A DNA stretch of 64,000 nucleotides from Candidatus Omnitrophota bacterium (GTDB taxonomy: Bacteria > Omnitrophota > Gorgyraeia > Gygaellales > Profunditerraquicolaceae), in contig WOZK01000030.1 in NCBI GenBank assembly GCA_011620275.1, positions 70,242-134,241 on the forward strand, in the 5' to 3' direction. Positions 1 through 64,000 of this stretch are shown here, piece by piece. Within the stretch, counting starts at the first letter, position 1. Each line of letters starts with the position of its first letter. The notes under the pieces were generated by a model. It was not told the DNA's origin. It searched no databases and saw only the letters and a list, made by a program, of their open reading frames with translations. The position numbers and the translations under genes were made by a program.

Positions 1-237
1 ATACTCCTGTATCCCGCCCCGCGGCGCTTCGGTATTGCCGGGCGACTCCCGGCAGACGCGAAGGCTGCATCTCAAAATACACGGGGCTCCCTTTCTCATA
101 TAGACGCACGCTTCGGCGGGTTCGATCCAGACCTTGTTCAACACGACTACATTATCCGAAGCGCCCATCTCCGAGGCTTTTTTCCTTACCGACTCCCAGA
201 ACAGGGCGCCTTCCGGAGAAACCGCGGGATTGATCAG

Positions 238-630
238 CTACGCGATGTCCTGCTTCAAACGAAGATCGCCGTACAGCAGCACACGTCCTGTGATAGTATC
301 GGAGATCCCGGAATCAAGAACCCTGCCGGGTTCCATGTAATTCAAATTGGCCCGGAATTTGTCCTGCGGAAACTTTAATCCCGCCATAAAAGCGTCAAAA
401 CACACCGCGAGCGCTTTGCTTATCTCATCGCTGCCGCGTTTCAGACAAACGTCATCCGCCTTCAGATAGAAATTGATACTTTGTTGCCCTCCGCTCCTGC
501 CGGCTGAAAACGAAACGGAAACGAGATCGGCGTCAATCCCGCTGGATAACACATTACAACGGCCGGGATCGCGCGCTCCGGCAAAAACCAGAAAAATGCA
601 ACAAACGGCCGCCGACAGCACCGCCGCCAT
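238..630 (-). CDS. Hypothetical small protein with a hydrophobic N-terminus (possibly exported). No recognisable family.
   Basis: 130-aa ORF. N-terminal 'MAAVLSAAVCCIFLVFAGA' looks like a signal or lipoprotein leader. No conserved motifs recognised. Confidence 0.3.
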   Translation of the reverse strand: MAAVLSAAVCCIFLVFAGARDPGRCNVLSSGIDADLVSVSFSAGRSGGQQSINFYLKADDVCLKRGSDEISKALAVCFDAFMAGLKFPQDKFRANLNYMEPGRVLDSGISDTITGRVLLYGDLRLKQDIA

Positions 631-729
631 AATCCAGGGAACTGTCTCACTTCTTCGCTTTGCCGTTTATGAAAGAAGCCCCTCCTTTTTTAAGAGGGGC
701 TTCTTTAAAACCTATATTACCTTGTCCCA

Positions 730-3111
730 TTATACTCCTATATCAGTCAGAGACTGTTCAAGCCGTTTTACCGTAGCCGTTATGTTCTCCGAAGCCTCAA
801 GTTTAACACCGGCCAACCCTTCAAATAATGTGTCCATGGTCACATGAGTTGATACCGCGTCGTTAGCCTGCTTCGATACAGTGAAACCGGCCGGCACGAC
901 CTTATCGGCTTCCAGTTTATTTACGAACCCCCACATATGCGCGTTAACACCCTGCCCGTAGAACTCATACACGGCTTTGGCCAAAGCCAGCAGGGAGACT
1001 TCCGAGGCTCTGATCCTGCGCACCGGTTTACCGGATATGCTGACCAGGGGATCATTTTCCTCCGGGGAGACTATTATAATGGTATTCTCCAGCATTTCCT
1101 TACTGCCTGTTTCTAGGAAACCGGTGAAGTCCGGAGCTGTCTTCATCGCCTGGTCCTTTACTATATAGTCGTCAAGCTGCACCAATTGAGCGATGGCCCC
1201 GGCATCTTCTCCGCAGATAACGAACTGAACTTTCCCCTTGCTTTCATTAATAAGATTCTCCATCCCTGTGAGAAATCCCGGTTTCAGGGCTTCACGGGAG
1301 GAAACGGCGATAACGCTACCGGCCCCGTCTATATCGCTTGTAAATACACCGGCCAGGTATTCGTTAAATGCCCTGCCGCCGTTCTGAATAAAGGCTTCGG
1401 CCTTCACCTTGGAGAACGCCGCAACCCTTGTTTGCGCGATCGCCCGGTCAATGCCCAGTTTTCCGGCGACCGCCTGGACGAATTCACTAGAATACTCTTT
1501 AACGGCGTCTATACCGGTGTAAACCCTTTTAACCTGAAGCAACGGTCTGATGGCGGGCATATTCTCCAGGCCCTTAGCCAACGCCGTCTGCAGCGCACCC
1601 CCGGCGGTATCCACGAAGAACACATCAGGATAGTCGCTGAATTTATAGCCGGTCTCCGATTCGAACTTTTCCACCGCCTTCTGGGTATCTCCTCCGCCGA
1701 AGAACACGACCACTCCTCTTTTGACCCCCGCATTCCATACCGCGAATAAAGTCTCCTTAGTGGCAAACCATGTATTCTTATCCCCGGAATCGAACATCCC
1801 GGTGCCGCCGTTAAAAACGATACCGTCGCCTCCCTTAAGGGCATTGATACTGTCGAGCAGCATCGCCAGCGTTTTGGCCCCGATATCCACCTGCGCCTCA
1901 TCGGCAGCGATTACATCTACGCCATAGGCTTCTCCGATAAGTTTTCCATCCGTGCCCACTTTCTTAACCAGGAAATCCACCGGCAGCATTTTTCTTGCAT
2001 CCGGGACCTTTGCCAGCTTATCTTTGCCGCTTCTCACCTTCTTCATTACCTTTTCATCGGAAGCCTTCGGCATCATGGATTTACCTAAAGCGAACCCTTC
2101 CGGTTGCAAGGGATTAGAAAGTGCGCCCACTATCACTACTTTGTTGCCGGGCTGGAGGGCGAAGTCCCCTACCGTATCGGCCTTTTCGTATTTGGCCCCG
2201 CCCATAATCCCGAGTTTTATACCGGTAACCTTATTGCCATAAAAGGCGATTTTATGCAAAGTCTTCACCATATTGTTGCCGGCCGCTATATTTTCGACAG
2301 GAAAATATTTTATCATCTCCACGGAAGCATCTTTAGGACGATGCGCTTTATCGAAAGCGGCGTTGATAAAAGCCACCTCATCGGCATCATGCCCGGTCAG
2401 AGCTATCAACCTCCTCGCGAAAGCCTCGCGCACCGCAGAGTCTTTTGCCTGTTCTTCGTTATAGAAACGGATGTTCTCGAAAACGAAAACTATTTTCTCT
2501 CCCGGTTTGACGCTATCTTTTGCATTGACGATGGTCAACTCCGCGAGATTAAGATTATCCTTATAGATATCGTCTTGGACTACAGTGGGGGCCGGAAGCA
2601 ACACTACCTTAACATTAGGGTATTTCTTCTCAACCCTATTCTTGAAAAGTTCGAAGATACCGTTCTCCCCTAAAGAAAACTCTTTTTGAAAAGCCAGCCC
2701 TTTCTCTGGTCTGCCGAAATGAGACATCACATAAGCGAATTGCGCCGTGGATGAAATAAAGCCGTCTTCCAGGTCTTTCAGAAGATTATCCAGGCGTTTA
2801 GTCTTGAACTTCCCCTGATCATCCTGAGGCAAGTTTATATCAGCGCAGAAAAAAATATCATTAATTCTCTTCTCCTTTATCTTTTCTTTCAAGGCATCCA
2901 TCTCCCGGATGCCGGTGATTATCGTCTTTATGACGCTGCCGCCGTCATAACCCGCGTCACCCCTCAGAAGGGCTATTCCGATATCTTCTACGGAGGCGCC
3001 GTTCTTGCGCAGATTATCGGTATTAACCGCGGCAAAAGCCGTGTAATGAGTTGTCATCAATAATAAAATTGCCACCGGCACCAAGCATATCCTGCATTTC
3101 ATCATCCCCAT
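730..3111 (-). CDS. pgk: Phosphoglycerate kinase with a ~250-aa C-terminal extension of unknown function. The annotated start is ambiguous, and an internal Met at nt 2901 gives a canonical PGK N-terminus.
   Basis: PGK signatures: 'KEKRINDIFFCADINLP' (compare RVDFNVP), 'AYVMSHFGRPEKG' (SHLGRP), 'GAKTLAMLLDSINALKGGDGIVFNGGTGMFD' (VWNGPMGVFE), 'VVFFGGGDT' and 'VDTAGGALQTAL'. The longest ORF adds 70 codons upstream, beginning with a signal-peptide-like 'MKCRICLVPVAILLLMTTHYTAFAA'. The C-terminal ~250 aa has no PGK or TIM signature. Confidence 0.75.
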   Translation of the reverse strand: MGMMKCRICLVPVAILLLMTTHYTAFAAVNTDNLRKNGASVEDIGIALLRGDAGYDGGSVIKTIITGIREMDALKEKIKEKRINDIFFCADINLPQDDQGKFKTKRLDNLLKDLEDGFISSTAQFAYVMSHFGRPEKGLAFQKEFSLGENGIFELFKNRVEKKYPNVKVVLLPAPTVVQDDIYKDNLNLAELTIVNAKDSVKPGEKIVFVFENIRFYNEEQAKDSAVREAFARRLIALTGHDADEVAFINAAFDKAHRPKDASVEMIKYFPVENIAAGNNMVKTLHKIAFYGNKVTGIKLGIMGGAKYEKADTVGDFALQPGNKVVIVGALSNPLQPEGFALGKSMMPKASDEKVMKKVRSGKDKLAKVPDARKMLPVDFLVKKVGTDGKLIGEAYGVDVIAADEAQVDIGAKTLAMLLDSINALKGGDGIVFNGGTGMFDSGDKNTWFATKETLFAVWNAGVKRGVVVFFGGGDTQKAVEKFESETGYKFSDYPDVFFVDTAGGALQTALAKGLENMPAIRPLLQVKRVYTGIDAVKEYSSEFVQAVAGKLGIDRAIAQTRVAAFSKVKAEAFIQNGGRAFNEYLAGVFTSDIDGAGSVIAVSSREALKPGFLTGMENLINESKGKVQFVICGEDAGAIAQLVQLDDYIVKDQAMKTAPDFTGFLETGSKEMLENTIIIVSPEENDPLVSISGKPVRRIRASEVSLLALAKAVYEFYGQGVNAHMWGFVNKLEADKVVPAGFTVSKQANDAVSTHVTMDTLFEGLAGVKLEASENITATVKRLEQSLTDIGV

Positions 3112-3143
3112 TTCAACACCCCTTTCCTATTTTAAACTCAATG

Positions 3144-4697
3144 TTACTCGTCAGCTACATCTTCCTCGTAATCATCATACACATCTGTTTTCTGTTCCCT
3201 GAGCACGGAAAAATAGAGCGAAGAATCGCTCCCGGAGGTGATAACTGGGGCCAGCACGACGTAAGAATACCCCCGGGCCCTCAACGCCCTGACCATGCCC
3301 GGGGTATGGAACCCCCCTGTGATCAATACAGCCGCCTCTTCCCGCGATTCATCCATTTTCCTTTGCAGGTTTTTGACAAAAACCTTCTCCCTCGCGGCCC
3401 CCAGTTTGTAGAACTCTTCAAGGATCCCTATATTCCCGTCCACGGATTCTACCGAAACCGCGGGTTCCGGAATATTGTATTTCGCGCAATTCTCCTGCAA
3501 ATAGCTTTTCCAGGAAGCGACGCTGAACTTGTCTCGATTGGTTTTAAAATAGGAGTATTCCTCTGGAGTCAGTTCCAGATCAAAAAAATGTTTAAGCATA
3601 ACCGCCATCCGCGATATCTCCGACAGCCTACGCTGACTATCGTTAGTAAATGCCCTGTTCTTCAATTCCTCTTCCAGCGCCGATATCTCTTGGATCAGCT
3701 TTACCGGGCTGACGGAATTATCGCCGCAGATATAATCAATATACTTTGCCATGGCAGGATAATCCGTCTTTATATCGATGGCCGGCTGCGCCAGCGACTT
3801 CAAATAAGAATAATAATCTTTCGCGGTGATTTCCCCGTCCTTGAAACTCTGCGTTTTAGAGACCAATTTCTTGACTTCTCCGCTTTCAAGACCGGAGGCC
3901 AGGGTTTTAATGAAAACAACGCGTTCCGCTTCCGCCGATTTCAGATCCATGTTTTTCTCAATCTCGACGGTCCTGGTAAATTTTTCTATCGCCGGATAAT
4001 TGTTCAAAGCGACGGATACCTTGGAGGCGCAAGAAGAAAGATAGACGCAGTAATCGGCCAATTGCACTCCTTTCGACTCATAAGCCTCCTTCTTCTGTTC
4101 CAATTGCCGCAGCTCATCGCCATACAGAAAAAGCTTCAATTTATTCAACGAAGAAATTACCCTGTCCAGATGTTTAATCCCTTCTCCCCTTACCGCGTCT
4201 ATCTTCCAGAACGCATCCAAGTGAGCGTCATATAATCCTTCCTCGTCTATTCCGTATAATTCTATATCGCTGTCGGAAACAATATCGAAATATTCTTCCC
4301 CGGAGATCCGGCCTTCACGCAGGTAACGTTCGGCGACCTCCTGTCGTGTTTTTAGAGGCGCATATCCCCTTAAGGAAGAGAGCCCGACATAACCGTAACC
4401 GCCTTCAACCATTATCAAACGCAATCCGTAATTCCGCACAAGGTAATCAAGGACTTCCGCCGTATTCTTCTGCGCTTCATAGTTGCAGTGCGCGTCCTGG
4501 ATACAAAAAATGATTTTGGGATCGTTGTTTGTCGGAGTAGTTGCGTCAAACGTTTCTTTGATCAATATATTTTGGGAAGGGAATTTATAATCTTTTACGT
4601 GGAGCGCAGCTTGAGAGTTAAGGAGAGGAACAGTCAAGAGGAGGAAACTGAAGAAAACTATTTTAATTTTCTTTCTGTAACCAATTCTGCTCAGCAT
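3144..4697 (-). CDS. Exported hypothetical protein, possibly of the TraB/GumN/ChaN (TIKI-like) family.
   Basis: 517 aa. N-terminal signal peptide 'KIKIVFFSFLLLTVPLLNSQAA'. An N-proximal 'IFCIQDAHCNYEAQ' and a C-proximal 'LITGGFHTPGMV' fit the paired GxxH...GxxH layout of TIKI/TraB proteins. The family call is tentative. Confidence 0.45.
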   Translation of the reverse strand: MLSRIGYRKKIKIVFFSFLLLTVPLLNSQAALHVKDYKFPSQNILIKETFDATTPTNNDPKIIFCIQDAHCNYEAQKNTAEVLDYLVRNYGLRLIMVEGGYGYVGLSSLRGYAPLKTRQEVAERYLREGRISGEEYFDIVSDSDIELYGIDEEGLYDAHLDAFWKIDAVRGEGIKHLDRVISSLNKLKLFLYGDELRQLEQKKEAYESKGVQLADYCVYLSSCASKVSVALNNYPAIEKFTRTVEIEKNMDLKSAEAERVVFIKTLASGLESGEVKKLVSKTQSFKDGEITAKDYYSYLKSLAQPAIDIKTDYPAMAKYIDYICGDNSVSPVKLIQEISALEEELKNRAFTNDSQRRLSEISRMAVMLKHFFDLELTPEEYSYFKTNRDKFSVASWKSYLQENCAKYNIPEPAVSVESVDGNIGILEEFYKLGAAREKVFVKNLQRKMDESREEAAVLITGGFHTPGMVRALRARGYSYVVLAPVITSGSDSSLYFSVLREQKTDVYDDYEEDVADE

Positions 4698-4857
4698 AAA
4701 AAAACGCCACAGGAAAAATGTTAAATTACATATTTATTCCGTGGCGTGGAACTGGTAATTGGTATTTCAGGAATCGCGTGTCAAATTGTTAGTCACTAAT
4801 ATACATCAAAAGGAAGATGCTGTCAAGACTTTCTCAACAGACTTTCTTAAATTATTT

Positions 4858-5664
4858 TTAAGGAATAATAAAAGCCAATATTCTGTGCCCAAACAGGAAC
4901 GAAAATATAGCTGCCAGAGAAAGAAACGGCCCGTAAGGAATTACGTGGCTCTTCTTGAAAACCAGATTAATGATACCCGCGATCGCACCCGGAAACGGAG
5001 CAAGAAAGAAAGTCATCACCGCCTTGTCCGGCCCCAGGAATGCCCCGATCATCGCCATCAATTTCACGTCTCCCATGCCCATAGAAGAAGTCTCTCCTTC
5101 CACCGGGGGGTTCTTCAGGATGCGGAAATATACCAGGTCGAACAAAGCCCCGGCCGCGTAGATGATGCCTGCCCCGGCCGCTGCGCCCAAGAGGCTGCGA
5201 AGAACAGGATGCCAATCAAAGATTACCGGCTGCGGCCTTATACCGGATAAAACGTTCAACAGCAGCGCGGCCGCGGTTCCTCCTATTGATATTTCGTCCG
5301 GGATGATCTGATACTGTATGTCCACGAAAGTCGCTACGCAAAGCAAAGAAAAGAACAGACAATAATATACCGCCTGGGCCTGTGCACCGTAAATCGCCCC
5401 CATAAGCAGAAAAAAAGAGCCGGTAATGAATTCCACCAGCGGGTAACGCAGGGATATCGGTTTGCCGCAATGCCGACATCGGCCTTTCAAGATAAAAAAA
5501 CTCAACAAAGGGATATTATCGAACCAGACGATGTCTTTGGAACAGGACGGACAGTGCGAACGGGGAAAAACGATCGATTGGTTCAACGGCATTCTGTGGA
5601 TGCAGACGTTCAGGAAACTGCCGACAATGGCGCCGAAAACGAAGAAAATCAGCGGGATGATCAT
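4858..5664 (-). CDS. pilD: Prepilin peptidase (type IV leader peptidase/N-methyltransferase, A24 family).
   Basis: 'GSFLNVCIHRMP', the tetra-Cys box 'CPSCSKDI...RCRHCGKPISLRYPLVE', and multiple TM helices with catalytic Asp positions typical of PilD. Confidence 0.85.
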   Translation of the reverse strand: MIIPLIFFVFGAIVGSFLNVCIHRMPLNQSIVFPRSHCPSCSKDIVWFDNIPLLSFFILKGRCRHCGKPISLRYPLVEFITGSFFLLMGAIYGAQAQAVYYCLFFSLLCVATFVDIQYQIIPDEISIGGTAAALLLNVLSGIRPQPVIFDWHPVLRSLLGAAAGAGIIYAAGALFDLVYFRILKNPPVEGETSSMGMGDVKLMAMIGAFLGPDKAVMTFFLAPFPGAIAGIINLVFKKSHVIPYGPFLSLAAIFSFLFGHRILAFIIP

Positions 5665-6590
5665 AGGCCGGCCGCCTCTTTCAATGCTTTCCGCATCACC
5701 TCCACCGGAGCCTTACCACCGGTCCAGAACTCGAACGCCGCCGCGCCCTGGTGCAAAAGCATCCCCAGCCCGCCGGAAGCGGCGAGCCCGGCCGCGCGGG
5801 CGTCATCCAGCAGACGCGTGGCACGGTTATAAACGATATCGTAAACCGCCGTGCCTTTTTTCAGCCATTCCTTTTTGATCGGGCTGGGATCACCTTCCTT
5901 CATTCCCAAAGGAGAGGTATTCACCAGTATATCGCACTCTTCAAGCCTGACGGGCATATCCTCCTCTCCGATAAAAGTAATTATTTCTTTTCCTTTCCCG
6001 TTCAGCATTCCGTCAATACCGTTCAAAGCGAATTGCTTTTCGGCATTCCCGCGGGATTGCGGGCTCTTCTCATATATATATATTTTCCCCGCTCTATCAG
6101 CTTCCCAGGTAAGTCCGGCAATGATCGCCCTGCCCGCTCCGCCGCAGCCGATAAGCATCACACTCTTGCCTTTCGGAGAGAAATCGAGATCCTCCTTCAA
6201 AGAAATGAGGAACCCTAGAACATCGGTATTACGGTAACTGATCATGCCGTCTTGATTTTTTACGGTATTGACCGCTCCGGAGACGCGCACATAATAAAGC
6301 TCGTTATCCCCCGCCGGCTGTCCGGGGTATTTCTTCTCCAATATTTCTTTTACGGCTATTTTATGCGGGATGGTAACGTTGAAACCGGAAAGGTCGGCCA
6401 GTTTGTATCGCCTGCTCCCGGCGGTATCGCTGAAGGAATAAGCCGGATCATTCAAAAATAAAGGTATGTCCTGCGGGGGGATTTCAAAAAGGTGGTAAGA
6501 AGCGCCCATGCCCAGATCGCGGAAAGCGGCGTTGTGCATCGCAGGGGAAAAGCTGTGCTTGACCGGATAACCGACTAACCCGTAGGTCAT
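5661..6590 (-). CDS. aroE: Shikimate dehydrogenase.
   Basis: 'GLVGYPVKHSFSPAMHNAAFRDLG', 'NVTIPHK', and an NAD(P)-binding 'GCGGAGRAI' Rossmann motif. Confidence 0.85.
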   Translation of the reverse strand: MTYGLVGYPVKHSFSPAMHNAAFRDLGMGASYHLFEIPPQDIPLFLNDPAYSFSDTAGSRRYKLADLSGFNVTIPHKIAVKEILEKKYPGQPAGDNELYYVRVSGAVNTVKNQDGMISYRNTDVLGFLISLKEDLDFSPKGKSVMLIGCGGAGRAIIAGLTWEADRAGKIYIYEKSPQSRGNAEKQFALNGIDGMLNGKGKEIITFIGEEDMPVRLEECDILVNTSPLGMKEGDPSPIKKEWLKKGTAVYDIVYNRATRLLDDARAAGLAASGGLGMLLHQGAAAFEFWTGGKAPVEVMRKALKEAAGL

Positions 6591-8101
6591 CGCCCGCTCA
6601 ACCGGTTTATGGCGTCAAGATAAGCTTTGATGGCAGCTTCGATGATATCGGTGCTGGCCCCCCTGCCGCCGAAGACCCCGGCTTTCAGCTTAAGACTCAA
6701 GCTCGCCTGACCGAGGGCATCCTTGCCTGAAGTAACCGACTCCAGACGGAAATCCTGCAGCCTGGCTTTCAAACCGGTAATCTTATCTATTGCCTTGAAA
6801 CAACTGTCCACCGGGCCGTCACCCGAAGCCTGCCCACTCAACAGGCGGTCGTTCTTCTTCAAGCGCACGACGGCAACCGGAGTAGAGCCGCTGCCGCAGC
6901 AAACCTCGAATCCCTGCAACTCCCACAAAGGTTTGCTATGCCTGAGCTGATCATCGACGATTATACGCAAGTCGTCGTCGTAAATTTCCTTCTTTTTATC
7001 GGTCAGCTGTTTGAAACGCGCGAACGCGCTGTTGAGCTCTTCGGCCGTGAGCTTGAAACCCAAGGTTTGCAGCCTTTCCCGTAACGCGTGTCTGCCGGAA
7101 TGCTTCCCCAGCACGATCTCGCTGCCGGCCACCCCGACGTCTGCTGGATCCATGATCTCATAGGTCGTCCGCTTTTTTAACACCGCATCCTGATGTATGC
7201 CGGACTCGTGGCTAAAAGCGTTCTTTCCCACGATGGCTTTATTCAACGGCACCACGAAATCGGTGAGCTTACTGACCAATTTGGAAGCATTCAATATTTC
7301 TTTCGTATTTATCGAAGTGTGTAAATTGCTGAACGCATCCTTCCTGGTTCTCAAAGCCATCACAACTTCTTCCAGAGATGCGTTGCCGGCCCGCTCGCCT
7401 ATGCCGTTCACCGTGCAATGCACCTGGCGCGCTCCGGCTAACACCGCCGATACGGAGTTTGCGCTCGCCATGCCGAGATCATCATGGCAGTGAATGGAAA
7501 TGACCGCCTTATTTATATTAGGAACGTTGTCCTTTATCTCCGAAATAAGGGAATATATCTCGGCAGGGTAACTATAGCCGACCGTATCCGTAATATTCAC
7601 GGTGGAAGCTCCGTTCTTTATCACGTTCTCTATTACTCTAAAAAGAAAAGAGCGCTCGCTGCGGGTGGCGTCTTCCGGGGAGAACTCCACGTCCGGGCAG
7701 AGTCTTCGTGCGGCCCTCACCGCCTGCACTGCCAACTGCAGTATCTCGTCTTCTCTTTTGTGGAACTTATACTGCAGGTGTATCTTGGAGGTGGCGAGGA
7801 AAACGTGTATACGCGGTCTCCGAGCTTTCTTCAAAGCCTTGGCCGCGGCATCTATATCCGGTTTCAGGCAGCGCGCGAGGGCGCAAACGGACTTCTTTTT
7901 TACCGAAGACGCGATGCGAGCCACGGCCTGAAAATCATCCGGACTGGATACCGGAAAACCGGCTTCGATAACATCCACCCCCAGCCTTTCCAGTTGAAAA
8001 GCAACCTCAAGCTTTTCCTGGGAAGTCAGCGAACCTCCGGGGGCCTGTTCTCCGTCCCTTAACGTTGTATCGAAAATTATGACCTTTTCCATTTGTTTCA
8101 T
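6587..8101 (-). CDS. leuA: 2-isopropylmalate synthase (LeuA/CimA family; could instead be citramalate synthase).
   Basis: 'IFDTTLRDGEQAPGGSLT', 'HCHDDLGMA' and 'HESGIHQDA' HMGL-like motifs, plus a C-terminal LeuA dimer/regulatory domain. The 504-aa length fits the short LeuA/CimA type. Confidence 0.85.
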   Translation of the reverse strand: MKQMEKVIIFDTTLRDGEQAPGGSLTSQEKLEVAFQLERLGVDVIEAGFPVSSPDDFQAVARIASSVKKKSVCALARCLKPDIDAAAKALKKARRPRIHVFLATSKIHLQYKFHKREDEILQLAVQAVRAARRLCPDVEFSPEDATRSERSFLFRVIENVIKNGASTVNITDTVGYSYPAEIYSLISEIKDNVPNINKAVISIHCHDDLGMASANSVSAVLAGARQVHCTVNGIGERAGNASLEEVVMALRTRKDAFSNLHTSINTKEILNASKLVSKLTDFVVPLNKAIVGKNAFSHESGIHQDAVLKKRTTYEIMDPADVGVAGSEIVLGKHSGRHALRERLQTLGFKLTAEELNSAFARFKQLTDKKKEIYDDDLRIIVDDQLRHSKPLWELQGFEVCCGSGSTPVAVVRLKKNDRLLSGQASGDGPVDSCFKAIDKITGLKARLQDFRLESVTSGKDALGQASLSLKLKAGVFGGRGASTDIIEAAIKAYLDAINRLSGR

Positions 8102-8181
8102 GTTATACGCAACAGCATACTGTTACGATCGCGAATTAAGTATCGTGTCCCCGAAGAATAGTAACCGTTATCCTGCCTTTT

Positions 8182-9177
8182 CTACGCCTTCTTCATCCAG
8201 GGCATCATCTCCCTGAGTTTACGGCCGACTTTTTCTATCTTATGGTTATCTCCGGCCTTAAGCAGCTTGTTGAATACCGGACGTCCTTTTTCGTTCTCTT
8301 TTATCCATTCCTGGGCAAATTTTCCGGTCTGTATTTCCTTGAGTATCTTTTTCATTTCCTGTCTGGTTTTTGCGGTAATCACCCTTTTACCCCTGGAAAG
8401 GTCGCCGTAGCAGGCGGTGTTGGAAACTCCGCGGCGCATGCCGGCTATGCCGCGCTCCTGGATCAGGTCGGTGATAAGCTTCAACTCGTGCAGCACCTCG
8501 AAATAGGCTATCTCCGGCTGGTATCCGGCGTCTACCAGCGTATCGAACCCGGCCATTATCAACTCGGAAACTCCGCCGCATAATACCGCCTGCTCGCCAA
8601 AAAGATCGGTTTCGGTCTCTTCCGCGAAAGTGGTCTTGATGACTCCGGCGGTTGTCGCCTTCAGGGCCTTAGCATAAGCCAGCGCCAGATCAAGCGCCTT
8701 TCCACTGGCGTTCTGATAAACCGCCACCAGAGAAGGAACGCCTTTCCCTTCTTCATACATCTTGCGCACCAAAGCGCCGGGACCTTTGGGAGCGACCATG
8801 AACACGTCCACGTTCTTGGGCGGCACGATCTGCTTGAAATGGATGTTGAACCCGTGCGAAAAACAAAGCGCCTTGCCGGCGGTAAGGTTCGGTTCTATCG
8901 CCTTACGGTAAACGACCGCCTGCACGTGGTCCTGTGTGAGGATCTGTATAATATCGCCGCGGCGCGCCGCTTCTTCTGCGCTTACCGGAGAGAACCCGTC
9001 CTTTTTTGCCTGTTCGTAGTTAAGCGTCCCGGGAAGCTCTGAAACCACCACTTTACAGCCTGAATCGCGCAGACACAACGACTGCCCACGCCCTTGTATA
9101 CCGTAACCGAGGATAGCGACTGTCTTATCCTTCAAAAGGTTCAGATCCGCATCCTTATCGTAATATACCTTAGCCAT
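8182..9177 (-). CDS. ilvC: Ketol-acid reductoisomerase (class I).
   Basis: '[21 protein letters not shown]' Rossmann motif, 331 aa, strong KARI similarity throughout. Confidence 0.9.
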
Positions 9178-9187
9178 CTTCCCTCCT

Positions 9188-9691
9188 TTATGCTGTTTTT
9201 GACTTTGGCGTGAGGTCTCCGGTCGCCATCGCGATCTTGCCCGCCCGCACCAGTTCTTTTATGTTGAAACGTTTTGCCTCTTCCAGCGTCTTCTTCAGTT
9301 TTTCCTGATCCCCGACTATCTCGACTATCGCCGTATTTCCCCGGCAATGAGTGACTCCCGCTCCCCATTTCTTCGCCAGCGACTCCAGCGCCGCCTTGTC
9401 TCCGGCGGTACAGGACACCTTGATCATCATCAACTCCCGGTCTATGTAATCCTTCTTGGTGAAATCGGTGACCGTGATAACGTCTATCAGTTTGTTCAAC
9501 TGCTTCTTGACCTGTTCGAGTACCTTCTCGTCCCTGGTATCCACCACCATCGTAAGATACGATATGCTGGGGTCGAGGGTCTCGCTGACGGAAAGCGAAA
9601 TAATGTTGTATCCGCGGGCGCTGAACAACCCGGCAATCCTCGCCAGCACTCCGAATTTGTTTTCCACCAGTATAGATATCGTGTGCCTCAT
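9188..9691 (-). CDS. ilvN: Acetolactate synthase small (regulatory) subunit.
   Basis: '[33 protein letters not shown]' ACT domain, 167 aa, adjacent to ilvB. Confidence 0.85.
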
Positions 9692-9729
9692 AAAGACCTT
9701 CTTTCCTTAAGAACAGTTGAGAACTCGAT

Positions 9730-9800
9730 AATCGAAATTTAACCGCAATCGAAATCCTATTCTCGATTCTCTATTTTCGATTGCTCTGTCCGCCTTCGGC
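9730..9800. repeat. Short intergenic hairpin-containing repeat element (copy 1, between ilvB and ilvN). Related copies lie at 13378-13450 and, inverted, at 23301-23345.
   Basis: Shared core 'ccgcaatcg...ctctatttt...cgattgctc'. The inverted repeat 'gcaatcg'/'cgattgc' forms a 7-bp stem. Copy 1 also has 'ccgccttcggcgg'. The third copy shares 'cagagcaatcga' in the opposite orientation. Confidence 0.4.
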
Positions 9801-9803
9801 GGA

Positions 9804-11474
9804 TTAAGCCATCCCGCCGATCATCCGGTTGATCGCCTCCCCTGCCGGCACCATGGGGAAAACGTTCTCCTCCGGTTCAATGCGGAAATCTATCATCACC
9901 ACGTTGTCTATTTCTATGGCCTTCTCTATCGCCGGTCTCACTTCCTCTTTCTTGGTGACGCGTATGCCCTCGGCTCCGTAGCTTTTTGCCAGCTTCACGA
10001 AGTCCGGATTTAAAAGCGCGGTATGCGAATAACGACGCTTGTAGAAAAGCTCCTGCCACTGCCTGACCATACCAAGATAGCCGTTGTTCAATATCGCGAT
10101 TTTTACGTTGATCTTGTTGCTAACGCAGGTGGCGAGCTCTTGAATGTTCATCTGTATGGAGCCGTCCCCGGCTATGTCGAAAACTATCCTCTCCGGATAA
10201 GCGACTTTAACCCCCATCGCGGCCGGGAAACCGAACCCCATCGTGCCCAGGCCCCCGCTGGAGATAAAAGTCCGCGGATAATCGTATTTATACCACTGCG
10301 CCGCCCACATCTGATTCTGCCCAACCTCCGTGGAGATAAGCGCCTTACCCTTGCTGGCCGCGTCTATCTGCTCTATCACATACTGAGGCTTGATCCTGCC
10401 GCTTTCTTTATAGACCATTGGATACTTTTTCTTCCAGCCGTCCAAGGTTTTTAGCCATTCTCCGGTATCGGGACAAGATTTTAGCTCCTCCAGGAGCTGG
10501 CCCAGAACGTTCCTGGCGTCTCCCACCATCGGTATGTCCACCTTAACGTTTTTGCTTATGGAAGCCGGATCGATGTCTATATGTATTATCTTGGCCGAAG
10601 GTGCGAAAACGTCTATCCTGCCGGTGACCCTGTCGTCGAAACGCGCGCCCACTGCTATGATCAAATCGGACTCCATAATCGCGTGGTTTGCGTAAGCGGT
10701 GCCGTGCATACCGAGCATACCGAGGGAAAGCTTGTGCGTGGCCGGGAAACCCCCGATACCCATAAGGGTCCAGGTAACCGGCGCGTTTATCTTTTCCGCC
10801 AATTCCCGCAATTCATTGTGTGCCCCGGAAGTGATTACACCTCCTCCCGCGTAGATCAACGGCCTACGCGCGGAAGAGATCATCTTCGCGGCTTTTTTGA
10901 CCTGCCCTGGGTGCCCGAAAAGCGTGGGGCGGTAACTGCGGATACAAACCTGTTCGGGCCAGACGAACTCGCACTCCTGCTGCTGCACGTCAACCGGGAT
11001 ATCCACAAGCACCGGCCCCGGTCTGCCTGTGGAAGCGATCCAGAAAGCCTCCCGGATAATCAATGCCAGGTCTTTAACATCCTTCACGAGATAATTATGC
11101 TTGGTGATGGAACGTGTTATGCCGGTAACGTCCGCCTCCTGAAAAGCGTCGTTGCCGATCAGCGAAGTCTTCACCTGGCCGGTAATGGCGACCACGGGTA
11201 TGGAATCCATATAAGCCGTGGCCAGCCCGGTGGTCAGGTTGGTCGCCCCCGGCCCAGAAGTGGCCAGGCAGACGCCGGGCCTTCCTGTAGCGCGTGCGTA
11301 ACCGTCTGCCGCGTGCGCCGCCGCTTGTTCATGCCTGGTGAGCACGAATTTGAGACCGGCGTCGTAAAGGCTGTCGAATATCGGCAGAACGGAGCCGCCC
11401 GGATAACCGAAGATAACTCCGATATTCTCCCTTTTTAAACATTCAATCAGTATGTCCGCGCCCTTCATTTTCAT
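9804..11474 (-). CDS. ilvB: Acetolactate synthase large subunit (ThDP-dependent).
   Basis: '[14 protein letters not shown]', ThDP-binding '[14 protein letters not shown]' motif, 556 aa. Confidence 0.9.
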
Positions 11475-11513
11475 TGTAAAGCGTCCTTCTTCCTTCGTGC
11501 TTCGCCCTTCAGT

Positions 11514-13208
11514 CTATCGGCTATGGACTTTCTTCACTTTACCGCACACCTTATCGGCGGAAAGAACCGCGCCGCGGTCGGCAGAAAGAACCATAGCGGA
11601 ATATCTAGCAAGGTAACCTTTGGTTATCTTTGGAGGAACGGATTTCCAGCCGCGGAACCTTTTTGCGATCTCCGTCTTCGTCAACTTGACTTCCAGTTTC
11701 CTGGCCGGGATATCTATCTTTATTATATCATTCTCGCGGATAACGGCAATAGGCCCGCCGCTGGAAGCTTCAGGAGAAACATGCCCTATGCAGGGGCCTT
11801 TTGTCCCGCCGGAGAACCTTCCGTCGGTGATCAAAGCTACCGAATCCGCCAGTCCCATTCCGACTATGGCGGCCGTGGGCGCCAGCATTTCGCGCATACC
11901 GGGGCCGCCAGCCGGCCCTTCGTATCTGATAACGATCACTTCTCCACCCTTGATCTTCCCGCCGAGGATGGCCTTCATCGCTTCCTCTTCCCTCTCGAAG
12001 ACCCTGGCCCTACCCTCGAAACGCATCATCTTCGGGCCGACCGCGGCCTGTTTTACCACCGCTCCGTCCGGGGCGAGATTCCCGTAAAGAACCGCGATCC
12101 CACCTTCCTTATGATATGCCTTATCGAAAGGCCTGATGACTTCCTCATCGAGTATAGTGGCGCGGGAGGCTATACTATGGACCTTCTCACCGCTGACCGT
12201 GATAGTATTGTACAGTTTATCCCGGAGACGGCGCATTACCGCCGGTATCCCCCCGGCAAACTCCAGGTCTTCCATATAATGCGTGCCGGCCGGTTCGATA
12301 TTCGTGATGTGCGAAGTGCTCCTGCTGATACGGTCGAAAGACCGCAGATCCAGATTTATTCCGGCTTCCTGCGCGATCGCCATCAAATGGAGTACGGTAT
12401 TGGTGGAACCTCCGAGAGACATATCCACCATTATGGCGTTCTCCAGGGATTCCCGGGTAATGATATCGCGGGGACGGATGTTCTTGCGCACGAGATCCAC
12501 CACACGCTCACCGCTGGCCTGAGCGATGCGTCGCTTCTTGGCGGAGACTGCCAGTGCCGTCGCGCAACCCGGCATGGATATACCCATCGTCTCCAGCAAG
12601 CAAGCCATGGTATTGGCGGTGTATAACCCCTGGCAGGAACCGGCGCCGGGGCAAGCTTCCATTTCCAGGCACTCCAGCTCCGAAGGAGTAATCTCGCCCT
12701 TCTTGGCGCGGGCAAGCGCCTCGAAAGTATCGTGCACAAACGCTAGCTTGCGCGTCCCCAGCCTGCCGCTTAACATCGGCCCGGCGGTCACTACCACCGT
12801 GGGAATATTCAGCCTGACGGCAGCCATTAGCATGCCCGGAGTGATCTTATCGCAATTGGTCAAGCAGATCAGGCCGTCCAGCTGGTGCGCGTTGCAGACG
12901 GTTTCCACACTGTCGGCAACGAGCTCCCTGGACGCCAGAGGATAACACATCCCTAAATGTCCCATCGCGATCCCGTCGCAAATACCGGGTATGCCGAAGA
13001 AAAAAGGCACGCCGCCGCCATAACAAATACCTCTTTCGATATATCGCTCGAGGTCGCGCATACCGGAATGACCGGGGATGAGATCGGTAAAAGCAGTCGC
13101 TACCCCTATAAAAGGCCTGTCAAGATCTTTCCGGCTCAATCCCGTGCCGTGCAGCAAAGCGCGATGAGGTACTCTTTCCAAACCCTTCTTGATCATATCC
13201 GAACGCAT
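11514..13208 (-). CDS. ilvD: Dihydroxy-acid dehydratase.
   Basis: ILVD/EDD family: '[12 protein letters not shown]', '[22 protein letters not shown]', 564 aa. Confidence 0.9.
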
Positions 13209-13377
13209 ATCGATCCCTCCTTAAATAAGCGGATAACTTACGGAACGCAGTGAATGAAAGTTATAGCCCGATGTTTCATGGCGTCCGCTAATTTAATCCT
13301 GCGAAGCATATAAAACTTATCGCAGAAATTCATATATTTTGCGCAGCAGGATTATATCCAATTTCTACAGGCAGAAC

Positions 13378-13450
13378 AATCGAGCAATAGGAATCTGACC
13401 GCAATCGCAACTCTCTATTTTTTATTGCCGATTGCTCCGTACGCTGTCAT
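13378..13450. repeat. Intergenic repeat element (copy 2, upstream of ilvD and downstream of the aldolase gene).
   Basis: 'accgcaatcgcaactctctattttttattgccgattgctccgtacgc' matches the copy at 9730-9800 in the core blocks. Confidence 0.4.
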
Positions 13451-13466
13451 ATTTGATGACAACGTA

Positions 13467-14819
13467 CTAATCCGCGCCTTCCCCGTCGTGCACTACCGCC
13501 TCGCGCTCCGTTCTCTTGCGCGAGATGACCCTTTTTAAGGTAATATATTTGTTGACCAGTTCCCTGTTGTTGACGTTGTTCAACTGCTTGAACAGAAATT
13601 CGAACTTGGCCTCGATCTCCGCGGCGATCGCGTCCTTTATTTCCTTAGGCAGGGCCATTATCTCTTTCTTAAAAGGGCCCAGCGCCTTTTTGCGGGCTTT
13701 ATAGAAAAACTGCTCCTCGGTCTCGCCTTCCTTGCGCTCCGAAGCGGCGTTAACTTTCAGCCATTCGTATATCTTCGTTTTCAATTCGGCGGGGAAATGC
13801 CTGCTGTCCAGTATCATATTCTGAAATTCGGTGGCAAGATGCACTTCCGCGGTCTCCGCGGCCGGGAAATTATGGAAGGCCTCGGCCGGCAAAGTGGACG
13901 CACCATGCTGGACCGCCCCCGCCAAGCCGAACTCTTCCCTGGCCAGCTTAGAAAGGGTCTTCAATGTATCGAAATCCAGCTTGACCTGGGCTATACTGCC
14001 GTCGGGTAAGACAACGCCTCCGTGCGAAGTCCCGGTCTGGACGCTGATCTTGCTGATCCCTTTGCGCCCCTTGCGCAGCCTCTCGCGGAACCCCTGCATG
14101 AACGCGCGCAGATCCTCGGGAGTAGAATTCTTGGCGCCGACCTCTCCGATCTCGCCGCCGACTGAAACCTCGATGCCTCGCGGCTGCACCTGCCTGATGT
14201 ACTGGGTGAGACGCGCGCAAACGTCGTAATTATTGAACTGCTGTTTACGCACTTCCGGCTTGGAAAGATCTACAAGCGTGGAAGAGTCGATATCTATGTT
14301 ATAGAAGCCGGCCTCCACGGCTTCGGCTATAAGCGCCTTTAGGCTCCCCATTTCTTTCTCCGCGTCCTCTTTGAATTTCTTGGCGTTGACCTGAAAATGG
14401 TCTCCCTGCACAAAAACCGGTCCTTTATACCCTTCTTTGATCGCCGCCGCCAGGATCACCGCCGAGTATTCAACCGGGGGCTGCGCCGTGTATCCCATCT
14501 CCGACTTGGCGATCTCGAAAATGAAAGCCCCGGAATTATTCCTTATTGCCGTCCTGAACATCGCCCTGGCCAGGTCATAGGTCATACTGCGCAGGTTCAC
14601 GGCCGGGACGGTGAACCCGGAAAACTCGCCTTTGCCGCGGGCTTCGTAAAGCCCCTCTATACTGGAAAGATAAACGCCTTTTTTATAAGCCAGGGCCCTG
14701 ATCTTTTCCGCCAACGCCTTCTTCGCCGCCGCGTCCTCGCTGTTGACCAGTTCCATTACGATCTTGTCGATATCCTGCGGTTTTCTGCCCATTTCCAATT
14801 CTCCTTCCCTTGCTATCAC
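13467..14819 (-). CDS. Class II fructose-/ketose-bisphosphate aldolase (long form).
   Basis: 'GFTVPAVN', 'VQGDHFQ', 'SVGGEIGEVG', 'QTGTSHGG' and 'AVQHGAST' match class II aldolase metal- and substrate-binding motifs. 450 aa. Confidence 0.75.
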   Translation of the reverse strand: MIAREGELEMGRKPQDIDKIVMELVNSEDAAAKKALAEKIRALAYKKGVYLSSIEGLYEARGKGEFSGFTVPAVNLRSMTYDLARAMFRTAIRNNSGAFIFEIAKSEMGYTAQPPVEYSAVILAAAIKEGYKGPVFVQGDHFQVNAKKFKEDAEKEMGSLKALIAEAVEAGFYNIDIDSSTLVDLSKPEVRKQQFNNYDVCARLTQYIRQVQPRGIEVSVGGEIGEVGAKNSTPEDLRAFMQGFRERLRKGRKGISKISVQTGTSHGGVVLPDGSIAQVKLDFDTLKTLSKLAREEFGLAGAVQHGASTLPAEAFHNFPAAETAEVHLATEFQNMILDSRHFPAELKTKIYEWLKVNAASERKEGETEEQFFYKARKKALGPFKKEIMALPKEIKDAIAAEIEAKFEFLFKQLNNVNNRELVNKYITLKRVISRKRTEREAVVHDGEGAD

Positions 14820-14883
14820 CCGGTACTTTATAAGAACGCGGGCTATAGTCCGTGTTCATCAAGTTTATGAATAATGTTGTCTT

Positions 14884-15843
14884 TCAAGTCAAAAGCTTCA
14901 ACAGGCGATAGAGCCCGGCGGTCTTGAATTCCTTCTTGCTCACCGCTGTTTCCAGGTCAACCTCGTTCAGATTATCCGAGGTCACTCCGACTGCCTTGCC
15001 GGCGTGGCCCTGCACCAGTAGATTCACTGCTTCAGAGCCCAGCCTGCTGGCCAATATGCGGTCCCTGGCTGAGGGTGATCCCCCGCGCTGCACGTGTCCG
15101 AGCACCACTACGCGAGTCTCAAGATCCGTCATCGCTGTTATGCGGCCGGCGATATCGCCGGCACTGCCGACGCCTTCCGCGACAATGATTATCCAGCTGA
15201 TCTTGCCGCGGATGTTCCCTTCCACGATCTCGTGGCACATAGAGTGAAAATCGAACTGTCCCTCCGGAATCAAAGCCTCCTCCGCGCCGCTGCCCAGCGC
15301 CACCTGAAGACAGATATAACCGGAGTCCCTGCCCATTACCTCCACAACAAAAATACGCTCCATACTGGTGGCCGTATCGCGGATCTTATCGATCGCCTCC
15401 ATGGCAGTGTTGACCGCGCTGTCGGCGCCGATGGTCTCGTCGGTACCGTTTATGTCGTTATCTATGGTGCACGGTACGCCGATACACGGCACGCCCCATT
15501 TACGCGCCAAAGCCATACCGCCGTGATAGGTGCCGTTGCCTCCCAAGATGACCAGACCGTCTATTTCATATTTCTTAAGCGTCTCCACGGCGCGTTTCTG
15601 CCCGTCTTCCGAAAAGAATTCCGGGCAGCGCGCGGTCTTCAAGATCGTACCGCCCCTGTTTATGATGTTTGAAACCGACCGGCGGTCCAACGGTTTCAAT
15701 TCTTCGTTGATCAAACCGCTGTAGCCGCGGAATATACCGTAAACCTCCAGTTTGTGCGCCGACGCCGACCTGACCACGCTGCGTATAGCCGCGTTCATCC
15801 CGGGCGCGTCGCCTCCTGAAGTCAATACGCCGATCCTTTTCAA
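14884..15843 (-). CDS. pfkA: ATP-dependent 6-phosphofructokinase.
   Basis: '[18 protein letters not shown]', 'GGNGTYHGG', 'PCTIDNDI', 319 aa. Confidence 0.9.
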
Positions 15844-17099
15844 GTGCCCATCTCCCAGCTGGCGAGATATTTCTTTTGTTCGGTGGTAAGCGTATCGATC
15901 TTTATCCCCATACTCTTGAGTTTCAGGACGGCGATACCGCTGTCTATTTCATACGGCACTCTATAGACCTGGTGCTGCAGCTTGCCGTGGTTTACGGCGA
16001 TGTATTCGAGCGAAAGCGCCTGGTTGGCGAAAGACATATCCATCACGTGCGCAGGGTGGCCTTCCGCGGCGGCGAGATTAATCAAACGCCCCTCCCCAAG
16101 GATATACACCCTTCTACCGCTCTTCAACGTGTATTCTTCCACCGAGTCCCTGATCACCCTCGGCTTGCCGGATATCCCACGCAGGCCGGCGATGTCTATC
16201 TCGACGTTAAAATGGCCGGAATTGGCCACGATGGCCCCGTCTTTCATCAGCTTGAAATGCTCTTTCCTAATCACATTGATGTCGCCGGTTACCGTAACGA
16301 AAATGTCACCTTTGACTGCGGCGTCTTTTATCGGCATTACTTCATATCCGTCCATCACCGCTTCCAGCGCCTTTAAAGGATCGACCTCGCAGACTACCAC
16401 TTTGGCCGCCATCCCCTTGGCGCGCATCGCCACGCCTCTGCCGCACCAGCCGTATCCGCAGACCACGAGGGTCGCGCCTGCCAGCAGTTTATTGGTGGCC
16501 CTGATGATACCATCTAAAGTGGACTGCCCCGTTCCATAACGGTTATCGAAGAGGTGTTTAGTGTCGGCGTCGTTCACCGCAATTATGGGATAACGCAGCT
16601 TATTCTGGTTGGCCAACGCCCTCAGCCTAATGACTCCGGTAGTAGTCTCCTCCGTGCCGCCCACAACCGGTTTCTTCATATAACGTCCCGGATTCTGGTG
16701 GATGGTAGAGACCAGGTCCGCTCCGTCGTCCATGGTGACGTCCGGCTGCGCTGCAAGCACGGCTTCTATGTGCCTGTAATAAGTTTTCGTATCCTCGCCC
16801 TTAACGGAAAAGACCGGTATCCCGAGGTGCTTCACCAGGGAAGCGGCGACATCGTCCTGCGTGGAAAGCGGATTCGAGGCGCACAGGGAAACCTGCGCTC
16901 CTCCGGCCTTCACCACCTCCATCAATACCGCGGTCTCGGTGGTAACATGCAGACAACAGGCGACCTTCAGGCCCTTCAAAGGCCTCTCTCTGGAAAAACG
17001 CTCCGCGATCAACCCGAGAACAGGCATATTGTTGCGCGCCCATTCAATACGCAAAGCACCCCTGGAAGACAATTTTATATCTTTGACATCATAATTCAT
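15840..17099 (-). CDS. ahcY: Adenosylhomocysteinase.
   Basis: SAHH similarity throughout, with an NAD-binding '[11 protein letters not shown]'. 419 aa. Confidence 0.9.
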
Positions 17100-17136
17100 T
17101 CTGATCGGCTCCCTGATGGTTGCGGTCCAAACGCGG

Positions 17137-18309
17137 TTAAATTTTCTTGCCGGCGGCTTTTTTGAGCACCGGAGCTTTGTCGGTACTTTCCCAGCTGAAC
17201 TCCGGTTCCGTTCTTCCGAAATGCCCGTAGCAGGCTGTCTTGATGTATATCGGCCTCAACAGATCGAGACTCTTTATCATCCCTTTCGGCATCAATTCGA
17301 AGTTCTCCCAGATCAATTTCACGAATTCCTGCTCCGAAAGCTTTCCGGTGCCGAAACAATCCACCATTACCGCCAGCGGTTCAGCCTTGCCGATAACGTA
17401 AGCCAGATGCACCTGGCATTTGTCCGCCAGGCCGGCGGCGACTATGTTCTTGGCGATGTAGCGGCACATATAAGCCGCCGAACGATCAACCTTGGTCGGA
17501 TCCTTGCCGGAGAAAGCCCCGCCGCCGGGAGAAACCACGCCGCCGTAAGTGTCCACGACGATCTTCCTTCCGGTCATGCCTGTATCCGACTGCGGCCCTC
17601 CGACCACGAATTTCCCGGTCTCATTGACATAGAACTTGGTGTCTTTATCTATGAAATCCTTGACCACCGGCCTGCCTATAACCTCTATTATTTCCTCTTT
17701 GGCCTTCTTGGTAATAAACTCTCCACTTGTATCCAGGATATCCTCGGTATGCTGGCATGCCAGGACCACCGAATCCAGCCTTTTCGGATGCCCGTCGTGA
17801 TATTCAACCGTAACCTGCGATTTACCGTCCGGGCCGAGATATTTCAGCGTCCCGTCCTTGCGCACCTTTGCCATGCGCGCCACCAGCTTATGCGAAAGCA
17901 TAAGCGATAAAGGCATCAATTCCTCCGTCTCGCGGCAGGCGTAACCGGTCATGAATCCCTGGTCACCGGCGCCGCCCCTGTCGACCCCCTGGGCGATGTC
18001 CGGCGACTGGGTATGTATGGTATTGATGACCGCGCAAGTCTGATAGTCGAAGCCGTACTTCGGATGTGTATAACCTATATTCTTAAGCACGGTTCGGGTA
18101 AGATTGTGGACATCCACGTAGCTTGTCGTGGTGATCTCCCCGCCGACTATCAAAAGCCCCATGGTAACGTATGTTTCGCAGGCGACCCTTCCGTAAGGAT
18201 CGTGCTTCAACACATCGTCAAGCACGGCGTCCGATATCTGGTCGCAGACTTTATCCGGGTGCCCTTCGGCTACCGATTCCGAGGTAAAATAATGCTTGCG
18301 CGGATTCAT
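17137..18309 (-). CDS. metK: S-adenosylmethionine synthetase.
   Basis: '[24 protein letters not shown]' and '[19 protein letters not shown]' signatures. 390 aa. Confidence 0.95.
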
Positions 18310-18363
18310 CCCTTTTCCCCTTTCGATTACTTTAACGTTATATGTATATTTACCCGGTCACGC

Positions 18364-19107
18364 TCACTTCCCGGCGGCGCGGAAATACGCATCAGCTTCC
18401 CTGTAAGAATCATGATGCCCTATATCATACCAGCGGCCGCCGAAAACAAAACAAAAAACATCCTCTTTTCTTCTCAACCACTCTATGAAGAAACCTACGG
18501 CGTCTTTTTTATTGCCCTCTTTAAGATACTCATCCACCAGGCCCAGCTTGAAGCCGGGAAGGTAATAAAGGCACATCCCGACCAGCGCCGAGGCAGGATG
18601 TGCCGGTTTTTCTTGAAAATCTACCACCCTGCCCGAATCCAGGCTGACAACGCCGTATTTCCCGGCTTTTCTACTGTCTTTGATATCGTAGGCCCCGATG
18701 ACGACGGCCGGAGATTTACTGAAAGAGAAAACGGCGAATTCCTCGAGTCCGGAGTCGAAAAGATTATCCCCCCCGATCACAAGCAGGTCTTCCGTGATAC
18801 CCTTGCTGCCGATCACAAAATGCAGATCGCCTATGGCCCCCCTGCGCAATTCCGGGGTGGAGGTCAAATCGTCCACCACCGTTACCCGAAGGCCTCCGCT
18901 ACGCCTCTTAGCCCATCTCTCGAACAAAGAAGCGAATTTGCTGTTGGTGACCACAATGATCTCGTCCACGCCGCGTAGCGCCTCGATCTTGGCGGCGATA
19001 TGATCTATGATCGGCTTGCCGGCAACGGGAAGCAGCGGTTTGGGATAATTCCTGGTCAACGGATACAGCCGCGTGGCGTAACCGGCGGCTAATATAAGCG
19101 CTTTCAT
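18364..19107 (-). CDS. Sugar-phosphate nucleotidyltransferase (NTP_transferase family).
   Basis: 'ALILAAGYATRLYPLTRNYPKPLLPVAGKPIIDH' (the G-x-G-T-R-L motif). 247 aa. Confidence 0.7.
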   Translation of the reverse strand: MKALILAAGYATRLYPLTRNYPKPLLPVAGKPIIDHIAAKIEALRGVDEIIVVTNSKFASLFERWAKRRSGGLRVTVVDDLTSTPELRRGAIGDLHFVIGSKGITEDLLVIGGDNLFDSGLEEFAVFSFSKSPAVVIGAYDIKDSRKAGKYGVVSLDSGRVVDFQEKPAHPASALVGMCLYYLPGFKLGLVDEYLKEGNKKDAVGFFIEWLRRKEDVFCFVFGGRWYDIGHHDSYREADAYFRAAGK

Positions 19108-19117
19108 TTTCTCCTGG

Positions 19118-20848
19118 CTATCCGGTTATTTCCCGCAACTTCTTTTGGCCGAATTCCTCCACTTCCCTGCCGGTGGAAAGGCTGAGAACTCTCCTGGCGA
19201 ATTCCTTCGCTTCATCGAGGTTCAAAGAACGTATTATGTATTTTACCTCGGGGATGCCCAAAGAAGGCATACTGAATTCATCCAGCCCTAACCCCAACAA
19301 TAAAGGAACGAACGCGGGATCGCCGGCCATTTCCCCGCACATGCCGACTTTTATGCCGCGCTCATGGGCGGCGCTGATGACGCTCTGTATCATACGCAGC
19401 ACCGCCGGGTGGCTGGGTTCATAAAGATAGGCGACCTTCTCGTTCGTGCGGTCCACCGCCAGGGAATACTGGATCAGATCGTTCGTTCCTATGCTGAAGA
19501 AGTCGGCTTCTCTGGAAAGCAGGTCGGCGGTGATCGCCGCGGACGGCACCTCGATCATAACACCCACTTCTATATTATCGCTGAACGGCGCGCCTTCGCT
19601 CTTAAGTTCGTCCCTGGCTTCCTGCAAAATCCTGTTAGCCTGCCTAAGTTCTTCTATGCCGGAGATCATCGGATACATCAACCGAAGACTGCCGTGCACC
19701 GAGGCCCGCAGTATGGCGCGCAATTGGACCTTGAATATGTCCGTCCTGGCGAGACAGAAGCGTATAGCCCTCCAGCCCAGGAAAGGCTGCATTTCGCGCG
19801 GGATCGCGAACTGCGAAAGGAATTTGTCGCCTCCCAGATCGATAGTGCGGATCGTCACCGGATAAGGCTTCATCTCCTCGGCCACATATTTATATGCCTG
19901 GTAATGTTCCTCCTCGGAAGGCAGGTCTTTCCTGTTCATATAAAAAAACTCGGTCCTGTAAAGCCCTATGCCCTTTGCCCCGTGGGCCTTCACCGCGGGG
20001 ATCTCTTCCGGGAGCTCTATATTGGCGTGTATCTCGACGCACTTGCCGTCCTGCGTGACCGCATCGAGATCCTTGACGGACAGAAATTTCTCTCCGATCC
20101 CCTGCAGTTTACGGAACTCTTCCTGATACTCGGCGAGAGTGTCCTGGTCCGGTTCGAGGATGACGATACCGGTGCTTCCGTCTACGATAAGCATATCGCC
20201 GTTCTTTATCTTTGACGTCGCCGTTTCTGTCCCGACGACCGCCGGGATCTCCAGCGATTTTGCCATGATGGCGGTATGCGACGTCTTCCCGCCGATGTCC
20301 GTCACGAACGCGCTGACGTTTTGCTTGTGCATGGCGGCGGTGTCCGAAGGGGAAAGGTCGTGCGCCACCACTATGACCTTTTCCGTAAGCCCTTCCAGCC
20401 ATTTGCCCTTCTTGCCGAGCAAGTTGCGCATTACGCGCTTGCTGACGTCGTTTATATCGGAAATGCGCTCCTTTATGTATTCGTCTTCTATGCGGGAGAA
20501 AACCTCGACGTATTTCTTCATCACCTCGAAAAAGATGAAGGCGACGTTGAAACGTTCTTTTTTCAGGCGGGAGATCACCTCTTCAATGAGCATACGGTCT
20601 TCGAGCACCAGCAGGTGCGCGTCGAATATCTGCGCCTGCTCCTGTCCCATGTCGACGGCGATCCGCTTCTGCAGCTCTATGATTTCCTTGCGGGTCTTGA
20701 TCAGGGCCTCTTCGAAGAGCTGTATCTCATAGGGGATATCCTGCTGGGATATCTCCTTTTTTGGAATATCGAACTCTTCCTTGCCTATCCTGTAGGCCTT
20801 GCCCACCACAATCCCGGGAGCTGCGGCTATTCCTTGAAGCTTTATCAT
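19118..20848 (-). CDS. ptsI: Phosphoenolpyruvate-protein phosphotransferase (PTS Enzyme I).
   Basis: 'GGKTSHTAIMAKSLEIPAVVG' with the active-site His, and a PEP-utilising C-terminal domain 'GMCGEMAGDP'. 576 aa. Confidence 0.9.
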   Translation of the reverse strand: MIKLQGIAAAPGIVVGKAYRIGKEEFDIPKKEISQQDIPYEIQLFEEALIKTRKEIIELQKRIAVDMGQEQAQIFDAHLLVLEDRMLIEEVISRLKKERFNVAFIFFEVMKKYVEVFSRIEDEYIKERISDINDVSKRVMRNLLGKKGKWLEGLTEKVIVVAHDLSPSDTAAMHKQNVSAFVTDIGGKTSHTAIMAKSLEIPAVVGTETATSKIKNGDMLIVDGSTGIVILEPDQDTLAEYQEEFRKLQGIGEKFLSVKDLDAVTQDGKCVEIHANIELPEEIPAVKAHGAKGIGLYRTEFFYMNRKDLPSEEEHYQAYKYVAEEMKPYPVTIRTIDLGGDKFLSQFAIPREMQPFLGWRAIRFCLARTDIFKVQLRAILRASVHGSLRLMYPMISGIEELRQANRILQEARDELKSEGAPFSDNIEVGVMIEVPSAAITADLLSREADFFSIGTNDLIQYSLAVDRTNEKVAYLYEPSHPAVLRMIQSVISAAHERGIKVGMCGEMAGDPAFVPLLLGLGLDEFSMPSLGIPEVKYIIRSLNLDEAKEFARRVLSLSTGREVEEFGQKKLREITG

Positions 20849-20852
20849 CTCG

Positions 20853-21125
20853 CTATTCCTCGGTGTTTACTATCTTTTCCAGCTCGTTTAAAGCGTTCTC
20901 CGCGTCGTCGCCGTCAACCTCGATAATGATCTGCGTGCCGTTCTCAGCGCCCAGCATCAGGATGCCCATTATGGATTTACCGTTAACGGTCTCTTGGTCC
21001 CTGCGTACCGTCACGTGAGAATTGAACTTGTTGGCTACCTGAACGAACAAAGCCGCGGGGCGAGCATGCAGCCCCTGTTTGTTCTTTACGGTAAGTTTTT
21101 TCTTTAAGTGTGCCATGTTTATCAT
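20853..21125 (-). CDS. ptsH: Phosphocarrier protein HPr.
   Basis: 'KNKQGLHARPAALFV' with the His15 region. The likely true start is the internal 'MAHLKKK'. Confidence 0.8.
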   Translation of the reverse strand: MINMAHLKKKLTVKNKQGLHARPAALFVQVANKFNSHVTVRRDQETVNGKSIMGILMLGAENGTQIIIEVDGDDAENALNELEKIVNTEE

Positions 21126-21137
21126 CCCCGCAGCCGC

Positions 21138-22400
21138 TTATTCCTCAATCGTATCTATGATAAGCCTGGCCAGCCTCGAAGTGTCGTGCCGAATCAAACT
21201 TTCCGCCAGCGCTATTTCGTCTTCTATCACCCTGTATCCCATCTTGTGCACATTCGCTCTGTCGTTTATGACCGGAAAGGCGTTCATCTGGGTATATCTC
21301 CTCAATATCTGAGCCGGGATATCTCCGGTGTTGACTACGCAGTAATTAAGGATACCCGGGTGGCTGTGCCTCACGAGAGTTTTGACGTGGTCCGAGAGCC
21401 TGTAATTATCGGTCTCTCCGGGCTGTGTCATCACGTTGCAAACGTATATCTTGACGGCTTCCGAAGCCACGATCGCGGAGGTGATCTCTTTTATCAGGAG
21501 ATTCGGTATGATACTGGTATATAAAGAACCCGGCCCAAGGATTATCAACTGGGCTTCTTCTATTGCCCGCAGGGCTTCCGGAGTTGCCTGGGGATTATCC
21601 GGCCTGAGCCTGACTTCCTTGATAGGCATACGGACCTTAGGTATCTTATCTTCCCCCACCGTGATGGAACCGTCCTGGTATTCGGCGGCCAGCACCACAT
21701 TGGTCAAAGTCGAAGGGATGACTTGCCCGCGCAAGGCCAGGACCTTGCTGGTTTCCTTTATGGCCTTCTCGAAGTCCCCCGTGACCCTGGTCATCGCCGT
21801 GATGAACAGATTGCCGAAACTGTGCCCTGACAATTCCGAGGATTTGTCGAAACGAAACTGAAAGAGGTCCCGCATCAGCGTAGGCGCGTCCGCCAGCGCA
21901 ACCAGACAGTTCCTTATGTCTCCCGGAGGCAGGATGTCGAACTGCTGCCTTAACCTGCCGGAAGACCCGCCGTCATCGGCCACGGTAACTATCGCAGTGA
22001 TGTTAGAGCTGTATTCCTTTAGCCCGCTCAACAGCACGGAAAGGCCGGTCCCTCCGCCGACCGCCACGATCTTCGGCCCACGGGAGAGCTGCTTGCGCTG
22101 GTAAAGCAGGTCAACAAGCTCCGTATCCCTGGAAGACGGAACAAACACGCTTACCAAAGAACGGACCAGGCGTTTTACGCTGAGGATGAGGATTACGATG
22201 CCGCAGAACACGGTGACCGCGTCGAACACCCTTATCAGCCAGTATTCGGCGCTGCGAAAACGCAGAGCGCCGGCCATAAGCAGGCAGACCGCAAAACTGG
22301 CCAGCCCTATCCACCGCTTTATCCCCATTCCGGGGTAGAACCATTTCAAGAAAGCCCCGGCCTTGGGATTGAGGTAACTCACTTCAAATCTTTTTTTCAT
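21138..22400 (-). CDS. YvcK/CofD-like gluconeogenesis-factor family protein (UPF0052) with an unusual N-terminal two-helix TM extension.
   Basis: 'IVAVGGGTGLSVLLSGLK' and 'VTVADDGGSSGRLR' are YvcK hallmarks. About 110 aa precede them, including hydrophobic 'IGLASFAVCLLMAGAL' and 'VTVFCGIVILILSV'. Confidence 0.8.
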   Translation of the reverse strand: MKKRFEVSYLNPKAGAFLKWFYPGMGIKRWIGLASFAVCLLMAGALRFRSAEYWLIRVFDAVTVFCGIVILILSVKRLVRSLVSVFVPSSRDTELVDLLYQRKQLSRGPKIVAVGGGTGLSVLLSGLKEYSSNITAIVTVADDGGSSGRLRQQFDILPPGDIRNCLVALADAPTLMRDLFQFRFDKSSELSGHSFGNLFITAMTRVTGDFEKAIKETSKVLALRGQVIPSTLTNVVLAAEYQDGSITVGEDKIPKVRMPIKEVRLRPDNPQATPEALRAIEEAQLIILGPGSLYTSIIPNLLIKEITSAIVASEAVKIYVCNVMTQPGETDNYRLSDHVKTLVRHSHPGILNYCVVNTGDIPAQILRRYTQMNAFPVINDRANVHKMGYRVIEDEIALAESLIRHDTSRLARLIIDTIEE

Positions 22401-22911
22401 CCTCTTGGCTGATTATGCGGATAATCGCTTTATCGTCGGCGCAAGAACGCAGGCTGTCTCTAAAATATTTGTCTTTCAGCAGGCGGGAAATTCTTGCCAG
22501 GGCCTTCAGGTGCGGCCCGGCAGAATCCTGCGGAGCAAGCAGCAGGAAAAATATGAATGCAGGTTCCCCGTCGAGAGAATCAAAATCTATACCCTTGCGC
22601 GATAAAGCGAAAGCCGCGACTAACTTTTCGACGCAGTCGCATTTCGCGTGAGGGATAGCCACTCCCTGTCCGATGGCGGTGGAGCCGAGCGCTTCCCTGG
22701 CCATAAGCGCTTCGCAGAGCTTGGCACGATGGCGCTTGTCAACTTCTCCGGCGTCAACCAGGGCGCCCACCATCTCCTTTATTACATCTTCCTTCTTGAC
22801 GGATTTTATGTCGGTAAGTATGGCTTTTTGAGACAGAAACTCGAGTATTTTCATTCTTCCTTCTCCTTTAGGATTCAACCTTGGACCTCCGGCATAGGAT
22901 GCCGCGATCAA
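22384..22911 (-). CDS. ptsN: PTS EIIA-Ntr-type regulatory protein. The likely start is the internal Met 'MKILEF'.
   Basis: EIIA fructose/mannitol type, with the phospho-His in 'GQGVAIPHAK'. No EIIB/C permease nearby. Confidence 0.75.
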   Translation of the reverse strand: MIAASYAGGPRLNPKGEGRMKILEFLSQKAILTDIKSVKKEDVIKEMVGALVDAGEVDKRHRAKLCEALMAREALGSTAIGQGVAIPHAKCDCVEKLVAAFALSRKGIDFDSLDGEPAFIFFLLLAPQDSAGPHLKALARISRLLKDKYFRDSLRSCADDKAIIRIISQEDEKKI

Positions 22912-22966
22912 GATTATATACTGAAAACCGGAAAACAGCGCCGCTTATGCGCGCCGGCGGATGAAA

Positions 22967-23043
<77 letters not shown>

Positions 23044-23208
23044 AAAACATCTGCAGTGCCGCATCATACGGGCCGCTTTATTTTAAGATTTTCAATCTGA
23101 AGCACCGCGAAGAGCGCGGTTTCAGCGCCGTCGAAGTATCATAAACCCGTCATCGAATAAAATCAATACCGTTTTTACGGTGGCACACTGTTCCGCCCTT
23201 GAAAAAAA

Positions 23209-23290
23209 TGGGCGGAAGAGGATTTGAACCTCCAAGGGTTGCCCCAGCAGCTCCTAAGGCTGCCGCGTCTGCCAATTTCGCCATCCGCCC
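23209..23290 (-). tRNA. tRNA-Leu (anticodon TAG), with a long variable arm.
   Basis: Reverse complement 'GGGCGGATGGCGAAATTGGCAGACGCGGCAGCCTTAGGAGCTGCTGGGGCAACCCTTGGAGGTTCAAATCCTCTTCCGCCCA'. Anticodon loop 'CTTAGGA'. Long extra arm. Confidence 0.8.
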
Positions 23291-23594
23291 GTAGTGCGCG
23301 GTTCTTTAAACAGCGCGCAGAGCAATCGAGAGCCGAAAATCGTGATTTAATGCGATAGAAACCTCCGGGCGCGGCCTGATTCAGCTTTCCGGCTATCAGA
23401 AACCTGTGCAGCAATACTTATATAGCCTCTGCGCGAACCCTGTTCGAAAGACACGCCCCCGGCACGCCGGCCGGCAGTTACGGTATAACCGCGCGTATTG
23501 TTTACGTCTTGGGATAAAGCAAGGTGTTAAAGGAACTTTTCGCGTCCGGCCGTTCCTTAACCACGCGTTCCCTGCTTAAGGACCTACACAATAA

Positions 23595-23670
23595 TGGTGA
23601 GCCACCCGCGACTCGAACGCGGCACACCCACCTTAAAAGGGTGGTGCTCTACCGGATGAGCTAGTGGCCC
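23595..23670 (-). tRNA. tRNA-Lys (anticodon TTT).
   Basis: Reverse complement 'GGGCCACTAGCTCATCCGGTAGAGCACCACCCTTTTAAGGTGGGTGTGCCGCGTTCGAGTCGCGGGTGGCTCACCA'. Anticodon loop 'CTTTTAA'. CCA is encoded. Confidence 0.85.
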
Positions 23671-23802
23671 GGAAAACTTATTACAGTATACTTCACTCTT
23701 TCATCCCCTAAATGGGGAGGATTTAGGAGGGGGGGGATAATAACCATAGTCGTAGCCAATAGATGATATTACTACCCGGCATTCGGTAATTCTACGTTTC
23801 GC

Positions 23803-24363
23803 TCAAGATTCCAATACTTCTTTTTCCTTAGACTTAAGCAATTCGTCTATCTTGGCGATATACTTATCCACGACTTTCTGTAATTCTTCCGCCGCCCTGA
23901 ATTTGTCGTCCTCGCTGATCAACTTGTCTTTTTCGCTTTTTTCAAGGGCTTCTTTGGCGTCGCGCCTAACCGTGCGCAGCGAAACCCGCCCTTCCTCCGC
24001 CATCTTATGCACCACCTTGGCGAGTTCCTGCCTCCGTTCCTTGGAAAGCTGCGGAATAGAAAGCCTGACCACCTTGCCGTCGTTGCAGGGCTGGATACCG
24101 AGACTGGATTTCGCGATGGCTTTCTCTATCTCCGTTATCGCCGAAATGTCCCAAGGCTGAATCATTATCATATGCGGATCAGGAACGGTTATGGACGCCA
24201 ACTGCTTCATCAAGGTAGGCGTGCCGTAATAATCCACGTGCAGGCCTTCCACCATACCCGGGCTCGCCCTGCCGGTCCTGATTTCGGAGAATTCCCTTGT
24301 TACCGACTCCAGCGCCTTCTTTAACTTATCTTCAGCCCCGTGTAATATTTCTTTAGTAGTCAT
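23803..24363 (-). CDS. frr: Ribosome recycling factor.
   Basis: 'IRTGRASPGMVEGLHVDYYGTPTLMKQLASITVPD'. 186 aa. Confidence 0.9.
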   Translation of the reverse strand: MTTKEILHGAEDKLKKALESVTREFSEIRTGRASPGMVEGLHVDYYGTPTLMKQLASITVPDPHMIMIQPWDISAITEIEKAIAKSSLGIQPCNDGKVVRLSIPQLSKERRQELAKVVHKMAEEGRVSLRTVRRDAKEALEKSEKDKLISEDDKFRAAEELQKVVDKYIAKIDELLKSKEKEVLES

Positions 24364-24392
24364 CGCACCCCCCGTTCGCGCCCCGGACCTGT

Positions 24393-25121
24393 TCAGCTTA
24401 CTATCGTGCCGAGTCTTTCTCCCAAAACTACCTTCCTGATATTACCCTCTTTGTTCATATTAAAAACCACGATGGGAAGCTTATTATCCATACAAAGGCT
24501 TACCGCGGTATTATCCATCACCTTAAGCCCTTTTTTCAGGACATCGAGGTATTTAAGGCTCCCGAATTTCTTGGCCCCCCGGGTCTTCAGCGGATCGGCG
24601 GAATAGACGCCGTCAACCTTCGTCGCCTTCAATATGGCTTCGGCGTGTATTTCCATTGCCCTTAAAGCCGCGGCGGTATCCGTGGTAAAATAGGGATTGC
24701 CGGTCCCAGCCACGAAGATCACGATCCTGTTCTTCTCCAAATGTCTGATAGCGCGCCGCCTTATGTAAGGCTCGGCCACCCTCTGTATCTCCATCGCCGT
24801 CATCACCCTGGTCGGGACACCGGATATTTCAAGCGCGTTCTGAAGCGCCAGGCCGTTGATAACCGTAGCCAGCATTCCCATGTAATCGGCAACGGCGCGG
24901 TCCATATTAAGGCCGCGCGAATGAGAATTCTCCCGCCCGCGGAAAATATTGCCTCCCCCCAGCACCACGGCGACCTGAACCCCCATGTCCCGTAATTCCT
25001 TGAGCTGGCCGGCCAGAGAAACCAGGACCCTGCTGTCTATTCCATGACTGCCGCCGCCCTGCAGAGCCTCTCCGCTGAGCTTCAGCACTATCCGTTTATA
25101 AACGGCCTGGGGTATTTTCAT
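24393..25121 (-). CDS. pyrH: UMP kinase.
   Basis: '[13 protein letters not shown]' and 'GGGNIFRG'. 242 aa. Confidence 0.9.
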
Positions 25122-25642
25122 GCTCCGATCTTATATCTGGCGAACCTGCGTATCATTATGTTCTCGCGAAACTTGGCCAGCAAAGCCGCCATATAGTCGT
25201 TTATCGTCATACCCGGATCTTTGATGAACGGCTGCTCGAGAAGGCAGTGGTTTTTGTAATAAGCCGCCTTGTCGTGCTCCTGGGAAATAATCTCTTCGGG
25301 GACGTCTTCTTTCTTTATATAAGAAGGGTTGCACGCCGCTATCTGCATCGCCAGGTCTTTGGTGAATTGGCAAAACTCGGCGTTGCGGGCCACGAAATCG
25401 GTCTCGCACACCACTTCCAGCAGCACCCCGATCTTGTTGCCGTTATGAATATACGCTTCCACCCTGCCTTCCTTGGCCGCCCGGTCCTGTTTATTGGAAG
25501 CTATCTCCAGCCCCCTTTTACGCAATAGGGTCACCGCCTTGTTCAGGTCGCCTTCCGCTTCCTCAAGGGCCTTCTTACAGTCAGCCACGCTGGCAAAAGT
25601 CATATTTCTCAAATCTTTCAACTGTTCTAACGATATCTTCAT
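25118..25642 (-). CDS. tsf: Translation elongation factor Ts (short form).
   Basis: '[34 protein letters not shown]' N-terminal UBA-like domain. 174 aa. It sits in the conserved rpsB-tsf-pyrH-frr order. Confidence 0.8.
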
Positions 25643-25647
25643 TGGAA

Positions 25648-26538
25648 TTACGCCTTTCTTTCATTCTTATCTTCTACCGGCTTGATGCGGGATTTCTTTG
25701 CCGCTTTAGCTTCCGCGCTCTCCGGGGTCGTGCTCTCAATCAGATCCTCGATCTCCTTAATCTTGACTTCTTCTTCCGGTTTCACCGCCGGTTCATCAAG
25801 GGCCCCCTGCTGGGCAACGTTCTTCAGAGCCTCCTGATCGGAAAGATAAGAAAGGAACTTCTGCCTGCCTTCCACTATGGCTTCCGCCAGCATACTCACG
25901 ATCACCTTGATGGACTTGGTGGCGTCGTCGTTACCGGGTACCGGATAAGCGATGTGCGTCGGATCCGAATTGGTATCCACCAGGGCGATTATCGGGATAC
26001 CGAGCTTCAATGCCTCCAGGACGGCCGTATCTTCCTTGTTCGTGTCTATGACGACTACGGCGGCCGGCATCTTCTCCATATTCACGATCCCGGAGAAGTT
26101 CTTTTTCAGTTTCAGGCACTCTTTCTCCAGCCGGGAGACCTCTTTCTTGGTCAGCTTCTCGAACGTCCCGTCCGTGCGCATCTTATCGATTTCCTTGAGG
26201 CGCTTGATGCTCTTTTTAACCGTGGCAAAATTGGTAAGCATACCGCCCGGCCATCTTTCCGTAACGTAATACATCCCGCAGCGCACCGCATCCTGAAACA
26301 CGACTTCCTGGGCCTGTTTCTTTGTCCCGACGAACAAAATCATCTCCCCTTTAGCCGCAGACTCCATAAGGAATTCCCTGGCTCTGTCAAGGCATTCGCT
26401 GGTTTTTTCCAGGTCTATAATGTAGATCCCGCTGCGCTGTCCAAAGATGAATTTCTTCATCTTGGGGTTCCAGCGGGATGTCTTATGACCGAAATGCACC
26501 CCTGCTTCAAGTAACTGCTTTATGGTTTCCGTAGACAA
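25648..26538 (-). CDS. rpsB: 30S ribosomal protein S2.
   Basis: 'LLEAGVHFGHKTSRWNPKMKKFIFGQRSGIYIIDL'. 296 aa with an acidic/basic C-terminal tail. Confidence 0.9.
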   Translation of the reverse strand: MSTETIKQLLEAGVHFGHKTSRWNPKMKKFIFGQRSGIYIIDLEKTSECLDRAREFLMESAAKGEMILFVGTKKQAQEVVFQDAVRCGMYYVTERWPGGMLTNFATVKKSIKRLKEIDKMRTDGTFEKLTKKEVSRLEKECLKLKKNFSGIVNMEKMPAAVVVIDTNKEDTAVLEALKLGIPIIALVDTNSDPTHIAYPVPGNDDATKSIKVIVSMLAEAIVEGRQKFLSYLSDQEALKNVAQQGALDEPAVKPEEEVKIKEIEDLIESTTPESAEAKAAKKSRIKPVEDKNERKA

Positions 26539-26949
26539 CTTTACTCCTCCTTGCTCGCCGCCTTCACCTGCCCGGGGGCAGCCCGCGTTTCAGCTTACGG
26601 GATGTAGGAAAGGCTTTGTTAGGATTTTATCCCCACATTGTCTTTGCTTCAATCCGCCGCGCCGGCCTTCAAGCCGCCGCGGATTTTCTGTTTTTTGACG
26701 GGATAAGCGTGTTTTTCCCGCCTGATTCCCAAATTAAACTGTTATTTTAACACAAAAATCCTTTTATGCAATAAAAAGTTTTTTTTAATTCCGGGGACAC
26801 AATACTTAATTGAGTAGCGTAACCGACATTTACAATAAATGAAATCCCCAGGGCTGAACAAATTGGTCGAATCAATCTGTAAAAGCCGGGGATTTCTGGG
26901 TGAGGGGATTAAACCCCACAACCCGATACCCAAAAAGCATCTTTTATTA

Positions 26950-28740
26950 TCACTCCGCCAATTCCTGCATTCGGCAGAGCCTATTGTACAGACCTCCGCT
27001 TTTTATCAATTCTTCGTGCGTGCCGATCTCAACGATCCTGCCGTTCTCAAGCGCGATTATCCGGTCTGCGTGGCGCACCGTGGAAAGCCTGTGCGCGATA
27101 AGCAAGACCGTACGGCCGCTTATCAGACGGTCTATCGCCTGCTGGACCAGTCTCTCCGATTCGGCGTCCAATTGGGAAGTAGCTTCATCCAGGATCAGTA
27201 TAGGCGGATTCTTAAGCAGGGCCCTAGCGATCGCCAGCCTCTGCCTTTCTCCGCCGGAAATCATCATACCGCGGTCGCCGATCACGGTATCGTAGCCCTT
27301 GGGAAAACGCATGATGAAATCATGCGCGCAGGCCTGTGTGGCCGCCGCGATGACCTGTTCAAAAGATGCTTCGGGTTGGCCGTAGGATATATTAGCTTTA
27401 ATGGTATCGTTGAAAAGTATCGTCTCCTGGCTTACTATCCCTATGTTGCTCCGCAAAGAAACGATGCTGAAGTCCCTGATGTCCCTGCCGTTTATCAATA
27501 TAGAACCCTGCTGCGGGTCATAAAAACGCGGCAGCAGGTCCAGCAAAGTGGTTTTGCCTGCCCCGCTGGGGCCTACAACGGCCACGACCTCACCTTTGGA
27601 GACCTTGAAACTAACGTTGTTTATGACCTTTTTCTTGTCGTAGGCGAAATGCACGCCGTTGAATTCTATTTCTTTTTCCAGCCCTCGCATCTCAACGGCT
27701 CTCGGTTTTTCCGCGACGGAAGGGACGGAGTCCAGCACTTCGTATATACGGATGCCGGCGGCGACCGCCTGCTGATTGAGGGAATTCACGGCGCTGAGCT
27801 TCTTGAACGGCCTAATCAAAGAGAGTAAAGAAGCCAGAAAAAGCCCCAGGATGCCGAAAGAGAGCTTGCCGGCTATCACCTCCCTGCCTCCCCAGTAAAA
27901 TACGAACACCCCGGCCAGGCAGCCCAGGAATTCCGTGGCCGGGCTCAAAATGAGCGTCCGTTTTATCGACTTCATGGAGATGCGGAAATAATCCTGGTTG
28001 GCGGCGGCAAACCGTTTCTTCTCGTATTCTTCCATGTTAAACGCCTTGACTATCCGCGCGCCGATGATCGTTTCGTAAAGCAGGGAATTTATGTCCGCCA
28101 TCTTCTCCTGCCCCCGCCGGGAAAGCTTACGAAGGACCCGCCCGACCTTTATTATAGGAAAACTGATAAGCGGACAGATCACCAGTATTATCAAAGCGAG
28201 CTTCGCGTAGATGAAAAAGGCCATTAGCGCGAAAATCACTACCTGAAGACTCTGATACACCAGGTCCGTGGAACCGTAAGAAACGGCGTTCTCCACCAGC
28301 CTGACGTCGTTGGTTATACGTGAGATCATCTCGCCGCCGCGTTTATGCGTGAAGTAATCCAGCGAAAGCGAGTGGAACTTGGAATAAAGAAGCGATCGGA
28401 TATCCCTTATCACCCTTTGCCCGAGATCGGACATAAGATAACTCTGCAGAAAGGTAAAAACCTCTTTGAGAAAAAAGAGCACAAGGATGAAAACAGATAG
28501 ATAATTGAGCAGGGCCTGCTGAGACATACCGTTCATCATCACGACGAAATCGGCCAGAAAACCCGGGACTTTCCCGGGCAAAATGATCTGTTTGTTCGTC
28601 ATCACCTTATCCGCCAGCGGCACCATCATCGCCAGAGATACCCCGTCGAAAAGAGCGGAAACCGCCATGCAGAAGACCGCCGCCGTAAAAAGCGCCCAGT
28701 AAGGTTTTACGAAACGAAACAGCCTGAAGTAATCTCTCAT
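26950..28740 (-). CDS. msbA: ABC transporter, fused permease and ATPase, MsbA-like lipid exporter.
   Basis: Six-TM N-terminal domain. Walker A 'GPSGAGKTT', signature 'LSGGERQRLAIARA', Walker B 'ILILDEATSQLD'. 596 aa. lpxB is the neighbour. Confidence 0.8.
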   Translation of the reverse strand: MRDYFRLFRFVKPYWALFTAAVFCMAVSALFDGVSLAMMVPLADKVMTNKQIILPGKVPGFLADFVVMMNGMSQQALLNYLSVFILVLFFLKEVFTFLQSYLMSDLGQRVIRDIRSLLYSKFHSLSLDYFTHKRGGEMISRITNDVRLVENAVSYGSTDLVYQSLQVVIFALMAFFIYAKLALIILVICPLISFPIIKVGRVLRKLSRRGQEKMADINSLLYETIIGARIVKAFNMEEYEKKRFAAANQDYFRISMKSIKRTLILSPATEFLGCLAGVFVFYWGGREVIAGKLSFGILGLFLASLLSLIRPFKKLSAVNSLNQQAVAAGIRIYEVLDSVPSVAEKPRAVEMRGLEKEIEFNGVHFAYDKKKVINNVSFKVSKGEVVAVVGPSGAGKTTLLDLLPRFYDPQQGSILINGRDIRDFSIVSLRSNIGIVSQETILFNDTIKANISYGQPEASFEQVIAAATQACAHDFIMRFPKGYDTVIGDRGMMISGGERQRLAIARALLKNPPILILDEATSQLDAESERLVQQAIDRLISGRTVLLIAHRLSTVRHADRIIALENGRIVEIGTHEELIKSGGLYNRLCRMQELAE

Positions 28741-29093
28741 ATTGTTAAGAAAAATGCGGTTCCCCGGGCTGATCCTTGGTCAAGCCTTGGCAACGAACCT
28801 GTCAAACTGCTCAGAACACGCGCCCGGGGCTTCTTTCGCGATTAACCCCGGTTTGAAACCGGAGATTTCTGCGGTTTGATTAAAAAACCGGGAATTGGTA
28901 TCGTCCCCGGTATCATCACGGAACATATAGACAAAATATAATAACACATTACCTTCCAGCTGTCGAGGAATAAAATAAGGCCGAAGCTCCTTTTTTCCCG
29001 GCGTCAAAATACATTTGCCAAGGGAACCCGTATTTGCTATGATAATGTGCGTCTTAACTGATAATATCATAACACCGACCGCGGCGCCTTAAA

Positions 29094-30272
29094 ATGAAAA
29101 ATACCTCTCCCAGAATACTGGTCGTCTCCGGAGAAGCATCCGGAGACATGTACGCAGCCGAGCTTATCAAGGAAATCCGCAAACGTCTCCCTTCCGCCCA
29201 TTTCTACGGACTGGGAGGGGAAAAATCCAGGCTTGCCGGCATGGAAATCATCGCGGAAATGACCGCTCTCTCCGTAGTAGGCTTTGCGGAAGTATTGCAA
29301 AAACTGCACAAAATCAAAGTCGTCTTCAATAAAATCCTCTCTGTCTCCTCCTCCCTGCGTCCGGATGCCGCCATACTTATAGACTACCCCGGGTTCAATC
29401 TAAGACTGGCGGCTAAGCTAAAAAAAATCGGTATCCCGGTCATTTATTACGTCAGTCCGCAGATATGGGCGTGGGGAGCCGACCGCATAAAAGCCATCCG
29501 CCGTAACGTGGACATGATGATAGTCCTGTTCAATTTCGAGGAAGAAATATACAAGAAGGCGGATGTGCCGGTCTTTTTCTCCGGGCATCCTCTGGCGGGG
29601 ATGGTTAAAACCGACCCGGTCAGAAAAGCCGCCTTTATCCAGCATAACCGTATACGCAAAGAGCTCCCCATAGTCACGATCATGCCCGGATCGCGCCGGA
29701 AAGAAATCACGGCCCTGCTTACCCCTATGCTCGAATCCTGCGCGATATTGAACGAAATGCTGGCCGGCAAAGTACAGTTCCTCCTGCTGCAGGCTCCCGG
29801 CATACCTTTCAAGATGTTTCAGGACCGCGTTTACTCTTACGGGCTGGATATAAAGATACTCTACGGATATAATTATGAAGCTCTCGAGACAAGCGATTTC
29901 GCCCTGGTTGCCTCCGGCACAGCCGCCCTCGAGGCGGCGATACTGGAAGTACCTATGGCTATAATGTACAAACTATCATTCCTTACCTGGATGCTTCTGA
30001 GAATGATGCTGAAGATAAAATACGTGGGGATAGTGAACATAATTGCGGACAGAGAAATAGTGAAAGAATTTCTGCAATACGACATAAAACCGGAGCGTAT
30101 TGCCGGATATGCCTACAATGTGCTTTCTGACCGAACCGCGGCCGCAGTGATTAAAAAAGAATTGCGCCGCATAAAGGAAAGTTTGGGATCTCAGGAAGCG
30201 GTGCCAAGAGCGGCGGAAGCGATCGTGGAACTTATAGATAGAAAACGAGGAATGAACGGTCTTAAAGAATAA
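29094..30272 (+). CDS. lpxB: Lipid-A-disaccharide synthase.
   Basis: 'RILVVSGEASGDMYAAELIKEI' and 'DYPGFNLRLA' GT19 motifs. 392 aa. Confidence 0.85.
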   Translation: MKNTSPRILVVSGEASGDMYAAELIKEIRKRLPSAHFYGLGGEKSRLAGMEIIAEMTALSVVGFAEVLQKLHKIKVVFNKILSVSSSLRPDAAILIDYPGFNLRLAAKLKKIGIPVIYYVSPQIWAWGADRIKAIRRNVDMMIVLFNFEEEIYKKADVPVFFSGHPLAGMVKTDPVRKAAFIQHNRIRKELPIVTIMPGSRRKEITALLTPMLESCAILNEMLAGKVQFLLLQAPGIPFKMFQDRVYSYGLDIKILYGYNYEALETSDFALVASGTAALEAAILEVPMAIMYKLSFLTWMLLRMMLKIKYVGIVNIIADREIVKEFLQYDIKPERIAGYAYNVLSDRTAAAVIKKELRRIKESLGSQEAVPRAAEAIVELIDRKRGMNGLKE

Positions 30273-30279
30273 TCACGAC

Positions 30280-30322
30280 AAAGCCCCCGCTGAATAACTG
30301 ATTCAGCGGGGGCTTTATATTA
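30280..30322 (+). terminator. Rho-independent terminator candidate downstream of lpxB (hairpin potentially bidirectional).
   Basis: Perfect 16-bp inverted repeat 'aaagcccccgctgaat'/'attcagcgggggcttt' with a 5-nt loop, followed by 'atattat' on the plus strand. Confidence 0.6.
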
Positions 30323-30419
30323 TCCTGCCGGGAGCCGAAAAATAAACTATAAGGACAATTTTTCCGCGGCTGCCGCGACGCAATCGAAAAAAAGTAATGC
30401 CCGGTAAAGGGAATTACGC

Positions 30420-30665
30420 TCAGCTTTTAACTTTTCCTGGCGGAACAACGTTCACGAAAGTCCGCATTCTGCCGTGCGGCGTTTTCCTGCGGCTAAAGCT
30501 TACTTTCCCGGGGCAAAGGGCCATGATCGTGCCGATGCCTTTGGTATTCATCCCGGCTTTATAATGACTGAAGCCGCGCACAAGGATCTGCCCGGTCTTC
30601 ACGCTCTCTCCTCCGGAAACTTTGGTTCCTCTGTCTTTCTTTGGTGTTGCTTTTCCTCCAGCCAT
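30420..30665 (-). CDS. rpmA: 50S ribosomal protein L27.
   Basis: 'GGESVKTGQILVRGFSHYKAGMNTKGIGTIMALCPGKVSF' follows the L27 consensus G-x-x-V-x-x-G-x-I-L-x-R...G-x-N...A-x-x-x-G-x-V-x-F. No rplU is adjacent. Confidence 0.7.
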   Translation of the reverse strand: MAGGKATPKKDRGTKVSGGESVKTGQILVRGFSHYKAGMNTKGIGTIMALCPGKVSFSRRKTPHGRMRTFVNVVPPGKVKS

Positions 30666-30679
30666 GTTGCTTTCTCCTT

Positions 30680-31003
30680 TTATCTTGCTTTAGCCCAAAG
30701 GGCCCTCGCCAGACCCATCAATTCTGCTTTCTCCAGCCGGACCCCGGCGCGGCACAATCCGTCCTCGCGGTTCTTCAATGACCAGACGACCTCCGCCCTG
30801 GTATAAAAAGGCTCGGCCTGTTCGGGGATTTGAAGCCATACCTCCAAACGGGAACTAACCGGCAAACTGCTGCGTGAAGTCAATCCCATACCGTTAGCGC
30901 TGATATCGAAGGTTTCTCCACTGCTTTCTTCGCTTGCCGTGGCCTCCAGAAACTTGAGAGGGAACCGCGCCTGCATCCGTTCAAAAACCCTCCTGTCGTC
31001 CAT
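30680..31003 (-). CDS. PilZ-domain protein (putative c-di-GMP receptor).
   Basis: 'RRVFERMQARF' (RxxxR) and 'DISANGMGL' (DxSxxG) PilZ motifs. 107 aa. Confidence 0.6.
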   Translation of the reverse strand: MDDRRVFERMQARFPLKFLEATASEESSGETFDISANGMGLTSRSSLPVSSRLEVWLQIPEQAEPFYTRAEVVWSLKNREDGLCRAGVRLEKAELMGLARALWAKAR

Positions 31004-31163
31004 GAGGTTTCCTTTCTCCGTGGCTTTGACCTAATTGTATCAACTTATTCCATTTTAGCAAGTTTTATTTTACGAAATAAAACCGCTTGCAACAAATTGA
31101 GTTGCAGTTACTTGCGCCGGCAAGCCGTCTCCTTTCTTCTCTCTCCGCCATTACAGACTTTTA

Positions 31164-34100
31164 TCACAGATAAATATCCGTCATATTGCAAACCCCAGAC
31201 AAACCGATACTTATGAAACTTAATGAAGGCAGTGAAAAAGACATCCCCTGCGTATAGAAAGTGGAACCATTCTCCTCGCCGCGAAAGACTGCGTTGTATT
31301 GTTCAACAGGCCTCCATCCTTGCGCAGAATCCATCCCAGGTTCAAGAAAGCGCGCTGCGTCTTCATCGAATATCCCTACCGCGTCCCTTTCGCTGCACCC
31401 TCCGTCCAACGGGTTAAAAACCTCGGCTAAAACAGCCGGCGTTCTCTTCGGATCAAAATCTTTAATAAGCTCATCATTGCCATTTCTTAACGCTCGGATA
31501 AGCTCTTTATCTACGAATTGCCGGCCAAGAATATACACAACCATCCCGTCGATATCTTTTAATTCCCCTATTTTCCCTTGAGCCTCCATCAACTCGATCA
31601 AAAAGATAAATCCGAGCATCGATTGCGGTTCTCTCCGCGTGCGCAAACGGGTAAAAATATTGATTATCGAAAACATCCTGTCCGCCATATAATACAGGCA
31701 GACAACGTTTTGTATCAAAACAGGTCTGATACAATTCAAAAGAAGCAACCGGATCATACCGATAAACGCCTCCGGCTGGTTGTATCCGGCGCGCTCTGAG
31801 AGATAGAGAAAATCTTTTATTATCCCCTCTTTCTCGGTTTCAGCGAGACTGAATTTACGGGCTATTTTTCCGGCAGCCGCATAATTATCAGGTGATAATG
31901 AAGAAAGGATATTACGCCTGTGGCCGGGATAATCATGCTTAAAAGTGTCGATAGTGCTGTATAATGAAACGGCAATGGAATTTTTTTCTTCGGGAACCGG
32001 CCGATTTTCCGCAAGCACCGCTCCGTCACGATATACAACGGAATTAACCGGCACATAGCGCAGAAAACTCAAATAATCCAGTAAAGTCCTGCCTTTGTTG
32101 TCTCCGGAAAGCGCCTCTTCCGGTAATATTATATGCACCGGCCTGTGCTTATTGAATACGGCATAAACGATAAAGATCCCATAGGCCTTAAATATACAAT
32201 CAAATAATTCTCCTCCTGTCAAAAAGACGGTTATGGGCGTTTCAGCGAAACGCGGACATAATCTATCGGCGGAGCCCCGTATCGCATCGACATCCGTATG
32301 ATAGATAATCCGGGGAATTCTCATACATTCGATTACGCAACCCCAGTCTTTTCCCCACACGTCAAGAGCAGCTATCAATTCATCTTCCGCCGCACGGTGT
32401 GATTCTTTATAATCTGCAACGGTAAATACGCCTATTACCCCTCTTCGCCCGCTTCCTCCATCTGCCACAACCGTGCCGCCGTTAACAACCCGTGCCTTTA
32501 TCATTTCCACGTAAGGCGCAATATCGTTAAGTATCACATCCCCTTGATCGCATTCTCCGCCGTCGCCCTTTTGCCCTTGCCCTTTTTCCGCAAGATTGAA
32601 ACCGGGATGCGTTTTCCTCATCTCAAACGCAACGGTTATGCCGAATTCCCGGGCGATAAAATCTACGTACGGCATGGAGGGTTTTTCCCCCGAATAACTA
32701 AATTTTTTCTTAGCCATAGACACTAATATCTGCCTGTCTAAAACAAGCTTCCCCTTCCTTTTTTCCAAGATTCCTTTCCCACTCCAGAACACGCTTAAAA
32801 TCTTACCGGGAGTGTAGCGGGAATTTGTAAAAACCGATACCGGGATCAGCCTCTTCAGGTATTTCTCATCAAATACAAAAGGCCCTTTTTCCCATTGTTC
32901 CCGTATAATCCTCATTAAAACCGGAATCACATAGTTTTGAGTCGCGGGGAAACTCATGGCTGTATTTTTTGTCAAATCAGGCAAACAATAATAGGTAAAC
33001 ATATCTTTTCCCAGTATTCCGCGCCGCTTTAAAAAATCCTCGAAATTTTTATCAAAAACCCGTAATCCCCATTCACCTACGGAAGAGGTGATCATTCCGG
33101 CGTTAAGCTTATTCAGTTTGTTTTTAATAAAATCGTATTTGCCTTTGGACTTACGGCTGATCTTAAGATATTCCATAACCATTCCCGAAGAAAAAGGATA
33201 TCCCAATTCACCGGATTTTATTCCCGCCAGGATTTCAAGTAAGAAATCCAGCGACCCTCCCGGCAAAACAGACAACTCTTCCCAGAATTTATTTTCAATG
33301 CCCCAAAACCGGCCGTTCTCTATTTCCACAACCGGTATCTTATCCATGCCTTTTAATTCTTCGTATAATCTTATGTCGGCCCGCATCCGGAGCAATTGGC
33401 CATACGTACCGTCAAGCAGGGATTGGTGAAATCTACCGGTAGAAACATATTCGCATAACAGCATTTTATCCGCCTCCAATTGCTTGACTATTTCTGCAAC
33501 TGTTTTCATATCCTCCGCACAACCAAAATGCGAGAGCACATCTTCCCGGGTAAAATCCATCTCCAGGAACATTCCGCATTTTCCCGGGATAATAACCGCG
33601 CTCTGTTCGGCTATCCAGCGTATTACGCTTTCCCGGCATACCGATCCTTTTAAATATGCTTCATCTTCCATTAATTCCCACTCTTTCAATAATTCCCCGA
33701 TAATCCTGATCGTTTTTCCGGACACTTGCCTTGCCGAAAAGTAATTTTTATCCTCCGCGCGCACCGCCGCCAGCATCTCACGCATACGCACGGGAGATCC
33801 GCCGGTTATTTCGAAAATTCTTTTCAAAACATGGGATTCCCGGGCGGATAACGGATGAGACTTTATGCCCGCGATAGTCAACCTTCTCCCGGCATTTTTC
33901 TCTTTAAAGAACTTCATAAAACCGATCAAACGGTTAAACCCGCCGGACCCGCCGGATAAAATCATAGTTTGAAATTTATCCGTAACGGAATACCTCTTTT
34001 CTACAACCCCGCTCCGCTCAAGATTCTCCGCTATCGCCGACACCGCGCTTCGGTCGGCGGGAGTGCGGTTTCCCGGAACAAATTGTTCAAGAATATCTTC

Positions 34101-37100
34101 GATGGTAAATACAGACCTTAACAAAACTTCTGTACCGCCCGAAATTACCACACTGCTTCGCATAACCATCCATTCGATTAAATTCTCTTCACTCAACTCC
34201 TTCTTTGACCGCTCATCAACGGCATCATCCGTAAAACCTCCGGTAACCGCGAATCCGCCGTCACGCTGTCTGACCGCGCGGCTATAATCAATCTGATCGC
34301 ACAGTAATGAATACCGGTCCGATTTTAGAAACAGCAAGAGAGGCTCCTGTCCGCCTTCAGCTCTTATTTCCAGCACAACCGGCCGCGGCCGGTAAAGCGC
34401 CTGAATATCCAACCCGGTAAAATGAATAAGCCAAATATACGCATCGTAACGGTCTGCCATCCTTTTAATGATCCGTGGATACATATCGAGCCCCCGGCAT
34501 ATACGATGCCGCCGGCTTTCTTCGTCCCGGGCTTCTTTTATAAAACGCGTATCAAAGCCGAACTGACTGGTTATCCCGTTGCCTAAACGCGGGACCCTGA
34601 ACCTTCGCAAGGCCCTGTTCCCTCCTTCAGTAAGAACCGGCCTGTATTTATGTATGAAATCTCCCACTCGCGCATCGAAAGAAGAATCTTCCAGGGGGAC
34701 ATCAAGCCCGACCGCTTCTGCCAGATATTCTTTGATGCCCGGATATAATTCCTCGTACCGTTCTTGGGTAATCCCTGCGGCTTGATTAACCGCTTTCCAG
34801 TACCAGAGGAACACCCAATCGGTAATAGTCTTTTGTATATTGATCAAAGCGTTCAACAGCCGCGTGTGATAGGCATGGTCGAAATCGAAAGTAAGCCCAA
34901 AATGCGGATAGACGCGCAATTTCCGCACCAGGGTATCGAGATACAGGGGGAAAGACAAATAAAGATTACTTTGCGCGGAGGCCCCGCACACCGGGCCTTC
35001 AATGAGGATCTTGACGTCCTTACTCACAGACGGATGGTTGTAGATTCGGTGAAACGCCAGCAGCTTATCATCGAAGGACGAATACAACTCGCCCCTTAAT
35101 TCATAAAGCACCACTCCCGCGGGTTTTTCTCTCTGTATGGAAGCAAGAAAAACAGCCAGTTCCCGGCAATAGGATATGTATACGGCAATTTCTTCCGCTG
35201 GAAGCGAAGTTATACTATTAGGAGAATGCACGGAGACACACTCCATGCCGAAATCCTGCCTGATCCCGGCCAAAAGCATCTTCATATTCTCCAGATCATC
35301 AAGCTCCGAAAGAGTTCCTATAAATAATTCGAAAGTGCGAAAATCCAGCCTCCAAAGCCTGCGCGCCTGCTCCAGATTGGCATCCAACGCGCATTTACCG
35401 CTGAATACTACACCTAATTGTCCGGTCCCGCCGTCCTTGTCCTTTTCTTCCCATCCCGCCTTTTCTTCCACCGCTCTTTTATCCCTTTTCCAGGAAACGG
35501 TTTTATATAGCGCATACGCCGCCGCTCCCACGGCCAGTAATATATATTCACATTCCAACATATGTTCACTCCATACCCCGAGATCCTTCACCGCGGAATT
35601 AAGGCTGTAAACCATCAGCAGATATAAATAGCCGTATCCGAACGCCTCTATGGCTCTGTAATATATCTTCTGCCGTTTCTTCTCAATTTCTTCCGGTTCC
35701 CAATTCTTTACCAGCTCCAGCACAAAATACGTAATGACCATACCGGCCGATAAAGCGGCAACCGTCAAGTATGCCCCGTATAATTGCAGAGATACAAAGG
35801 TATTGACCAACAACGCCGGGCCGGAGATCAAAGGAAACGCCAACGGCATAATCCAATAAGGAATACGAGTGAATGCGCAGGGAATGGGAATCTGCGGAGT
35901 GATGTATATGAACAGCAATGTTACGCTTACGATTTTCAGCATTCCCAACGCGGAAGGACTGACAGCCGCTCCGGTATATCCTATAAAGACGTAGAATCCC
36001 CCTATCAAAACCGAAACAAGCAGCGCTCGCCGCACTCCTTCTGTTTTCTGGCCGGCATTCAAGTTCAATCCGCCGGGGCCGGTAATGGCCATAAAAGAGG
36101 CGAGTAACCCGGGATAACTTATAGCCAGGATGTAACCGGCCAGCACGACCACGAAATCCGCCGCATAATCCGCGCCGATAACGGCGAAATAGGGTAAAAA
36201 AGGCGCCCCCGCTATAAACGCCGGAATAAAAAACCCCGTTGCGTGTATCCAGGCCCAGCGCGCGCGAATGCTCACTCTTCCCGCGTACGCGCGCCAGTAC
36301 AGCCTGTCCTTCCAGCCGCCGTCAAGATGTTCTTTCCCGTCCGCATTGGGAATAGGGCCGTTATCTATTAAGAAATGGACGCCGGCTGATGGTAAAGAAT
36401 TTAGCTCGGGCTTAAGGACAGGCGCATTTCTATATACCTTTACCGAAAAAGCAGGCAGCACCATACGCCCATGTTCCCCTGCCCATATTACTTCACTTGT
36501 CGAACCGCATCCCCGAGAAGTAAACCCCGTTAGAGAACTTCGTCCTCTAACGGTTTGCTCTGACGGTGGCATTAAACTACCGTCAGATTGGGAATCGGAA
36601 GACCACCTACTAAAGTCGGTGGCTTTCTCTAACGGGGTAAACATGCCGACACTCTGCAACTCTTCATTCGCATAATCGGTAATTTGGCGATCCGTCGACC
36701 TGATCCGGCTTATATCTACGCACACAATCCGATCCCCGACTTTTCTGTATGCTTCCACCATCGGCAACGTCCAGACGATAATCAACCCGTCTTCTTTAAC
36801 AATCCGCCCAAGCAAGTCAGCAACGTATTTTTTAATATCAAAGTCCCCGGACAAATCCAGCCAGCCGAGGCCTTTTAAGACTAAATAATCGGGCTTCTCA
36901 TCGGTCAAATATCCATTCTCTTTTAATCGCGCCAGTTTTTCTTTAATAACTCCAACTTCTCTCGCATCAACCGCTATATTGATGAATGAATCGAAACAAC
37001 GGATACGTTCATCTCCAGAATTATATTCGCTGTCGAACAGTCCGGAAATACCATTCCTCACGGCCCCTACAGTTTGAGATGCCGCGTCCTTCATTGTCTC

Positions 37101-40100
37101 CGGAGTGATATCATTCCCCCGGGTATCTTCATCGAGATTGACGCTGATAATTATTCCCGTATATGCTTTTTTTCTTGTCGTCAATGCCGCGAAGGGAACA
37201 AAATCGCCTCCGGCCAGAAGATAAATCCCGGTTTTCTTTTCTAAACCGAATTCTGCCACGACTCTTTCCCACAAATATAAATATTGGGTCCAAGCATCTT
37301 TTTTTGTTGGCCGGGCATTTCCGCCGTCCGTATAGTCAGACTCATCTTCCACGGCTGACGCAAGTCCTTCTGCCAGCATTAAGGCATGTTTCTTAATCTC
37401 GCCCTCCGGTAAATGCGGAAGAGTCGTTATGACTTCGTCCTGAAAACCTTTACGGGCAAAGTGATATGTTTCTTCGGGAACCCCCTCGATAGAAGCGGCA
37501 TTGAGGTCCTGGATCATATTAGGAAAGAAATTTTCGAGGAAGTAACCTCCGGTAACTAAATCCAGATACAACTTGGGCGCAGCCAAAAACTCATATCTCA
37601 GCAGGGAGAAAATCTTCAGCCAATGATAAGATGTCCTTCCTATTTCCAGCGCGTAGGGAATAATCTCCGCGGTCTCATTACCGGCTGTGCCGCGGCACAA
37701 CTCGCTCATAATTTTGGCCTGGACATACGGCCACGAATTCAAAGCTGTGAACTCATCACGGCGCATATCCGCCTCCGGCCACTGTCTGCACAAAAGCTGT
37801 TGAAGCGCGGCGTCTGCCGCGTCACTGCCTGTCTGCTCGCCGAACGGCAGTTGTCCATCCGAATCAATCCTTCGACGCAATTCATAACAATGACCGGGCC
37901 TGAAAACGGCTCCGTGTATATCCACCAATATCCGGACATTCCCTGCCGTATTTAGACCAAACGCTGCCGCTGCAGGCTGAATACCGGGTCCGCCGCGAGC
38001 GGTCCAATAATCCGGAATTATTGTTTTATCCGAGAACAAAACTTCTCCCCGGACATTTTCTCTCCGCACATTGCTGTCGGTTACCGACAAGGTTTGAATG
38101 ATCCGATGCAGACTCAAGAAAGGCATATTCACGATAAGCTTACCCTCATACATTACCGCGGACTGCCTGAACATAAGTAACCTGTCTGATTCCAGAGGTT
38201 TTTTCTGCAGAAGCGCGAGAAATCGCGGCATATCGAATGTGCTACCTGCGCGCTTTTCCTGAACGCCGGATTCATTCAATAACGCGAAAATTTCGCGGAA
38301 CATCTCCCGGAACTCATCCCAAATATCCGAAGAAACAGTCAATATTTCTTCCGGGCCGGAAACAGCCGAACGTACTTCCTGATCAATCCGCGCGTTAATA
38401 CGCCGTGTCTCGTGCAGAATATCCTCGATTCCACGAAGCGAATCATCACTTCCACCGTCTTTTTCATCCGGATGCATCGCCATCCAGAAATCGACGAACA
38501 AGTGTTTCCGTAGATGATCAATGGTATGGGGATTGCTAATACGCAAATATGAAAGGAGGAATACGGCAGTGCCGACGGGCAGTGCGGAAGCTCTGCTTCT
38601 CGGGGGGCCGGTTTTACTCTCTAGGTAAAGTCCGAATAAGGCCACGGCTAAAATACCGGTTTTGTTCCGCAGGGCACTCCCGGCAGCAATATAATCTTTC
38701 AATTTCTCGAACTCAGCCGCTGATTCAGGCCGGCTCTCTCGGACGAAACGCGAAAAATCATCCGCGCTCAAACCTCCCGGATTCCCCTGGGGGATAACCG
38801 CGTCTATTCTGCGCGCGCATTCCTCAACAGCCCCGCCGTCTGAAGCCGAATCTTCCTTCACTTTTTTTTCTTCCTTTTCCATTGAATTCACATTCCTGAT
38901 CCGTTCGGAATCTTTTAAAACACTCCTCTTTATTCCTTCATATAACACTTCCCGCAGCCGTTTAACGATTGCGTCTATGAAAGGCGCATTACCATATATA
39001 TCCATAGCCCGCTCGGGATAACCGCTTAATCCCGTTTTAACATTTCTGTTGCCTCCGTCGCCGAAAGTTCTCTTTTCTTCATCCCCGATAAACGGATAGT
39101 CCCACTCTTGCACAAGTGAGCTGTTTATACGCTCTACAATAATACTTCCGGACAAATCAACATTGACTTTCAGCAAACCGTTCAACGCGAAACTAAAATA
39201 TCCCCGGTCTTCATTGCAAAACACAGGGTCTTCATAAACCGCAGATATCACATCATGCAAAAAGCCGGCGTATGTTTCTTGCTGTTGCTCCGATGTACGC
39301 GAAGAAATATGCTCGAGAGATTCGAGAAACCGCTCTCTCTGATAAGAAGCTGCGGGCTTATATCCTTTCTCCTGCAGCTCCGCTTTCACCAGATTATCCG
39401 CACGTAATAGGACGACCAACAGTGTATTGATTATATACTCCAGATCTTCCAGGTCCCTGATGTCCACCGCGGAAAGTCGATTATGTAACACCTCATATAA
39501 TCCACGCGGAATCACCACGGTTACTTCTCTACTCATATCCGGCGTATATCCCTCCTGAAGATTTTCAAGATAGAACCTCCTCTTTGTAAGTATCCGCCAC
39601 AAGCCTTCGTGCTGCTGAAATTCCGCTATGATATTCTCCCAATAGGGATAAACGAAAATTGAAAGATCGCCTCTATAGGAAAGGCCTGTAAGTATAGGAA
39701 AAAACACAATGAGACCTATGGCCATTTCTAAAGGCGTTCCCAACCGGATCAAATATAACCCTATAATCGAATGCATGAACGAAGGCAGAAGAACGGCAAA
39801 CATATCTTTGGCAAGATTTTCCGCGGGCAAACCGCATGTTGACATAATATGATAACAAGAAGCCTGTGCTTGGAGTCCAAGCAAATCATCCTTCTTCCTT
39901 TGGGGAACCGTTGAACTGCGTACAAGTGTTTCAAAATCACCGCGAAATATGAGTTTTTCACCGGCGGGATCAATAAAAAATACGTTCCACCATTCTTCAT
40001 CCCCCGCTATTTCCAAAACCTTTGCTCTATCGACAGCGAGCAAAGCATTCCTGGATTTGAACAGGGATGGGAATAACCTCTCCAATGCCCCTCCTCCCTC

Positions 40101-43100
40101 ATAGCGCGATACGACAATCCGCAGCCGCCTTTGGCCAAATAGTGTCCCGGCGCAATAATGAATAATCTCATGCCCTATACCTATGCCCCAGAATAAAGGT
40201 ATTGCGGCCGCAAGAAACAGCATGACCGATCCCCCTAATCCCAGGCCCCAATGAGCGCTCAGAGAAAAACCCGGTAGCAAACCGGATACGAACCATCCCC
40301 CCGCAATAATCGCAAAAAGCGCCAACCGGGAATAATTGAATGATATCTGCCGCGCGCCCGCGAAATAAAACTTGCGCATAAAGTGATGTGGCCTGGAAAT
40401 CGCTCTATCCCCCGGGTTATCGGCATACGGCCTGCCGCCGTCGCCGTTCTGTGCGCGAGGATATCCTTTCAGCGAGGACATTATATGGTTTGCCAATGTT
40501 TTGCGTTCCCAGAAATTTGGGCTTCTACGGTCGGCTTGCTCATGTTTCAGAATCACCGGCAGAACAATCCGGATATTCTTGCCCGTCGGATCGACATCCA
40601 GAGATCCCATACCGAACTTAAAAAACAGGTAAGTATATTTATTTGTTGGTCTGCTATCTACGGGCTTGCCCGCCGCGTAAGCATCAGCGAGACAAGTTTC
40701 GCCATGGAAGCTTTCGGCGGCGAGGCTCGCGGCTATATTCAGGCGTATATAATCAAGCGGATGCGCTAAAATATGCTCAAGAGCCTCGCCGTCTCCACGG
40801 CTTATCCCGATCAAATCATCGATGATTTCTCTTTTGGAGTCGTCCGAAATACGCGAGAAGATTTCTTCTCCTGAACACCATTGGATCTTATAGTGTGTCG
40901 ACGCCTCACCCCATTTCTCGCTGTATTTTTTTATCCGGCTCAGATAAACAAAGAACCTGCCTACTATTTCTTCTCTGCCGCTGAGAAACAATACTCTCGT
41001 CTGATCGTCATCCCCGCCTTCAGGGCCTAAGCTATCAAAAAACATCAATTCCTTGAATAACGCATCCCCACCCCATTCCTCGTCATTCCACTGCTCTTCA
41101 AGCCAGTTCTCCAGCTCTTGAAGGATAGACGAATAGTTAATAGGGAAATCCCCGTCACACAAATATTCACCCTCATTGATAATCCTGTTTTTCCCTCCGT
41201 CCGGATTATTAAGCCGCCGCTCTTCGCGTCCCACGCCAGACATCCCCCCGGACTTTTCTGCCACCATTGTCAGGATACGCGCAAGCTTTGCCGCCTGCTC
41301 GCTATCACCTTTCTCTATCAATTCCAGGATCCGCTTTTCAAATCTTTTGGCAATAAATCTTATGTCATCGTCCGGCAAAGAATAGAATTCCCCGAATCTG
41401 CAAATAGCGTCTAAAATAACGGTGTTATCCGAACCCAGCAGGAACGGAAATAGCGCCCGTACTTCCCTCCCCTCCAGATAAAGCAGATCGCGCGGCCTGC
41501 GGTCCTGCATGATCAGCAGGCTTACTTCATGGGATAGATCATTCACTCTTATCCAGGTGTCCTCAGCAGGTTCACGCCGCAGTTCTATAAGAGAATCTAT
41601 AAGTTCAAGGAACAATCCGGACAATTTCTGCTCCCATTCAGCCCCGCCGTCAAACAATTCCTCTGCCCTTTCCAGACGCGCCGTCTTTAGCGCCCTTATT
41701 ACCGTCTCGGCCTCCCCGGCTATCGCCGATATTTCATTGTCGAAGTAGAGCTCATCCGCCTGTCCGCAGGAAGCCGCGGCTCTTTCTATGGAATCAACTC
41801 CCTGCGGACGCAGAAGCTCCATTTTGAGAATAAGACCTATCTTCTTCTCCCAAGATAGGCCTGCTGTCGAACCAAGAAACCGGCGACATTTCATCCGCCC
41901 CTGCGGCGCTCTCAAAGGTGTGTTGCCTTCGAGTAGATCATACACGTCTTTTTCATACGCTTCCGCGGAAACGCTTAAAAGATCATAGGTGAACTGTTCC
42001 AACGCCCCCTCCCCGAATTCTTCCGCCGATCTACGGTTGAATCTGCTGTACGGCGTCATCAAATGCTCTCCCTGTTTGCGCAAGAGGATACCGCGAAGTT
42101 CATAGTCGCGTCCCCATGCGGAATAGATCGCTATCTTCGGCGGCCAATCCACCCAGGAAACATGCCCGGATATGAAAGAAGCAAAGGAACCAAGATAACT
42201 GTCCGCGGCGATATGCCTGGAATTTATGCCGTCAAGGTAGTATTCATATGAAAACCGGCTGCGGGAAGAAATCAGATGAACGATATGGGCGTTCTGCAGC
42301 GGCAATGTCTGTAAAAGACTATGAATTTCAGCGACGCAGAAAGAAGAGTCGTCGATATAATACAATGCGGGCGGGGCGCGCGAAGAATACAACTCTGCGG
42401 CCAGCATTTTCGCCTTCTTCCCTTCGCCATAACCGCAGAAACGGATATTTCCCTCCGGAATATCAATGCCGGCGCTCTTTAATACCGCGAGAGTCCCCGC
42501 TTTCGTGCTTTCATCACGGCCGGTCAGAACGACAATTCTCAAGCCAAGGCGTTCAGCCGTCTTTAGAAGATGATCCGCCCCTTCCGTCATCCGGTAAATA
42601 CCCAGGCGCACTCCCAATCTCTCTACATCAGTATATTCTTTCATGGCTACGCTTTTGAGCCAATCCACCTGTTCCTGCATCCAGATCCCGAACTCTTCCG
42701 GCTCTTTGATCTCCCCGGAGCTGTATATATTGTTCTGTATGCTGTCCTTGATCATATAATACCGCCTGCGTATAAAATCCGACGAAGGGTAATCCAGTGT
42801 CGTCCGGAGCAAAGTGTCGTCCAGGTCCACGATAAGCACCCCGCCGCTTACAGCAGTCCTCTCCATATTGCCGGCCGCTTCAAAAAGGCTCCCGGTGGAA
42901 AAACTAACCGGGCCTGCCCCCCCGTCATTTTCGCACGAGCGAATACTTGGCCTTCCGATAGGCCAAGGTAAAATCCGACACTCCGCGGAATAATCTGCTC
43001 CGCGTTTTTGCGCGTAGGCCGGCAGATTATTTATGCTCCTTAGATAACCGATCATACCGGAAAGAATAGCGGCCTCCCTGGTGTCGTAGTTTTCTAACGT

Positions 43101-46100
43101 TCTGTCTATGATTTCGCTGGTACAAGCCGACAAAGGCGTCTCGGTGGAGCGTATCAAAAGAATTAACTTGGACAGGTCTATACCGCAGAATCCCAGGAAA
43201 CGCTTGAATCCGGAAGAAGAACTAATCAATTCTATTGTTTTCTCCGGTTGCGGCGCTATGGATGTAACGGCGTTGCAGCTATGAAGGATGCCGCTGATAA
43301 CCGACAATAATGCATATTCAAGGTTGTATCTTTCTTTAACGGCGAAAATAAGGAATAGATACCCTCTGCGCGCCGGGTCATAATTCTTCAAGAAGCCGCC
43401 GGCGTTCGAATACTTAATATGGTCGAAAACCCACATCAACGGTTTCAACTGGCGGCCTGTAACCTGATAAGTTGTCTTCAATTGCTCGAGTATCAGCCCG
43501 CAAGAAACGTCGAAATCTGGCGTCCGTCTATCGGCGTCTCTCCCAGAATAAGAAACCAACAAATCCGCCATCTTTCGCAAATCCCCCGTTTGCGAAAGTG
43601 AAATCTCCGCCTTGAAGAAGTCATTTTCCGGCAGTAACTGATGGGAAACAACCCGGACTTCTTCATTAAGATACCTTCGGGCATCACCGTCCGGCAGGGT
43701 GCGCTTTAAACGCACCTGTCTGCCGATCCCCTCTTCATATTCCATACCAATATGGCTCAACTCTATTCGGTCAAAGCCAAGGCTGAACCAGCGTTTGATA
43801 GTCTCTCCCAGGCGGAGTTCTTCCGTGCATATTCCGGAGGTGCTCATCTCATCTATTCGCTCAAAGGCGTGAAAACGGGGATTATACAATATTTCCTCCA
43901 GGGCGAACGCGAATATTTTCCTGCCGAAACCGCTCTTTGCCCATCGTTCCTTACGTATGGATATTTTTCCCAACGCGCAAGTATTTCTCCCTTGACTGTC
44001 CTTAGAAACCGACACTTCAAAAGTCAGCACCCCGCGTCCGTCATCCGCGGCCGCCCTGTATATATACAACCCTCCCCCGGCCGGCCTCAGATAAGACACA
44101 TTCTGCTCCGATATGCGCATCCCGTCCCTGTAAACGACCACCGGCCCGGATCCGCCGTCGTGAATATCTTCCGCGGAAATCCCCGGTACCGATATCAAAC
44201 CGTTAATGCCCGTTATATCTTCAGCCCGCGCCTGGCGCGCTGCCTTCCGCCATCGCTCATCCGGCACTGCCGGCAGAGGCGTTTTCATCTCTTCAACGTA
44301 ACCGAACAAGCCCGCTTTCATGACTTTACCGAATATAAGCTTTCGATCCTCCACGCGTACGCTGTCACACCTTAGTGTCGCGAGGCGGCTGCGAATAATC
44401 TTCCATAATTCTCTGCTGTCGATACAAACTCCAGTCATCTCAAAGTAACCGGCAGTCGGAAAGCTATCTCTGATATCATCAAAAACAGCGCTTAATAACA
44501 TCCCCGCAGAGACAGAAGGCGCGCCAATGCCTTTATAGATCGACAAATCCATCATTGTTCCCGCGTTGGCCTCGAAATAGAATTCCACTGTCCCCCATTT
44601 GCAACCGCAGATAACGTATTCTCTCCCATCTTTCCCAAAGATACGAGTTATACGCAGGCGAGAATCTTCAAGACCAGTATCCTCCCGGATCAACCTGCCG
44701 CCGTCGGGTAAAGAAATAAAATAATCCCCTCTGTAAGCCCGGTTTAAGAAATTATTCCGTTGGCAATATAGTTTATTCAGTTTGTCCTCTCCTGATTCTC
44801 CCGGGCACAAGAGATTGAGAATCATATAATATAGACTTTCTCCGTTCCTCCCGGCGGCATCAAGGGCCACTCCACTACCGGTAATTTCCTCCATAAGAGG
44901 CTCCATCAATAAATAGCCCGGCCTTAGTGTTTCATCCGAGAAAATACGGTAAAGCTCCCCAGGGACTCTTTGTGAAGACACGAATTGCTTTAACCTCGGC
45001 AGATCATCCCAAGGACAGGCGAATAAAGTATCTATCCCGTCTGTTTGCTCAAGGCGGCCCTCAGCGGCATTAAATTTCATTTGATCCATCTGCATACGGA
45101 CGGCAAAATATGTATCTCTTCCTATTTCTACGCGTAATATCCTCACTCTTTCCAATATGTTTTCTGTATAGAAATAACGCATCGGCAAACCTAAATCGAG
45201 ATCTCCGACACAAACAGTGGTAACACCTGACAAATCATTTATCTTCCCGGTTTCGCGGAAAACTATTTCACCGTTGGGTGAATTACCGCATTCCCCGCAG
45301 CTTATTTCCTTACAAATAAGATCACCATAGTATTCGCTTAAATTCCTCTCCTTATTAAGATTAACCGCAACCAGGTCTTCCAGTTCTGCTGCGTAAGGAA
45401 CAATGCCCCGTTTTCCTAAGATCATTGCATCATACGGGCTGAATCCGGCAAGATAATCCCGCTCTTTAAACCCGAATTCTGCCATAATATGCGGAACCGA
45501 CATACGACCTTTCCCATACGGCAGCAATAACGAAAGAACTCTAAAATGGTCAACATTGATATGCAATTTCTTCATCCCTTCTATTAGAAAATGCGGCATA
45601 AGGCAGCAATCGCCATACCCGCAACTCAAAACCTCTTGAGGAGAAAAAACATCCACGTTTCGCTCGATAACACCATATTTAATATATTCCCCATAACCGT
45701 ATTTATTCCAGTCCAATTTTTTATTCATTAGTTCCGACAACTTCCGCAGCGCTATTGGTAAAGCTGTTTTTTCTCGGCCGCCGTCCTTTTCATCCGGATG
45801 CATCGCCATCCTTCTTATCTGCCACTCCGATCCCAATTTATCCCGGCCTTCGGAAACGTCGCGTTTGGGATTACTTATGCTTATGTAAATATCGAAATTG
45901 CCGTCGGGATAACAATCCTTCAGTTTTACGAACATCGTGTTTATATAACGCTCCACTTCGTCCTGTATTTCTTGTTTCGCATTCGGGTAGGAATATTCCC
46001 TCCATTTTATATTAGTCGTTTCCTTCGCGTATCCGGGAGCCATATATAACAGGAGGTCTTTATACTCTTCCAGCGACAAACAAGCCGTCACACCGTCTTC

Positions 46101-49100
46101 ATCCCAGGAAAACCGTTCCGCAAGCGATATACCGGAAAATGGATGCAAGGATACTCCGTTGTTCCTCACAAATTTCTCCAGATAATAAGAAATTCCTCCG
46201 TTATCATTCTCGGCGTGATAAACAAAATTTCTGGCACTGTTCAATTCCCTGGAATCCGGCAAAGACGGCAATACGCCGCGGTGCGCGTCGTATAACAACC
46301 TGAAAACGGAAAACTTTTTATTGAAGCCGGCGGTTTGTTCATAGAAGTGTTTCAGGAGAGAAGAGAACTTGAATTCATATAACGTATGAATTCCCTGCCT
46401 GTTCCGGCCCAGACCGTCGATCTCCTTCTCCGCGGAATACTGAGGCGCTCCCGTACTGAAGTAAAAAACTCTGCTTAATTCCCTGATGAAACCGATATCG
46501 ACCTCGTCGCGGAATACCAGATTGAATTTATGCACCCCGGAAACAACTCCGAGAATCCCCCTGATCCGGGAAATGTAACGCCGGTAATGCTGCGGGCGGA
46601 CTTTCGATTCCTTCCGCCTGACATCGCCGACTATCCGGTAGAACTCCTTGAATGTATCTATTCCGTAACTCCGCAGAAAAGCATTTCCCCGCTGCCTTCC
46701 GGTGCGTATCCCCCATATGCTTTCCGCCGCCAGTTCATCCATTTTCCTCAAGAACACCCCCATATCGACATCCGGCATAAGGACATCCCATAGAACGATG
46801 GCTTCGAGGACATCAAGCAAATCATCGAAAAAGATAGACGTATTTCCCTTGTTTTCCCGGATGGAAAAATAGGCGAATTCAAGGCATAAAGCCGCCAGCG
46901 TCCCTTCCGTAATATCAACCTTATGCCTGCCGTAAGTCTCGAAAAGGGAGGCAAGCCGCCTCCGTAAATATGCCGGGTTTGGAATATACGCGTCAATATT
47001 TTCTCCGAATACACTGTTATAAATCCGGGCCACATCGATATCTTCCAATGCATCGTTTATTTCCGAGAGAACGGCAACAGCCGGATATCCATACCCGCCG
47101 GCATCCCTTAGGATTGTGTCGCGTTCTTCTTTATGCAAACGCAGGAAAAAGTTGGTATCCTGCCTGAGTATATCCTCCTCATCCGCGGAGTTCAGTGAAT
47201 TAAGCTGATGCCGGAAAGCAAAAGTAAGGATATTATGCCTGTTACTGTTAGAAGGTTTAAGCGCCGCATCAAAGATAGAAACCGGAAAATAAACAACGCC
47301 GCCGCGTCGCTGATAAAGAAATATATTATTCTCTGTATCCTTGTAGAATACAAAAGAGAACTCGGTTGTCCGTCCCTTGTCTGCAAAAATATTTCCCCAT
47401 TCCTTATTTTTCTTTATCAAAGAAAGAGAATTCTTTATAACCTGCCATACTTCGGACTCGCGGTAGCCATCGCAGGAATCGATTATTACATCTTTGTTTA
47501 CATACTTCCCCGAGACAACCGGTTGTAAACTTACCTCCGCCCTATCCGCTTTCATATCGCTCTCGCAAACCCCGCGTTCCCCGCCGTCCGCCGTTTTCCC
47601 GCTGTCTGACAGTAAAGCATTATGGAAATCTTGTGATATATTATTAGGGAAAGAACCTATAATGAGAGGATTCAACTCGTCATTTTGGAGGGAGAATTCA
47701 TAAGGAGGTAATCCCTTGTCTATAGGCGGCGCGCGCGAGGGGACTTTTCCTCTTGTTAAAATATCATAAATGGAACACCGGGCCTCTTCAGTCCGGAGAC
47801 CGGCAGGGGGATTCATTACAATGGACGTTATCGCTTCAAACGGATGAATCCCCGCTATTTCATCTCGTGACCCTCCTGCGATATCCTGAACTACTCCGCA
47901 CCTGCCGCCGTCTTTGGCGCCGCTACTATTAGCCCCGTTATGTTTAGACACAACCACAGGTACCAAACGTTTAAATCCGTATCCGATGTATCCTGGATGT
48001 GTATTGTAGAAATTGATAATTTCCTGTATATAGGAAGAATTTTCCGGTATCTTTAAATACACCGTGCCGGTGAAATGGATACGCGGATCGCGTTTTTCTA
48101 ACGCGTACAAAGAACGGCAGATTTCTTCGACCTGTAGAAACGGTATATTATCAAGCAAAGAGGTACCAGACTCGTGCGTTTCCAGAATTTCCGCCACCCG
48201 GCCCCAATCTTTATCTAAATAAGCTATCAACAAAGGGTTAAAATCATTTTCAAATTCAGAGTTTTTCTCTATAGTGCGCAGATGAGCAATGATCGCGTAG
48301 TGTCTTATCCAGGAAAAGTCGGACCACATTTTCACTTCAATCCCCGAAACCGATATTCCTTCTTCTTCCTTGTTTGGCGCCTCGATAATACCGTCAGGCA
48401 ATCCATATCCTTCTCCACATATACCATTGCGTACCAACATCTTTTCCACATCCTTTTCTCCGCTGGTAGCAACGTACGGCTTACTGGTAAGCGCTGCGCG
48501 CTCAAAGATAAAAGAAGGCTGATCCGATATCTCAAGTTCTTTCTTTAAACTGTCCTTAAGTATAGCGATGGGTAAATCCACCCTAAGGTGATGGACTGTA
48601 AGCGGAAAATTTTCTCGGAAGAGCATTTCAATTACCTGAAAAACACTTCCGATTCTGCTCATATAAGTAAAATTACGGCAATCGGGTTCAATACCGAACA
48701 TGCGCCACACGCCCATCATATCCTTTAATAGCTTCAAATCGCCAACCAGTTGCAAAGAAACCGTGGAAATAAGGATATTGTTTTTTTCTAGTAATTTGAC
48801 TCTCTTGTTAAGTTCGCCTTCAGCTCCTGGTGAAAGAGCTAAATGAATAGTCTCCCGGCCTACAGGCAATCCCAGTCTGAACAGGGTGTGGCGCGCCCGC
48901 AGTCTCCCTTCATAAGAAATATCCGATTTATGTTCTTCTTCTGCCCGTTCAGGCTCGCTTTTATCAAGTTGTTCTTGCGCCTTGCCGGCCTCTTTAAGAA
49001 TACGTCGGGTATTCTTATTTAAGACTTCTATGATATCCGAAAAATGCGGTTGATATGACCGAGAGTCTTTCATCACACGGTATACAGCTAAAGTCAATGC

Positions 49101-52100
49101 CCCGAGAGTAAGCTTGCGCGCTCCGGCAAATTCACGCAAAGCCTGAAAGCTTTCCTTCAGCTTAATACTAAGCACATCCTCTTCGGATAAAGAATAATCT
49201 TCGCTCTCTTGCGCGTCAGATACCGCGGCGATCGACGCTTGTGCGACGTTGTGCCAATAGAGGGCGAACAGCAAATCACGTAAACTGAGCGTCTGTCCGG
49301 CCGCGGAATAAATATCACGGCCTTCCTGAAGAACTCCTTGGATTAAAAGCACTAATTCGTCCTCGGCCTCTTTCCGGGTTTGATATGCCAACCCTTTCGG
49401 ATATAAAAACCCGCCGCAATAATGACGCTGCGCTTTTATTTGAAATAAAGAGCCTTTTCTACAGGCTTCTTCCAAATATTCCGCATTACTATCCGTATAA
49501 TAGGACTCAATCTCAGCCGCAATGATGCCGATGGTAAGTGTAAGGCTGACGCGGGCACTCACTTTTTCATCAGGGTCGTATACCGTATACACAAAACCCT
49601 TCCGATCGGAATGCCAATAAACAATCATCCCGCCTTTCCTGGCCTGTTCCAGAAACACACGCGCGCGCGCGTCAAAATGAGCCCGCTGGGACGCCGTGTT
49701 CTCCCCGAAATAGGGGATATCATTATAAAACGCCTGCCTGGCAAGGCTGCGCAGAGGTTTCCCGTATTCAGAAGACCAGCGTAATGGAGCAGGCCGGCGC
49801 CCGGGATTTTCACAGAATACCGCATCCCACATATTCACCGCCATATATAAATCTCTATACCGGTCCTGCTTGACAAACCGTTCAAGATCGGCGCCGTAGA
49901 GATCCACAAGGACATTCAAGGCCTGTTCGGGGATCTTGCCGGAAAGAATCAAGACCTCAGGAGATGTACGCAGAAGAAATTCTTTGAGTGCCCGATTCCT
50001 CTCACGAGACAATATCTGCCGCAGACGCGGTAGAATATTTTTGTTATCGGCCCCTCCATCTTTACCTGTTCTTTTACGCCCTCCGGCCGGTTCAGTATGC
50101 CCGCCGTTTTTTTCTTCTCTTATACCTGTATTTAGCCGGGGGGAAATAATTCCTTGCGCGTCAGAGCCCTTCCGAATTTCTAACTCATATCCGCCGTCCT
50201 TGGTATTCTCTAAAGGCAGATTCAATACTGTTTGCGAAAATAGTCCTAAAATGTCCGTCTGGTTCCTTTCTCCGTTATATACTATTCCTTCAATAATCTT
50301 CACCGCAATATTGTTCAACCATTCCCCCTCCGGTCGGAACCCAAACCTAAGATAAAATATTAACGCGCCGGCCCCTAAAGCATCCGGGTTGTTAATCTGG
50401 CAGGAAGGAATAATAAATCTGTCCAACATGTATTCGTTATTCTCAAAAATACTGTTTACGACCGCCAGCCGCGAAGGAAAGATTTCCCTTGCCCTGTGTT
50501 GTGGCCTGTATTCCTTAAAAAAGTGCATACCTAAAGATAGGTCTCCTCCAAATAAATGGCTGAGACCGTAACCAATTATTTTCTGTGTGTTCTTATCCAT
50601 AAAAATCTCGAGAAATCCTTCCAAGTTGATGTCTCTTTGATCCGGGATTAGAACCAAAGAAGTATTTTGGTCCAACTCCGCCCGGTAAATAGTTTGAAGA
50701 TCCAAGAGACCAAGATTCGCCAAACTGTTTTTTTGTCTAAGTAATTCCACGGCAGGGATGGATAGAGTTTCAGCAGATAATCCGGTTATTTTATTGACTT
50801 TTATCTCACAAGGACGACGCAGTAATTCTCGCATCTCTTTGGGAAGCATCCACATCCCTAATTCCCAACGTAAAGAAGGAATCCCCTGACCGGAAGCAAG
50901 GAGCGGAGGAAATTTTCTCCCCCCATCCATTCGATCTGTCACCGTTACTCTCCCACTTCCCAGCACACCTTCCAACGGACACGATGTCTTTTTTATATTA
51001 CCCCCGTCTAAATTGCCGGAGACACCAGCCTGAGGTCGGGGTTTGTCAGGTAACTTTAAGGCTATATAGAAACAAGTTATCGCAAGCCCCCAGCATGTTC
51101 CTGCCGGAAAATCTAAACCGGAGAGATACGATAATAAACCTAAAGGTATAATCATGCCTGCCAGGATTAAATATAGAAGCGGACTCTCTTCCTTGGACTT
51201 TTCCGCAATATCATCTTCGCTTATAAACAATAATACCGCGGCCCCGAATAATGTTCCGCCCCATACTCCCTGAATCACAAAACCCGCGAGCATAAATATA
51301 AAACCCTTGATTGCGTGAACACCTCCGTCACTACGGACTGCTCCCGAAGATCCATTGTCTGTGTCTTTCCGCTTTATTTGCGCTTTCCACCATTGCGGCA
51401 GACTGGAAACCGGGATGTTTATATCATATTTCTCCAATTGTTCCAACCCGGTCCAATCACGTTCCCATAGATGCAAGATGGCGGGGGAAGCTATCTCTCC
51501 CATCACATACCAGTCGGGAAAACATTCCACAAAAAATTCATATAAACGTGAATGTATTAGCGAACCATAACCTTTGTGTTGGAACTTCCAGCTCATTGCC
51601 AGATTCTTCAGCCAGAGAGTTTTGTTTTTATTGACCTTTCCCGCTTTTTTCGAGAAAGGAAAATTAGTAAATTCAAATAAGAAAAGAATACCTTTATTGC
51701 CCGCGCCCACTTCATGAACATAAATAGGATTTGTCCCAATCTGCTCATATCTCGCCTGCTCAAGGATTTCCTTTTCAGCAACCAGCAGCCGGATCTCAAA
51801 AAGCTCCTTTTCACCTATTATCCTGACATTCTTCATATACGCGTAAACCAATGTTCCTTGACCCGCGGTATATTCATATCTCCCGTTCCAGAACGAGGCA
51901 CGACCTCCCTGAGGATAATCTTCACGTATTAGTACTCCTAAAGGTCCCCCGTTCTTAGATTCCAACTCCTGCCCCAAACGCCCCAGCCAGGAATAATTCT
52001 CAAACATATCCGCCCGGGCGCCGCCGTCAAAACCGAAAGATTCATCTCCCGGCTGATATATCCCTCCCCTTTCTCTATACCGTTTCAACAACGGCTGAAG

Positions 52101-55100
52101 AATATTGCAGGGAATCGCCCAATGCAGCTCTCTCACAGGCGCGTCTTTCCGCAACAGTTCCTTGACATAGGAGGAACTGACATTTGTATAAACATACGGC
52201 ACCAAGAATACTGTCGGTATCGAAGGAGCCAGTAAAAGGTTGGCCCAGGCAAGCGGAAGTTCGCTCTTTAGATCCTTATAGTCCCTGACCCCGCGCCGAA
52301 ACACCCCCGCGCCAAAACTGCGCGCGCAATCAACCGTCAATCCGTCGTAACAAATAACCTTTACATTAGTAATCCCGGCGGTTTTCAGGCAAAATTCGAT
52401 CATCGCTTTGTTCTCCTGCCGCGAAAACCACTGCTTCCCCTCCTTATCCGGGTTGGGACCGATACCGATGTAAACAGTATCGAACATCGCCACCGCCCTG
52501 CGCACTACTTCCAGGTGCCCGTTGGTGAAAGTATCGGCAGACCGGGAATCGTCCTTAAAATACCCCGGATACACGGCAATTATGCCTTTGCCTGTTGCAT
52601 CGCGAATGGGTTCCCGGGAAAACCGTAACGTTCCAGATGTGGATAGCGAAGACTGCCGTTCCCCGCCGTCACGGCTATTTTTGCGCAAACTGCCGGCCGC
52701 TTCTCTTTTAGCGGAAAGACGATGATGGAAAACCTTGAACCATCCGCGGTGTTCCTTTAGGAAATTATACGCCGCACTCAACGCTTCCTGAAAACTCAAA
52801 TCATTTTCGATGCCCGGGTAAATTATACGGTCTTTTAGACACTCCATAGTCTTTGCCGGAGAATATCCTTCCTGATCAAGCCGCATACAGAGTTTCGCTA
52901 ATAGAACAAGATTATCCTGGTACAAACTAACATCCCCTTTTGAAAAGCGCGCGGCCAAAGGAACTCCGATCTCCAGCACTTTACATATATGGAATATTCC
53001 GGCGTCCAGTAATCGCTCCCCCATATCAACGGCAGGTTTGACCCATTCGCCGTTGTATCCCTCTAAGGCCGCGAGCATCTTTGGCAGGGCTCTTTCACAT
53101 AGATAGTTAATGCTTATTCTTAAGGTCTGCGCTTTTTCAATCAATCCGCTTATTGGCGAAGTCGGAGGAATAACAGAGATTCGTTCGGTGGTTTCCCCGC
53201 CGTCTTTTTGGGCCTTTTCCTGTTCCTGCCTACTCACCTCTGGAAGAATACGCCTGCGTATCTTTAAGAGGTATTTTTTCTGACACGGAACCCCAGCCTT
53301 CCGTACTGCCTTATACAAATCATCGCCATTCAAGTCGCCTTTCTTCTCGATCACGTCTAATATTATTTTCTTAAGCAAATAATCTCTCGCTTTACAACAC
53401 AAATCCTTCCAATCCTTAAACCAGTCGTTACGGCATTTATGAAAAGCAATTTTAATTTTCGGGTCGTGTTTAAATACTTCTGTTTTAGAAATGGGACTTG
53501 CCTTTCTACTTGGCCCTCTCTGAGCGCGAATTTGTTCTAACGCGGCGTTAACCCTTTGAAATAATTCTTCTTGAGTCTTTATATCCTGATAAATATCCTC
53601 TTCATTAGTTATTTGCAATATAAACAACCGGAACCGGCAGTCTAAACGATATTTTCCTCCATATGGAGCAGGCGACAACAACTTTTCTCCTCCGCAATCA
53701 AGCTTGCCTACCAGCCTGCTGAAGAATTTGTTATTCATTAAAATGTAGGAAAGCTTCCCGTTCCACCTTTTAACTTTGGCCACGTAGATCTTCTCATTTG
53801 GTTTGGTGTTATGCGCGACAGCTGTCAACACCTCCCGTTCATCTTGCGATAGCCCGTTCCAGAGCGGCATGAACATCTCAGAATCTACCGTTTGCTCTGC
53901 CTCATGCGTTCCGCCGTCAAGAACATCCATACTCCCTTTTTCCACACCGGCCGGAAAATCAGGCTTACCATCCGCTCTATACTTCCGTATCTTCATCTTT
54001 GATATCTGGCCGATGTACAAAAGATACAGGCCGGACAACAGTTCCCGGAGTATAGGATCCATGAAAGACTCCGGCGTGTAACCGCGGGAAAGAGCCACGG
54101 TTATTACATATGGCTTTACCTTTTTCTCTTCCAGAATCTTACAGATTCCTCGGATCTGCTTTCGTAATATCCCCAATATGCCCTCTATCTCCGCTTCTTG
54201 CTTGTCTTCAATCGGGCTTATATTTTTATCCCAGAAGTAATCGGCGTCGAAATCGAGGATCACCGGTTTGCGGTTCAGGCTGAAATCCGGCAGTTCATCC
54301 GTATAAACCTTGTGCACTTTTATTCTACGCACCGCGCCTACCGTTATATCCCATCCTGTATTTTCTCTGAAATCCATCACCCAACTTCCTTCTTCCAAAG
54401 GATGAACCGGCCGGAAATAAATCACAGGATGCGTTCCGGTGCCATTTTTAACCGTCAGGTCAGCAACATACATATCGATCTCCTTCCGCTCACTGATAAG
54501 AAAATTGGCGAAATAACGATAGCTGTTGACGGGTTTGAATATGGGCGAGACATCGGGATTCCAATAAAGATATTTTCTTCGACCATCACGCATATACTCC
54601 GGCAATACCCAGTATATCTCATCGACATATCCATCATATACGGCCGGGGATATAAATTGATCAAAGGCGGGGCGTCTCCGGGCGACGGCCTTGATACTTC
54701 GAGACAACGGGTAAAAATCCCAAATGTCGCACATATCCTGATGCGTGTCAAAATGTATCAAAACAGCAGGATTGGTAATACGCTTCAGGAGCCTGCCGAT
54801 CTCCCAAGATGAAAACGCGTCCCCATGGTTTTCCATAAGAAACATCCGCGGAGCCTTGGAAGGACCTTGAACCTCAAAAATGCTATCCCTCCCTGCTTGC
54901 AAAATCGTTTTTACTAAAGAGGACCGGCTAAAGCTCTCCCTGCCGCCGCGTATAGTGTCTCTTACGGCCGAATCTACCGCTTCTGTACTTACCATCCCCT
55001 TTTTTAAAGAAGCATCTCTTGGAGTCACTAATTTCCCTTTGCCGCCGTCCTGTTCACGGGCATAACCACGGTAATTCTGCACAGCAGCCGCTCCGCCTTC

Positions 55101-58100
55101 TTTTTCCAGAATGTTAAGCATATTTTCGAAAGAAGAAACACCCATTATTTCCCGTATTCTCCGCAACCGTTGTAAATACAAACCCCTTTCGCTTCCGCTC
55201 TCATCCGCTGCCAGCCGCAATAACAATGTTCCCGCCTTCTTTGTGTTGCAATAACATCCGGCGAACCAGCTTCGGAATGCACCCTCATCATCCGTCATTC
55301 TTATTTTCCTGTCTGGAGACAATGGTTTGAACCCGAAAGCTTCCCTTATTCGGCACATCTCAGCGATATCAATCATTGACCAAACCAGAGGAAAAGGGAA
55401 TTTTTGCAGCAGGCCGGTTCCCTGTTTTGAGAACAAATAAGCGATATTAACAGCGGCCAAATGAGGATTATTTTCCGCGATTAAGCGATTCCTGTCCTTT
55501 TCATTCAACCGGCAGCAGCCGCTTTTTTCCAGGTAATTGATCAATACTGCATTCATAATGCCGTCTAAAGATACCCGTCTAAAACCCCAGACGGGTAACT
55601 TACTCCACGTATCGCCGACCAAATCGGACAATTCGTTGGAAGAGAATAAAGCGAACACATCCGGGAAAATATCCGGCAGATGTGCCGGAGGAATGCTGGA
55701 ACCGACGCTCACCGAAGTTTGCCGGGTCATACTCTTTTCCGCTCCTGTCAAAAACGCTTTCAAAAATGATTTATTTGAGCGCACGGCGCGGAAAAACTCT
55801 TTATGCGGGCCGCAATCACCGAATAGAGCAAGCAGTGAATAAAACAAAACCGTTATACTAAAGTCAAACAGCCGTATTTCTTTATTCTTGCCGCTGATCC
55901 CGGTCAAAACGGCAAGCTGTTTCAAATCAAATAACGCCTCATGCAACTCTATATTAGAGGTGGAGTGCTGATCGTAAGTACGGGAGAGATATGTTGTGGA
56001 CGTACCCGAATCTCTAAAAAGAGGGGTGCGGATACCGGGGGTAACATATATTGCACAATCCGGCGGGGTATTGGGAAGCAAAGATATGGCAAAAAGAAAC
56101 TTTTGTTCAATCCCGGGATTACTGCGGCTTGCCGGCATATCCAACTGCCCGCCGGCAATCTTACCGGCGCGATACGTAAACCTTCTCTCCCAAAAACGGC
56201 TATTGCTGAATATAAGAGGAAAGACTTTCTCCCCTCCGTCTCTGCCCGGATTTTTCGCATCCTTCGGAGAACGTCTTGTTACCTTACACCCGTATTGGAC
56301 CACAATAACGGTAATTTGGGCAGACGTCTTTTCAAAAGGCAATCCGGACAAGATTCTTTCCGCTAATGATACCGCCTCTAGATCAACAATCCCTTTTCCG
56401 TTTACATATCTTTCGAATGCCAACAGGTATTCGCCCAGGGCTTCCGCGTTGGTGTTCTTTTTTCTGCTTCTATCAGTCAAGATGGCATCTATTCCCGGCA
56501 TATAATTCATCAAAGACAACCGATGAATAAACGTATCCCAAGCGGTATCCTTTTCTATAATACGCCGCATTTCCTCGGAGAATTTGGCGCGCAGAAAGTG
56601 GAGTAGCCCTTCTCCTAACTTCTTGTTGAGATACGCCAGATCACAGCGTTGTGCGCTTAACGCCTGCCGGAAAAGAGGCAGCCAAAAACCGTAGAATTCC
56701 GAGTCTTCTCCGGACAATCTGAATAACTTTCTCTCATCGAAAACCCAGGCTTGTTCCGTTCCATTGACGACAGTATATCCTTTGTCAGACAGTTCTTTTG
56801 CTTTTGTCGGCGGGACCTCCGTCACTATTCTGTCGATATATTCAAACTTGCCGCTATTTAATTGTGAAAGTAACTCTTTCTGATTAACGATACACATATT
56901 GCCTTTTGTTGAATATCCGACTCCCAGACCCTTCAGGGACGTAAGCAATTTTTGCGAACTGCGCAATTTTAAATCAGCATCCCCGCCGTCATTTTTACGG
57001 TTATTCCGCGCGCCGGTTGCTCCCATTTCTTCGAGAACGCGTTGAAAAGAAGGGTTTTCTTTCCTTAAACTCAATTCCCCGGCTTCCACAAAACCCCTGA
57101 ATGAGCCTTCAGCAGCTACTTCCCTCATTATTCTTTGCAGTTCAATCAACTCACGCTGCAAATCCGATGCCGTTTGCCCGGAGAAAAAACCCAACACCAC
57201 TTTTAGATTCTCTAAAGTGGGGGGTATACGATAACCGGCAAATAGGCCGGCTAACGGATGCTGAACAAGAACACCCGGTTGCAGCTTGTTGAACGTTTCT
57301 TTTGGTCCATAAGGCAGTGAATACGATAACGTGATCAGATATTCAGAGATTAATCCTACATCGGCGGCATTCCACACCGCTTCCCAGATACGCACTTCTT
57401 TATCATCTAAAACTGCCTGTATTCGATCAATCCCTCTATGAACGGAACGTAAAGAATTCAAATGAAAAAGAGCTGATTTGAATGCGCGCATCCTAATTTG
57501 CATATTTATCTTTTCATCAAGTTCTTTCCTGAACGAAATAAAGTTCTCTTGATCGAAACTCGGTGTTTCTGTCTCGACTAACCCCGTGCCGCAAGATACC
57601 GGAAAAATCCCTTCGTCATTTTCACACTGGTAAAGACCTGCCTCTCCTCTAAGGCAGGGTGTTATTCCACTAGGCCCTGGTAAAATCCAGCGCTCTGTGG
57701 GATAGTCTGCGCTCCTTTCATCGCCAACGCCCGCGTGAACATGCGCCGGGCGTTTACGGGATTTCCCTGATTTTACGGAAGCGGGACACTCATTACGCCG
57801 GGAGTTTTTCTTCCACTCGTTGTATTTCTGTGTCAGTAAATCATCGTAGTATTTACCGCCGGGATTAGTCAGTTTTTTCACCCAGGCGTAAAAGGCGTCA
57901 TACGTGATCCTTTTTCCATTAGACCGCAGAAGTTCGAATCCTTTATGGGGGTTATAATCGCTCTTTTTAAGCGCTGAAACAACTTCTTCAGCGGTCAATC
58001 TGTTTTTGTTGTAATCACCGGCGAACTTCTTGTCGTATCCAGGCTCCCCCGGTGTGGTCAACCTGTAAACCACTGTGTCCATCACGCCGCGGCTTACCAA

Positions 58101-61100
58101 CTTGCCATTGGAACACAAATGCCTCAAGGCTGCATTTGTACGGAAACCATTCTCCCGCATCGCTTTTTTTATGTCCTCCCGCGAGGCCTTACCGGCCGGC
58201 ATATTCTTGATACCCTGTACAGGCACAGATACCTTTTTGCCTGGATCCCCGGATTTCTTAAGATGATCTCCGAATAATCCGAATTCCTTTTCCTTAGCAC
58301 GGAATTCCGCGCTTTTCTTGCGTAATCTTCGCACCCTCGTTTTGAAAGTATTCAGCTTGACCACATATCCTTCCTTTTGAAGCAAAGCGAGAGCGCGACT
58401 ACCGTGAAAATTAGTTCTCTCCATGCAATCAAGGATAACTTCATCCGGGACTCTGTCGGCATAGAACTTCTCTTTAACAGCAGCTTTGTGACGTTCGATG
58501 ACTTCTAAATACTTGGGGTCTTTCCTCAACTGCCGATAATGATGTTCACTGATCCCCAGACGCTTAATTGCCGATTCTATAACGCCTCCGGCATCCGCAA
58601 GCGCCTGGTCAAGCTCTTGCGGGGAAGGGCTGATAGAAGGAGGATAAACTCTTTTATTCCTATCCCTGCCGATAATAAAATAGTACCCTTTACCTTCTCT
58701 GTCAGAAACAGGACTGCCTTCTTTATCCTTGATAATCCGGACTGCTCTTACTCTGCCATCTTTGATCACCACCTCGGCCTCTGCTTGAGGAAATCGAGAG
58801 AAAGTTTTCCATGTGCGGTTGCCCACATAGACTGCTCCGGAAGGAGGCAATATGAAATTCTTTAACGTATGGTCCTGCAATTTACTTAATTCTTTTCCGG
58901 ACAAATGGAACCGTTTCCCCTCCATCGCACTTGTCGCATTATTCCAGACCTCAAACGGGACAGACATCTTATACCGCCCGTCCCCGCCGTCATTGTTAAG
59001 AACTTTTTGTATAATCTTCCCCAGAAAAGCGGCGTCTCTTGCCGCAACCCTCTTAATATTCTCAGGGGTAGATTCATATTCAAGGATAAATACTTCCGAA
59101 AAACCGCGTTCTTTAATCAATATTTTCAATACTTCTTCCAGCGCGCCATTCAACGAAAGGGCCTTATATAAAGGAAGATGGATTTCTTTTGTCATCTGAT
59201 TAAGGAAATCGCTTCCATGAGCGTGAACTACCGCTATGGGAATATCCGTATCAAGTTCACGCAGAAATTTATCAGGAGCGCCTTGCGGAGAAGCCAAAGC
59301 ATGTCCCAAATCCAGCGTCATCCCCAGATGTTTTTTCTCCCGGGAGCTTAAAATCCCGGATAAAGACGCGAATGTCGAATTCATATCAGCCGCGCTATGC
59401 CAGTCCGCGTTTAGCTTTATTGGGATCTGATGGACATTTTCTATGCTCAAAACAACCTTTTCCCTTTCAGCTAACCGGACCAAAGGAAGAACACTGTCGG
59501 TGAATAGTTTTCCCGGAGTAGTCAAATGCATAGTAACCGCGCGCGCGCCGACTCGTGAAGCAAATTCAATTGTCTCCCGAATCGCCCGCGTATTTGCCTG
59601 TTCTTTAACAATATCGACATGCGGGGCGTGACAGGTCAAATAAACCGCGTTTTCTTCCGATGCCGCCTTTAGCGCGTCAACCGTGCTTGGACTGACAGAA
59701 GAAGGCCTGTATCCCGAAAACGCTATTTCAAGGCTGTTCAAATTTCCCCCGATCTCATTAACGGCTTTCAGCAAAGGAATAATGCCGCTGGCATCAGCGC
59801 CTTTCCAATAAGACGGTCCGGTTTTAAGCTCATATCCGCCGTCTTCTTTATCTCCTTCACCTGCCTGTTCACAAGGTTTATTCCCAAGCATAAGGTGCGC
59901 TGTAATCATAATAACATCTTCATCCGCCGGCTCATCCACCGGGCTGATTTCAATATAGAACTCACCTTCTCCAATCTCCTCCGGAGAGCAAGATTCCGTA
60001 TATCCGGCTTGCCGGAAGGCATTCAATATTTCCTGATATGCCGGCTCAACACCGCCAAACGCTTCCGCATGGACAACGAAGGTAATAGCGTTGGATAATT
60101 CCGATTTTCCTACACTGGATAATGCCGCTCTTCTGAGAATAAGCAGGCTGGAGGCCAGGTATTCATCAATCCCCAGATACCAGTTGCTTTCATCCGGCAT
60201 TACCACTGAAGGAATATTAAACAGCCACTGCAGCTCTCCGACCGGAATCTCAACCGGCACTTCGGTGATCACGCCTTTTTCATCGATCTCAATCCATTTA
60301 TTTCCATTCTCATAGTCTCGATCCGGAAAATCCTCTCTGCGGTGCGGCCCTATGGACTGCTCGGAGTATAAAGCACAAAGGATCACTGCCCAGGAGAAAT
60401 CGAGTTTATTGCGCAGTTCCAGAGCCTTTCTGGTTGTCAAGGTCATCTCCGAAATTTTTTCCCGCATCTCCTCTACCGCCCTCTTTGCTTCTGTCAGGCC
60501 TTCTTTATTCCTGGTCAACCACACATTTTTCTGCATTATTTCTCCCATCCGCCTATCCATCGCTTCAACATCAGACAGTTCTTCTCCCGGAGAAACACGG
60601 TATAATACTTCAGGAATAGCTATACCCGCCAAAGAAAGCTCTTCTTTTCCAAAAACATACTCCTTCATCGCCATAGCCGCGTTAAAAGCCATCTGTAAAA
60701 GCTCGGATAAGGAATTACTCGCCATGCGCTCTGCGCCATGAAGCCCGGTATATGCCGATTCTCCCAAAACAAACAGCCGTTTGAGCAAAGATCTGCCGGA
60801 TTTGTTCACGGGCGCGCCTCCTATGGTATAATGTGCCGCCGGCGCAATCCTGATCAAGTGTTCGGCCTCGTTAAAATTCTTGTCGCGCTTTTTAATCTCT
60901 TCATAGAGATTACCGAAATGCTCCTTAAAATCTTCCATATCGGGTATAAATAGGTAAACATATGGCTTGCCCGACTTCTCCATTTCCTGCAATATCGCCA
61001 GAGAAACCACATAACGTTCCGCCATTTCCAGCTTAGGGTCGTATTTATGCATGAAAAAGACCGGATTTCCGTCCTCATCAGGCTCAAGAACACAAAGCCG

Positions 61101-63962: not shown

Positions 63963-64000
63963 CCTCTGCCGCAGACGGACATTGTCCGATTCACCCGGTT

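Follow-up and report, generated by a model that had tools for sequence, protein, structure and literature searches.

The DNA analysed here, a stretch of 64,000 nt to which we refer throughout as the window, carries on its minus strand a giant ORF (31164..63962, from the ORF list and its translation), which encodes a protein of 10,932 aa and holds the phosphopantetheine adenylyltransferase (PPAT) unit that is the subject of this analysis. The Pfam content of the protein comprises FAD_binding_2/Succ_DH_flav_C, AP_endonuc_2, UPF0489 and CTP_transf_like, together with a weak HAD match; five unrelated families are represented, and paralogous units are restricted to a single pair. The product is of the same type as the multi-enzyme giant proteins described from the Omnitrophota, which it resembles in several respects: it exceeds 10,000 aa, unrelated enzyme domains tile one ORF, there are hydrophobic, TM-like segments, and it has relatives in Omnitrophota MAGs. 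Among the closest relatives of the ORF are open frames that run the length of contigs from Candidatus Omnitrophota MAGs, and close relatives at the DNA and protein level in GTDB genomes are confined to three contigs from two such MAGs (73–86% amino acid identity). Class 1 of Nielsen & Lui 2026 (bioRxiv 10.64898/2026.06.07.730766), the multi-enzyme metabolic clusters, comprises proteins of at least 10,000 aa with several enzyme Pfams and no dominating repeat, and the size, multi-enzyme content and lack of a dominant repeat of the 10,932-aa protein all agree with this description. Unlike the Omnitrophota giant proteins of that preprint and of West-Roberts et al. 2023 (bioRxiv 10.1101/2023.11.21.568195), the protein has no C39, SecA or dockerin domain detectable with Pfam. 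Neither a PPAT or other adenylyltransferase nor the DGG punctuation described below occurs in either preprint (0 occurrences) and, as far as we have searched the Omnitrophota giant-gene literature, there is no earlier description of a tandem pseudoPPAT–PPAT unit.

The PPAT unit spans 217 residues, giant aa 3765–3981 (52020..52670, minus strand), and has a DGG motif at each end (at 3765 and 3979). Within it, 52143–52595 on the minus strand reads stop-free as 'TGKGIIAVYPGYFKDDSRSADTFTNGHLEVV...TVFLVPYVYTNVSSSYVKELLRKD', corresponding to giant aa 3790–3940; the plus-strand reading of the same interval contains stops, which places the PPAT feature on the minus strand. The unit that follows is GNAT-like, as judged by eye only. 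No dephospho-CoA kinase (CoaE) domain is found beside the PPAT unit or elsewhere in the giant protein (Pfam E ≤ 0.01), and with E. coli CoaD plus four representatives as tblastn queries, no separate coaD came to light within the 64-kb window.

Identity, fold and catalytic residues of the PPAT unit

PPAT catalyses the reaction ATP + 4'-phosphopantetheine -> dephospho-CoA + PPi; the bacterial enzyme, CoaD (KdtB), is a free protein of ~160 aa that forms a homohexamer. By its sequence and predicted structure, the unit in the giant protein is a CoaD-type PPAT, as the earlier note had proposed: it matches the NCBIfam coaD equivalog TIGR01510 with 109.5 bits (E 1.5e-31; cutoff 103.3) and Pfam PF01467 with E 6e-11, and, of the 34 solved PPAT chains compared with it, 3nd5 comes closest (E 4.9e-22). 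In the AlphaFold model (pLDDT 86.9, pTM 0.82), the PPAT fold is kept, and the best 50 Foldseek matches are all PPATs, with TMt values of 0.90–0.92 and rmsd values of 1.6–2.1 Å for the crystal structures from E. coli, Klebsiella and Enterobacter. As modelled, the unit shares the fold of CoaD/KdtB (TIGR01510; PF01467 superfamily; E. coli PPAT, PDB 1b6t/1gn8/6b7a), including the C-terminal helices, whereas it differs in sitting within a 10,932-aa protein and in taking its first strand from a dead paralogous domain (see below).

Residue conservation was assessed from an alignment with 112 CoaD-like representatives, which bears out the colinearity with PPAT that had been claimed, through to the C-terminal SSS-x-VKE block. 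The T-N-G-H motif (52515..52526, minus strand; giant aa 3813–3816) is intact, as the earlier note had stated, and aligns with the conserved columns of the (T/H)xGH signature (T in 109, and both G and H in all 112 of the representatives); its His is the equivalent of His18 in the E. coli enzyme, the role of which is described in PMC12784347. Lys42, which in PPAT binds the 4'-phosphate of phosphopantetheine (PMC12784347), has its equivalent at 52443..52445 (minus strand; K in 111/112). The R-G-V-R stretch (52284..52295, minus strand) corresponds to Arg88-Gly89-x-Arg91 (R 104/112, G 111/112 and R 112/112; roles from PMC12784347), and S-S-S (52170..52178, minus strand) to Ser128–130 (S 102/112, S 101/112 and S/T 101/112), which make contacts to the β and γ phosphates of ATP (PMC12784347). 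Altogether, in the numbering of the unit, T49, G51, H52, K76, R126, G127, R129, D133, E137, N144, T153 and S165–167 are kept; in common with CoaD/KdtB, therefore, the window unit has TxGH and the equivalents of Lys42, Arg88/Arg91, Asp95, Glu99, Asn106 and Ser128–130.

The phosphate-binding loop is altered. In PPATs, this loop, G-[S/T]-F-D-P-x-T-x-G-H, is contiguous and has fixed spacing; in the window unit, it is interrupted by the seven residues KDDSRSA (52536..52556, minus strand; giant aa 3803–3809), which fall between the conserved G-x-F and D-P-x-T-x-G-H, i.e. between Phe11 and Asp12. The corresponding columns are empty in all 112 PPATs, such that the P-loop expansion seen by the earlier note is real. 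The modelling that the same note had wanted places these residues within the retained fold with pLDDT <50 (unit residues 40–42), in a model that is driven by the alignment of normal PPATs and gives no confident placement of the inserted loop. Two further deviations had escaped attention: the residue after PG is Tyr (Thr10 -> Tyr; Tyr3801 of the giant protein), where 108 of the 112 PPATs have Ser or Thr, and the Pro of 'DP', present in 110/112, is replaced by Thr (Pro13 -> Thr). In PPAT, the backbone amides of Thr10 and Phe11 bind the α-phosphate of ATP, and the hydroxyl of Thr10 binds the 4'-phosphate (PMC12784347).

Two-domain relatives and the origin of the loop

A search for homologous proteins with the unit returned one distant CoaD only (P0001), and the close relatives came from an exhaustive search of representatives together with genome and metagenome scans. 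In each of the five closest relatives in which the region is readable (L001/P0002, L002, L003, L004 and P0003; 66–86% identical), of which L001/P0002, L002 and L003 are from Candidatus Omnitrophota MAG contigs, with L001 and L003 both carried by MAG JBAZGE01, the unit consists of two tandem domains. The first, domain A, begins 'VYPGYFKDDSRSALY...', lacks TxGH and has no visible SSS in its C-terminal block; the second, domain B, is a canonical PPAT with an uninterrupted loop ('AGTFDPFTNGH' or 'AGSFDPFTQGH'), and has been under strong purifying selection among the relatives (dN/dS 0.05–0.13). The more distant relatives P0005, P0006, P0007, P0009 and P0011–P0014 (~44–53% identical) also have the two-domain unit and the canonical loop. 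Indeed, the two-domain form is present in all sampled lineages down to ~30% identity, the loop insertion is absent from all 14 giant-protein relatives, and tandem proteins also occur stand-alone (PPAT–PPAT in P0008, and pseudoPPAT–PPAT in P0085 and P0059).

The relationship of domain A to PPAT is invisible to simple searches. Pairwise BLASTP finds no similarity between domains A and B (best E 9.9), and domain A alone finds nothing significant in Pfam or among PDB sequences, the PPAT 1od6 appearing at E 0.55; profile–profile comparison and TIGR01510 were, therefore, needed. Aligning 11 domain-A sequences against 113 PPATs with hhalign establishes the homology, with a probability of 99.2% and an E-value of 1.1e-19 over 132 colinear columns, and TIGR01510 gives a colinear match to domain A (E 1.2e-4, 22 bits). 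Moreover, in the AlphaFold model of the 430-aa two-domain unit of L001 (pLDDT 79.7, pTM 0.81), calculated without alignment rows derived from loci L002–L004, the order of β–α repeats is PPAT-like. These alignments and the model identify domain A as a degenerate paralogue of PPAT, presumably one that is catalytically dead.

Comparison of the window with L001 using blastn locates the discontinuity to the nucleotide. L001 nt 1–381 corresponds to window 52917–52537 (89.5% identity) and L001 nt 1024–1573 to window 52536–51987 (94%); the two blocks adjoin in the window and lie 642 nt apart in L001. The window is thus shorter than L001 by exactly 214 codons, and the junction (52536..52537, minus strand) falls inside an Ala codon, GC|C, which is a hybrid of both sides. 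The deleted segment, in which domain A of the relatives continues 'CTTTACAGAAGCGTGATA...', is not matched at any other position of the window. Upstream of the junction in the reading direction lies a segment derived from domain A (52537..52661, minus strand), comprising the linker, first strand and pseudo-loop, 'GIIAVYPGYFKDDSRS(A)'; downstream of it lies the canonical catalytic domain B (52071..52535, minus strand), from 'DTFTNGH' to the C-terminal helices. The single-domain arrangement that results reads 'PGYFKDDSRSADTFTNGH'. The seven residues KDDSRSA are identical to those in domain A of L001 and L002, where hhalign aligns them opposite the PPAT loop; they are, in other words, the domain-A counterpart of the DPxTxGH loop. 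Since precisely the 642 nt between the two domains are missing, the 'insertion' is the pseudo-loop of the dead domain joined to the live one. In comparison with the tandem units of the related giant ORFs (L001/P0002, L002, L003, L004, P0003, P0005, P0007, P0009 and P0011), the window unit has the same upstream linker, first strand and DGG-bounded position, whereas the 214 codons that it lacks take in the greater part of domain A, the linker between the domains and the first strand of domain B; instead of a complete domain A upstream of domain B within one DGG-bounded unit, only ~17 residues from the start of domain A are left.

We conclude that the locus very probably encodes a CoaD-type unit, within a giant protein of the Omnitrophota type, whose odd loop is the scar of an in-frame 642-nt deletion that made a chimera of domains A and B. 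The ancestral unit would have consisted of domain A, a disordered linker of ~45 residues and domain B. The deletion would have removed domain A from beyond its pseudo-P-loop, and with it the linker and the first strand of domain B, and the product would be a single chimeric domain in which strand 1 and the pseudo-loop of A ('AVYPGYF-KDDSRSA') run directly into 'D-T-F-T-N-G-H' and all that follows it in B. What looks like a seven-residue insertion in the P-loop would be no more than an out-of-register junction. In a giant single ORF, a unit could presumably be lost without ruining the part downstream only through a deletion that stays in frame. The event is apparently recent (dS between the window and L001 is 0.14), such that relaxed selection on domain B of the window would not yet be visible.

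Several other explanations for the loop have to be weighed against this one. The window derives from a metagenome-type assembly and a related, near-identical Logan contig exists in SRR10568503, so the junction might have arisen artificially during sequencing or assembly, with the true genome being two-domain. We regard this as very unlikely, as there is no shared repeat at the breakpoints and no visible microhomology, the deletion preserves the frame exactly (642 = 3 × 214) and leaves a 32.8-kb ORF open, and in the unit that follows, similar in-frame, unit-sized deletions distinguish L001 and L002 from the window; the lack of BLASTP similarity between the two domains also makes k-mer collapse unlikely. 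An indel recognised from a pairwise comparison is formally without direction, and a single-domain, long-loop ancestor whose relatives gained 214 codons would produce the same alignment. That polarity is barely credible: the 214 codons complete a full PPAT-homologous domain, the first strand of which is the very segment retained in the window, and the two-domain form is found in every sampled lineage as well as in the stand-alone proteins.

The earlier note had itself raised the possibility of an altered-specificity adenylyltransferase; the expanded loop would then have evolved to determine specificity, and the enzyme might AMPylate or load a phospho-substrate in cis within the giant protein. 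Its position within a giant multi-domain protein, and the retention of TNGH and the phosphate-binding residues, which makes some nucleotidyl transfer conceivable, are in keeping with such a role. We nevertheless consider it highly improbable, and neither part of the proposal is upheld: the extra residues were not shaped in situ but came from a dead paralogous domain by way of the 642-nt deletion, the expanded loop is unique to the window, the five closest relatives and all others being canonical, no PP-binding carrier domain is detected anywhere in the giant protein (Pfam E ≤ 0.01), and relatives in which the unit is fused to dephospho-CoA kinase (see below) speak for the synthesis of CoA as a free metabolite. 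If the loop is a scar between paralogous domains, it gives no basis for inferring new adenylyltransferase chemistry. The main value of the deletion reading is, therefore, corrective: what looks like an engineered specificity loop is a recombination or deletion scar, most likely a curiosity of giant-gene decay and not the sign of a newly specialized enzyme.

Activity of the chimera and a probable link to CoA biosynthesis

On balance, the chimera has probably lost some or all of its PPAT activity, since the scar lies exactly between the amides of Thr10 and Phe11 that bind the α-phosphate of ATP and the TxGH helix, and brings with it the two replacements noted above (Thr10 -> Tyr and Pro13 -> Thr). 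A serious competitor, to which we give somewhat less credence, accepts the deletion and holds that the product is still a fully competent CoaD, with the seven residues bulging into solvent and the pseudo-domain dispensable. The model shows a confident fold outside the loop, the TIGR01510 score remains above the equivalog cutoff, every invariant catalytic residue past the junction is intact, and private substitutions in domain B are not in excess in the window lineage (two, compared with three in L001); furthermore, the T10A variant of H. pylori PPAT retains ~28% of kcat/Km (PMC12784347). Set against this, the insertion is within the α-phosphate-binding loop itself, at a point where neither the 112 PPATs nor the 14 giant-protein relatives tolerate one; a Tyr stands in place of the Ser/Thr that contacts the 4'-phosphate; a near-invariant Pro is gone; and the junction costs 16–22 bits of TIGR01510 score relative to intact domain B (131.9 bits in L001 and 125.1 bits in L003). 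The good agreement of the domain-A strand with the PPAT consensus 'AVYPG-F' also runs counter to impairment.

The distant relatives give an indication of the pathway. In P0006, P0013 and P0005, domain A and PPAT are followed by CoaE in a single fusion (for P0006, 170.3 bits with TIGR01510 and 89.5 bits with TIGR00152, for which the cutoff is 65.55), and in P0022/61/88/113 the order is CoaE–PPAT. Because dephospho-CoA kinase performs the next step of CoA synthesis, these fusions tie the family to the last two steps of the pathway and point to ordinary, small-molecule CoA biosynthesis as the probable context of the unit, rather than AMPylation in cis. The eukaryotic CoA synthase COASY is a bifunctional PPAT/dephospho-CoA kinase. 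The CoaD-type domain is common to COASY, the bacterial-type PPAT/CoaE fusions and the window protein, whereas the last of these is without detectable CoaE. The conserved pseudoenzyme–enzyme PPAT tandem of the giant proteins, sometimes with dephospho-CoA kinase in addition, may be seen as a bacterial counterpart of the eukaryotic CoA synthase.

DGG punctuation and the turnover of units

The DGG motif that bounds the PPAT unit occurs 37 times in the giant protein, compared with an expectation of 4.2, and always at unit boundaries; in divergent relatives it is conserved while its flanks change. C39-type peptidases have already been noted in Omnitrophota giant proteins. In the present giant protein and 20 neighbouring ORFs, neither a C39 peptidase nor any other protease was found, with the exception of a type IV prepilin peptidase (A24; 4858–5664). 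A speculative reading, which we consider rather unlikely, is that the protein is a true bacterial polyprotein of ~37 protein-sized units, in which the DGG motifs are double-glycine sites cut by C39-type peptidases, and from which the ancestral unit was released as a hard-wired pseudoenzyme–enzyme PPAT heterodimer. Were this so, the scarred unit in the window would illustrate that units are lost by in-frame deletion only. More generally, the units of giant ORFs appear to be gained and lost through in-frame, unit-sized indels, which is to be expected if the whole ORF must stay translatable. Missing cleavage points have been named as an obstacle to the analysis of giant proteins (West-Roberts et al. 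2023, bioRxiv 10.1101/2023.11.21.568195), and the DGG punctuation offers concrete candidates.

A nucleotide-level motif was also considered as the basis of the punctuation. The Asp codon in DGG is GAC in 34 of the 37 cases, compared with 24/34 for Asp before any Gly, and the Gly codons are variable at their third position; the GAC bias is, therefore, mostly a matter of codon context, and the motif is one of the protein level.

A CoaD-type domain within the giant protein

The minus strand of window 52143–52595 encodes ...GIIAVYPGYFKDDSRSADTFTNGHLEVVRRA...TVFLVPYVYTNVSSSYVKELLRKD, exactly the peptide described in the earlier note, and the plus strand of the same interval contains many stops. The peptide corresponds to residues 3790–3940 of one uninterrupted 10,932-aa open reading frame (ORF; 31164–63962, minus strand). 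The query used for establishing its identity was the 217-aa stretch between two flanking DGG tripeptides (52020–52670, minus strand). This unit scores 109.5 bits (E 1.5e-31) against the coaD equivalog model TIGR01510, which has a curated cutoff of 103.3, and it also matches Pfam PF01467 (E 6e-11) and 34 distinct solved phosphopantetheine adenylyltransferase (PPAT) sequences, the best being 3nd5 (E 4.9e-22). Its AlphaFold2 model, built with 113 sequences, has a mean pLDDT of 86.9 and a pTM of 0.82, and the best 50 matches returned by Foldseek from the PDB are all PPATs (TM-score up to 0.92, target-normalised; rmsd 1.6–2.1 Å). The likeness to PPAT is beyond chance, and the earlier assignment of a CoaD-like module is upheld by these matches.

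The expanded P-loop ahead of an intact T-N-G-H, also proposed previously, is equally real. In an alignment with 112 CoaD-like cluster representatives, seven extra residues, KDDSRSA, separate the conserved G-x-F from D-P-x-T-x-G-H at columns where none of the 112 has a residue, while T-N-G-H itself and the equivalents of Lys42, Arg88, Gly89, Arg91, Asp95, Glu99, Asn106 and Ser128–130 (E. coli PPAT numbering) are all retained. Additionally, the residue following 'PG' is Tyr (Ser or Thr in 108 of the representatives), and the Pro of 'DP' is replaced by Thr (Pro in 110).

Origin of the inserted residues

The apparent insertion is most likely a scar left in a CoaD-type PPAT domain by a recent in-frame deletion of 642 nt. 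Scanning one genome per GTDB species yielded three relatives, all contigs of two Candidatus Omnitrophota MAGs; each is open end to end in one frame and is therefore a fragment of a giant ORF. A metagenome scan gave a fourth, on a 245-kb contig, and an exhaustive representative search added the related proteins P0002–P0014, mostly pieces of long proteins (up to 7,895 aa). The loop of the catalytic domain is uninterrupted in all relatives found (AFYAGTFDPFTNGH, FYAGSFDPFTQGH and similar). About 215–230 residues upstream of this canonical domain (domain B) lies a second domain (domain A), both in the five closest relatives in which the region is readable (L001/P0002, L002, L003, L004 and P0003) and in a more distant set. 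Domain A starts GIITVYPGYFKDDSRSALYRSVI..., which is the window's own sequence as far as Ala; the window thus holds the start of domain A and then, directly, 'D-T-F-T-N-G-H...' of domain B. One Omnitrophota MAG contains both L001 (JBAZGE010000085) and L003 (JBAZGE010000051), which are distinct giant-ORF fragments; an intact pseudoPPAT–PPAT unit is present on each, among different neighbouring units, so a genome can carry the unit more than once.

Domain A went unrecognised in pairwise BLASTP, Pfam and PDB sequence searches. An hhalign comparison of 11 domain-A sequences with the PPAT alignment gave a probability of 99.2% and an E of 1.1e-19 over 132 colinear columns, and TIGR01510 also matches domain A colinearly (E 1.2e-4). 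Modelled with AlphaFold2 (pLDDT 79.7, pTM 0.81), the L001 two-domain unit shows the PPAT β-α-β order in domain A, then a disordered linker (residues 177–220) and the canonical PPAT domain. Domain A lacks TxGH, and its C-terminal block shows no SSS; it is a degenerate PPAT paralogue and presumably non-catalytic. In the hhalign alignment, 'DSRSALY' of domain A faces 'DPxTxGH', so the deletion brought the two domains together out of register: the loop of the dead domain is followed by that of the live one, which gives the appearance of a seven-residue insertion.

At the DNA level, blastn aligns L001 with the window in two blocks, nt 1–381 with 52917–52537 (89.5%) and nt 1024–1573 with 52536–51987 (94.0%), which abut in the window; L001's intervening 642 nt (214 codons) are missing at this point and find no blastn match elsewhere in the window. 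Their in-frame loss fused the first strand and pseudo-loop of domain A to domain B. The breakpoint falls within an Ala codon, to which domain A contributes 'GC' (from GCG) and domain B 'C' (from TTC); a codon-level comparison with L001 found no microhomology at this point, and four bases downstream CCT (Pro) is changed to ACT (Thr). All lineages sampled, down to about 30% identity, have the two-domain form, as do stand-alone proteins (P0008, with TxGH in both halves; P0085 and P0059, with a degenerate first half). Since the window's form is unique, the deletion is the derived state, and with a synonymous divergence of only 0.14 between its domain B and that of L001, the event is recent. That the junction instead arose through misassembly or sequencing error is unlikely, as the breakpoints carry no repeat, the deletion is exactly in frame, and in the next unit L001 and L002 differ from the window by in-frame indels that are likewise unit-sized.

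That next unit (51346–51987, minus strand; giant-protein residues 3993–4206) is GNAT-like by eye ('FQHKGYGS'). L001 lacks it, again through an indel of exactly 214 codons; in L002, about 175 aa of it are absent, with different breakpoints. Counting the PPAT indel, three close relatives thus show three unit-sized in-frame deletions in a stretch of about 650 aa. That two of them have the same length (642 nt) looks like a coincidence. On a Logan contig from a public read-set assembly (SRR10568503_164; 55,356 bp), LpxB is identical, the surrounding genes match, and the giant gene is represented by its 3' 3,930 codons before the contig ends; SRR10568503 therefore contains the same or a near-identical population.

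Reaction and activity of the scarred domain

An altered-specificity enzyme catalysing AMPylation or in-cis loading, with the expanded loop as its specificity feature, had been suggested. The latter idea is disfavoured by the origin of the loop as a scar, and Pfam detects no carrier domain across the whole giant protein (E ≤ 0.01). The step after PPAT, which completes CoA synthesis, is carried out by dephospho-CoA kinase, whose domain directly follows the A–B unit in P0006, P0013 and P0005; in P0006 it matches PF01121 (E 4e-24) and TIGR00152 (89.5 bits; cutoff 65.55), and in P0005 the whole pseudoPPAT–PPAT–kinase arrangement lies inside 7,895 aa. There are also stand-alone CoaE–PPAT fusions of about 345 aa (P0022, P0061, P0088 and P0113), and domain B is under strong purifying selection among the relatives (dN/dS 0.05–0.13). 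The fusions and the selection favour the canonical reaction, ATP + 4'-phosphopantetheine → dephospho-CoA + PPi, and argue against protein AMPylation or in-cis loading.

We lean towards the scarred domain being impaired, and rate continued activity below this. The PPAT fold is kept in the model, as is every catalytic residue beyond the junction, and the domain-A strand fits the PPAT consensus, but the scar sits between Phe11 and Asp12, an insertion tolerated in none of the 112 sampled natural PPATs, and its KDDSRSA residues are modelled at pLDDT <50. In PPAT, the α-phosphate of ATP is bound by backbone amides, those of Thr10 and Phe11, and the 4'-phosphate of the other substrate by the hydroxyl of Thr10 (PMC12784347). 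The T10A mutant of H. pylori PPAT retains about 28% of kcat/Km (PMC12784347), although here Thr10 has given way to a bulky Tyr and the near-invariant Pro is also lost. Similarly, the TIGR01510 score exceeds the equivalog cutoff, yet lies 16–22 bits under those of intact relatives. Domain B shows no excess of private substitutions (two in the window lineage versus one to three in L001–L003), a count that is uninformative on activity because the deletion is too young.

DGG tripeptides and the organization of the locus

DGG is the most enriched tripeptide of the giant protein (37 versus 4.2 expected, 8.8-fold), D preceding 37 of its 96 GG dipeptides, and it cuts the protein into units of 22–856 aa. 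All Pfam-recognisable domains (NadB-like flavoprotein, xylose-isomerase-like TIM barrel, UPF0489, PPAT and a weak HAD) sit between consecutive DGGs; the majority of units are unannotated. DGG is kept at the PPAT-unit boundaries in the divergent relatives L003 and L004 despite differing flanks, and is rare or absent in more distant giant relatives (two in the 7,895 aa of P0005, none in P0007). The third positions of its Gly codons vary, and the preference for GAC at its Asp codon largely reflects the general context of Asp before Gly. The DGGs are candidate double-glycine protease sites of a polyprotein. Omnitrophota are known to carry giant genes, for which C39 and S8 peptidase domains have been described and the cleavage points stated to be unknown (West-Roberts et al. 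2023, bioRxiv 10.1101/2023.11.21.568195). With its several enzyme domains, the giant protein fits the class of 'multi-enzyme metabolic clusters' (Nielsen & Lui 2026, bioRxiv 10.64898/2026.06.07.730766); neither paper mentions PPAT, adenylyltransferase or DGG.

Outside the giant ORF, window 730–30272 holds ordinary chromosomal genes (lpxB, an msbA-like ABC exporter, rpsB, pyrH, frr, cofD, ptsI, metK, ahcY, pfk, ilv/leu genes and a prepilin peptidase). The 793-aa ORF at 730–3111 (minus strand), about twice the usual length of phosphoglycerate kinase, matches that enzyme over residues 86–511 only, and its C-terminal ~280 aa have no Pfam match at E ≤ 1e-5.

Within the giant protein, residues 711–1222 (about 60297–61832, minus strand) resemble L-aspartate oxidase/succinate dehydrogenase flavoproteins (FAD_binding_2 and Succ_DH_flav_C); the Pfam match begins only at profile position 37, so its dinucleotide-binding motif at the N terminus may have diverged or be missing. 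The adjacent N-terminal units 164–344 and 345–520 (about 62403–63473, minus strand) are 28% identical, and two unit tails (residues 6026–6062 and 8472–8504) have a common 37-aa stretch and the same end linker, AMHPDEKDGG; an all-against-all BLAST of the units found no further internal paralogy. Finally, about 14 transmembrane-like segments (19-residue windows, Kyte–Doolittle above 1.7), with clusters at residues of about 4221–4283, 7880–8096 and 9244–9418 (minus strand), suggest that several membrane-spanning units are interspersed with the soluble enzyme units.

What the first reader, a model, noticed from the sequence alone, without database searches (positions are those of the whole stretch)
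60288..61970. Complete L-aspartate-oxidase-like flavoenzyme embedded as an internal module
It is colinear with NadB across all three subdomains (FAD-binding, capping, C-terminal helical), including 'AATGREI', 'HPTALY' and 'AAHYTIGG...SYTGLHGAERMASNSL'. The 'RGEGA' stretch carries an insertion ('RNPRDGKGA'), so activity may be altered. A soluble NAD-pathway or SdhA-type oxidoreductase fused mid-chain into a >10 kaa membrane protein is highly unusual. It could serve as a redox module acting on a tethered substrate, or as a repurposed scaffold.
Basis: partly seen in the sequence, partly recalled or inferred. Interest (0 to 1): 0.7.

Follow-up and report, generated by a model that had tools for sequence, protein, structure and literature searches.

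The report
NadB-type flavoenzyme domain in Omnitrophota giant protein
The flagged stretch really encodes a complete L-aspartate-oxidase-type flavoenzyme domain inside a bacterial protein of at least 10,932 residues, but such enzyme domains strung into giant proteins are a described habit of the phylum Omnitrophota, so this is a new example rather than a new kind of thing.

Summary
Confirmed. On the minus strand, window 60288-61970 encodes aa 665-1225 of an ORF of at least 10,932 aa (31164-63962). It is a full NadB/SdhA-superfamily flavoenzyme domain: PDB NadB E 1e-50, and an AlphaFold model that matches E. coli NadB 1KNP at TM 0.87. All catalytic and substrate residues are kept (E121, H244, E260, R263, R290, H351, R386, S389). 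It is nonetheless a diverged NadB:
- it scores 266 bits against the 452.75-bit equivalog cutoff;
- it keeps 59 of 69 near-invariant NadB positions;
- GxGxxG has become GxGxxS;
- the NPRD hinge insertion is unique;
- dN/dS is 0.31.

The host is an Omnitrophota bacterium. The same embedding occurs in two other MAG fragments and, at 41-46 % identity, in a 3,505-aa Ca. Omnitrophus magneticus protein. That protein sits next to a PncB-PncA-NadE fusion gene. "Multi-enzyme" Omnitrophota giants are already described (preprints of 2023 and 2026). I therefore call it a new member of a known kind, most likely a working FAD oxidoreductase domain.

In passing: the tripeptide DGG occurs 37 times (4 expected). 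It brackets every detectable domain, and strain-to-strain homology breaks fall at DGG sites. These may be module junctions or processing sites.

The parts
31164..63962 (-). Giant ORF, at least 10,932 aa. It may continue upstream of the window. It carries the flavoenzyme domain as aa 665-1225.
   Evidence: ORF list; translation, single terminal stop; no in-frame stop upstream; related contig open further 5'
59835..62411 (-). DGG-to-DGG segment (aa 518-1376) that contains the flavoenzyme domain plus an N- and a C-extension
   Evidence: DGG sites 518 and 1374; 91 % identity to MAG contig L001 starts exactly at DGG-518
61971..62402 (-). N-extension, aa 521-664. The first ~60 residues are predicted disordered, followed by a small beta/helical element that leads into the Rossmann fold. 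It is not shared with P0121.
   Evidence: pLDDT below 50 for model residues 1-62, 72-87 for 70-140; BLAST to P0121 starts at aa 661
61209..61970 (-). FAD-binding domain, first part (aa 665-918, about E. coli NadB 8-237). Contains GRGGAS (673-678) in place of GxGxxG, K699, AQGG 715-718, catalytic Glu798 (E121), GMGG 884-887 and TGDG 902-905.
61755..61793 (-). 13-residue surface insertion PGELKEQPEGEKK (aa 724-736) after the AQGGxAA motif. Standalone NadBs have 3-4 residues here.
60825..61208 (-). Capping domain (aa 919-1046, about E. coli 238-353) with His925 (H244), Ser942/Glu943/Arg946 (T259/E260/R263), Arg983 (R290) and His1044 (H351)
61113..61124 (-). NPRD insertion (aa 947-950) in the hinge between R263 and G264. 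It is unique to this lineage.
   Evidence: 0 of 121 standalone NadBs and P0121 have no insertion here; also present in P0001
60624..60824 (-). FAD-binding domain, second part (aa 1047-1113) with GE 1067-1068, HGAERMASNSL 1075-1085, Arg1079 (R386), Ser1082 (S389) and the N385E change
60288..60623 (-). C-terminal helical domain (aa 1114-1225; Pfam Succ_DH_flav_C 1137-1222)
59844..60287 (-). Conserved C-extension (aa 1226-1373; motifs W-x-F-x-x-P, GID, GY, GE[FY][FY]I). It is shared with P0121 and P0214. Fold not resolved.
   Evidence: alignment A2; low pLDDT
62403..62411 (-). DGG-518 junction tripeptide
59835..59843 (-). DGG-1374 junction tripeptide
59022..59762 (-). Next module: xylose-isomerase-like TIM barrel (aa 1401-1647), inside DGG segment 1374-1658
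54579..54842 (-). UPF0489 / peptide-arginase-like module (aa 3041-3128)
52089..52577 (-). CoaD (pantetheine-phosphate adenylyltransferase)-like module (aa 3796-3958), inside DGG segment 3765-3979
   Evidence: TIGR01510, 103.0 bits against a cutoff of 103.3

Best explanation
The stretch encodes a structurally complete, probably active, FAD-dependent oxidoreductase domain of the L-aspartate oxidase (NadB) type. It is one of several enzyme-type domains strung along a giant protein of at least 10,932 aa in an Omnitrophota bacterium.

It belongs to an Omnitrophota-specific clade of NadB derivatives that are only seen inside long multi-domain proteins. Members share a ~145-aa C-terminal extension and replacements next to the catalytic residues: H124, D291 and N385 in E. 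coli numbering.

Inferred mechanism, by homology:
1. A dicarboxylic amino acid, most likely L-aspartate, is held by His925, Ser942, Arg983, His1044 and Arg1079.
2. Glu798 takes the ammonium proton.
3. A hydride passes from C2 to N5 of non-covalently bound FAD, giving iminoaspartate.
4. The flavin is re-oxidised by fumarate or O2.

The ancestral role was NAD synthesis. In Ca. Omnitrophus magneticus the domain still scores as a true NadB, shares its polypeptide with a NadD-like domain, and lies next to a PncB-PncA-NadE fusion gene. In the window's lineage the domain has drifted further and no NAD-pathway partner is visible nearby, so its present substrate and pathway are uncertain.

Shown: homology, fold, residue conservation, conserved embedding, purifying selection. 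Inferred: FAD binding, activity, substrate.
For: Homology and fold: (1knp TM 0.87).

Catalytic set: E121, H244, E260, R263, R290, H351, R386 and S389 are all retained. Position 259 is Ser, the majority state in NadBs. Roles of these residues are taken from PMC10249383. That paper also notes that Glu121 is NadB-specific, where SDH/FRD have a neutral residue.

FAD motifs: K38, AQGG, xxGG, GDG, GE and SNSL are retained, and 59 of 69 positions that are at least 95 % conserved in 121 NadBs are kept.

The embedding is real and conserved:
- P0001 (91 %) spans both flanks, and its contig ORF is open at both ends.
- P0002 also carries the module with its upstream flank.
- P0121 and P0214 share the domain plus the C-extension.
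- Reciprocal best hits support one clade.

Selection: dN 0.030, dS 0.097, omega 0.31 over the domain.

NAD context in the relative:
- P0121's domain scores 481 bits against the nadB cutoff of 452.75.
- It has a NadD-like stretch.
- Its neighbour is a 2,199-aa protein with NadE at 713 bits and PncB at 563 bits.

Multi-enzyme giants are described in Omnitrophota.
Against: - The nadB equivalog score is 266 bits against a cutoff of 452.75.
- The third glycine of GxGxxG is Ser, and the first 36 positions of the Pfam profile are not matched.
- Residues invariant in 120-121 of 121 NadBs are replaced right beside catalytic residues: H124Y, F243I, D291Y and N385E.
- The unique NPRD insertion lies in the inter-domain hinge.
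- An omega of 0.31 is relaxed for a core enzyme.
- No NadA, NadC, NadD or NadE domain is detectable in the giant or in the 31 kb of neighbouring genes.
- No biochemical data exist.
Confidence: 0.55

Rival explanations
1. Neofunctionalised enzyme. The domain still binds FAD and is active, but on a substrate other than free L-aspartate. It could act as a soluble fumarate/succinate-type reductase or oxidise another amino- or hydroxy-dicarboxylate. It would then serve the unknown chemistry of the giant protein, not NAD synthesis.
For: - Clade-specific replacements sit immediately next to the catalytic base and the two catalytic arginines: H124Y/S, D291Y/N and N385E/D. They are shared by the window, P0121 and P0214.
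- The hinge insertion is unique.
- The score is below the equivalog cutoff.
- No NAD-pathway partners are nearby.
- The neighbouring modules are a sugar-isomerase-like TIM barrel, an arginase-like domain and a CoaD-like domain.
Against: - Glu121, the residue that distinguishes NadB from SDH/FRD, is retained, as is the full dicarboxylate-binding set.
- P0121, which shares most of the clade-specific changes, still passes the NadB cutoff and lies in an NAD-metabolism neighbourhood.
Confidence: 0.22
2. Non-enzymatic relic or scaffold. The fold is kept for structural reasons within the giant protein, but flavin binding or catalysis has been lost.
For: - GxGxxG has become GxGxxS, and the Pfam/Rossmann N-terminal matches that standalone NadBs show (PF01266, PF07992) are lost.
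- 10 of 69 near-invariant positions have changed.
- Omega is 0.31.
- There are three lineage-specific insertions.
Against: - Every catalytic and substrate-binding residue, and all other FAD-contact motifs, are intact after divergence to about 35 % identity from NadBs. A scaffold would not be expected to preserve them.
- Omega is well below 1.
- The modelled core is very confident and superposes on FAD-bound NadB.
Confidence: 0.18
3. Artefact. A standalone nadB gene has been joined to neighbouring genes by mis-assembly or sequencing error, so that there is no real fusion.
For: The sequence comes from a metagenome-type source, and giant ORFs are hard to assemble. That is a general consideration only; no result here points to an artefact.
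Against: - 32.8 kb run without a single stop in frame.
- Two independent MAG assemblies carry the domain with the adjoining flanking sequence in frame: P0001 across both junctions, P0002 across the upstream one.
- More distant Omnitrophota proteins show the same domain plus C-extension inside long ORFs.
Confidence: 0.02

Closest known systems
E. coli / Salmonella L-aspartate oxidase NadB (PDB 1CHU, 1KNP/1KNR, 5KXJ; TIGR00551)
   Same: Same three-domain fold (TM 0.87 to 1knp). About 28-35 % identity, colinear from the Rossmann beta-alpha-beta to the helical domain. All catalytic and substrate residues are identical, including the NadB-specific Glu121. There is no His at the SdhA covalent-flavin position.
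   Different: - Embedded at aa 665-1225 of a chain of at least 10,932 aa, not a ~540-aa soluble protein.
- Scores below the equivalog cutoff (266 against 452.75 bits).
- GxGxxS instead of GxGxxG.
- H124Y, F243I, D291Y and N385E.
- A 4-aa hinge insertion and a 13-aa surface insertion.
- An extra ~145-aa N-extension and a ~148-aa C-extension.
- No nadA or nadC nearby.
KJJ84128.1 'L-aspartate oxidase' of Candidatus Omnitrophus magneticus (P0121, 3,505 aa)
   Same: Closest non-trivial relative (41 % identity, 318-330 bits, above every standalone NadB). The NadB-type domain is followed by the same conserved C-extension. It shares the H124, D134, L287, D291 and N385 replacements. It is embedded in a long multi-domain protein that also carries a nucleotidyltransferase-like domain.
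   Different: P0121's domain is near the N-terminus, after a hydrophobic leader. It has an intact GxGxxG, no NPRD insertion, and passes the nadB cutoff (481 bits). Its partners are NadD-like, B12/radical-SAM and methyltransferase domains. Its neighbour is a PncB-PncA-NadE fusion gene. It has no DGG sites.
Omnitrophota giant proteins: 'multi-enzyme metabolic cluster' class (Nielsen & Lui 2026, 10.64898/2026.06.07.730766) and Archaeovorins (West-Roberts et al. 2023, 10.1101/2023.11.21.568195)
   Same: An Omnitrophota ORF of more than 10 kaa. Several unrelated enzyme Pfams tile the chain, with long unannotated stretches and internal TM segments.
   Different: Neither paper's main text names a FAD_binding_2/NadB domain. 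The one supplementary file held for the 2026 preprint does not either. This giant shows no SecA, C39, dockerin or glycosyl-hydrolase domains in the part visible here.
SdhA/FrdA flavoprotein subunits of complex II
   Same: Same superfamily and fold (FrdA 1kf6 TM 0.82). Shared His/Arg dicarboxylate-binding residues.
   Different: Much lower family scores (TIGR01812: 206 bits against a cutoff of 567). Asn at the covalent-His position. Glu rather than a neutral residue at position 121. No Fe-S subunit gene nearby.

Membership tests
L-aspartate oxidase NadB (EC 1.4.3.16; TIGR00551 equivalog) | Three-domain architecture: FAD-binding, capping and C-terminal helical domains | tested here: met
   Pfam FAD_binding_2 plus Succ_DH_flav_C. 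AF2 model core pLDDT above 90. Foldseek best hit 1knp, TM 0.87.
L-aspartate oxidase NadB (EC 1.4.3.16; TIGR00551 equivalog) | Active-site set His244, Thr/Ser259, Arg290, His351, Arg386 and Ser389, plus the NadB-specific Glu121 | tested here: met
   All are present: Glu798, His925, Ser942, Arg983, His1044, Arg1079 and Ser1082. Residue roles are from PMC10249383; Arg386 is not discussed in that paper and rests on the 1KNP R386L entry and prior knowledge.
L-aspartate oxidase NadB (EC 1.4.3.16; TIGR00551 equivalog) | Dinucleotide-binding GxGxxG and the other FAD-contact motifs | tested here: inconclusive
   GRGGAS: the third Gly is Ser, where 117 of 121 NadBs have G and 2 have A. Pfam profile positions 1-36 are unmatched. 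K38, AQGG, xxGG, GDG, GE and SNSL are all kept. Flavin binding itself is not testable here.
L-aspartate oxidase NadB (EC 1.4.3.16; TIGR00551 equivalog) | Score at or above the curated equivalog cutoff | tested here: not met
   TIGR00551 gives 266 bits against a cutoff of 452.75. All NF00xxxx NadB models are also below their cutoffs. The relative P0121 passes with 481 bits.
L-aspartate oxidase NadB (EC 1.4.3.16; TIGR00551 equivalog) | Family-invariant residues outside the catalytic set | tested here: not met
   59 of 69 columns that are at least 95 % conserved are kept. H124 (121/121), F243 (121/121) and N385 (120/121) are replaced.
L-aspartate oxidase NadB (EC 1.4.3.16; TIGR00551 equivalog) | Pathway context: quinolinate synthase NadA and NadC in the genome or neighbourhood | tested here: not met
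   Neither is found in the giant ORF or in the other 20 genes of the window. The rest of the genome is not available: the scan of species-representative genomes found only a 2.7-kb fragment.
SdhA/FrdA complex II flavoprotein | Covalent-FAD histidine, a neutral residue at the Glu121 position, and an adjacent Fe-S subunit | tested here: not met
   Asn at the position of E. coli NadB S45. That this position corresponds to the SdhA covalent-flavin His is from prior knowledge. Glu is retained at 121. No SdhB-like gene is in the window. TIGR01812 gives 206 bits against 567.
Omnitrophota giant multi-enzyme proteins (class 1 of Nielsen & Lui 2026) | An ORF of at least 10 kaa in an Omnitrophota genome, tiled by several distinct enzyme Pfams with none dominating by copy number | tested here: met
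   10,932-aa ORF. The only close relatives are Omnitrophota MAGs. Modules found: FAD_binding_2, AP_endonuc_2, UPF0489, CTP_transf_like/CoaD and a weak HAD, one copy each.
Double-glycine (C39-type) processed polyprotein (considered for the DGG sites) | A Gly-Gly at each junction, an extended leader consensus, a cognate peptidase, and demonstrated cleavage | tested here: inconclusive
   GG preceded by Asp at 37 junction-like sites. No extended consensus around it. No peptidase domain is detected in the visible 10,932 aa or in the adjacent ABC exporter. Cleavage is not testable here.

The most novel reading that the evidence does not exclude
The giant protein is a polyprotein or cassette array whose units are delimited by the tripeptide Asp-Gly-Gly. 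On this reading the NadB-type enzyme is not a permanently embedded module. It is one DGG-bounded unit (aa 521-1373) that is either released by cleavage after Gly-Gly or exchanged as a cassette between strains. That would supply the 'cleavage points' which West-Roberts et al. say are unknown for Omnitrophota giants.

Evidence so far:
- DGG occurs 37 times against 4.2 expected (z = 16), whereas the ordinary genes of the window show 2 against 3.0 expected.
- It also occurs 7 times against 0.5 expected in P0269, from another Omnitrophota lineage.
- All five detectable domains fit inside single DGG segments.
- Upstream flanks are strongly hydrophilic.
- Paralogous repeats align in register from their DGG.
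- Three of four strain-to-strain homology breaks or insertions fall exactly at a DGG; homology resumes upstream of DGG-342, not at it.
Probability: 0.3. Interest if true: 0.75.

Novelty: new member of a known kind. Interest (0 to 1): 0.4.

Why it matters
The domain adds a concrete, well-preserved redox enzyme to the catalogue of metabolic domains carried by Omnitrophota giant proteins. It is also the kind of domain whose activity could be tested by expressing one excised segment. NadB derivatives inside long proteins form a small Omnitrophota-specific clade with an NAD-metabolism context in one member. This suggests that core cofactor biosynthesis has been drawn into mega-proteins in this phylum.

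The side observation may be the more useful lead. DGG tripeptides mark the module boundaries, and strain differences break at them. That gives a directly testable handle on whether these giants are processed polyproteins or recombining cassette arrays, through metaproteomic searches for peptides that start or end at DGG and a survey of the thousands of known proteins above 10 kaa.

Tried and rejected
1. Plus-strand reading of the flagged coordinates gives only stops.

2. NAD-pathway partners inside the giant: a permissive Pfam scan (E up to 1) of aa 1-10,000 found no NadA, NadC, NadD or NadE. The cytidylyltransferase-like module is CoaD-like, not NadD-like.

3. DGG as a nucleotide-level motif (internal Shine-Dalgarno or recombination core). 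Asp is GAC at 34 of 37 sites. But GAC is also preferred before other Gly codons (24 of 34; Fisher p = 0.03), and the first Gly codon does not differ from other xGG (p = 0.3). The signal is therefore essentially at the peptide level.

4. A profile search with the conserved C-extension (alignment A2) returned nothing, not even the seed proteins.

5. The AF2 model of the C-extension alone has pLDDT 50.9 and is unusable, so no fold search was run on it.

6. The species-representative genome scan recovered only the 2.7-kb MAG fragment. The source genome could not be searched for a canonical nadB, nadA or nadC.

7. The metagenome scan with peptide patterns found no relatives. The scan with the clade signature HGA[D/E]RMASNSL gave three hits, all in ordinary standalone ORFs of 369-534 aa.

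8. Literature: neither giant-gene preprint mentions aspartate oxidase, FAD, PF00890 or DGG. No paper links DGG with Omnitrophota.

9. Self-BLAST of the whole giant printed nothing. A direct pairwise comparison was needed to show the N-terminal repeat.

10. Cytoplasmic location inferred from the absence of a signal peptide was dropped, because the ORF start is not secured.
Full report
**1. The observation**

The plus-strand translation of 60288-61970 is full of stops. The feature lies on the minus strand. A single ORF runs from 63962 down to 31164, 10,932 codons with one terminal stop. The flagged coordinates are aa 665-1225 of it.

Homology is unambiguous:
- Pfam FAD_binding_2 (E 9e-36) and Succ_DH_flav_C (E 2e-11).
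- NCBIfam nadB at E 6e-79 as the best of 28 NadB/Sdh/Frd models.
- PDB L-aspartate oxidases 5kxj and 1chu at E 1e-50, colinear over nearly the whole chain.

I modelled the segment aa 521-1373 with AlphaFold2, using an 84-sequence alignment (A1). The model has pTM 0.80 and pLDDT mostly above 90 across the flavoenzyme core. Its best Foldseek match in the PDB is E. coli NadB R386L with succinate (1knp): E 4e-37, TM 0.87 normalised to the target. FrdA and SdhA follow.

**2.

I used the E. coli numbering recovered from the printed 1chu alignment and a 126-sequence alignment. The active-site residues listed for NadB in PMC10249383 are all present:
- Glu121 = Glu798
- His244 = His925
- position 259 = Ser942 (Ser is the majority state: 92 of 121 NadBs)
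- Arg290 = Arg983
- His351 = His1044
- Ser389 = Ser1082

Arg386 = Arg1079, Glu260 and Arg263 are also kept. Glu121 is the residue that distinguishes NadB from SDH/FRD. The position that aligns with the covalent-flavin His of SdhA (the correspondence is from prior knowledge) is Asn, as in most NadBs.

Of 69 columns that are at least 95 % conserved in 121 standalone NadBs, the module keeps 59. The ten changes are G20S (GxGxxG becomes GRGGAS), H124Y, H131K, D134A, F243I, L287M, D291Y, P326G, P345R and N385E. H124 and F243 are invariant in 121 of 121 NadBs, and N385 in 120 of 121. H124, D291 and N385 sit three, one and one residues from Glu121, Arg290 and Arg386.

The 'RGEGA' insertion is four residues, NPRD, at a site where none of 121 NadBs, nor P0121, has any insertion. 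A 13-residue insertion also follows AQGGxAA.

The nadB equivalog score is 266 bits against a cutoff of 452.75. The N-terminal 36 positions of the Pfam profile are not matched. So the domain works like NadB on paper, but it fails the curated membership threshold.

**3. Whose gene is it?**

The other 31 kb of the window carry ordinary bacterial housekeeping genes: ilvBNCD, leuA, aroE, pfk, fba, metK, ahcY, ptsI, rpsB, lpxB, a prepilin peptidase and an ABC exporter.

A word-indexed search of 5.8 billion proteins found only two close relatives. Both are partial 'FAD-binding protein' entries from Candidatus Omnitrophota MAGs (P0001 at 93 %, P0002 at 91 %). Everything else is standalone NadB at 37 % identity or less.
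- P0001 maps to giant aa 518-1405, so it carries the domain with both flanks. Its 2.7-kb contig is one open frame end to end.
- P0002 maps to aa 79-921.

The embedding is therefore reproduced in independent assemblies and is not a mis-join.

**4. A wider embedded clade**

The exhaustive HMMER scan of 1.84 billion representatives added further relatives:
- P0121: 3,505 aa, 41 % identity, 318 bits against 221 or less for any standalone NadB.
- P0214: a 967-aa fragment at 46 % identity.
- P0123: 881 aa.

All are Omnitrophota. P0121 is KJJ84128.1, already named 'L-aspartate oxidase [Candidatus Omnitrophus magneticus]'. P0214 is a MAG fragment. P0123 has a 1,984-aa cluster-mate, P0269.

P0121 and P0214 share with the window a conserved extension of about 145 aa after the helical domain, with motifs W-x-F-x-x-P, GID, GY and GE[FY][FY]I. 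They also share the substitutions at H124, D134, L287, D291 and N385. They are reciprocal best matches.

P0269 and P0123 carry a more canonical NadB (68 of 69 positions) mid-chain after a methyltransferase. This may be a separate fusion.

**5. Functional context**

P0121's domain passes the nadB cutoff at 481 bits. Its chain also holds a weak NadD-like nucleotidyltransferase, a B12/radical-SAM domain and a methyltransferase. The gene directly upstream encodes a 2,199-aa fusion of NAPRTase (563 bits), nicotinamidase, NUDIX and NAD synthase (713 bits). The ancestral setting of this clade is therefore NAD metabolism.

In the window's giant, the other recognisable modules are:
- a xylose-isomerase-like TIM barrel (aa 1401-1647);
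- a UPF0489/peptide-arginase-like stretch (aa 3041-3128);
- a CoaD-like adenylyltransferase (aa 3796-3958; 103.0 bits against a cutoff of 103.3);
- a weak HAD hydrolase (about aa 7043-7167).

A permissive scan found no NadA, NadC, NadD or NadE. The present pathway role here is therefore open.

**6. Selection**

Codon alignment of the window to the MAG contig L001 gives dN 0.030, dS 0.097 and omega 0.31 for aa 665-1225. The two extensions give 0.40 and 0.32. This is purifying selection, but not stringent. It is not a decaying pseudo-domain, and it is not constrained like a core enzyme.

**7. Topology and ends**

A Kyte-Doolittle scan finds 11 TM-like segments. The first is at aa 4229. There is no in-frame stop in the 38 nt upstream of the ATG at 63962. 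The related contig L005 stays open further 5'. The ORF probably continues beyond the window, and the compartment of the domain cannot be assigned.

**8. Comparison with the literature**

West-Roberts et al. 2023 describe Omnitrophota giants of up to 85,804 aa. [quoted passage not shown] Nielsen & Lui 2026 define a class of 'multi-enzyme metabolic clusters', with 552 Pfam families over 779 long proteins, including oxidoreductase content. Neither paper names a NadB/FAD_binding_2 domain.

An enzyme domain in an Omnitrophota giant is therefore an established phenomenon, and this is a new, well-characterised example. I rate the novelty as a new member of a known kind, with interest 0.4.

**9. Noticed in passing: DGG punctuation**

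DGG occurs 37 times in the giant against 4.2 expected. It is by far the most over-represented tripeptide (z = 16; the next is below 7). In the window's ordinary genes it occurs 2 times against 3.0 expected.

Several properties point to module junctions:
- All five detectable domains lie inside single DGG-to-DGG segments, often within 10-30 residues of the sites. The chance that no DGG falls inside a domain is 0.014.
- The 12 residues upstream of DGG are strongly hydrophilic: KD -0.96 against -0.26 for random positions, with none of 5,000 resamplings reaching that value. The downstream flank is ordinary, and there is no extended consensus.
- The segments aa 161-341 and 342-517 are paralogues that align in register from their DGG.
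- Strain differences break at DGG. Window-L001 identity (91 %) starts exactly at DGG-518. Window-P0002 identity ends right after DGG-161, although it resumes about 17 residues upstream of DGG-342, not at it. P0002 has an extra 35-aa DGG...DGG unit at DGG-518. Window-L005 similarity starts at DGG-20.
- P0269, from another lineage, has 7 DGG against 0.5 expected, one of them right after its NadB domain. P0121 has none. Standalone NadBs are depleted, with 11 against 52 expected.

The synonymous-codon bias at these sites is mostly a general codon-context effect, so the motif is at the peptide level. No paper in the searchable library describes it.

The sites may be protease processing sites (Gly-Gly type) or cassette junctions. 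No peptidase domain is visible in the available 10,932 aa. I give the reading of 'a DGG-delimited polyprotein or cassette array, with the NadB-type enzyme as one releasable unit' a probability of 0.3.

**10. Verdict**

The most likely reading (0.55) is a working FAD-dependent, NadB-type oxidoreductase domain belonging to an Omnitrophota-specific embedded clade. The alternatives are:
- neofunctionalised, acting on another substrate (0.22);
- a non-enzymatic relic or scaffold (0.18);
- an assembly artefact (0.02).

Noticed in passing
window 31164-63962 (-), 37 sites; e.g. aa 518 = 62403-62411 and aa 1374 = 59835-59843: The tripeptide Asp-Gly-Gly occurs 37 times against 4.2 expected (z = 16). It brackets every detectable domain and has hydrophilic upstream flanks. 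Three of four strain-to-strain homology breaks or insertions fall exactly at a DGG. It is also enriched in P0269 from another Omnitrophota lineage (7 against 0.5 expected) and absent from P0121. It is a candidate module junction or processing site, and is not described in the papers searched.
   Followed up: partly
window 63963-64000 and L005:1-200: There is no in-frame stop between the annotated ATG (63962) and the window edge. The related contig L005 is open further upstream. The giant ORF therefore probably extends beyond the window, and 10,932 aa is a minimum.
   Followed up: partly
window 62412-63482 (-), aa 161-517: Two consecutive DGG-delimited segments (aa 161-341 and 342-517) are paralogous repeats (28 % identity, E 1e-14) that align in register from their DGG. 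They share the motif LLRHYG. In P0002 the first of them is replaced by unrelated sequence.
   Followed up: partly
L002:3090-9689 (+), Ca. Omnitrophus magneticus JYNY01000401.1: A 2,199-aa single polypeptide combines nicotinate phosphoribosyltransferase, nicotinamidase, NUDIX and glutamine-dependent NAD synthase. It lies directly upstream of the 3,505-aa NadB-containing protein. NAD metabolism is encoded here as mega-fusions.
   Followed up: partly
window 52089-52577 (-), aa 3796-3958: A CoaD (pantetheine-phosphate adenylyltransferase)-like module scores 103.0 bits against an equivalog cutoff of 103.3. It is a second cofactor-pathway enzyme domain in the same giant chain, tightly bounded by DGG-3765 and DGG-3979.
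   Followed up: no
window 54579-54842 (-), aa 3041-3128: A UPF0489 domain also matches the N-terminal part of the peptide arginase (FlmR/OhkR) model, at 46 bits against a cutoff of 350. Its function is unknown.
   Followed up: no
window aa 6052-6062 and 8494-8504 of the giant (about 45777-45809 and 38451-38483, - strand): The same 11-residue string MAMHPDEKDGG precedes two different DGG sites (6060 and 8502). This hints at a duplicated unit end.
   Followed up: no
window 730-3111 (-): A 793-aa ORF has the phosphoglycerate kinase domain only at residues 86-511. That is roughly twice the usual PGK length, and the C-terminal ~280 residues are unannotated.
   Followed up: no
window 26950-28740 (-): An ABC exporter (ABC_membrane plus ABC_tran, 596 aa) lies about 2.4 kb downstream of the giant gene on the same strand, with lpxB (+ strand, 29094-30272) between them. 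It has no N-terminal C39 peptidase domain.
   Followed up: no
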